Shown: piece by piece, positions 1-64,000 of the stretch | Numbering within the stretch: position 1 is the stretch's first letter | Layout: the number at the start of each line of letters is the position of its first letter | NCBI RefSeq assembly: GCF_036971445.1 | Contig: NC_091473.1 | Span: forward strand, 211,482,001-211,546,000 | Length of the DNA: 64,000 bases | Direction of reading: 5' to 3' | Source: Narcine bancroftii | Taxonomy: Eukaryota | Notes under the pieces: generated by a model | What the model saw: the letters and a program-made list of their open reading frames with translations, nothing else | What the model was told of the DNA's origin: nothing | Database searches by the model: none | Program-made: the position numbers and the translations under genes

Positions 1-718
1 GACTGGGCAAATCCCTTTCTGCATTTGCTGCAAGAGAACGGTTTCTCCCCGTGAGAACTCTCTGGTGCCTCAGCAGGGCAGAGCAGTGAGAGAACCCCTT
101 CCCACACAGGGAGCAGGTGAATGGATTTTCCCCGGTGAGAACTCTCTCGTGGGCTTGCAGATTGGTTGAATGGGCAAATCCCTTTCTGTACTTGCTGCAA
201 GAGAATGGCTTCTCCCCGGTGTGAACCCTCTGTTGCCTCTGTAGGGCAGAGCAGTGAGAGAAGCCCTTCCAGCATAGGGAACAGGTGAATGATTTCTCCC
301 CGGTGTGAATATTCTGGTGCCTCAGGAGGTCCGAGGATTGAGAGAACCCCTTCCCACACACACACACACACATCATTTAAAAGCTCTCTCCCCGGAGTGA
401 TTGTTCTGGTGCTGCAGGAGACTGGAGACTGGGCAGGTGAACAGACTCTCCCCAGGGGGAACACCTCCAGGTGCTTGGAGGTTTGAAAGATCTTCCCACA
501 GTCAGAGCAGGGAATGGGCTCCCCCTAGTGGAGATACACTGGTGTTGCAGCAGTGGGTCAGAGCTGGTGAATCCCTCCCCACACTCAGAACAGGGGGGCG
601 CAGGATGAGCCCAGTGATGCATTTCCAGCATGTCCAAAGAAAGCCCTGCCTCACTGGACACTTCATTTTGGAGTGTTTGAACTGCCGATTCACAGGTCAC
701 CTGACCCTCCCTGTCCAC
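1..718 (-). pseudogene. C2H2 zinc-finger gene, degenerate; continues beyond window start
   Basis: Minus strand reads CGKGFSQSSDLLRHQNIHTGEKSFTCSLCWKGFSHCSALQRQQRVHTGEKPFSCSKYRKGF..., with TGEKP linkers. Several Zn ligands are lost, there is a frameshift near 50 and a (CA)n break at about 355-373. N-terminal ORF 377..718 is homologous to 33250-33387 + 37531 onward. Confidence 0.85.
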
Positions 719-1999
719 CGATTAGATGGTCTAGTTCATGCACTCAAAGGGTGTAGGGTTTCTTCGTGCAATGATCTCCGCAATCCTAATCCACTGATAA
801 AGCTGGATGATACTATGGTCCCAAGGAATCCAGAGTGTCAGACCACAACATAGCATTGTCTGAAGCTTTCTGCCTGGAAATGCTTTCTTAACCCTGTGAA
901 GAGAAGATGGTGGGAGAGGGAGAAAGACATTATCTGCAGCCAATGTTCCAGGACAACACACCCTGGAGGCAGAGCCAGCAACACGACAAACCGTGGAACT
1001 GTGAGGAGGACCATAGGCACATGGAGGATGAAATTTAGCACAGAGAAACAAGCATGATGTGTTTTAATGGAAAGGAGGGGAGGCAACAAACATTATGAAC
1101 CCAGACTTTACTATGAAATGGATTCTAATTTTGCAAACCACATTTTCATAAACATGAAGATCTGAGGGAGGGAGCAGGAATTATTTCAGATTTTTATGCA
1201 AAAGGCTCATGAAAGCTTTTGTTTCAGAGGTCAATGACCACAATATTACCCAGAATCCTCAACAGTACGAGCCTCAAAGGCACACATGTAAACTATATTC
1301 CTTTGTCAGCTTTCTACTATGATGTCAAAAGGATCATCAACTTCCGACCAATCGCAACCCAGCCTCAGTGGCATTAGACTCCTATGTCTCAACCGCTATC
1401 ACTCCCCTGATACCTCCCAAGTGTTAATTGCGTTCACTCACAACTGCACAAGGAACTCCTTGAGAAGCAATGCTGGGGGGTGGGGGGGGGGGGTGGGGAG
1501 AAAGGGGTTCCATTACAAAGAAGATCCTGATGTCAGGAATCCAGCTGTGTCCAAGAGCTGAGTTTGAACAGAGGCCAGCTAACTGGTGTAGACCTTGATG
1601 TTGACACCTCTGGCTACAAAGCGAAGCTTCGCAGAATAAGCTAGACTTAGATGGAGTGAAACATGAAAATGAGCAGATATTGTGATTGTAGTAAAAAAAC
1701 AGCAATGTTGGAGGAGCTCCTGCCCACAGGAGGTAAAGATAAATCACCGACATTTCAGGCCTGAACCCTTCTATTTTTTAAAAAAAACTTTATTTAAAAG
1801 ATAAGTAAAAAGTATAACATACAATCTAAATATTCAAACAAAGTAATTTTACAAAGATTTATACATAAAGAAAAACAAAACACAAGAAACATTTAAAAAA
1901 ACCCTTCACCCCCCCCTCCCCTCCCACCCCTTCAGTTACCTCCCTTAAGGGGAGCCAAAAATATAAATCATATATATTAAAAAAATTATAAATTTTAAT

Positions 2000-4900
2000 A
2001 ACAGTTCAAATATACATCCAATTGCATATATTTCAAATACAGAGGCCACTTATCAACAAAAAGAGAATAATTATCATGTAAATTATAAGTAATGTTTTTC
2101 CATAACAATACAAGCTTTCAATTCATTATGCCAGTATATTATATTAATTTCTACATCATCTTTCCAAGTACTAGCAACACATTTATGTGCTACAAATAAT
2201 ACCAAATGTACAAAAGTAATTTCAACTTTATCCAAACCCATTCCCCATAATGAATACAAATCTCCCAAAAAAAAAATCATTGGATCCAAAGGTAGTTTAA
2301 AATTATACAATTTTTCCAAAACTATTTTAATTTTTTGCAAAAATGGTTGGACTTTCACACAAGTCCAAACAGCATGCAAAAAAGTACCAGTACATAAACC
2401 GCATCCAAAGCAAGAATCAGAATTACTAAACCCATATTTTGTTAACTTTTCCGGGGTCAAATACAATTGATGTAAAAAATTATAATTGACCATACCATAT
2501 CTTTCATTAGTCAATTTAATTACATTGTCCTGACACATGTTCACCCAATCAGCTTTAGAAAAAGTAAACACTAAATCAGTCTCCCATTTAAGTTTAGATT
2601 TTTCCCAATCTGGTTTATCCATATTGTCCTGTAATAAATTATACAGAACTGAAATATAACCCTTCTTTGGTATAGTAGAAGTCAAAGATTCAAATTTCGA
2701 CAAAGTGGGTAAATACACATTTCTCTACCATAATTATCTTTTACCAAAGCCTTAAGCTGATAATACACAAATAAAGAATTTAAAGGTATTTCAAATCATT
2801 CTCTTAAATGGATAAAAGAAAGAAATTGTCCCTCTACAAAACTGTATTGTCCTGTATTGTCTTTATACCTTTAGAATTCCAAATCTTTAACTATTAAACA
2901 TTGAAAAAGGAATAAGCCGATTATTGTATAATGGAGTTAAAATTGATAATTTATCTTTTGACGCTAAAAAAAAATTCAATCCAAATCTTTAATAAATGTT
3001 TCAGTATTAGCATATCATATTCCTGTAATAAAATCAAATTCCAACAGAATATAAATTCATGTATCTCTGTTCTAGATAGACATGATATCTCCACCTTAGC
3101 CCAACTAGGAGGTTGATCCAAATCCATCAGACTACTAATAAACTTCAACTGAGCTGCCTCAATAATTTTGAAAATGTGGCAGTTGTAAGCCACCCAATGC
3201 ATATTTCCAAGTAAGTTTGTGCAACGCTACGTGGGCTAATTTACCTTTCCACAAAAACTCTCGTACTGCTTTATTCAAATCCTGAAAATAAACTCTTTGA
3301 AAGTAAACAAGGTATTGATTGAAATAAATATTGAATTCGAGGAAAGAATAATACAATTAACACATCCAATTAGAGATAATGGGAGATCTTTCCATTTAGT
3401 TAAGTCTGCTTTAATTCACCTCAATATAGGTGCATAGTTTAAATGATATAACGATTGATAGTCATTGTCCACAAACACACCTAAGTATTTGATTTTATTC
3501 ATCCATCTTAATTTTGTAATATTTTAAAATTCAGAATAATCTTCATCTCCAACTGGCAAAATTTCACTTTTATCCCAGTTAACTTTATATCCCGACAATT
3601 CTCCAAATTTCAATAAACTCTCCTGTAACTGTTTCAATGATCTCTCAGGCTCTGTCAAATAAATCAACACATCGTCTGCAAATAGATTAATTTTATATTC
3701 TTCATCCTAAATCCTCATCCCTCTAATATCCTCATTTTCTCTAATAGCCTGAGCTAATGGTTCTATAGCCAATGCAAATAGGGCTGGTGACAATGGGCAG
3801 CCCTGATGAGTTGATCGAGTCAATTTAAAAGGTAAAGATGTCTGTCCATTTGTCACCACCCTAGCATTTGGATTCATATATAAGGCCTTAACCCAACCAA
3901 TAAAGAAAAGGCCAAATTTAAATTTCTCTAATACCGTAAATAAAAAGTTCAATTCAACCCTATCAAAAGCTTTTTTGGCATTTAGTCCAACTACTATAGG
4001 ATGATTAGGTTGCTGCCAATATACATTGATCAAAGTAAGCAATCGAAGTATATTATCTTAGGCATTTCTATTCCTAATAAAACCTGTTTGATCAATATGT
4101 ACTAATTTAGGTAAATATTTAGCAAGTCTATTAGCTAATACTTTTGCCATAATTTTATAGTCTACATTCAATAAAGAAATAGGTCTATATGAAGATACCT
4201 GTAAAGGATCTCTGTCTTTCTTTGGGATAACAGTTATTAAAGCACTCAAACACGTTTCCAATAACTTCTGAACTTCAGTAACTTGATTTAACACTTCCCC
4301 AAATATATTAGAAAATTCATCATAAAAAAAGTTTATAGAATTCCACAGGAAACCCATCATCTCCTGGGGACTTACCATTAGGCATTTCCTGAATAGCTTC
4401 CTTGATTTCAAAATCCGTAAATGGATATTCCAACTCCTGAATATCTTTCTCATCTAGTACCGGTAACATTAATTTAGATAAGTAAGAATCAATAGAACCA
4501 TTATCTTGTTTCCCCTCTGAAATATTTTTTTTGATTAAATGAATAATACTGGTCATTAATTTGCTGAGGGTTGTAGGTGATTATTGAATTCTTCTCAACA
4601 GCATTAATAGTCCTAGATGCCTGTTCCACTTTCAATTGTGAGGCAAGTACCTTGTGAGCTCTTTCCCCCAAGTCATAATAATGTTGTTTAGATCTATTAA
4701 TTAAGCACTCATACTGGTAAGTTTGTAAAGTATTATAGTGTAATTTTAACTTCACTAACACGGCTTTTTTATCTTCTGTTATATCTTTCTAAAAATATTT
4801 CTCTAGTTCAGCAATCTGATTTTCCAACTGTAAATTTTCTGCCATATATTGTTTCTTAACTTTTGTAGAATAGCTAATGATCTGTCCCCTCAAATAATCT

Positions 4901-5734
4901 TTTAAAGCATCCCATACTAAAAAATGACTCTTTACAGAATTAACATTTTCAGTCAAAAATAAAGAAATATGCTCTTTAACAAAGGTAACAAACTTTTTTT
5001 TTCAATAACATTACATTAAACCTCCATCTATACATTGAACATACTATCTCTGAACTTTCACAAGAGAAAAATAATAATGAATGATCTGATATAAATCTAC
5101 TTTTATATTCAGTTTGCAGTACCCTACCCTGAAGATGTGCTGATACCAAAAATAAATCAATTCTGGAAAACGAGTTAATCCTTGAAGAATAAAAAGAAAA
5201 ATCTTTCTCTGTAGGATTAACATTTCTCCAAATATCTACCAAATTTAAATCTTTCATTAATGCATCAAGTTGTATTGCCATCTTTGACTTCCATATATTC
5301 TTCGGATTTCTATCTAATAAAGGATCTAAAACAATTGAAATCACCACCCACTAAAATATTCTCATTAGTCTGATTTAACAAGAAAATAGGTTCTGAAATA
5401 AACCGCTCATCATCTGTATTGGGTGCATATAAATTAAGCAGTGTCCAAAATTCCGCAAAAATTTTACAATTCACTCTTAAAACTCTACCAGCTTTATCAG
5501 TAGATTCCAATTCAAATGGTAAATTCTTATGAATTAAAATCGCTACTCCTTTTGCTTTAGAATTTAAAAAATAAAAAAACTTGACCAACCCAGTCTCTTT
5601 TCAATTTCAGATATTCTTTCTCAATCAAATGTGTTTCTTGTAAAAAAGCAATATCAATTTTCATCTTTTTAATATCTCTTTATTGGATTATTTAACCCCT
5701 GAACATTAAAAGTTGCGAAGTTCAATTTAGACAT
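2000..5734 (-). pseudogene. L1 ORF2p (APE endonuclease + reverse transcriptase), multiple frameshifts and stops
   Basis: Starts MSKLNFATFNVQGLNNPIKR at 5734. ORF pieces 5310..5588, 4976..5347, 4058..4453, 3707..4042 and 2083..2718 are collinear L1 ORF2 domains. Confidence 0.88.
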
Positions 5735-6029
5735 AATTTTAACTATTAGTAAATACACACACTAAAAAATTAAACTCTATAAAATAATGCTCCCCTTTGT
5801 AATCCTTCAAAAAGAAAAAAAGGAGAAAAAAGGAGGAAAAAAACACTCTTAAAAAAATCAAAACAAAAATAAAAAAAACAACACAAAAAAAACACCCAAA
5901 GGCAGTATTACCCTAAAAAAACTGGGTGTGGGAAACCCATTGGTGGCAGATTACTTGCAAAGTTTTTGGTGTCATCCACCCCCCCCCCCCCAGCTGGATA
6001 CATATTTATTATATAAATAAACACTTTCA

Positions 6030-7676
6030 AATATGGTCCATATCTTCAACCCAGTAACTCCGAACCCAACGATTGCTCTGGATCTTTGATATTAAGTGGA
6101 TTCTGTATTTCTTCTTTCTTTCCATTTTTTCCATTCAGCCCATTCTTTCCATTTCCACTGCCATTTCCATTTCCATTTAATCTCCTTTTAGGAGACAAAG
6201 GTGGAGAACAACCATTTCTTCTCAATTCCGGCAGGGAGTTGGCAAAGACTAAGGCATCATGATCATTTTCAAAAAATTGAGATTGAAAGTTTCCATAAAA
6301 AAACCTTCAAAATTGCAGGATAATGAAAAGTAAACTTATAACCTTTCTGCCACGGAACATCTTTAGCTGTATTGAATTCTCACCATCTATGAATAACTTC
6401 CTGACTCAAATCAGCATAAAAAAAGCACTCTGTTATTTTGACCATTAATGGGGATTGATTTTGTCATGCCTTTTGTACTGCCATACGTAAAATCATTTGT
6501 CTATCCTGGTATTTTAAACAACGAATCAAAACTTCTCTCGGTGGTTGTCCTGGAAGTGGTTTTCTTCTCAGAGCTCTATGAGCCCTATCTAACTCCAAAC
6601 CTTCAGGAAAGAACTCTTTACCCAAAACTTCTGGGACCCAGTGTTAAAATTTTTTTTATATAATCAGAGCCTTCAATATCTTTTGGAAGATCAACTATCT
6701 TCACATTATTTCTCCGACTCTGATTTTCCAAAGAATCAATCTTCTTCAATAAGTCTCTTTTTTTGAATTTCCCAATCTCCGAAAGATCCTTCCACTTTTT
6801 CTATTTTTTTCTCTATTACGCTCCTCTTGACTTTGACTCTCAGAAAACGCTGTCTCAATTTTCTTAAAATGTTCTTGTACAGTCTCAACAGATTTTATAC
6901 ATCTATTAATGTCACTTTTAACTATATTCATATCTTGCTTCATATTTGACATTCACATAAAATATGCATCTTCATTTTCACCTCCCTAAATCCTTGATTC
7001 ATTTGATCTGATATTTGTTTTGACATATTACCCATCTGATAGGCAATCCCTTCCAGAACTGTAAGTACTGAATCCATTCCAGATTCCAATTCCACTTTTT
7101 GAAGTTTACCTTCATAGGTTGCTGACTCCCCCTGCTGGATGTTTTCTGCAAAGGTAAGTAATTCCTCCTCTTCTGTTCGTATGGATGCCTTGACAGTGCA
7201 GCTGTGGGTCTGGACACCCGATGCTGGCATCCCAACCTCTTCGGGGCCCCGGCGTTCAGGCTCCCCCGCAGCCCACAACTTATCAAGGAGCTCCTGGACC
7301 CATGACGCTCTACATAGGCCGGGCAAAGCCACGGGGCATGCCGGAGAGTCTTCTGACACTACTCCGCGCGTCCCCAGGCCACCCGGCAAGATCACGGGGC
7401 CGCGGATCTCCCTGTTGACCGTGTCGTCCGTGCGCACAGCTTCACGTGCACGCGAATCGGCAGCTGCCGAACTCACCAAGGTGCTGGCACCATCTTGCGG
7501 GAGCAAGGTCAGTGCCGGTGTCAAAATCAGCCGGGCTGGGGTTCTCTTTGCCTTAGGAATCACCGAAATCGACTCTGAGGATTTCACTGTAAAGGTAGGC
7601 CTCAATTCTTCTGTACTTTTAAATGGCAATTTGTTTTGAAGTTGAGTCTTAGATTTTTTTTTACATTAGTTGCCAT
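6030..7676 (-). pseudogene. L1 ORF1p, frameshifted
   Basis: ATG at 7676 (MATNVKK...). Coiled-coil-like stretch (ORFs 6940..7629 and 6746..6952) followed by the RRM-start motif ENQSRRNNVKIVDLP at about 6690-6730. 3' end approximate. Confidence 0.7.
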
Positions 7677-7793
7677 AGTAATTTACTATTATTTTAAAAA
7701 TTAAAAATATTATTTTTAACTAATTTTAAACAACTTAATGTCGGGCGTTTAATGTTCCAGCTGGGAGAAGGTGGAATACACGTCTTGCCTTTA

Positions 7794-7803
7794 CGCCATC
7801 TTG
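7794..7803 (-). promoter_or_regulatory. YY1 site of the L1 internal promoter
   Basis: CAAGATGGCG about 13 nt from the element 5' end, the same position as the YY1 site in mammalian L1 5'UTRs. Confidence 0.7.
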
Positions 7804-8199
7804 CCACGTCCTCCCCCAGGCCTGAACCCCTCTTCAAGGTGTGTGCAAAAAGCAGACAGGCACCTAAAAGGAGACAGAGGAAAAAGGGAAGAGACCGAAA
7901 GACAGAGCTCGAGGAAAGGAAACATTGGGATTGGAAGAGATGTAGGGGGGTAACGGAAAGTGGAAACCCTTTTTCCTCTGTCTTCTTTCCCCCAGCCATG
8001 TTTTTACAGAGCCCAACCCTCTCCCCACCTCCCAAATCAATTCTCCTTTCCTCTCTCCAGTCCTCCTATGCCTATACAATCAATACCTCTTGTCTGTTGG
8101 TTTGTAGTCATCCCCTGACAAAATAGTTTTTTTTTCCTTTGGTTTTAGTTTGTTCTCTCTATCAATGATCTGGATGATATTGTAGAAAATTGAATCAGC

Positions 8200-8880
8200 A
8201 CCCCACCACTGTGTATCTCACTCCATGAGCTGCTATGTGAATTTCCTGTATTAAGGAGCTCGACACCACAATTTGTCCTGTCGTAATTTATTTCCACAGG
8301 CCTACTGGTTTGTCAAAGGTGCCCCCTTTATTTTCCCAATCTTCTTTCTCACTAATTGTTGTAACCTGTTGGGCTTCAATCAAATCCTGCAGATATCTCT
8401 TTTACTTCTAACAATGCTGCTTGATTTACCTGAGGCCAGACAGAGCTCCTGCCAGCAGTGAACATTCTCAGCTGCAGTTTTCACAGCCTTGTCAGCGTGG
8501 TTACTACCAGTGGACACTGGATCAGTACCTTGTGTGCGCTGCACATTTTATCACTGCCAATTTAGCTGGTAATTTCATGACCCCAAGCAATTTTTAAAAT
8601 TGCATGCTCATTTCTAATAGGGTTACCTCCTTCAGTGAAGTAACCTCCCCGATCCGAACCTTACCCCAGTTATGAACCACCCCCCAACGTACACTGAATT
8701 GGTGTAGATATTGGCTACTTGCCCTTCACACAGTTTGCGTGTGTCTCCAATGCTGAGAGTTCAGCTGGTTATTCACTAATACCAGAGTTAAATGATTTTC
8801 TTCAACAATCCAGTAACCCCAGATGTCTGTTTGCTCATTTACAATATCTGGCCTTTCCTGCCCCTGTCCTGAGAAAGTTA
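8200..8880 (-). mobile_element. Endogenous retrovirus pol remnant (RNase H and start of integrase)
   Basis: Minus-strand translation includes GQVANIYTNSVY, LPAKLAVIKCAAH and GSNHADKAVKTAA, typical of gamma/epsilon-like RNase H. Confidence 0.7.
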
Positions 8881-8889
8881 TGTTTTTTT

Positions 8890-9010
8890 TAAATTTAAAC
8901 GAACAGCACAGTAACAGGCCATTTGGCCCACGAGCCCGTGCCTCCCAATTTTAACCCAGCCCCAATCGCTGGCACTGTAAAGATGTTGTACTACACCAAC
9001 CATACTGCCC
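8890..9010 (-). mobile_element. tRNA-derived SINE fragment (internally deleted copy of the 9068 SINE)
   Basis: Reverse-complement similarity to both the head and the 3' tail of 9068-9277. Confidence 0.55.
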
Positions 9011-9067
9011 CATATCCTGGGAGAGTAAGGACCCTCAGCAACCTGTTAAGGTAAAGATTTCAGAATG

Positions 9068-9277
9068 GTTCCTGTGTAGCGGTTAGTGTAACAATGTTAC
9101 AGCGCCAGTGATCAGGACTGCGGTTCGAATCTGGCACTGTTTGTAAGGAGTTTGTATATTCTCCATGTCAGTGTGGGTTTCCTCCTACTGTTCAAAATGT
9201 AAATTGGGTGGCATGGGCTCATGGGCCAAAAGGCCCTGTTACTGTGCTGCATGTCTAAATATAAAATTTAAATTTAA
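9068..9277 (+). mobile_element. tRNA-derived V-SINE (HE1-like)
   Basis: A-box-like TAGCGGTTAG, B box GGTTCGAATC, then the V-domain-like GGAGTTTGTATATTCTCCATGTCAGTGTGGGTTTCCTCC and a TAAATT tail. Confidence 0.7.
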
Positions 9278-9790
9278 GAGCATTGACTGCAAAGGATGAG
9301 AGGATGGGTAGAGGGAGTTAGCCAGCATCCCAAACAAAATCGATTGAAGATCATCGCCGGCACCCACATTCCCTATACTCACACCAGTCATAGTGATTAA
9401 ATGTTACTTGCGAGTAGTCACCACTGCCACTGCTCTGGCACCACCTGAGTAGCCATCACGCTCTCCTTCGCCATACTGATTATTCTCCTCTCACAATAAA
9501 CATCAATGGCTGGCAGATTTGGGTAGAACTCTTTCAATAGTCGTGACCACCACCACCACCTCCCATCTTCCCAGAGTTCTCCAACCCACATCTGCAAGTC
9601 GTTGATGTTCTTGCCATTCATGGTTTGCAACACATCTTTAGAGCTATTGAAAGGCGATGACATCGAAACCGCGCGACATAGTTGTCCTGCAGTCCTTAAG
9701 GGCACATTCCCCCATAATTTCATCTTCCTGAGCTTTGTTTTAGCAAGTCACACTGTGAGAGATGGGAAAACTGATCTAAAATTATGAACA

Positions 9791-10441
9791 TGAAGGAAAC
9801 TAAAATTCATACATTAGTTAATGGCTGTAACCAGTACAAACAGGATGAGCTTGGGAATTAGGATGCAGGAAAGCAGAGTCAGCACGATTAACATAAGAAT
9901 CTTCTAGTCTTTGTGACAAGATCAATGAGCCACCATAAGAATAAGACAAGGAGCGGTAAGGAACAATAGAATGTAGGAAGTTGAGGTAGTCTGGATAGAC
10001 AGAAGTGCCAAGTTCTACATATCTAATTAGTTAACCTTACACAGATTTACAAAGTTATACATATTAAATTAGCCAACCCTAGACAGGATGAGCCAACTCT
10101 ACATACCAAGAGACTGTAGCTCCGAGAATCAGGAAGGTGTGAATAAGGACAATAACATGAAGGGACACCGACAGGATACCCCCTGGTCCTCCAAGTATAC
10201 TGAAACTGCACGTAGGCAGGAAGGATTGCCTCTGCCAAACCCATCCAGGGGGCAGAAGAATGTAAGGGGGAGGGTATTCTGATACTGAAATTTACTGTTT
10301 AAAAGTTGGGTGAGCCCCAGTGTTTGTGTGTATTCCCAGGGTAAGGGGAAGCACCCAACTTTGCATTGTTGTATAATAAATGTTCTTTGTTCTCAATTTT
10401 TGTCTCGAGCAATTTCTTTAAAGGTAATTCTGTTTCTAACA
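9791..10441 (+). mobile_element. Probable solo LTR
   Basis: TGAAGG...CTAACA ends and AATAAA near 10375 with a U5-like tail; no clean TSD. Confidence 0.4.
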
Positions 10442-10723
10442 ACACAATCTAGGGAACTAAAGGCCAATGGGAGGCTTACGAGCAGGTTGATAACACAAAG
10501 TATTTACAATCCTCCCAGCATCTCTCACAAAACAGCAAAGCACATAAAAACATTAGGTAAAAATGATCATTCTACATGATTACACGAGGCAGACCCCTCA
10601 CTTCCACATGGGCTGAAGATTCTGACCAGTCAGAAGACTCACTTACTGCAAGACCAGCTGCTCTTGAATAGTATAATCTGTATGAACTGAGTTCTCAAGT
10701 TTTGCAAAAACAATAATGTGGTA

Positions 10724-11523
10724 CAGGCAGACCCCAGGTTGAAAACATCTGATTTACAAACAGATAAGCTGACCAGAAAGAGAATCTGTCTACTTCTGGT
10801 TTGAGCAGAGCTCACTTACCATTGGCTGGCTTTAAGACATCTGCTGAATAAGTTTCTGTACAGCAGATTTCTAATTAGTATAGCCGTTAGCCAAGCTTTG
10901 GTGAAGCAAGTCATTCTCCGGAGGGATATCCTGTACCTGACAATACGTACATCTGATGTCATAGTATTGTGTGATAGATTACCAGTGTCTCTTCGATCTT
11001 CAGGTGGCTGGTGATGTGCTGTCATGCTACACTACACATGGCCTGGGCAAAGAAGCGGGAGGGCAAGGGGACAAGCAACCCAGTGGAAGGGCGGAAGGGG
11101 GTGGGGGAGAAGAAGCAGTGTGCACCATTGTAACACCGCTGTCAGGCTACGCCATGCACAATCTGGGCAAAGCAACGTACGGGCAAGGGGACGAGCAGCC
11201 CAGCGGAGGGGAGGGAGGGAGAAGCAACAGCAGCAATGTGCACCATCACAACACCATCGGGACCATCACACTCCATTTTATATGTATGGTATGTCTTGTA
11301 TTTTTTATGTACTGCTTTACTATGTTTAAGATGTTTTAGTGTATTGGGAAGTGTTTTATATACATATAAAGATAAAAATATAAATGATATATATGTTAAA
11401 TGTTAAACATTTGACAAACTGACACTAAATAAGAACCGTCTGTACCTGATCCGACTTGCATACAAATTCGAATTAAAGACAGACCTGGGTAATGGAACTC
11501 ATTTTTAACCCAAAGACTGTCTG
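10724..11523. mobile_element. Tigger/TcMar-like MITE remnant
   Basis: Imperfect TIRs CAGGCAGACCCCAGGTT and AACCCAAAGACTGTCTG; TA on the left flank. Confidence 0.35.
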
Positions 11524-11639
11524 CACTTTAACAAGGTGGTGCTCCTGCAATTTGTTCTAAGGTTTGAAAGGCACAGAAGCTTCTAATGCAAAGGAATTCT
11601 TACCACACCAAGCTCTAGACCACCACATATTTACTCATC

Positions 11640-14460
11640 TACCAATGGACACATTGATATGTCAACCAGGCAAAAGAGAAATGCTGCTGCTCTGTAATAA
11701 TTGACAGGTTCTCAAGGTGGGTTGAAGCATTTCCCACCATGCATGTGGACACCAAAACAATAGCTAAAGTGCTTACAAAAGAAATATTGCCAAGGTTTGA
11801 AGTGTGTCTGACTTTAAGTGGAAATAATAGGTCTCAATTTGCAATTGAGCATACAGACGCATTGTCTAACATTGTGGGAATTATAAAAATTCTCCAATCA
11901 GCTGGCATCGTAGAAAGACGTAATCCAAGATCACAAAATATAGGAGGCCCATTGTCCCATCGTCTGCTCTGCCATTCTAATCATGGGCTGATCCATCCTC
12001 CCACTCAACCCAACTCCTTGACGTTTTCCCAATAACCCTTGATGCCCTGATTAATCAAATACTTGTCAATCTCTGCCTTAAATATGCCCAACGACCTCAC
12101 TTCCACAGCTGTCTACAGCAAACAGTTCTGCAGACTCATGGCCCTCTGACTAGAGATATTTTCCACATCTCTGCTTTAAATTGATCCCCTTTTATCATGA
12201 AGTTGTGCCCTCTTGTCTTGGACTCCTCTACCATGGGAAACATCCTTACCACATCTACACTATCCAGGCCATTCAACATTCAAAATGCCTCTATGAGGTC
12301 TTCCTCATCCTTCTGTACTCCAAATACAGTCCCAGAGCTGACAAACGTTCCTCATATGTGAATACTTTCATTCCTGGTATCATTCTTGTAAATATTCTCT
12401 GAACCCTCTCCAATGCCAAATAAGGAACCCAAAACTGTACAAAATTGTCCAAGTGAGGTCTCACTTTATTGAGTCTCAACATTACATCCCTGTTCCATGC
12501 TATTCCTCTTCACCACCGATTCAACCTGGAGGTTAACCTTTAGGGTTTCCTGCACAAGGACTCCCTAGTCCCTTTGCATCTCTAAATTTTGAATTTTCTC
12601 CTCATCTAAACAAGTCTGTCCGAATTTTTCTTCCACCAACATTCATGACTGTACATGTTCCAAAACTTTATTTCATCTGCCACCTCTTTGCTCATTCTCC
12701 TAATCTATCCAAGTCTCTCTGCGGCCTTTCAGTATCTTCAGCACCACCTGCTCTACCACCTATTTTGGATTCATCTGCAAATTTAGCCACAAAGCCATAA
12801 TCTAAATCATTTATATATGTAAAAAGAAATGGCCCCAAAACTGACCTCTGTGAACACAACTGGCAAATAGGATCCCTTTGTTCCTACTCTCTGCTTCCTG
12901 CTGATCAGCCAACACTCTACTCAATGTTTGTATCCTTCTCGCAATTCCATGGGCTCTCATCCTGTTTAGCAACTTGTCGAAGGTCTTTTTTGAAGTCCAA
13001 ACCCACATCTATAATGGTGAACTTAAAGCTAAATTGGCAAAAATTTGCAAACAGACAGGGTTAAATTGGGTACAATGCTTACCGTTAGCACTCATGGCCA
13101 TGAGAAACAGTAGAAATAGATGTACCCAGTTAAAACTGCATGAGATGGTTGTAGGAAGGATGATGTCAATGCCAATGACTAAGCCCAGTGGCAAGGAGGT
13201 AAGCGTAGAAGGAGAACTAGATAGGTACTTGAAAGGACTAACTTTGGCTCTCAATTCTGTTTATTTCCAGGTTCAAAAAGCACAAGGTTCCCCAATGAAA
13301 GACAGAGCTACTAGTGAACCCCAGATAATGGGTGTAGATGAAGACATTTGAGGCAGTCTGAACCACTCAGGCAAATCTAACAATTCCAGGTGAACTTGTC
13401 AATACCTGCTGAGGTCAAGATTCATCTCAACTACTGCCGGAGAATCCCATGAGCAAGGGAGCAAGAGGAGGAGAAGGAAGGAGAGGACGGCACAAACAGA
13501 GGACACAGACTGATTAAATTTTTGTTTTATGTTCTGCAATTTATGTTTATTGTTCTTATTGGGTAAAGGAAGGGATTATGGATCTCCAGTAGGAACAGGG
13601 AAAATAGGGACAAAATGGCCTCTGTGTCAGTTTAAGAGATGAAGTGAGAAAAAATCTGATGGAGATTTAACCAGTGGGTTAAAAAAAACAATTATTAGGG
13701 ATCATAAAGAATGAAGTGGAATTCATGATTTACCAGAATCCGAAACATGAGGGTGTCACCAATCCCAAATGCAGAGGAAAATTTGGTGCCAGAATTTTAA
13801 TGGAAAAAGAGGGAGATGGCTTGATTCTGTACCATTGAATAATTTCATTAGAAATTTTCACTTGGAGAAAAATGGTAAATTGTGTTGATCCCTTGGTATT
13901 GAGTAACTTTCTTAGCTGATCACACAAGTAACCAGATGGCATTCACACCAACTTCTCTGGCTTTTGTTAAACCACAACTCACCCAACCCCACCTCCCCAT
14001 TTCTTCCCCCTCATCTTTTCCCAACACTACCTCTCTCTTTCTCTTCCCTTTTCCCGGTCTCCTTACACACTCATATTCATCTGGACTTCTACCCCAGCCA
14101 GCCTTTTCTTTATTCGGAGCCTTCCTGTTCTCTGCTTATCCTTGAAGATCTCTGGCCCAAAATGTCAGTAATATACCTTTACCTCCTCTTAATGATACAA
14201 GGCCAGCTGAGTTCCGACAAAATTTGTTTTTTTTTGTACAATCATAGCATCATCGGTCACGGAACCTACACCAAGACAGCTTTCGCAAACTATACCATTA
14301 ATAGATTCCATATTTTAACAGGACTAAGAATAAACTATATATAGCCACAGACTATATTTTGGCTAAGCAGGGTGGATTTTATGTTGCTTTAAATTTTGAC
14401 AGGTAATTCCAGATTCAGAAGCTAACATTTCAAATGAAATCAGTGTTTTGAAAACAATGA
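11640..14460 (+). mobile_element. ERV integrase-env remnant, split by a CR1 insertion
   Basis: DRFSRWVEAFPT...KEILPRF...QSAGIVERRN (to 11924) resumes at about 13012 as NGELKAKLAKICKQTGLNWVQCLPLAL. Env TM immunosuppressive-domain-like DYILAKQGG at about 14350-14376. Confidence 0.75.
11925..13011 (-). mobile_element. CR1-type LINE 3' fragment
   Basis: KVRPHLDNFVQFWVPY...LERVQRIFTRMIPGM...YEERLSALGLY (ORF 12291..12482) and FADESK. Confidence 0.8.
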
Positions 14461-15079
14461 GAGACAAAAACAAAAAACAAATGCTGCGTGACCTGCTGAG
14501 TTTCTCCAGCACTTTGGTGAACTGCCCTCAACCCCAGCATCTGCAGGTTTTCCTGTTTAACTCCAGGAGGACATTTCTTTGCATTTTACTGAATGTTTTG
14601 TGAACGTTTTCCTCTGGTTGTTTAATTAATTATGATCATTTTGTTTCATTTGACTTCCTCCCAGATCTAAACCAACTTTGGAATCACCATGTTCCTGCGA
14701 ACTCGGCAAGATCCCAGTGGAAAATTTGAACGAAAAGAGAAAACATTAACTCAGAATGTTTTGAACCACGAGAAAATGTATCAGCAGAAGTGGGTCTCTT
14801 CTTTCCATGCTGTGGGGTTCCTGCCGTCTGTTGCCTTCCGTGGATGCTGCCTGACCTGCTGAGTTGCTCCAGCATTTAGGGCGTCGCTACTGAGGTGAGT
14901 GTGGTGACCTCTGACCTGGTGCCTGCGTGTCTGGGCTTTTGTGAGGAGTTCATAAACCAGCCAGGAGACGTCAGTGTCATTAACTGCTGGACAAGACTTA
15001 GTTGTGCAAGTTCCCTTTGAAATTGATGAAGTTTGAAACTCAATGCTGCAACCTCTGGATGTTCAGATGATGAGGGTGT

Positions 15080-15620
15080 GCAGATGCTGGGATCTAATGC
15101 AAGACACAAGTGCTGGAGAAACTCAGAAGGTCACACATCGTCCATCAACAATAAAAGGCCATCAACATTTTGAGCCTGAGCCCTTTCCCAGGACTGCCGA
15201 AAATAAGGCAGATGCCCACATTGAAAAGTGAGGTGAAGGGGGAGGAGCGCAGGCTTACAGGTGGATACTGGGGAGGGTAGGAGAGAGAGTGAGAGGGGGA
15301 GAGGCTTAAGAAGGGTAGCTCTCTGATGGGAGAAGGAAGTGAAGGCGGTGGGGAGTTGGAGGAGAGGAAACAGGGATAACAGAAACTGGAGAAGTTGCTA
15401 TTGATGCCACCTGGTTGGAGAGGGTCGGGACGGAATACAAGATGCAATGCACAATAGTGCTGGAGAAACTCAGCAGGACACACAGCGGCCACAGGAAGGG
15501 AAAGGCCATCAACGTTTCTGACTTGGGCCCTTTGTCAGGAATGTGGAAAAAAAAGACAGTTGTCTGAATTAAAAGGAGGGAGGGGGCGGGGGAGCAGTAC
15601 AGGTGAACTGGTAAGAGGTC
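15080..15620 (-). mobile_element. Penelope-like (PLE) 3' end with two pLTR-type repeats carrying hammerhead-like motifs
   Basis: HLVFRPDPLQPGGIN resembles the PLE GIY-YIG C-terminus. It is flanked by two CCTG.n.AAGGG-loop-GAAAyGT motifs at about 15160-15196 and 15507-15543. Confidence 0.6.
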
Positions 15621-15769
15621 ATAGGTGGATACAGGAGAGAGAAGAGACTGAAACCGAGAAGTGACCAGCGACATGGCAGATGGTTTTTCTCTGATCGGAT
15701 AAGACTGGGAAGAAAATAGGGAACTGGGGTGGGGGGAGGAGACAGAGATCAGGGAAAGAAAGAAAAGTC

Positions 15770-16260
15770 TGCAGAAGTAACCCTGGACATTATAGGCTAG
15801 TTAGTGTGAAATCAGTAGTAAGTAAATAATTGGGTGTTCAAAGAGATCCTATATACTCGTATTTAGATAGCCTGGGACTGCTTAGGGATAGTCAACATGG
15901 CTTTGTATTTGGTAGGTAATCTTTAACCAATCTAATAGAGTTTTTCGAGGAGGTTACCAGGAACCTGTGGGTGTTGTCTGCATGGACTTTGATAAGGTTC
16001 CACCTGGGAGGTTAGTCAGGAAGGTTCAGACCCTTGGTATTCATGATGAGGTAATAAACTGGATTTGACATTGGCAAAACAGGAGAAGCTGGAGAGTGGT
16101 GGGGGATGAATACTCCTCACTCTGGATGCCTGTGACTAGAGCTGTGCATCTGGGATCAGTCCTGGGACCACTGTTGCTTCTCATTTATATCAGTGATCTG
16201 GATGACAATGTGGTAAATTGGATCAACATGTTTGCAGATGACACAAAGACTGGAGGTGAG
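15770..16260 (+). mobile_element. CR1-type RT fragment
   Basis: SQHGF...LTNLIEFFEEVT...MFADDTK; paralogous to 45400-45845. Confidence 0.75.
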
Positions 16261-16949
16261 TAAAAATGTTTTGAATGTCCTCATTTTATCAGCCTCCACC
16301 CCAACCCTCAGCAATGCAGTCCAGGCACCCGCAACACTGTTTTAAAAAAAAACATCTCCCCTAAACCTTCCTACCCTCGAATTAAACAGATGTCCTCTGG
16401 TTTTTGCTACTGTCACACCTGGATAAAAGATGCCGGCTGTTCACACTAACTGTGTCTCGCATAATCTTGTCATCCTAAAATTAAGTCACCTCACATTCAA
16501 ATTTGCTCCCAAGAGAACCCCCCCCCCTCCCCAAGTTCTTTTAACTTTGCTTCATAAGACATATTCTCCAATCCAAGCAACATCTGTTAAGCAGATCTGA
16601 TCCTGTCTGAGTGAAGACTTGGATCCATATGCCAAATGCAGCAACAGGTCTACGGCAGATGCCACCTGACTGGCTCTACACAAAGGCCAGAACACGTGGA
16701 CAGCACAGAGGAATACATCAGGATGCTCTTTATTGACTGCAGTTTGGCATTCAATACCATCATCCCCTCAAAACTGATCAGCAAACTCCAAGAGCTGGGC
16801 CTCACACCCCTCTGTGTAAATTGATCCTGGATTTCCTCACTTTAAGATCACAATCGGTGAACATTGGTAAGAACATATCCTCCACTATCTCCATCCATAC
16901 AAAGCACCACAGGGCTGTGTTCTTCACCCCTGCTCTACTCACTTTAGAC

Positions 16950-17334
16950 CAGGGGTCCCCAAACTTTTAGGGTCATCAACCCCTTCATAGAATCCTTGAT
17001 ATCTCATCAACACCCAGCATTGGATGGGGGTGGGGTTTGTGCGGGTAGAGGCACTGCACCATGGCTGGGGGGTTGGGGGTTTGGTGCAGCAGCATTGGAC
17101 ACAGACCTGCTGCTTTTCCACTCAATCATTCCTTCACTCTCTACTTATTAAAAGGCCAAAGCCAAATACAACATGGTGACCACCAAGGTCAGCTCTCGTG
17201 AGAGGTTGGCCACTCTTGCCGTAGACGCTATTTTCAAAGTCAAATGACAACCTTTCAACCCTTTGGTATTTATTGACCCTTGAATTGTCCCATCAACCCC
17301 CATGGGTGGATATGGACAACCTTGGAGACTCCTA
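16950..17334. mobile_element. hAT-like MITE
   Basis: Termini CAGGGGTCCCCAAAC and CCTTGGAGACTCCTA; degenerate 8-bp TSD ctttagac/ctttacat. The same insertion is present in the paralog at about 53872. Confidence 0.55.
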
Positions 17335-17469
17335 CTTTACATTTATGACAGTGTGGCTCTCTATGACAATAACCATTGACTAATTTCCTGATGATATAAA
17401 AGGGGGGGGGGGGTAAAAGCACACCAGAATTCTAGAGGAAATGAGCCAGTCTTTCAGACAGAGATGTGA

Positions 17470-17690
17470 GAGATAGAGTTGAGGGAACATGTGAGGTGGG
17501 ACAATGAAAGCCAGAGAAGTCAGTTTTAATGCCATCCAGTTGGAGGGAGCCCAGTCGGAAGATGAGGTGTTCCTTTAATTTGCAGGTGGTCTCAGCCTGG
17601 CAGTGCATGAGACCATGGACTATCAGCAAGGGAACGGGATGGGAAATTGAAATGGGTGGCCACTGGGAGATCCACACTACGGTGGACAGA
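17470..17690 (-). mobile_element. Penelope-like GIY-YIG C-terminal fragment
   Basis: VHGLMHCQAETTCKLKEHLIFRLGSLQLDGIKTDF (ORF 17432..17677); a similar piece lies at about 52095-52190. Confidence 0.65.
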
Positions 17691-18919
17691 GGGGGACAAA
17701 AGGGGGAGTTGATTCAGAAGGGAGATTGGAAACCTGGCTGAATGGTGCACTGACAACAACAATGAACAGATTGTCATATCCCCGTTCAGACAGGAGCTGA
17801 TATGCTTCAACATTAGACTATGAAAATACTTGAGGGGGAACAAATTTAAATTTGTGGGAGACACTATCTTGGTGGATATTTCATCAACCAATACAGGAAT
17901 ATTATTATGAAGAAAACACGTCAGAACCTCTACTTTCTCGGGTTTGGTAAGACATAGAAAACTTTGCAAACATATACAGATGTGTTGTGGAAAGTGTGCT
18001 GACCAGCTTCAGTACAGCTGATATGGGTGGGGGGGGGGGGGGCAATATCTCTTGAGCTGAAAGCCCTGAAAAAGGTAGTAAGCAAAGCTCAATACATCAC
18101 AGGGAAAATTCTCCCCATCATCGAGCACATGGAAAGCTGCTGTCGGGGAGCAGCAGCAATCATAATTGATCAATACCATCCAGGGTATTGTCTGTTCTCA
18201 CTGCTGCCATCAGGAAAGAGGTAAAGGTGCCATGAGACTTGTACCACCAAGTACAGAAAGAGTCCACCTTCAGACTCCTAAACAACAAATTCAATCAAAG
18301 AGTAATTTAACGTCTCTTATTTGTTATTGAATATTCATTTTCTGTATTGCACAGTCAGTTTGTTTGTACTTCCTTTTTGTTTCCATTTCTCTAATTTGTA
18401 TACATATCTTCCTTGAGTCCAATATTTTGCACTACCAATAAGCAGAAATTCTGCCTGGCCCACAGGAAAAGAAATCTCAGGGTTGTATGTGATGTCACAT
18501 ACATAATCTGACAATAAATCTGAACTTCAAATCTCCTCTGCACCCCCCTCTAAAGTTTACACATCCTTCCTCTAATGAGACTTATGAAAATCTTCACATC
18601 TGCCACATTCTCTTCATCAACCTTGTCTAGTAAAATATCAAAACAATATATCTGACCAAACAAGATTTTTTATGTTTCCAGGTAAATTTGTGCCAGATCT
18701 CATTAAACAATTAGGACAAACTACTAATATTTATTTTACATTTTATCTTCATATGATTATTATGTGCTGTGTATTGTATGTGTGTATTCCACGGTCCAGA
18801 ATTTCAACTGTAAAATCAGATGATAATGAAGTTGAACTTGAACTGGGGAGATAATTCATTCAATATAGTTCTGTGTGGAGGAGCAGAGGTCAGGATAAGT
18901 GTAAAGAAAAATTATTCAC

Positions 18920-19510
18920 TCTGAAGATGAGTGGGGTGTTTGCCTTCATTAGTCAGGGACTGAGTTAAAGAGCAGTGAGACAATGTCATGCAACAAAACT
19001 CTGGTTAGACCACACTTTGAGTATCATGTATTCAGTGATGGTTGCCTCAGTATTGGAAGGATGTTGATGCTTCAGAGAGGGTACAGAGAAGAATTACGAG
19101 CATGTTGCCTGGTTTGGAAATAAAGCAAGGTTGACAGAGCTTGGGGTTTTTTCTGAAGCAAGGAAGGATGAGAGGAGACTGAAGAGGTGAGGAGATGAGT
19201 GGTATACAAGATTGTGAGGGGAAGAGATAGGATGGACAGCCAGCACCTATTTCCCAGCTCAGCAATGGCCAATCCCAGAAGGCATCAATTTAAGGTGATT
19301 GGAGGGAGGTGTAAGATAGACAGAAGTAAATTTTTTATGCAGATTAGTGGGCACCTGGAATGCCTTGCTGGAGTTGGTGGTGGAGGCTGGAGCAAGGCCA
19401 ATTTCAAAAGTAGAGGGTTATGGGGTAAGGGGGGTTAGATTGTTGTGGAGGTTTACATCAGTCAGCATAATATTATGGGCTGAGGGGCCTACACTGTGCT
19501 GTAATGTTCC
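18920..19510 (+). mobile_element. CR1-type LINE 3' fragment
   Basis: KTLVRPH...ERVQRRITSMLPG...VYKIVRGRDRMDSQHLFP. Confidence 0.7.
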
Positions 19511-20637
19511 ACATAGTATAAAGTCCTAGACACTGGGGTATTCAGGGCAGTGAACAGTGAAGTGTGGAAACAGATCCCCATCACACACGAGGAGGTAAAT
19601 TGTATTTATACCCTGTGGAATAAACGCTGCGTGGTTCCAGCAACACAGAAGCTCGCAAAATGTCTCCACAAAACCATCAGACCCACAAACATGACTGTTC
19701 ACAGAGAGCGGAGGTGAGGTTCATCCTGACAGTGGTGCCATTTAAGAATAACGTAATGGCGATAATCACGTTTCAGCTTTCAATCCCAATTAACAGCAAC
19801 TCCCCCACGGGATTCTGGCACAGAACTCTCCCGTCTTCAGACCAGTCCTCTCTCCATCTTGAAACCACCCCCCCCCCCAACCACGAGGTTTGTCCCCCTC
19901 CTTCAGTGTGAGAATCCCCGACTGCGCTCCCCTTTCATCAAGCTTCTCCACCCTTCCCCACACTTTGAGCATCAGACTGCTTCCTGGCACAGAGGACGGG
20001 CGAAGTGGACCATTAGCATGGGAGATATACAAGCTTTTTCCCCACAACGCAACGGGCGCCTGAAAAAGGAAACAAAACTGAAACCGCTCCTCTTGCCCAA
20101 AATAGACGAAACAACAACAACACGTGACCTTCCTTAAGGTTCGCTGATTCACAGCGCCAGCCCACACAATCTGTCACTCTCTCCGACCCGCCTCCAGGCC
20201 AATCACCACCATATTACCCATTCTCCCCCTCGGATTCGGCAACGGAAAGTGACAATCAACCTCCCTCACACCTGCGCCCTCCCTTTCGCAAAGTTAAAAC
20301 GGAAATGATGGAGGATCTCTGCAGGTCCCGCAGCGTCCACAGGCGGTAAAGGTCTATCCCCGATTGAGCCCTTCTTCAGTATGTGAGAAAAAGTCACCGC
20401 GGGGTGTTCTCACCCTCACTCCTCCAGCCAGACAAGAGCGAAAATGTGATGCCAGACCCTCCACACTCTCCCTCCCCTTCTCCCTTTAACAGCCTGGAAT
20501 AGATTTCCTCCAGTGCAGGGACTGGTCCATTTCCACAGGAGCTGAACTCACTATCACCCTCTCTACTCCAATGTTTATCCGATCCAATAACTCACCCCCG
20601 TCCACCGGATGAAGGCACCGGAATCACCCCCACATCA

Positions 20638-20701
20638 CCAATGACAATCCTTTCCATCTCCAATCCCTCATTAGCATAGGGTGACAGGGCTGCCTATTTG
20701 A
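20638..20701 (+). promoter_or_regulatory. H2B promoter, copy 1: CCAAT, octamer-like ATTAGCAT (20670-20677), degenerate TATA
   Basis: Matches the H2B box CTCATTTGCATA with one change; TATTTGA here versus TATTTAA in copy 2. Confidence 0.65.
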
Positions 20702-20753
20702 CCAGCGCTCTCAGATGTTGTGGTTATTTCAGTGTTTGAAGGTGATCGAGAAA

Positions 20754-21116
20754 ATGCCTGAGCAACAGAAACCAGCTCCCAAGAAGGGTGCCAAGAAAGC
20801 CTTGGCCAAGCCAGCAGGCAAGGCCAGTAAGATGCGCAGGAGGGTGAGGAAGGAGAGTTACGCCATCTACATCTACAAGGTGATGAAGCAGGTTCATCCC
20901 GACACCGGGATCTCCTCCAAGGCCATGAGCATCATGAACTCATTGGTTAATGATATTTTCGAGCGCATTGCGGGTGAGACTTCCCGCCTGGCCCATTACA
21001 ACAAGAAGTCAACCATCAGCTCCCAGAAGATCCAGACCGCCGTGCGCCTGCTGCTACCCGGGGAGTTGGCCAAGCACGCCGTGTCAGAAGGGACAAAGTA
21101 CACCAGCTCCAAGTAA
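20754..21116 (+). CDS. H2B: Histone H2B, copy 1; open but damaged (12-bp deletion of AVTK, several substitutions), probably non-functional
   Basis: [11 protein letters not shown]...[26 protein letters not shown]...EGTKYTSSK. Differs from copy 2 by F>L, A>T, R>K, RE>QK and the deletion. Confidence 0.85.
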
Positions 21117-21156
21117 AGCTCCACAGAGAACTGACCAGACAGACAGAAAACCCAAC

Positions 21157-21172
21157 GGCTCTTTCAAGAGCC
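21157..21172 (+). terminator. Histone 3' stem-loop (loop TTCA, conserved third U lost) with downstream HDE-like AAAGTGTTG
   Basis: GGCTCT-TTCA-AGAGCC, preceded by CCCAAC and followed by ACTCA. Confidence 0.85.
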
Positions 21173-21627
21173 ACTCACAGTCTCACTGAAAGTGTTGTAC
21201 CAGTTTCCATAATAATTTCAGAGCGATTGATTATCCTGCGATTTCTGCTTCACGCATTTATTCTCATCTAAGTTTGTGGTTTCAGTGTTGAATTCCTGCC
21301 CCCTCAACAGCCAAGAAAATGTTTTATTCTCATCTGTTTATCATGGTCATTAAATATTTTGACAATTGGGCAAAATTTGATTAATGTGGGCAAAATACAA
21401 GCATTTTCACTATTCAATTGCTTCTGTGGGTACGTTCTATGATCTGAACCCCCGCATGTTGTAATTTCCCCGAACACCATCACCACCCCAGATCAGTCAG
21501 TTCACAGTGTTTTCCTGGAGGAACATTTACTGATGAGAATCGTTTCCTTTCCCGCATCTGTTACTTCTTGAAATAAATCGGGTAACTCTGTTCACGGCAA
21601 TTCTCGGGATATGAATACACACGATGT

Positions 21628-23779
21628 CTTCTTTCTTTCTTCTTTGGCTTGGCTTCGCAGATGAAGATTTATGGAGGTGTATGTCCACGTCTGCTGCAGG
21701 CTCGTTGGTGATTGACAAGTCCGATGCGGGACAGGCAGGCATGGTTGCAAGGGAAAATTGGTTGGTTGGGGTTGGGTTTTTCCTCCTTTGTCTTTTGTCA
21801 GTGAGGTGGGCTCTGCAGTCTTTTTCAAAGGAGGTTGCTGCCCGCCAAACTGTGAGGGGCCAAGATGCACGGTTGGAGGCGATATCAGCCCACTGGTGGT
21901 GGTCAATGTGGCAAGCACCAAGAGATTTCTTTAAACAGTCCTTGTACCTCTTCTTTGGTGCACCTCTGTCTCGGTGGCCAGTGGAGAGCTCACCATAGAA
22001 CACGATCTTGGGAAGGCGATGGTCCTCCATTCTGGCGATGTGACCCACCCAGCGCAGTTGGGTCTTCAGCAGCATGGATTCGATGCTTGCGGACTCTGCC
22101 AGCTCGAGTACTTCGATGTTGGTGATTAAGTCATTCCAATGAATGTTGAAGATGGAGCAGAGACAGTACTGATGGAAGCGTTCTAGGAGCCGTAGGTGAT
22201 GCCGGTAGAGGACCCATGATTCGGAGCCGAACAGGAGTGTGGGTATGACAACGGCTCTGTACACGCTGATCTTTGTGTGTTTCCTCAGGTGGTTGTTTTT
22301 CCAGACTCTTTTGTGTAGTCTTCCAAAGGCACTATTTGCCTTGGCGAGTCTGTTGTCTATCTCTTTGTCGATCCTTGCATCAGATGAAATAGTGCAGCCG
22401 AGGTAGGTAAACTGGTTGACCGTTTTGAGTTCATTGTGCCCGATGGAGATGTGGGGAGCTGGCTGATGGAGGACCTCAGTTTTCTTCAGGCTGACTTCCA
22501 GGCCAAACATTTTGGCAGTTTCCGCAAAACAGGACGTCATGTGCTGGAGAGCTGGCTCTGAATGGGCAACTAAAGCGGCATCGTCTGCAAAGAGTAGTTC
22601 ACGGACAAGTTGCTCTTTTGTCTTGGTGTGAGCTTGTAGGCGCCTCAGATTGAAGAGACTTCCATCTGTGCAGTACTGGATGTAAACACCGTCTTCATTG
22701 TTGAGGTCTTTATTGGCTTGTTTCAGCATCATGCTGAAGAAGATAGTAAAGATGGTTGGTGCGAGGAAACAGCCTTGCTTCACGCCGTTGTCAATGGAGA
22801 AGGGTTCAGAGAGTACATTGCTGTATCTGACCCGATGTTGTGGGTTTTCGTGCAGTTGGATAACCATGTTGAGGAACTTAGGGGGCATCCGAGGCGCTCT
22901 AGTATTTCCCAAAACCCTTTCCTGCTCACAGAGTCAAAGGCTTTGGTGAGGTCAACAAAGGTGATGTAGAGTCCTTTGTTTTGTTCTCTGCACTTTTCTT
23001 GGAGCTGTCTGAGGGCAAAGACCATGTCAAGTAGTTCCTCTGTTTGCACGAAAGCCACACTGTGATTCTGGGAGGACATTTTCGGTGACACTAGGTATTA
23101 GTCTATTAAGGAGAATCCTAGCAAAGATTTTGCATGCAATGGAGAGCAGCGTGATTCCCCTGTAGTTTGAGCAGTCTGATTTCTCGCCTTTGTTTTTGTA
23201 CAGGGTCATGATGATGGCATCATGAAGGTCCTGAGGCAGCTTTCCTTAGTCCCAGCAGAGCATGAAAAACTCATGCAGTTTGGTATGCAGAGCTTTGCCA
23301 CCAGCCTTCCAGACCTCTGGGGGGGATTCCATCTATACCTGCTGCTTTGCCACTTTTCAGTTATTCAATTGCCTTATATGTCTCTTCCCAGGTAAGGACC
23401 TCATCCAGCTCTAGCCTCAAGGGTTGTTGAGGGAGCTGGAGCAGGGCGGATTCTTGGACTGAGCGGTTGGCACTGAAAAGGGATTGGCAGTGTTCTGACC
23501 ATCGATTGAGGATGGAGATCTTGTTGCTGAGGACTTTGGACTTGGGGTGAGGGGCCGTACATTTCCTTTAGTGTTTCATAAAAACCCCTGAAGTAGCCAA
23601 TGTCGGTGCTAAGCTGGGTTCATTTGACGAGGCTAGTCCACCACTCATTTTGGATCTCCCGGAGTTTGCACTGAAGGTGGCTGCATGCAAGAGGGAAGGC
23701 TCTTTTTTCTCTGGCCAGGAAGGCTTTGCAAGGTGAGCCTGGTGGGCAGCTCGCTTCTTTACCAGCAGCTCCTGGATTT
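21628..23779 (-). mobile_element. RTE-clade LINE, 5'-truncated, inserted in the H2B-H2A spacer
   Basis: RT motifs NYRGITLLS, FVDLTKAFD, GVKQG, LLFADD. (GAA/GAAA)n tail; TSD acacgat(g/a)t at 21619-21627 and 23780-23788; empty site at about 59950. Confidence 0.92.
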
Positions 23780-24117
23780 ACACGATATAAATGTGTCGTG
23801 ATTGAGTGATCACTGATGAGCAGAAATCACGCCAACAATCAGATTCACAACAACTTGTTTTCAGACTCTGCACAGATGAAAATTTCACGGCCTTTTCACA
23901 TTTCGGCGATTGGGGAAACCGGCCGTTATTCTCCCCGTTCAACGAGCTGCCGCCTGTTCATTGGTTGCTCTCGGAATGGGGACCTCGCTCAGCCAATGAC
24001 AGTGAGCACTGAAGGTCCAATCATCAGGCTCCCTTTCCATTCCTCCAAAAGATACAAAAAGGGCAACTGCGACCTCAGCTTCTTATTGGCAGTAAATAAG
24101 TTTGTAAAATTGTGGAG

Positions 24118-35172: not shown

Positions 35173-38100
35173 CAATGACCTGACAATGGAATGGCAATAA
35201 AAAAAATCTTTCTTTAATTTATGAGGTTTTATTTCACAGATTTAACTTTTCAACTGGTTTTCTTTTCCTGTCTGGATATCTTCCCTGACCAAAAGTTCCC
35301 AACACTTTCAAACTACTGGGACTCCTTTTAGATGGAGTCAAAATTTGACCTTGACATTGTTCATTAGTCAAACCTGTGTGACTATTACCAACACATGAAT
35401 CTCCATCGCCATGATGTGAACCCTCAACATTTCCATTGTGCTTTCTTGTACCATTTCTGATTCATCTGTTGTTGGCACCTGACTTGTATCCTCATTGTCT
35501 GGCTCATATGATTCATCTATGTACAATTAATCTGGTTGCCAATCTGTTTGTGTTTGCATAGGCATCACATGATTAATGTCTACATTTCTGACCATTCCAT
35601 TACCAAACATCTTGATGAAGTATGTTTGTGGTCCTAATTTTCTCAAAACTCATCCAGGTAACCGTGGTGATGGTTTTTCACCTGCACTTTTTGGTTCACC
35701 TCTACACTCGTTTCTTTGACCCTACATCTATCATGAATTGATTTTTGTTTCTCTTGTTTGTTTTCCATGGTTTGACCCAAATTTGGTTTTAACAAACAGA
35801 ACCTTGTTCTTGGGGTTCCCTTCAAAAACAATTCTGCTAGTATCTGACCAGTAGTTGCGTGAGGTGTATTTCAATATGTGATTAGAAAATTGGCAAGTTT
35901 TTGACCCAATGACAACTGACTCTTTCTCAGATTTAGATCCAACATCTGCTTTATCAATACACATTTCACAATTTGTACTGTGCATTCTGCTGCTGTATTT
36001 GAAGCAGGATGGTATGGGGGAGGGGTTGGGTGGGGGTACTCTAGTGTGTTTTGCACCATTATTTTTCAGGAACTGAATAAACTTCTGAACAGAACTGAGG
36101 TCCATTATCAGATACGATTTCCTCTGGAAATCTATATGATGCAAACAAACCCTGCAAAACATCCATTGTTTTGATGGACATCATTTTGGTCATCAGAAAC
36201 ACCTCAACCCACTTTTAATGACCATCAAACACAATGAACAATTTCTGCCTCTCTAACTTGGCAAAAATCTACTTTAACAAACCCTGGTAGGCCAAACCCT
36301 GGTAGGCCAAACCCATGGTTATAGAGGAACTGTTGGTGGATTCTTTCCAACTGATTGACATGGATTGGTTATCTTTGACACACTGCTCTATGTCTGTATC
36401 AAGACCTGGCCACCATGCGTATCTTCTAGCTCATCTCTTTGTCAAACACATTCCCAGATGATGATCATGTAGATCTCTTAGGAATTGTGCTCTGTATCTC
36501 ATTGGAATAGCCACCCTAGCTCCCCACATGACACAACCCTGCTCTTCTGACATTTCATTACTCTGCACAAAGAATGGCTTCATTTCTGACTCTGATTCAG
36601 ACAACTGATTTGGCCCATCATTTGAGATAGACTCTCATACTCTTAGAGTTCTCTTAAGAGAACTTGAGTCTGTGTGTGTAGCCTTACTAATGTCTTCTGA
36701 TGTGACAGGCAACTCTTCTGCATAGGAAAAGTAGAACACTTCATCTCTATTTGGAACAACATCAGATTCTAATGGCAATCTGGACATAGCATCAGCACTG
36801 CCGTCCTCCATAGACCAATAAGCAGACAGTATCAATGCCCATCTCTGCATCCTGGCGGCAGCTAATTTTGGTACCTGTGCCTGAGGATGTAGAATCTGCC
36901 TCTATGGTGAATTTATGACCATAAAGGTATTTGTGGAACTTTTTAACACCCACTTTATCTGGGCATAATTTTTCTCACTAGCTCTAAGGATCCTGGATGC
37001 AAACCAAATGGGTCTTTCCTCCCCATTTTATAGTACATGAGAAATGACTGCACCTACACCATAGGGCAAAGCTTTACTGGCTTCCTCACATCATAACGTA
37101 CCAGCATTTTACCGTCAACTAACTGTGTTTTATAAGACCACATCCACTTCCATTTCACCTCTTTTCTTAAGAGCTCATTTAGAGGATGCAAAATTGTTGA
37201 CAATTTTTTAATGAACTTGACAACCTGGAATTTGGGCTTGGCTCTGCCTCACCAGGTGTCTTCAAAATTTGAAAAACAAACCTTTCAGCTTTTAGCTGTT
37301 CAAAAACATCCAAAATCCCTTGCCCTTCCAACTAAACAGGCAAGCTAAATTTTGAAAACAGGTTCCCTACCTTGTCGCCAAATATGTAATATATTCTCAG
37401 AGAGATAAACACACAGGTTTATTCAAAATTGAAGCTACAGATTCCAAGTCCTCGCAACCAAACCTCAGTGGAGATTCCACTCCAATCCACATGGTGGAGC
37501 TAGAGGGTGGAGGTATTACAACTTGTTACACAGAGTGTGGGGAGTGATTCGCCAGCTCTGAGGCACTGCTGCAACACCAGTGTGTTCCCACTAGTGGGAA
37601 CCCATTCCCCTGCCCTGTCTGTAGGAAGAACTTCCAAATCTCCAAGGGTCCTGGAGGAGCATGAGTGTGTACCTCCCAGGGAGAGTCCATTCATCTGCCG
37701 CATATGTGGGTATGTGGGAAAAGGTTCACCTAGTCCTCCAGCCTCCTGCAGCACCAGATCATTCACTCCAGGGGAGAAACCATTAACGTGGCCCCTGTAT
37801 GGGAAGGGGTTCTCTAAGCCCACCAGATTGCAGGCATACCAGTGGGCTTATACTGGGGAGAGACCAATCATATGCTCCCTGTGCAGTAATACGTTCACAC
37901 GGCCCTCCTGCCTGCTGGCACACCAGCGGGTTCGCATGAGGGAGAAACTGTTCGACTGTTCCTTGTGTGGGAAAGGGTTCTCTCAGCAATCAGGCCTGTG
38001 AGCTCGCTAAAGTGTTCACACTGGGGAGAAGTAATTCACCAGCTCCCTATGTGGGAGGGGTTCTGTCAGCCCTCTGACTTGCAGGCACACAAGTGGGTTA

Positions 38101-39754
38101 GCACTGGGTAAAAACCATTCAGCTGCTCCCTGTGTGGGAAGGGATTTTCTCAGTCCTCCAGCCTTGGGTACACCAATGAGTTGACACTGGGTAGAAACTG
38201 TTCATCTGCTCCCTGTGTGGGAAGAGGTTCTCTCATTCCTCCACTCTGCTGGGTCACCAGAGTGTTCACACTGGGGAGAAACACTGAAGTGTGAAAACAC
38301 TGCTCCTGTGTGGGAACGGGTTCTCATGGCAATCCAGCCTTTGGGTAAACCAATTGATTCACACAGGACAGAAAATATTCTCTCTTTCAAAGGGATGGCC
38401 AATTGCACCTCTCTGCAGCCCACCAGGATATTTGCACCAGGAAGAGAATGTTCACCTCCTCCCTGGTCAGGAAGAAATTCAATCAGCCCTCCAGTCAATG
38501 GGGACACCACCGAGTACATACGGGGGAGAGATACGCTCAAGATGGACAGTCAGCATCTTTTCTCTCCAGTAAAAGTTTCACACACTAAAGGTGTGTGTTT
38601 AAGCTGAGGGGGAGGGAGAAAGGTTAAGGGAAATGTTTAGGGCAAATCTTTTACTCAGAGGGTTGTGAGCACCTGGAATGAGCTACCAGGTCCAGTTGGT
38701 TCTTGACAGACCCATGAATATGGAAGGAGGTGGATCGTGTGTGGGCAGCAGATTAGTTTAACTTGGGCATCCCGTTCAGTACAGACACGTGGGCCGAAGG
38801 GTCAATGTTTCAGAGGCCAGTTTGAGGATTGCTGTGTTGATGGGGATTTTCTCTGTAGCCTGAACTCCACCTCATCTCACTCTCCCACTATTATTTGGCC
38901 TTCTGCCCTCTTTGTCTGCTGTTCTGAGTGTGGGGTTCCTGCATCTGTTGTTGCCTTTCGTGGATGCTGCCTGACCTACTGAGTTGCTCCAGCATTTTGT
39001 GTGTCGCTGCTGAGGTGACTGTGGTGGTGATCTGACGTGGTGCCTGCATGACTGGGCTTTTGTGACGAGATCATAAACCAGGCAAGAAACGTCAGTGTCA
39101 TTAACTGCTGGACAAGACATAGCTGTTAAAGTTCCTTTTGATGTTTGCAATTGATTAAGTTTAAAACTCGACACTGAAACCTCTGGATTTTAAGATAATG
39201 AGAGGGTGCAGATGCCGGGATCTAATACAGGACACAAGTACTGGAGAAACTCAGAAGGTTACGCAGCATCTATAGGGAGTAAAAGGCAGTCGACATTTCG
39301 GGCCTGAGCCCTTCCCCAGGAGTGCCAAAAATGAGGCAGAAGGGAAGGGGGAGGAGCACGGTGTGGAGGAAAATCTGAACACAAAGGGTTAAGGGTTCAC
39401 CCATAAGTTGCTTACAAGAACATACAAAAGTCAGTTGCATATTGCTTAAGTGGAGGCGGGGAACCTTAAGGTTGTGATTTATCTGCAGACATGATAAGCT
39501 CTGGAATTCTGTGAAACAATGATTAAATTCTTGCCAAATGTTGACAATGATAAACTATTGTCAGGTTGACCGCAACAGGAAGCCACATGCAGGAATGCAC
39601 TGCCATTTATTGTATATAAACTCTGTTAAAACTGGCTGTGAGCAGAGCAAGCTCAGGCTGGGTGCTGGGCATGCTCTCCAAGATATCTTGCTAATAAAAC
39701 TCTTCTGAAACATTACCCTGGTGTTGGTAGTTGATTCTTTCTCCGCAAAAAATC

Positions 39755-39772
39755 TGGCGCTGCGAGCAGGAT
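39755..39772 (+). promoter_or_regulatory. Primer-binding site, tRNA-Ser-like
   Basis: TGGCGCTGCGAGCAGGAT directly after the 5' LTR; resembles the complement of vertebrate tRNA-Ser(CGA/TGA) 3' ends (recalled, not searched). Confidence 0.7.
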
Positions 39773-39866
39773 CCTATTTGACAAGATCACGAACCTGGGA
39801 CTGAGGGTCCCGTAGGAGTGGGTGATGGCCCTAGCCAAGAACCTAGGTGAAAGGGGGTGAGGCAGT

Positions 39867-39984
39867 CTCACACACCAAAATCCCCACTTGAGAGGGTAAG
39901 GTGAGGCTCACACACCAAGATCCCTGCTTGAGAGGGTGAGGTGAAGCTCACACAGCGAGATCCCCGCTTGAGAGGGTGAGGTGA
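39867..39984 (+). repeat. Three 40-bp tandem repeats in the ERV leader
   Basis: Units ctcacacaccaagatccctgcttgagagggtgaggtgaag start at 39867, 39907 and 39947. Confidence 0.85.
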
Positions 39985-42462
39985 TGTCCAGAGAGTAGGA
40001 GTCTCTCTATCTAAAATGGGGGGAAGGTGGAGAAGTAGAACCCAGGGTGACAACGCGGACAGAAGAGGGAACTGACAACTCTGTATATATTGTATAACTG
40101 TTGTTAAGGTTTTACAGGAGACCAAGATGGGAAATCGGCTCAGCAAGGCAATTATTCCCGGTCGAGCACATAAGTCTGTTCCCAGGCCACGACAACGACC
40201 CCGATGAAGAAAGCCACTAAAGACCCAAGGAAAGGAACAACGGAGACGTCGCCAACTGGTAGGAGATCCGCTGCAGCCTCTGGGCTCGCCAGCTGACATC
40301 ATGATGAGAGAAACGGGAAACTGGAATTATGCCGTTCCGTTCAGTAATGATCTAAATATATTGTTCATGAATGAATAGGCGTACGGGGAAAGTTCAGCAG
40401 ATCTGAAAGAATCTACTAATAGTGAAAGAGGAGACCCCATTTGGGATCTCGGATATTTTAATGGGTGTTTTAATAAGTGAACAGAGGACACGAAGTGGCA
40501 TCAGCCCACGACCGGAAAGGAAGGAAAAGGGACAGACCCTAATTCGGAGTTTCCCGGGCCCACTTCATACTCCCCAGAGCACATCTGAGCCTCCAGGCAC
40601 GGCCTCTACTCCTCCTGTCAGCCTGTATCCCCAGTTATATGCTGGAAGGGGAAGCGACTGGGACAACCTGGTCCAGACAGCAGTGGCTTATGCCAGCAGG
40701 CCGCAAGACAGGGCCCCCATCGGGCCTGTGCGTCAGGCTGAACCTCCTGTTTTGCGAGAGGCGAGTGTTGCCTCTGCACCTGATGCTTCAGGGCACAGAG
40801 AACCCAGGTCTGAGAAAGGATTGGAGTAACAACGCATAGTGGGGGCAAAGGAAAAGCCAGATTCAACTAGTCAAATGCCCCGAAAAATGATCGGAGACAC
40901 CCCATACTAAAGCCCTGGATGCCCACTGAGGCACAGGACATGATTAGAGCAGCACCAGACCCAGTAAAGGAGACTCATAACGTTCCACTATTGGCTGCAG
41001 CAAACCTGCGCCATCTGTCATCACTTGCCCAGTGACATCCGTATGCTGTTACAAGCTGCCTACGGATCTCACTGGCAAGCAGTAAAAGAATCTTTCCTAG
41101 TCCCGATAGGAGAAAATGGGAGAAGTAACACACTTCCTACAGAAGGCTGGGGTTTTGTGGTTCATTTTAAAAACACTTGGAAGGAAAATGCTGGGGTGCC
41201 TTCACAAGATAACCAATCCTTGGCTGTGCAGACCTTGCTAAATTGCCTGCTGCCCCAAAATGTATAAGATGAAGCAATTGGATTGGCAAGGAAAGAAATG
41301 GGCTATTAACAATACTGTTACTGTATTGACTAATATGGACTAAAAAGGTTATTCACCCAGAAGGAGAAGCGAACAGGGCAGTTTTATATGTATATTTGTC
41401 CGAGAGTGGGGCAGGCCCTGGGATAAGACCCAGGATCAGTGCCGAAATTGCAGAATGAAGAGTCATTGACTACGGGAACGTAGAAGGCAGCCCTGGGGAA
41501 GACGATGGCAAAGAGGTGATGCCCATTGCCCTAGAGACCCTGGACCTTATCAAAATCCCCTTGTGGCCTAGGACTGTAACCAAAGGCCCCAGTTCTCCTT
41601 TCAGCAGCCCAACCCATAGGGGTGCCTGGAGGAGCACCTCTCCTCCAATTGTCCTTAGATGGAGAAAGCCAGCCTATCTTTAATGTGCAGATAGGGGGAA
41701 AAGAGAGTTTAATGTTGGTGGATATTGGGGCCACCATGTCATCTGTGCCACCATCCACAGGATTACCCTTGAGTGAAAAAACTGTAGATAGCATTGGGGT
41801 GTCCAGGACCCTTATGACTGTCCCTGATTCACAACCCACCATCCTGACGGTGGGAGATTAATTGTGTCACCCACGACCCCTGTCCCTATCTTAGGGAAAC
41901 AAGCTCTCTGCAAACTTAATGCTACTTTATATTGTACCGAGGAGGGCGTTTATATGCAACTGCCCGCCGCTAATACATACCAGCTTCTGCATTCACTGTG
42001 TGATTCTAAGCAGGAACACGACAAGTCATAACTAGTCCCCATGTTGCCCATGACACTTACTCGAGATGTCACTACCCCGGAGCAGCTTCAAGTAATACAG
42101 GAGCTGGAACTGAAAACCGCCCAAGAAACAGCTTCTGCCCTCAAGCAGTGTATGTGGGATACCCACAGCTGCCAAGTGGACAAAGGTTTGTTGAAGAGTA
42201 AAGACGGAAAGGTAGAGTGCCTGCGAAGTCTATATCGGCCCATAGTAAAACTGGACCATGGGCAAACCCACCTGGGAAAAGCGGGAATGCTGCATAATAT
42301 AAAGCAGGTATGGTTTTCTCCTGGAATTTCTACAAACATAGAAAGACAAGTGAGGAATTGTCTAATCTGTCAGAAGAACAATCTGCCAAATTTGATCGAT
42401 TGCCCCATGCTCAGGCCCCCTTTGAGAACTTGCAGATTGACTTTGCCCATATGCCCCCTCAA

Positions 42463-43111
42463 GACAATAGACACACACACCGAGAGCAGTTCAGCTTATA
42501 CAAATGTTTATTACAAATTCAAAAGCTGATTTCACTCTACAATATGCAAGCCCTTCCCAACTATACTTATCAACGCTTGGACTGGTCCCAACTGCCGAAG
42601 CGAGGCAACGATGCACACTTGTAGTAGGTTGTCAGGGCGCCAGTAGCAGCTTCTCCACCTCCCCTGACCGGGACGTTGGCTGGACTCCAGAAGTTCTTCT
42701 TCTTACTGAGAGATGTTGCCACCTCTCGGAGAGTCTCAAACTTCAGCAGCAGGACAATGGCTTATATTACCCAAAAACTGCTTACCCAAGCACCTATTCC
42801 CAGCACAGCAAGAAAGATAAGCAAGCAAGCTAGCATGCTAGGCTTCTAATGAATAACATAATTTTCAGTTTATCACTTTGAATATAATGGTTTATTTTGC
42901 ATCAAGGCTAGGCCTCTGACACTCTGTGACCAAAACAAGCAGGAAGATTAAATGTTCTTAGTACACAGATGTCCTTTCGTCAGATAACAGCATCTCTGGC
43001 CCGTTGGTGGAATTTAGCTTATGTCTGCTGGTACTAAAACACAAGCAGGTTCTGAGCCTTGCAGAACCCAGAGCTGTAAGTTTAAAAAAACAGGTTAGAA
43101 TCTTCCATTAC
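42463..43111 (-). mobile_element. Probable antisense solo LTR inserted in the ERV integrase
   Basis: Splits QIDFAHMPP from KYWLVIVDMFTRW; minus strand begins TGTAATGGAAG, with AATAAA near 42510. Confidence 0.55.
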
Positions 43112-45124
43112 AAAAGGGTAAAGTACTGGCTGGTTATAGTGGATATGTTTACCCGATGGATAGAAGCCTACCCGACTAGGAGAGATGATGCCCAGACAGT
43201 GGCCAAAGTCCTGATGAAGGAACTGATTCTCCGCTACGGGATCCCCAGAGGGATAAATAGCGATAGAGGGACCCATTTTATGGGAAAGATAGTGGTAGCC
43301 CTGACTGAGATAATGAGGGATCCAATGGTGCTCAGGCCAGAGATATTTCTGAGACAGCCAAAAATGAAACTTTGAATTTGCCATCCCTCAAATAAAACAG
43401 ACTCCCAGAGCCTTGTGTGCCTCCTAAGTTTTGGCAGCAGAACCTACCCCACCTCTTTGAACCACCCTATAGGGTCTCCCACAAGAAAGCCACTTCCTCT
43501 GGGAACCAGAACAACAGGCTGCATTTGACACAGCAAAGCAAGCTATTGAACAAGCACTGCCCCTTGTCCCCTGCCAGGCAAGTGTTCCTTTTAAATTACA
43601 GATCTCAGCCAGTAAGGCAGGAGCTGAATGGATTCTCCGGCAGAAGATGCAAGGGTGCAGAGTCCTGCTAGTCTTCTGGAGAAAATCTCTGCCTGGTGCC
43701 GCCACTCGCTACAACCCATTTGACACTGGGACATCGGCCAACACTTTCCTCAGGGTTGTTTATGAATTTGCGAGCACCTGGACAGTGACACCGAACTGAC
43801 GACTGACCAACAAGACAGTTCGTCATGTATTACAAAAAAAAATAATGAAGAGAACAGCTGTTGCTCTGGAAACTATCACTGGACATTTTATCTTGTCAAG
43901 CCTTCAACTTTTTTAAAATTGCATGTTTTGCTGTGGTTTTTACAATACATAATGTCTCTAAGCACACTCAGAGAAACTAAAGTCTATAGGTACATAATCT
44001 CACTGTGAATGTAAAGTTACAGTTTGTGAGCTGACCAATCAATGATCAGACCCCATGGTAGGAAACATCATATATATTTTGTTTTGCAATGATGGCATCA
44101 CCCCAGAAACTCCCATTAACAGAAAAACATCTAATGGGGTGGGGGCTGTGGGAGCCTTTATTTAAAAATGCTAAATTGGCTAATTTTCTGTCCTGACTCC
44201 TCCTGGCTATGGATACAGGGATCCAACGCAGGCATTTTGGGCCCCCCGTTGAAAGAGAACGTGAGCATGAATGCCATTTTGGTGTCAAACATCAGCCCAG
44301 AAAAGCAGACGCCCCTGATGTAGACCTGCTGGCCTGCCCCCTGCCTCACCATGGGTTAGCACGATGACAGGCACCTGGACTCTATGCCTGAGGAGTGCCC
44401 AACCATGAGGCCAAGGCGCGGGATCCGCAAGCCAAGGAGTTAGGTATGGGATGTTGATATCTGGATCAACAAGGAGGAACTGTGGAGGAAAATCTGAACA
44501 AAAAGAGTTAAGGGTTCACCCATAAGTTGCTTACAAGAACATATAAGAGTCAGTTGCATATTGCTTAAGCGGAGGCGGGGAACCTTAGGGTTGTGATTTA
44601 TCTGCGGACATGATAAGATTTGGAATTCTGTGAAACAATGATTAAATTCTTGCCAAATGTTGACAATGATAAACTATTGTCAGCTTGAGCAACAGGAAGC
44701 CACATGCAGGAATGCACTGCCATTTATTTATTGTATATAAACTCTGTTAAAACTGGCTGTGAGCAGAGCAAGCCCAGGCTGGGTGCTGGGCATGTTCTCC
44801 AAGATATCTTGCTAATAAAACTCTTCTGAAGCGTTACCCTGGTGTTGGTAGTTGATTCTTTCTCCACCACACATGGGCTTACTGGTGGATACTGGTGGGA
44901 GGGTAGAAGAGAGAGAAGGTGAGAGGGCTAAGAAGGGTAGCTCTCTGATGGGAGAAGGAAGTGAAGGGGGTGGGGAGCTGGAGGAGAAACAGAAGAATAA
45001 CAGAAACTGGAGGTTGATATTGATGCCACCTGGTTGGAGAGGGTCGGGGCGGAATATAAGCTGCAATGCACAATAGTGCTGGAGAAACTCAGCAGGACAC
45101 ACAGCGGCCACAGGAAGGGAAAGG

Positions 45125-45162
45125 CAGTCGACATTTCGGATTTGGGCCCTTCATCAGGAATG
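45125..45162 (-). ncRNA. Minimal type-I hammerhead ribozyme motif in a PLE-derived repeat
   Basis: Minus strand CAUUC-CUGAUGA-A-GGG(cccaaa)UCC-GAAA-UGUC|GACUG: intact core boxes, 3-bp stem II, 4/5-bp stem I, GUC triplet. Confidence 0.6.
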
Positions 45163-45845
45163 TAGAAAATTAAGGAGGGAGGGACAGGGGGTGCAGCACA
45201 GGTGAACTAGTCATAGGTGGATACAGGTGAGAGAATATACAGAACCTGAAAAGTGACCGGTGAGATGACAGACAGTTTTTCTCTGATCAGATAAGTCTGG
45301 GAAGGAGATAGGGAACTGGGGAGTGGGGGGGGGGGGGGGGGGTGTGGGGAGGAGGGGAAGGAGACAGATCAGGGAAAGAAAGACTCTGAAAGGTCTCCAA
45401 AAGTAACCCTGGAAATTATAGGCTGGTGACTGTGACCTCAGTAATAGGTAAATAATCGGGTGTTCTAAGAGATCCTATATACTAGTATTTTGATAGCCTG
45501 GGACTGATTAGGTTGTCAACATGGCTTCATACGTGGTAGGGAATGTTTAACCAATCTAATAATTTTTTTTGAGGAGGTTACCAGGAACCTGTGGGTGTTG
45601 TCTGTATGGACTTTGGAAAGGCCTTTGACAAGCTCCCGTCAGGATGGCCAGACACTCGGTATTCATGGTGAGGTAATAAAATGGATTTGACATTGGCAAA
45701 ACAGGAGAGGTCAGAGAGTGTTTGGGGATGAAAACTCCTCAGTCTGGACACCTGTGACTAGTGATGTGTCTCTGGGACTGGTTGTTGTTTCTCATCTATA
45801 GTAATGATCTGGATGATAATGTGGTAAATTGGATCAGCAAGTTTG

Positions 45846-47694
45846 AATTATACTTATCTCCTGTTGCTTCTATTATTACTAATTCTATATTATCTAAACC
45901 GTTTGAACTTTATCGTGGGACTAGACAGGATGTCCTCTTGGTCCATTTTTGGTTAATTTAGAATCTCTGGCTATTGTCCTTAAGAGAATCTCAGGATATT
46001 TCAGGCATATTTAGGGGAGGATTGCTTCATAAAGTTTCTCGTTACACTGATGACCTTTTGCTTCTTCTAATGGATCCTCCATTCCTGCTATACTAACATT
46101 ATTTCAGCAATTCAGTCAGTTTTCGGGATATAAATTAAATTTACAAAAGAGAGAATTATTCCTTTTGAACACTCTAGCCCCCTTACATACTATTTGAAGA
46201 TTGCTACAACCCAATTTACATACATTGGAGGAACAATTACCAAGAATCATAAACATGTGTTTGAAGAGAATTTCCTATCCCAGTGATCTCCTCTTTTGCT
46301 GTCCTTAATTGGACAAATTAACGTCATTAAGATGAATATTTTACCTACGTTTTTATATTCTATATTTTGGTTATATTATGATAGTAAAACAGATGTCCCT
46401 ACCTGGGTTGATTTAGAGCTGAATTTGACTATTGTTTCAATACTTGGAGCACCTCTACCTTTACCAATTGGTAAAGATTGATAATCTCATGGTTAAACTT
46501 ACAATTATGATTTGGTTTCAAAGGTTCCTTCTTTTCAGTCCTATTTTATCAATTTTGTTTACAACCTTCTATGATGGATTCTGCTTTTCAGAAATGGTCC
46601 AGATTTGGAATTAAACATTTTTATGATTTATTTATTGATAACAATCTTGCTACATTAGAGCAACTTTCTTATAAATTTAATTTACCAAATTCTCATATTT
46701 GTAGATTAGGTTCTTTCTCTATTCTTAATCTTCAAAATTCTTGCAGTTTCCTGTTAGGAATTTGATAGAAACAATTTTCAACCATCTCAGAAAAGGTTAA
46801 CAGTGATTGTATATGATGTCCTGCTGGAATCAAGGCAAGTCTCAATGGATAAAATTAAAAAGTCATGGGAGCAGGACCTTGATATTTTTATTCCTGATGA
46901 TTCTTGGAACTCTATTTTTAAGTTGGTTAATATATCTTCTCTTTGTGCCTGGCACTTACTGATACAATTCAAAATTGTGCATAGAGCTAGTATTTATACT
47001 AATATTAGCTCTTTCTGTGACAGATGTAAGAATGAGGACAGATCATTAATTCATATGCTTTGGTCTTGTTCAACCCTTGCCAAGTATTGGGAAGAGATCT
47101 TTCATACTTTATCAATAATTATTAATGTTAACCGAGCCTTGTTTGGGATGGTTGAACAGAGGGAAGTGAAATTGTCTTCATTTCAATGTCATGTGTTAGC
47201 CTTGACCTCTCTTATTGCGAGACAAGTAATTTTGATCAGATGAAGAGATGCTGTCCCATCCACTCATAATCAATGGTTACATGATATGATGTCATATTTA
47301 ATTTGGAAAAAATAAGATGTTCAAGAAATGTTTTAAATTTAAATTTTTCCAATCTCTGGGGTTCTTTTTTGAATTATTTTCACAGCCTCCAATGGGAATC
47401 TTAATCAGGGTGTTATGATTCTTGGGATAAGATGTTTCTTTCTATTTTTTCTGGCAGTTTTTTTTTCTCCTCTATTGCCATGCAATTTAGGAATGGTTTG
47501 AGGTTTAGATTTGTTAAATTTCTTTTTTTTTTCAGTTTGTCTATGAATAATACTGTTGCATAAGAGAAATATATTTTTCTCTGACGTATTGCGCTTATGT
47601 GTTCTATTAATTTGTGTTAGTTTTATGCATCATTCCTTTATCTATGTATATCCTATTACATAAAATTCATAAAATTATTGAAAAAGAAAAGAAA
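45846..47694 (+). mobile_element. 5'-truncated L1-like LINE
   Basis: RGTRQ, KMNILP and CDRCK...HMLWSC motifs; A-rich tail; 10-bp TSD agcaagtttg at 45836-45845 and 47695-47704. Confidence 0.85.
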
Positions 47695-47798
47695 AGCAAG
47701 TTTGCAGATGATACAAAGATTGGAGGTGAGCAAGGTTTCAAAACTTGTAGAGGGATCCGGACCAGCTGTAAAAAATGGCTGGAAACTGGCAGATGCAA

Positions 47799-50700
47799 AT
47801 TTTTTTAAAACTTTCTTTAGAATTTTAAAATACATAAAGAATAATACAAAATATAATAACAAAATAAACTATATTAAAAAAAACTCCCCCCCCACCCTCA
47901 GCAAACTGCGGAAGGGGAGCAAAAAGGACACATATATCAATTAATTACATACATAGACTGTGTGATATCACAAACTTATAATAAAAAAGCTTTAAGATAT
48001 TTCTAAACCCATATATTCCAAATTATCATGTAAATTATGTTATTTTCTCCATATAAATACAATAATGTCAATGAGCCATATTTACTTCTACATTATCTTT
48101 CCAAGTAATCACCATACATTTCTGTGCTACCACCAATGCTAAACAAACAAATGCCATCTGAAACTTGTCCAACCCCAAACCAGTTAAAGATACAGTATAA
48201 CTCAGCAAAAATATTTCTGGGTCTAATGGCAATTTAATCTTAAATAATTGTTCAAAAAATACTCTATTTTTTTCCAAAAATGGTTGTACTTTGTCACAAA
48301 GTCAAACTGCATGTAAAAATATTCCAATATGTAGACCACATTAAAAACATAAATCTGAATTACTAAATTCATATCTCTTCAATTTATCAGGAGTCAAATA
48401 AAACTGATGTAAAAAATTATAATTAACTAAACTATATTTAGTAATTTAGTCACCCTGTCTTGACACATAACTTCCCAATCCTCCTGGATTCATAAAGATA
48501 AATCTTCTTCCCCTTTAATTCTAGATTTATTCAAATTTGGATCATTCATACTAGCTTGTAACAAAGCATACATATCAGAAATAAAACCTTTTTTTAATGT
48601 GTGCGAAATCAAAACCTCAAACTTTGTTAAATTCAGGTAACTTCATTTCTATTCCAAAATGATCTATTACCAAAGCTCAGACTTGTTAATACACAAATAA
48701 AGAATTAAATGGTATTCCAAATTTTTCTCTAGGTCGATTAAAAGAAAGAAACTGTCCTTCTTCAAAACAAACCTTGATCACCTTTATACCTTCAGAATCT
48801 CAAATCTTTAAATACATATTATTTGTCGAAAAAGGAATAACCCTATTTTGATATAATGGAGTGTGGATCAAAATCTTACCCCTCAAACCTATAATAGAAT
48901 TTCTTTTAGTCCAAACCCCCTATTAAATATTTTAAAACAGGAATATTATATCCTTGTAATAAACAGGAATTCCATTGTAATGCGTGTCGAAAGAACCAAA
49001 GACTTGTTGATCCAAACCAAGGCTTTTATTAACTAAAAGACTGGAGCATATCACAAGTAGGTCGACCAGTGCAGAATGACCTGGTCTGGCTAGGAGCAAT
49101 CCTTTAAGACCTGCCAGTAGGTGTGGCTACACTCTCAGCCAATCACAGCCATCCTACACTACCATCTGTACATATGTACATATACACATTGGTGATAGAA
49201 TCTGTACTATCACATCCATTTAAATATAAGTTGATGAACCTGAAACTCAGAAATATAGGCCAACTCAACTTTAGTCCAAATAGGAGGTTGTGTGGTATCT
49301 AACATCATATTAACAAATTTTAATTGTGCAGCATCATAATAATACTGAAAATTAGGCAATTTGAGTCCTCTTAAAGCACATTTCCAAGTCAAAGTCTGTA
49401 ATGCTACCCTAGCTAACTTTATTTTCCACAGAAATTTCCTTACCACCATATCAAATCCTGAAAAAATACTTTTGGAACTGAACAGGGAATCGATTGAAAA
49501 AGATATTGAATACGTGGAAAAATATTCATCTTAATACAATTTACCAGGCCCAATAATGTTAAGGGAAGATCTTTCTGTTTATTCAAATCCACTTTAATCT
49601 TCTTCAATAATGGTACATAATTTAATTTATATAAAGAATGATAATCTACATCAACAATCACCCCTAAATATTTAATTTCATCAGACCATCGCAACTTTGT
49701 AATCTGTTTGCACTCAGTATAATCACCATCTGAAATTGGTAATATTTCACTCTTATCCCAATTTACTTTGTACCCCGACAATACTCCATATTGATCCAGA
49801 CACTTTTGCAAATGTTTCAAAGATTGTTCTGGATGTGTTAAGTATATCAATACATCATCAGCAATAAATTAAACTTATGTTCATCCTCTGCAACTTTTAT
49901 CCCTTTAATATTGTAATTTTGTCTAATTGCTTGAGCTAATGGTTCTATGACCAACAATGCAAATAAAGTTGGTGACAATGGACAACCAAGACGTGTTGAT
50001 CATGATAATTTAAATGACAAAGAAGTTTGGCCATTCAACACCACCCTAGCAACTGGAGTTTTAAATAACCCACAGTAAAAAATGGTCCAAAATTAAATTT
50101 TTCTAAAACTTTAAATAAAAATTCCATTCCACCCAATCAAATGCTTTTTCTGCATCAAGTGCGACAATCATTGTTTGGTTGGGCTGCTGCCTCGACGCAT
50201 TGATCAAAATAATCAATCTAAGAATATTGTCCATAGCATACCTATTCTTAATAAAGCCTGCTTGGTCAGCATGTACCAAATGAGGTAAATGCTTCGCAAG
50301 TCTATTTGCCAATATTTTAGCTATTATTTTATAATCTACAATTAATAAAGAAATTGGTCAATACGAAGCTACATTCAATGGATCTCTGTCTTTCTTTGGA
50401 ATTACTGTAATTATCGCTCTTGAAAAAGAATCTGGTAATGATTGCTCATCTGTTATTTGTTGAAGCACCTCTATAAATACAGGAGACAAATCTTCATAAA
50501 ACACCTTATAAAACTCTACAGTAAACCCATCATCTCCAGGAAATTTCCCATTTGGCATCTCCTGTATAGCTTCTTTAATTTCAAAATCAATAAACGGAGA
50601 CTCCAACTCTTTCGCTTCATCCTCTCCTAAAGCTGGTAAATCCAAAGCAGATTTAAAAAAAGATTCAATAGAACCATTATCCTGAACCCCTTCAGAAGTA

Positions 50701-51144
50701 TATAATTTTTGATAAAATAAACAAAATTGATCATTAATTTCCTGGGGTTTATAAGTAACTGTTGAATTATTTTTAATAGCATTAATAGTCCTCGAAGCTT
50801 GTTCACTCTTCAGCTGCCAAACTAATACCTTATGTGTTCTCTCCCCTAATTCATAATAATGCTGTTTAGATCTTTGAATTAGCCATTCAAATTGATATGT
50901 TTGCAATGTATTATAATGAAGTTTCAACTTAGTCAATGCTGCCTTTTTATCTTCATTAGAATTTTTTTTGAAAGTCATTTTCCAAAGCAGCTGTTTCTCC
51001 AACATCAAACTTTCTGCCAAATATTGTTTCTTAACTTTTGCTGAATAGCTAATAATTTGACCCCGTAAATATGCTTTCAGAGCAACCCACAAAATAAAAT
51101 TACTCTATACTGAATTAGTGTTGATACTGTACTTAAAAAGGAAA
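47799..51144 (-). mobile_element. 5'-truncated L1-like LINE related to the 1773-7816 family
   Basis: ORFs 50358..51092, 50103..50312 and 49440..49850 (ALDAEKAFD, KMNIFPRIQYLFQ); T-run at the left end; degenerate TSD cagatg(c/g)aa. Confidence 0.85.
48976..49214. mobile_element. Solo LTR (239 bp) inserted in L1
   Basis: TGTAAT...ATCACA ends, perfect 5-bp TSD TCCAT; second copy at 31354. Confidence 0.88.
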
Positions 51145-51629
51145 CAGATGGAATTTAATTCAGTCAAGTGTGAGGTGTTGCATTTTGGAAGGGCAAACCA
51201 AGATAGGACATACACGGTAAATGGTCGGGCACAGAGGATTGTGGTAGTACAGAGGGATCTGGCAACACAGACATAGTTCCCTGACAGCAGAGTCACAGGT
51301 AGATAGAGATGAAAAGAGAGCTTTTGGCATATTGGCCTTCATAAATCTAAGTCCGTAAACTATCCATTATCTGGATTGAGTGTAGGAGTTTGGATGTTGT
51401 GGTAAAGTTGTAGAAGGGATTCATGAGGCCAAATTTGGAGTATTGTGTTCAGTTTTGGTATCCTAACTACAGGAAAGATATCAATAAGATAGAAAGAGTC
51501 CAGTGAAGATTTACGAGGATGTTGCCTTGACTTCAGGAACTGAGTTACAGGGAAAGGTTAAACTGGTTAGGACATTTTTTTTCTGTGGAGAGTAGAATGA
51601 TGGGAGTTTTGATGGAAGTATTTAAAATT

Positions 51630-51741
51630 CAACCGTGCCTTCCTGTCCCGCATCGAACTTGTCAGTCACCAACGAGCCTGCAGCAGACGTGGACGTACCC
51701 CTCCATAAATCTTCGTCCACGAAGCCAAGCCAAAGAAGAAG
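51630..51741 (+). mobile_element. Very short RTE 3'-end insertion (112 bp)
   Basis: Matches the 3' end of the 21628 RTE; (GAA)n tail; 10-bp TSD atttaaaatt at 51620-51629 and 51742-51751. Confidence 0.85.
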
Positions 51742-54129
51742 ATTTAAAATTATGAGGGATCCAGACAGTGAATGTGGGTAGAATTTTTCCACTAAGGTTA
51801 GGTCAGATATAAACCAGAGGACATGGGTAAAGAATGAAAACAAAGGTTTAGAGGGAATGTGAGGGGAACTTTTACACACGGTAGTGAGTGTGTGGAACAA
51901 GCTGCCAGCTGAAGTGATGAATGTGGGCCCCATTTTAACATTTAAGAAGAATTTGAACAAGTACATGGATGGCAGAGGTGAGGAGGGAAATGGATTCGGT
52001 GCAGGTCAGTGGGACTAGACAGAAAAATACTTCAGCACGGATAAGAAGGGCCAAAGGGCCTGTTTCTGTAATGTTCTATGGTTCTAAAAGTGGGTTTGTG
52101 GAAATTGGCAGTCAATGATCATGGCGTCTGGTTGGAGACTGCAGAGATGGAATATAAGGTGTTGTCCCCCCAGTTTGTGGGTGGTGTCGACGATTGGGGT
52201 CCAGATTGTTGTTCCGATTGGGATTTTCCTTGCAGCTCCAGCTCTCTGTGTGTTTGTACAATCCCCAGTTGACCTGCTGCCCCTGTTCATCGGATTTTTC
52301 ATCTAAACTGCATCATATCTCCTGAGTCACTTCCCCTTTGTACTTGCTGGGCTGGCCTGTATGGATGGGCCCTGTCTGACCTGTACCTTGATGAATATTG
52401 AATAAAAATGGCTGTGATGGGAAGATTCTGATCTTGTTCTCGACTTCTGAAGCACCTTCAGGGCAACTTTATCTCCAGATTTAACAGCAAGTAGCTGTTG
52501 GAATGTCCTTTAAAACTCATTGACCAATGCCTATTCCAATGTAATGCTGGTAACCTGTGGATGACCCCATCAGGGATTTTGCCCCCTTATTATTCCCACC
52601 CTGGCCATACTCTCTTCAGAAGAAGTATGACATCACACACCACCAGGTTCAAGGACAGTTTATTTCACACCATCATCAGACTCGCAAACAAATCCCCAAA
52701 TTATGATGCCTTTGCCCCAAATCAACGGATCTTTTTGTAACTCTGCATTTTGCACTCATGTACTGTGAACGAGATGACTATTTGTCTGATCACTGAACAA
52801 CCTGTAACCCTGGATTTATCCCTTGGGTAAACAGATAGGCAATGATTCGGGTCGGGACCCTTTCCTGATAGGGGAAGAGGAGAGAGAGCAAGCAGGGGAA
52901 GGGCTGGGGAGGGAAAACTGACAAATATTTTTCTTTGAACTGGGTGTCCTAGATGTATGAAACTCCACTTCTGCTGACATATTTCACAGGGTCACAAGTT
53001 GTCTGAGTCACTGGTCCATCCCAGAAAACTGGAGTTCTCCAATTTCTCCCAAACATTCTACCCAAATCCTCCCCAGGTTGTCTGGACCATTCCCATTCTG
53101 AGATTGGTTTTGATCCAGAAGAAGAATAAATGAGAGAGAAAAGTGATCACGACTAATTTATTTACCACAGGAAAACATTTAACAAAAAGCAAAAGAACAA
53201 GCTTCTAACCCTTCAACCCATTGGGGACTCAACTTGAACGCCAGCTAAACAGTGGGGATGTGGAAAGGGATGGGGATGGCACTTCCTTTGCAAAGATGGT
53301 GTTGGTGGACGGAGTTCCCTTTCAGGAGCTGGGGGAGGTTCAGGCATCGGATGGTAGGGGAAGGGGTTGGGAACCACTCACACACACCTGGACACTGATA
53401 TCTCTGACTGCCAAACCGAACCTCACTGAGCGGGAGTTGCAAAGATCGAGTCGCTACAGTAAAACAAGTCAAAATTAAGTCACCTCACATTCTTCTTGCC
53501 ACCCCCACCCCCCCACCCAATCTAGTTCTGTTAACTTTGCTTCAATCAGACACATTCTCCACTCCAATCCAAGTAGATCTGCTCCTGTCTGAACGGCAAC
53601 TTGGATCCATTTGCCAACTGCAGCAACAGGTCTACAGCAGATGCCTTTTCCCTGGCTCAACTCAAAGCTCAGAACATGTGATCAGCATCAGGATGCTCTT
53701 TATCGATTGCAGTTTGGCATTCACTACCATCATCCCCTCAAAACTGATCCTGGATTTCTTCATCTAAAGACCACAAACAGTGAGCATTGGTAAGAACATA
53801 TCCTCCACTATCTCCATCCACACCGGAACATCACAGGGCTGTGTTCTTCACCCCTTCTCTACTCACTTTACCCCAGAGTCCCCAAACCTTTTAGACCATT
53901 CATCCTAAATGGTATTTTTGATACTTCATCGACCCCCAGTGCCAGATCGGGGAGTTGGTGCTGGTGTCGGACAGAGGGAGTGGTGGTCCCGGATGAGGGG
54001 GACAGCACCAGATGAGGGTGGGGGTAGGGTTGCAGTGGCAGGTGGAGGGTGAGTTTTGGTGACAGACTGGGTCTGGGGTGTGGCATATTGCTGCTTCTCT
54101 ACTCCATCAGACCATCACTCTCTTCTTAT

Positions 54130-56900
54130 TTAGAGGTCATTTAGATAATCGTATCTTTTAATCTTCCATCACATTTCTCTGCAAGTTTTTCTCCAAGCCT
54201 TTAATCTCCTCCTCGAGTCTATTACTAGCTGCCAAATATTTCTTCTTAAGCTTAGTTGTATAACTAATAATTTGACCTCTTAAATATACTTTCAAAGTAT
54301 CATAATATAAATTTACTTTGTACTGAATTCTCATTCAGTTGTACAAACAAATTAATTTGATCTCTAATAAAAATGACAAATTCAGGTCATTTCAACAATG
54401 TTATATTAAATCTCCATCTATAACTAGTTTGTACCATATCAGAATTAGTATATGACATTAGTAAAAGTAAATGATCCGACAATGTTTGACTTTTATAATC
54501 TGCATTAATTACTCTCCCTTGTAACTGGGCAGATATTAAATAAAACATCAATTCTAGAAAAAGACTCATGCCTTGCCGAATAAAATGAAAATTCTTTCTC
54601 CGTAGATTTAATCTTCTCCAAATTTCCACCAAATTTAAATCTTTCATAATCTCTACCAATCGTTCCGCCATCTTTGATTTTCTTACTGATTTTGGAGGTT
54701 TATCTAACAAAGGTTCCAAACAGCAATTAAAGTCTCCTCCCACCAATATATTATCATTCGCTTGATTCCCAGTCCCATAAAAGCTTCAGTAATAAACTTT
54801 ATCATCTACATTAGGAGCATAAACATTTAACAATGTCCATGCTTCTGAAAAAATCTTACAATTAATCATCAATATACCCTGTCCTTCTTCTCCGAAACTA
54901 ATTTCAGTGTAAAAGGCAATATTTTATGAATTAAAATTGCCACTCCACATGCTTTAAGAGTTAAAAGAAGATGTGATCACTTGTCCAACTCCTCATCCCT
55001 TTTTAATTTTAAGTGTTCTTTTTCAGTCAAGTGAGTTTCTTGTAAAAAAAGCTATTTCCACTTTCATTTTCTTAATATAAGCCAATACACGCTTTCTTTT
55101 TATCAGAATATTCAAACCCTTAACATTAAAAGTTGCAAAATTCAAGTTAGACATTTTAACTACATCAGTTCAGACACACACCAAAATTACAATTTCAAAA
55201 TCGAGGCTCCAAACTTTTTAAAAAAAATACAAAATCTTAAAAAACTAAAATCTAAATTAAAACAAAAATATCCCCCCCAAAAAAAACACTGCTAATGCAG
55301 TACCCCCTCCATCAATTGAATTATATACCCTTATTGAAAATAATTAAGACAGATTTGAAGAAGTAGAAAGTCCTACCTTTAACTTTAATAGGAAGGGTGA
55401 ATTGTATTAAAATGAACGTGCTTCCTCATATACAGTATCTCTTTCAATCTATTCCTTGCTTTTTACCAAAGATTTTTTTAAAGAATTGAATGATGCAGTT
55501 CATTTATTTTTATGGAAGAGTAAATTATCTAGAGTTTCTTTGCAAAAACGGATTTGGAAATATGCTTTAGAAGGCCTTCAGTTACAAATTTTCTGAATTA
55601 TTATGAAGCAGCAAAATTGAAATATTTTAACCAAATGTTAGATACAGAACAAATTCCAACATGGGCTAGAGTTGAATTGACCCACAGCTTTTAGAGAATA
55701 ATGCAAATTATTTTATATATAAATGGAGACCAAATTTTTAAAAGACTTATAATGTGCCTGTACTTAGACATTTATTGGAAACTTGGTATAAGAGAGATTG
55801 TATGATTGGATCTAAGGGTAAAATCACTGGTCAGTCCCCTATATATAGAAATAGGATACCATTTTCAATGGATAGTCGATACTTAAGAGTGGGATATGAA
55901 AGGTATTCATAGAGTGAAAGATTGTTTCAAGAAGGATGTTTTTCTTTTGCTCAATTTCAAGAAAAATTTGAGATATCATTGAATCCAATATTTGATTATC
56001 AATGCGAGCTTTATTTAAAAAAAATTTTGGACAGGAACTAAAGCTTCTTAATTTGACTTGGTTTGAAAAGTTAATTACGGATTCTTTGAAAAAAGATTTT
56101 ATATCAGAAATGTATGCTTTATTACAAGAAAGAGTGAATAAACCTAGTGTTTTTAAAATAAAAAATAAATGGGAGAAGGATTCACAACTTGTTATATTGG
56201 AGGGAGATTGGCTGAAGATGTGTGAAGACACTGTAACTAGATTGATTAATGTGAGATATAGTTAATTATAATTTTTTATATCAGTTATATTTGACACCGG
56301 AAAAGTTGAAGATATGCCTTTAGGGATTCAGATCTATGTTTTCAATGTGGAATACAAAAAGGAACTTTTTAGCATTCTGTTTGGTCATGTAATAAGGTGC
56401 AAAATTTTGGGGTGAAAATTAGAGAATTCTTAGAACGTTTATATAATATTCAGTTATTAGCTGATCCTTTATTATTTTTACTGGGACTCATGACAGATTT
56501 AAAAGAGATTAAAATTGGACAAATTTCAAATTGCATTTATTCACTTGGTTCTAGCTGTGGCAAGAAGATGTATAGTGGTAACATGGAAGGATGATGTAGA
56601 GATAAGTATTCAAAGAGGGCATAATGAATTGAAATCATGTATTCATCTAGAAAAAAATAACATATAGTTTACATAATAACTACTTTTTTTTAAACTAAAA
56701 TTTGGGAACCATATTTGAGATATATGGGACTGAGTGTATGTTTATATATATAATGAAGAGGCACTAATCTATTTATGTAAAAGGCTCAGTTTTTAGGTAA
56801 AGATAGGGGTAGATTTGGTTTTTTTTAGTGGGGTGGTTTGGAGGGGGGAAGGGGTAATATATTAATTTATTATTTTGTATTAATAATTTTTAAAACATGG
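54130..56900. mobile_element. L1-like LINE in two opposed pieces: APE region (-, 54130-55300) and ORF2 3' part (+, 55310-56900)
   Basis: MSNLNFATFNVKGLN start at about 55154 and VGGDFN on -; KMNVLPHIQYLFQ onward on +. Confidence 0.75.
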
Positions 56901-57790
56901 TATTTCTAGTCCTCCTCATTCAAATTTCCATGTTATTTTTTCTAATGCAACTCTTGCCATTTTCCCTTTCCAAAAAAATTTCCTTACATACTTATTTAGT
57001 TCTTGAAAAAAATTGATGGTATAAATGTAAGTAACATTTGAAATAAATTCTGTATTCTAGGGAAAATATTCATTTTCATACAATTTCAATAAATTGTTAT
57101 CAATTTTAACACCTAAATATTTTATTGCATCTCTCTGCCACTTATAATGACTTTCCTTTAGTCTGCCTTTACTGTGGGCATTATTTCACTTTTATCACAA
57201 TTTATTTTATAGCCAGGTTCTACACCATATTCTTTCAGTCTAAATTGCAATTTACTTAATGACCTTTCTGATTCAGTCAAATACATGATAACATCTTCTG
57301 CAATTAAACTAATCTTATCCATTTTCTATCTACTTTAAAACCTTTAATATCATCATCAAGTCTAATTAATTCTGCCAAAGGCTTTATTGCTAAAATAAAT
57401 AATGAAGATGACATTGGATATACTTGTCTACTTGTCCATTTGTTACCATTTTTGCTTTAAGTTTATATAAAGACCTTTGACCCCATCTATAAATGTGGGT
57501 GCTATTCCAAATTTATTGAATAAAAAATCCCACTCAGGTCTATCAAACACTTTTTCAGTGTCTAAAGTAACTACCTCTCTTAATTATGCTAAATGTATTA
57601 TACTCATTAATTTCATTACATTATCTGCTAATTTCCTTTTATTAAACAAATCCAGTTTGATCAATATTTATTAATTTAGGTAAATATTTTGGTATTCTAT
57701 TTGCTAACATTTTAGATATTATTTTATCATCTGCATTTAACAATGAAATAGGTCTATATGATGATGGTTTCAAATGCTCTTTCCCCTGCC
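56900..57790 (-). mobile_element. L1-like RT fragment
   Basis: [15 protein letters not shown] and DTEKVFDR on the minus strand. Confidence 0.7.
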
Positions 57791-58944
57791 AAAGCAAATT
57801 TAAACAAATTTTACTTAATAGATATTCAATTTTAATTGAGGCTTACTTTCTCTAACCTCTCCCAGTAAAACTAACATTCGATCCTGTAGGAACTTTACTC
57901 CATTTATTCGTTCTAATAAGTTACCCAATTCAAACAAAAAAAAGTTTAATTGTGGAACACGGCCTAGTCAGATGTCAACGTTTTTGCCCACAATGCAACG
58001 GGGCCTGAAACCGTTCCAATTACCGCAAGAAAACGGAGACAAAAACTGGAACTAAAGTACGTGACCTCCCTTTCTAACGTAACAAGTACAGAGCCCGCCT
58101 CCTCAACCGGTCTCCGATCTTCCACCAATGCCCGACTTCAGAAATCTGTCAGTCATGCCTCGAGACCATTCTCCCCGTCGAATTCGGCAATAAAAACTGT
58201 CAATCATGCTCCCTCGCACCTGCGCACTGAGGACAAAGCCACGCTTCTTTTTCTCAGGAAATACATAGAAATGCTGGAAGATCTCAGCAGGTCCCGCAGC
58301 GTCCACCGGAGGTAAAGATCTTCTCCCGACTGCTCGGACCTGAGCCCTTCTTCAAGTTGTGAGAAAAAGTCAGCGCAGGGTGTTTTCATCCTCCAGCCCC
58401 CCTGGCTGTAGCCGGAGACGAGCGAAAACCTCCACTCTTCTCCCCTTCTCCCTTTGACAGGATAGGATAGATTTCTTCCGGTCCAGAAACTGGTCCATTT
58501 CCACAGGATCTGAACTTACTGACACCCTCTCTCCTCCAATGTATAAACGATCCAATAACTCACCCCCGTCTTCCGCATGAAGGCACCGGCTTCACCCCCT
58601 GTCGCCCTCACGCCCCGCTTTCACACCGTGTACTCAGGTCAACGTTTTCCCTCCGTCTCCTGCTGCCCGTTTACAATTTTAGAAATCATCATTTTTACAT
58701 TTTGTGTACATTTTATTTTTTTCCTTAATCTTAAAACATTCCACTCTTCAAATCACCCCCCAAACACCCTCCACAATTCCGTGCTTTCTCCTGTGTTAAA
58801 CAGCAGCGGGAACTGCACCGGATCGGCTCCGATTCCCTGTCCACAGTGACCCGGTGAGAGAGAGCGACTTCTGATTGGTGGAGCGAGGCGCTGTGATTTG
58901 TTCGCTCGGGTATCCAACCAGAACTGTCACCGCAAAATATATCA

Positions 58945-59008
58945 CCAATGACAATCCTTTCTATTTCTAATCCCTCATTAGCATAGGGCGACGGGGCTGC
59001 CTATTTAA
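58945..59008 (+). promoter_or_regulatory. H2B promoter, copy 2: CCAAT, ATTAGCAT (58977-58984), TATTTAA (59002-59008)
   Basis: Standard CCAAT-octamer-TATA order upstream of the ATG. Confidence 0.7.
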
Positions 59009-59058
59009 CCTGCGCTCTTGGTTTGTGGTTATTTCGGTGTTTGAAGCTGATCGAGAAA

Positions 59059-59433
59059 ATGCCTGAGCATCAGAAACCAGCTTCCAAGAAGGGCGCCAAG
59101 AAAGCCTTGGCCAAACCAGCAGGCAAAGCCGGCAAGAAGCGCAGGAGGGTGAGGAAGGAGAGTTACGCCATCTACATCTACAAGGTGATGAAACAGGTTC
59201 ATCCCGACACCGGGATCTCCTCCAAGGCCATGAGCATCATGAACTCGTTCGTTAACGATATTTTCGAGCGCATCGCGGGCGAGGCTTCCCGCCTGGCCCA
59301 TTACAACAAGAGGTCAACCATCAGCTCGCGGGAGATCCAGACCGCCGTGCGCCTGCTGCTGCCCGGGGAGTTGGCCAAACACGCCGTGTCGGAAGGGACA
59401 AAGGCGGTGACCAAGTACACCAGCTCCAAGTAA
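59059..59433 (+). CDS. H2B: Histone H2B, copy 2, intact (124 aa)
   Basis: Canonical fold and C-terminus [13 protein letters not shown]; intact promoter and stem-loop. Confidence 0.96.
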
Positions 59434-59473
59434 AGCTTCACAGGGAACTGACCAGACAGACAGAAAACCCAAC

Positions 59474-59489
59474 GGCTCTTTTAAGAGCC
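59474..59489 (+). terminator. Histone stem-loop of H2B copy 2
   Basis: GGCTCT-TTTA-AGAGCC followed by ACTCA and HDE-like AAAGTGTTG. Confidence 0.93.
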
Positions 59490-59976
59490 ACTCACAGTCT
59501 CACTGAAAGTGTTGTACCACAGTTTCCATAATAATTTCCGAGCGATTGATTATCTTGAAATTTCCGCTTCACGCGTTTATTCTCAGTTTGTGTTGATCCA
59601 AGTTTGCGATTTCGGTGCTGCATGTTCCTGGTGTCGCTGTTGAATTCCTGCCCCCTAAAGGGCCACGGAAACGTTTTATTCTCATCTGTTTTTCACGGTC
59701 ATTGAATATGTTGACAATTAGGAGCGATTAATGTGGGCAAAATACAAGCGTTTTCACTGTTCAATTGCGACTATGGGTGCGTTCTATGATCTGAAACCCC
59801 GCATGTTGTAATTGCCCCGAACGCCATCAGTCAGTTCACGGTGTTTTTCCGGAGGAACATTTACTGCTGAGAATCGTTTCCTTTCCCACATCTGTTACTT
59901 CTTGAAATAAATCGGGTAACTCTTTACAGCGATTCTCGGGACATGAATACACACGATGTAAATGTGTCGTGATTGA

Positions 59977-60663
<687 letters not shown>

Positions 60664-61272
60664 AACGGCACGAAGCGAACCCAGTGATGCAAAGGCTCTT
60701 TTCAAATGCCACGAAAGTCTGGAGGAGCTGGCTGGGGTGGGGAGATGGGTTCTATGAATTTTTTTTTATAATTCGGCGAGTTTCTGGGCAGAATAGAATG
60801 GTCTGGACCGGAACAGAATTAAGATGTAATAATTTCGCCCAAGTCCACATCCCGACACGGTATTACGTATACTTAATTCAACCTGCTACAAACGCAGACA
60901 AGCGAAATCCTTGCGGTCAACCATCGGCTGGACATGGTTGTGGAATTGTCAGATTGCAGGTCGACCTGACGGAAGAGAGAGCGTAAATCCCGGGTCACCG
61001 CGGTTAGCGGGATTGAATAGTCATTTCCACGTCATTAAAGCAGAAGATTGGTGTTGGTTTTGTTTTTACGTCACGATCAAGACACAAAAAGCGCCATTTA
61101 ACACACCCAGTCCAAATTCACAGGACAGAGATGGGACAAGAACCGTTGGGGTTTCCAGCTGTTCTCTGCTGAACATTATTTTCAATCACAGAAAATCCGG
61201 CAACTACACAAGACGTCACAGCTCATTTCTCTATCTTGATCGTGGCTTTGAAAAGAGCCTTTTGTGGTGTTT

Positions 61273-61625
<353 letters not shown>

Positions 61626-62363
61626 TCCACTTCAACAGTGTACACACAATCTGAGACACGAAGACTGAAATAGTGAAACCTGCTCAGGCTCGGACTTGTA
61701 ACTAATTGGTGAAGACCCGCCCCACCGCTCTGAATGGATGGAGCAGAGATGGCAATCATCGTGTTCCAGGGCTGTGATTGGTTCCATCATCATACGACTC
61801 ACAGGGCCGTTTCAGACCTGAGAGAGAGAGAGAGAGAGACGCACACAGAGGCTGCAGTGCGATTGGCTGAAGTTTATTTTCAAATTGCCCGCCAATTTTG
61901 GAGAACGGTTTGATGGAAACTGGTTCTCCCTGATTTTCACTCAGATCAAATCAAATTCATTTTAAATATCAGTGAATTTTCTCATTCCACCAGTGTGTCT
62001 GAAAATGGGCCATTGATGGACTGAACCGCTGCTGAAGCGGATGGAATTTAGCTCGGCTGGAGAAAAGCGACTGCTCCCTCAATAAAGTTGTGTGGAACAG
62101 AGAGCGGATATCACCTTGAGAAAAACTTTGGCTGCAGATCACACTTACTCTTTAAATCTACCATGAATTTAAAGTCTTTCCTCGTCAACTCCTGAGCATG
62201 ATATTAGTTAAATAAAATCTAAATACATGATGGAATTATTTTCAGAAAACAAATTATTAAAATTTAATCCCAATTTGTTCACGTTGCCAGATCACTGCTC
62301 CCTCTGTGAGGCCGTGGGTGGCTCTTAGAATGTTTTTGTTGTGTGGAGAAAGGACGGAGTTCT

Positions 62364-62675
62364 TCAGCCGCCAAAGCCATAGAGAGTGCAGCCCTGGCAT
62401 TTCAGAGCATACACCACATCCATGGCGGTGACCGTCTTGTGCTTGGCGTGCTCGGTGTAGGTGACGGCATCCCTGATCACATTCTCCAGGAAAACCTTCA
62501 GCACCCCGCGGGTCTCCTTGTAGATCAGCCCCGAGATGTGTTTCACTCCGCCACGCCAAGCCAGGCGGTGGATGGTGGGTTTGGTGATGCCCTGGATGTT
62601 ATCACGGAGAACTTTATGGTGCCGCTTGACTCCACCTTTGCCCAGTCCTTTATCTCCTTTTCCTCTGCCAGACAT
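62364..62675 (-). pseudogene. H4: Histone H4, copy 2: full-length open frame with 11 substitutions and a broken stem-loop
   Basis: G7D, A15V, R19H, A33T, R35H, R39W, R45H, E52K, R78H, R92C, R95C versus canonical H4; the 5' arm of the stem-loop is missing at about 62320-62335. Confidence 0.85.
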
Positions 62676-63844
62676 GGTCCCACTCACTGAAGTCGCTGAT
62701 CAATGACAGCCCCACTGCTGCCGGCCCCTTTTATACACAGCGCCCCGACCTGGCTGAGGACGTGCAGTGAAGGGGAGGGGAGGAGACAGAGTCAGAGTGA
62801 CAGAGAGAGCAGAGAGCGGCCTCTCATCTTCCGCCCCGGCCCCGGCCCCGAAAATCGCCAATTTCCAACCGTGATCAGCAGCAGAAAAGAAACAGTGACC
62901 GCGAACAACACACATGGGGTTACATTTTTTCCGATTTCCTGAAATATGAAAGCTTTAAATAGGCGCTGTGGCAATTAACTAATGGTGATATTCCTGCTGA
63001 AGCTCTGTCCCTTAGTTAACATAGGAAGGAGTCAAGGGTACATTCAAATTAGGAGCAGGAGATAGCCATTCGGCCCAATGATACTGCTCTGCTTTCAATA
63101 AGAGACTTGATCTGCACTTGGACTTATCACCATTTCCCATAACCCTTAATCCACTCCTTTTAAGAAATCTGAGTTTTGGAAGAATTTAATGAGGCAGCTT
63201 CACTGGGCAGAGAATTCCGCAGATTCACTTCCCTCAGGGAGAAGGCATTTCCTCATCTCCATCTCAAATCTACTCCCCGGATCTCATCTCCTTCCGTTTC
63301 ACCACGGAAGCCTGTCTCCTGTCCCCACACCTCCCCTCCTCGGTGAATAATCACCTTAACCCGGCTGATATGGGAAACCTCCCTGTGATGGCTGCAGATT
63401 CTGAGGCATGTGATATGTAATTACACCACTAGGTCGCCAGGGGTCATCCCAGTGACCTTGTACATAAAGCAGTCCAGAGCTACAGTCCAGACTTCCAAGT
63501 TGTCTTCCAAGACCTCTTAGTGTAAATATTGATTTATTAAAGTTGTCTTATACTCGCACTGCTGTTTTGGTTATTGTCAGTACAATTTAATACTCTCCCC
63601 CAGAATCTGCCTAAAGGAATTGGTATTGAACGGAGACAGGAGTCGATCACATTCCCAGACCGAGTGAAGCCTGTCCCGGACATCCCGTTGTCAGGATTTT
63701 ATTTGGACACTGGGACCGGGCGGGTGCAGAGAATATGATGGAGTTACCGGGCTTCGCGTGAATGATTCCCCGCTGGAATGTGAACGTGGTCCCGGAACAG
63801 GAGTGACGTGACTGGGTAGCAGCTCTTCACTGAGGGATGTGGGT

Positions 63845-63860
63845 GGCTCTGAGAAGAGCC
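63845..63860 (-). terminator. Histone stem-loop of H1 copy 2
   Basis: GGCTCT-TCTC-AGAGCC-ACCCA with HDE GAAGAGCTG. Confidence 0.93.
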
Positions 63861-63896
63861 GTTGGGGTCAGGACTTTACACATTGAGCTTTTTCTT

Positions 63897-64000
63897 TCAC
63901 TTCTTGGCCGCTGCCTTGGGTTTAGATTTCGGCCGGGCCCTGGATTTTACAACCTTTTTGGTCGCCTTCACCTTGGTGACTTTGGCCTTCGGGGGGCTCT
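63897..64000 (-). CDS. H1: Histone H1, copy 2, 3' end only (runs off the window)
   Basis: SPPKAKVTKVKATKKVVKSRARPKSKPKAAAKK*, same amino acids as copy 1. Confidence 0.9.
   Translation of the reverse strand, partial: SPPKAKVTKVKATKKVVKSRARPKSKPKAAAKK

Follow-up and report, generated by a model that had tools for sequence, protein, structure and literature searches.

A Complete-Core Minimal Hammerhead Motif, Likely a Decayed Copy, in a Shortened Penelope-Like 3′ End Piece of Narcine bancroftii

Introduction

A short stretch of the Narcine bancroftii genome that reads as a hammerhead ribozyme with every core letter in place raises two questions: does it belong to a ribozyme-bearing repeat family, and can this copy still cut RNA? 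It lies at positions 45125-45162 on the minus strand of the window, by which the whole 64-kb stretch of DNA analyzed is meant. [quoted passage not shown] These cut weakly even as dimers, and single decayed copies, mostly truncated and present in high number, are the usual state of Penelope hammerheads. The stretch considered here has a complete core and sits in a 3′ end piece, truncated, of a Penelope-like retrotransposon that is abundant; it is likely what decay has left of a dimer-type minimal ribozyme, without activity.

The Motif and Its Chance Level

From 45162 to 45125, the minus strand of the window sequence reads successively CAUUC, CUGAUGA, A, GGG, cccaaa, UCC, GAAA, UG, U, C, and GACUG. 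The parts are laid out as follows, with hammerhead numbering and the role of G12 taken from PMC4209133 and PMC6155905.

45125..45162, minus strand: minimal type-I hammerhead motif (copy a), by sequence, descriptor, core scoring, and folding
45157-45151, minus strand: core C3-A9 of copy a, followed by the extra A at 45150
45149-45147 with 45140-45138, minus strand: stem II of copy a
45137-45134, minus strand: GAAA of copy a, followed by UG-U-C at 45133-45130
45162-45158 with 45129-45125, minus strand: stem I of copy a
Single positions, minus strand: C3 at 45157, G10.1 at 45149, C11.1 at 45138, G12 at 45137, U15.2/G16.2 at 45133/45132, C17 at 45130

All 13 scored core letters are intact (C3 U4 G5 A6 G8 A9, G10.1, C11.1, G12 A13 A14 A15.1, U16.1), position 17 is C, the GUC triplet is kept, and the predicted cut site falls between 45130 and 45129. 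Stem I is paired at four of its five positions, with a U-C mismatch at the third pair and two contiguous pairs beside the core; stem II consists of three pairs (G-C, G-C, G-U) around a 6-nt loop. An earlier, sequence-only reading had reported this minus-strand arrangement, with both core boxes, the 3-bp stem II, a stem I of four pairs in five, and the GUC triplet, and the letters bear it out. The motif is unlikely to be an assembly error, since two public contigs from two separate studies are identical to the locus over the motif without one differing letter, and that candidate was rejected.

Copy a is the sole match in the window to the combination of core boxes, a stem II of at least 3 bp, and GAAA-NN-UH, for which 1000 dinucleotide shuffles gave 0.002 matches per window; none of the shuffled windows contained stem I (4/5 pairs) as well. 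A reading of the hammerhead likeness as chance in an unrelated repeat could draw on an Rfam scan of the whole window (E up to 10) that returned no hammerhead family, the significant matches being histone stem-loops only, on the isolated sequence folding no better than shuffles (z +0.81), and on both-side stem changes that do not exceed shuffles (see below). The Rfam miss may be a consequence of models that expect helix III. Given the shuffled expectation, on which a chance match was rejected, and given that the extra A, G10.1-C11.1, GAAANNUH, and the site behind a GIY-YIG end all fit the published pattern, coincidence is almost certainly not the explanation.

The canonical type-I hammerhead (Schistosoma Sm-alpha type) has the same core letters and topology and was rejected as the identity of the motif, which has no 6-bp helix I, no helix III, no loop 1-loop 2 contacts, and no Rfam match. 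With the min-HHR of PMC4209133, copy a shares the CUGANGA box (here CUGAUGA) and one extra base (A) before stem II, G10.1-C11.1, a stem II of 3-7 bp (three here, four in the family), a loop of 3-10 nt (six here), GAAA-NN-UH (GAAA-UG-UC), and the absence of helix III. A short stem I, a U-rich 5′ flank, and a position downstream of a GIY-YIG ORF are further traits common to both. Unlike the min-HHR, copy a has U-G for the palindromic C-G and only two contiguous stem I pairs; since it thus fails on the palindrome and on a 3-bp stem I, while the family has both, it is filed as a decayed copy. The motif would act like the min-HHR that metazoan Penelope-like elements carry, and it descends from that min-HHR. 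The hammerhead motif is real, its family was correctly named, and its kind is already known.

Related Copies and Stem Pairing

The window contains ten copies that bear a hammerhead, derived from seven insertions if copy g, which is in two halves, is taken as one; three further fragments consist of the tail only. Their common pattern is the core box, A, GGGC-UCAG-GCC, GAAA, NG, and UC. The copies other than a are as follows.

39285..39326, minus strand: hammerhead b, former tandem partner of a; 4-bp stem II intact, six of seven stem I pairs, A6 changed to G in the core
15507..15543, minus strand: paralogue of copy a; ACGU kept, G8 and C11.1 lost
15157..15198, minus strand: paralogue of copy b; the paralogue of a lies 347 nt upstream; A6, G8, and G12 changed
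58325..58360, minus strand: decayed copy c; its paralogue at 20355-20390 is without 10 nt including GAAA
30340..30385, plus strand: decayed copy d, by core scoring and leave-out profile
30765..30805, minus strand: decayed copy e; the endonuclease end at 31177-31127 lies about 380 nt upstream
14128..14175, plus strand: decayed copy f; the endonuclease end at 13930-13968 lies about 200 nt upstream
1745..7845, minus strand: copy g, in halves 1745-1773 and 7817-7845, interrupted within the hammerhead

Six of the ten are segmental paralogues that belong to a duplicated block; the three pairs are 45.1k/15.5k for copy a, 39.3k/15.2k for copy b, and 58.3k/20.4k for copy c. Leave-out profiles, for which each copy and its paralogue were removed before scoring, recovered 10 of 11 segments with E values from 1e-4 to 5e-21, against 0.5-6 for the best reversed-sequence control; the 7817-7854 half (37 nt) of copy g reached only E 0.058. 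All nine places at which degenerate versions had been proposed fall within the 11 tested segments; the copies are not all independent, three pairs being paralogous.

Copy g is split by a 6-kb LINE-type RT element flanked by a 16-bp target duplication (15/16 identical); the element (window 1773-7817, minus strand) contains RT fragments and an A-rich tail. Copies g and c at 58k, and probably f (7845, 58355, and the 14135 region), carry UUGAAGA instead of CUGANGA, a U3 variant that is also listed for Saccoglossus (PMC4209133 Fig. S3). This variant may be a subfamily mark or decay; the paralogue of c at 20k has C. Copies d (plus strand) and e (minus strand) converge tail to tail about 280 nt apart (window 30214-30820), and 30390-30702 is 87% identical to 14481-14795.

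When the 11 segments are aligned, stem II is paired in 85% of its cells and stem I in 56%, and the hammerhead register, with 70% of cells paired, stands above all six slid controls (18-58%). Both-side changes number one pair against a shuffle mean of 2.6, in an alignment of 11 segments that is small, decayed, and partly misaligned, with the halves of g as separate rows. By eye, stem I of copy g (CACC/GGUG) differs from that of a and b (CAGUC/GACUG) at three compensatory positions, and the two b paralogues combined give a 7-bp stem I. The sequence-only reading had made a consensus with CUGANGA/GAAA and stem covariation the test of the family. The boxes are kept in the shared pattern, and this part stood; covariation among the window copies did not rise above shuffles.

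The Family in Public Contigs

Contigs were placed on 44990-45270 at a threshold of 80% likeness, yielding 8290, 1225, 9885, and 759 in four sets, most of them on a tail box at 45060-45110. That the repeat is an abundant ribozyme-bearing family, as had been proposed, is upheld by these thousands of placed contigs and by the CUGANGA and GAAA of the shared pattern. Variant rows were called at a 10% threshold. Contig shares are not copy counts, because they are biased toward the letters of the query: position 7 varies among the window copies yet gave no row. Within that reading, letters other than those of copy a occur at stem II 45140-45142 in 34-79% of contig depth, giving a 4-bp stem GGGC/GCCC, and changed letters occur at G12 in 10-62%, C11.1 in 8-24%, 16.2 in 5-27%, 17 in 11-30%, and 1.1 in 1-18%. 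The 3′ arm of stem I varies to a lesser degree, at 45125, 45127, and 45128. No variant row was found across 45143-45202, the CUGAUGA box included. Besides stem II and these lesser rows, the changed positions are letters that are CpG in the family form, even the catalytic G12. Position 15.2 (45133) is C in 17-71% of contig depth and the 15.5k paralogue keeps ACGU, which agrees with the earlier proposal that ACGU has decayed to AUGU in copy a. The pattern agrees with neutral decay among the copies of a master that itself has the motif intact. A commoner subfamily carries GAAACGUU or CpG-decayed forms of it together with another stem I arm, as seen in the 24 listed of 609 loose ends.

Pattern scans for the motif gave 0 matches in viral contigs and eight in metagenome contigs, none of the latter resembling four shark and ray Penelope proteins; elasmobranch contigs were not found in either scan. 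Only one of the eight (L003) passes the descriptor of PMC4209133 and served as the folding comparator: at 735-768 (minus strand) of a 1.5-kb metagenome record, it is an intact minimal hammerhead with a 5-bp stem I, a 6-bp stem II, and ACGU, on a contig with no Penelope protein match. Three others (L002, L006, and L007; minus strand) sit on metagenome contigs of 39% GC, which are possibly host-animal DNA, and show the core, a GGGC/GCCC stem II like that of this family, ACGU, and a poor stem I. When L002 and L007 were folded, stem I did not form.

The Link to Penelope-Like Elements

The tail of motif a joins directly onto the last codons of a GIY-YIG endonuclease at 45063. The sequence features that bear on this link are as follows.

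45163..45330, minus strand: pyrimidine-rich stretch upstream of the motif, the inferred 3′ untranslated part (pLTR) of a 5′-truncated Penelope-like copy; common to the 15.5k paralogue and, weakly, to 30214-30428
45064..45124, minus strand: conserved tail past the cut site, ending in the very abundant box (45060-45110), over which contig depth is at least 100-fold above the rest
44877..45063, minus strand: start of unit b, with the last ~20 endonuclease codons (45063-45005) and a 3′ untranslated stretch; leave-out DNA profile E 1.1e-6
15375..15446, minus strand: endonuclease end between the two 15k hammerheads; tblastn E 0.001-0.004, profile E 8.5e-9
17503..17690, minus strand: longer, frameshifted fragment of a Penelope GIY-YIG C-terminus, the query that led to shark and ray proteins

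Six fragments of the endonuclease end, picked from the matches of earlier searches, were scored in the window with leave-out E values of 6e-4 to 3e-11 (controls 0.3-2.9). Behind four of them, at a distance of about 200-380 nt and in the same strand orientation, stands a hammerhead copy (b in two cases, e, and f); three of these cases are independent, and two fragments have no hammerhead behind them; none was found behind the 17503..17690 fragment. For the 45063-45005 end, the protein profile gave iE 0.019 (best control 0.18) and tblastn E 0.06. The window search found no endonuclease end directly upstream of copy a, which instead starts in pyrimidine-rich sequence, as would be expected of a more deeply truncated copy.

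Fragment 17504-17629 matched two proteins of two candidates, one with a GIY-YIG domain (E 1.7e-4), and this protein in turn matched 40 of 79 candidates, including ones from Rhincodon, Stegostoma, Mobula, Hypanus, and Chiloscyllium. Among seven relatives scanned, GIY-YIG was present in five and RVT_1, weakly, in three (E 1e-4 to 8e-3). The combination of RT and GIY-YIG in one ORF that marks an EN+ Penelope-like element is thus found through the relatives, the window itself holding the endonuclease end only. A CX2-5CxxC linker, which lies outside the window, is present in 11 of 22 scorable relatives (42 fetched). The Penelope origin claimed for the repeat is therefore substantiated by a tail joined to a GIY-YIG end and by relatives that are RT and GIY-YIG proteins of sharks and rays.

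The Stegostoma relative (P0021) runs about 120 codons beyond the endonuclease end, and its last 14 residues resemble, by eye only, a translation of the hammerhead; BLASTP of this protein against frame 44931-45206 gave no significant match. A Hypanus protein (P0031) bears the label of a divergent protein kinase domain isoform and yet includes Penelope GIY-YIG sequence, which is due either to an artefact of annotation or to exon capture.

Locus History

Motifs a and b are parted in the 45k locus by a later insertion and closed off by an inverted piece, as follows.

39362..44871, plus strand: LTR retroelement between hammerheads a and b, with LTRs at 39362-39744 and 44481-44871 (96% identical)
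38929..39000, plus strand: inverted tail fragment closing the composite insertion; paralogue at 14811-14879

The LTR retroelement is bordered by a 5-bp target duplication with one mismatch and contains broken protease, RNase H, and integrase fragments; another integrase fragment occurs at 11661-12032. In the 15k paralogues, motifs a and b stand head to tail, 347 nt apart, followed by the inverted tail piece, and with the LTR element removed the a-b spacing at the 45k locus is about 324 nt. A 5′-truncated partial tandem with an adjacent inverted piece, which PMC8557442 gives as a trait of EN+ Penelope elements, is present at the a-b locus, where the inverted tail sequence covers 38956-39000 and, in the paralogue, 14834-14879. 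The paralogous units differ at 45/449 (a) and 60/402 (b) positions, the two LTRs at 14/381. From these divergences and the observed arrangement we infer the order of events. First, two 5′-truncated 3′ ends would have come to lie in head-to-tail order, spaced by about 320-350 nt and followed by a tail piece in inverted orientation; the block would then have been duplicated (10-15% divergence); and the LTR element (3.7% between LTRs) would have inserted last, parting motifs a and b by 5.5 kb. Since insertion, copy a would have drifted from ACGU to AUGU, from four stem II pairs to three, and into its stem I mismatch.

The duplicated block (14800-28200 vs 38900-64000) is 77-91% identical, with different later insertions, and comprises histone genes, with H2B, H2A, H3, H4, and H1 frames and six matches to the histone stem-loop; in the second block (38900-64000), several of these frames look broken. 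A 467-codon open RT frame at 21530-22930 (minus strand; Pfam RVT_1 E 1e-12) is found in one histone block only, and related pieces at 26215-26344 and 51630-51744 are 86-92% identical to it, which suggests a fairly young non-LTR element. Degenerate repeats at window 1-600 and 37500-38350, in opposite orientations, have frames like C2H2 zinc-finger coding sequence.

Rather than a one-off tandem, the a+b unit might be a non-autonomous family of its own (SINE-like or a non-LTR retrozyme) spread as a unit with Penelope enzymes. Non-LTR retrozymes (PMC7229834; bioRxiv 10.64898/2026.07.22.740005) resemble the locus in type-I hammerheads, units of about 350 nt, and kinship to Penelope pLTRs; the preprint reports them in one chondrichthyan, whose mean unit of 363 bp is near the 347-nt spacing, and the a+b unit occurs twice in the window. 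However, both occurrences lie inside the larger duplicated block with histone genes, a and b are unequal in length and sequence, and b starts inside the endonuclease ORF. Among the matches listed, moreover, most loose ends at 45062 run into the normal family tail rather than into the endonuclease end, and few contigs span the a/b junction. Two consecutive units with complete motifs are absent, and unlike the retrozymes the locus consists of a pair of unequal units rather than an array; the core of one is broken, and unit b includes endonuclease coding sequence. We regard a separate non-autonomous family as improbable. An active non-LTR retrozyme in the 2026 definition (a run of two or more units whose hammerheads are complete) was rejected, partner b having A6G in both paralogues and lying 5.5 kb away here.

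Activity of Copy a

In an active element, the RNA would have two such motifs (tandem end repeats), each without a stem III of its own. The two ACGU stretches would pair mutually, completing both cores, and cutting would follow after GUC/GUU, probably aided by the protein of the element, as PMC4209133 and PMC11167929 suggest. The copy at 45125-45162 had been put forward as the best candidate for such activity. No other copy keeps every core letter, but the proposal is not supported: the stems are weak, the descriptor is failed, and an intact partner in cis is lacking.

Copy a fails the published descriptor (PMC4209133 Fig. S7, stem I of 3-7 contiguous bp), because its stem I has two contiguous pairs where at least three are required; the descriptor has no match in the window. 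The hammerhead fold of copy a amounts to -1.2 kcal/mol, against a minimum of -3.9 kcal/mol for the same sequence and -14.8 kcal/mol for the hammerhead fold of the 39.3k copy (b). With 8-nt flanks its stem-closing pairs have probabilities of 0.02-0.065, and these do not exceed 0.001 when the flanks are 30 or 60 nt long, whereas the stems of comparator L003 pair with 0.64-1.0. Copy b reaches 0.84-0.95 with 8-nt flanks and 0 with longer ones, and has A6G in its core. At the palindromic 15.2-16.2, copy a has a U-G wobble where the 15.5k paralogue has C-G, and the self-duplex energy is +2.6 kcal/mol for AUGU vs -1.7 kcal/mol for ACGU; AUGU can still form two U-G wobbles. The lost stem II pair, the stem I mismatch, the failed descriptor, stem probabilities of at most 0.07, and a broken, distant partner together indicate that copy a is probably inert. 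With A6G present in both b paralogues, the partner in cis had likely lost its function by the time the block was duplicated. A weak fold is no proof of inactivity, since the energies ignore protein help and dimer geometry, and even in active elements the hammerhead cuts poorly or needs protein to cut (PMC4209133, PMC11167929).

The intact core itself likely survived by chance. Among the 104 core letters of the eight scored copies, 19 have been lost (18% per core site), and at that rate the probability of one intact core among the eight is 0.45, a figure that includes copy a, counts paralogues as independent, leaves out f and the 20k paralogue of c, and takes g as scored by eye. One intact core among eight thus fits neutral decay.

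Copy a might nevertheless still cut, either in a homodimer held together by U-G wobbles or in trans, in a mixed dimer with transcribed ACGU family RNAs, perhaps with the aid of protein. All 13 core letters and the GUC triplet are intact, the family is very abundant, and the hammerhead of an anole element cuts only when the element's protein is added (PMC11167929). Against this stand the stem probabilities (at most 0.065) and the descriptor failure, a partner b that is broken and 5.8 kb away, and a U-G at 15.2/16.2 that appears, by eye, in none of the 56 motifs listed in PMC4209133 Fig. S3; eight of nine Xenopus dimer elements, moreover, remained uncut in vitro (bioRxiv 10.64898/2026.07.22.740005). 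Continued cutting is accordingly held to be unlikely, and a decayed, inactive copy remains the preferred reading. An extension, to which very little credence is given, is that dispersed intact-core copies are completed in trans (ACGU/AUGU) by abundant transcribed family RNAs and cut the host transcripts that carry them.

Relation to Known Elements and Significance

The anole Poseidon element PAc offers a model for cutting by an intact copy: like this family, it has a hammerhead in the pLTR followed by a tail, and its cutting is protein-assisted (Frangieh et al. 2024, PMC11167929). The PAc hammerhead is not required for insertion in vitro, and the PAc ORF starts inside the hammerhead motif. The CX2-5CxxC linker found in 11 of 22 relatives is, by contrast, a mark of Neptune/Nematis and not of Poseidon, per PMC8557442.

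Cartilaginous fish are absent from the 56 motifs listed in PMC4209133 (Fig. S3, Table S1). An account of a minimal Penelope hammerhead in sharks or rays was not found in the literature searched, where coverage of subscription journals was thin; Lunse et al. 2016 and the supplement of the 2026 retrozyme preprint may name such families. The main work on hammerhead dimer cleavage is reportedly that of Lunse, Weinberg and Breaker in 2016.

For copy a itself, the importance is little, its kind having been described in 2014, and young intact elements are better suited to studies of how the ribozyme serves its element in vivo. If the doubtful completion in trans were true, Penelope debris in shark and ray genomes would form a genome-wide, dose-dependent RNA cleavage network. 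What the locus adds is small: an elasmobranch family not found described in the literature searched, and a site with a readable history of tandem insertion, block duplication, and LTR insertion.
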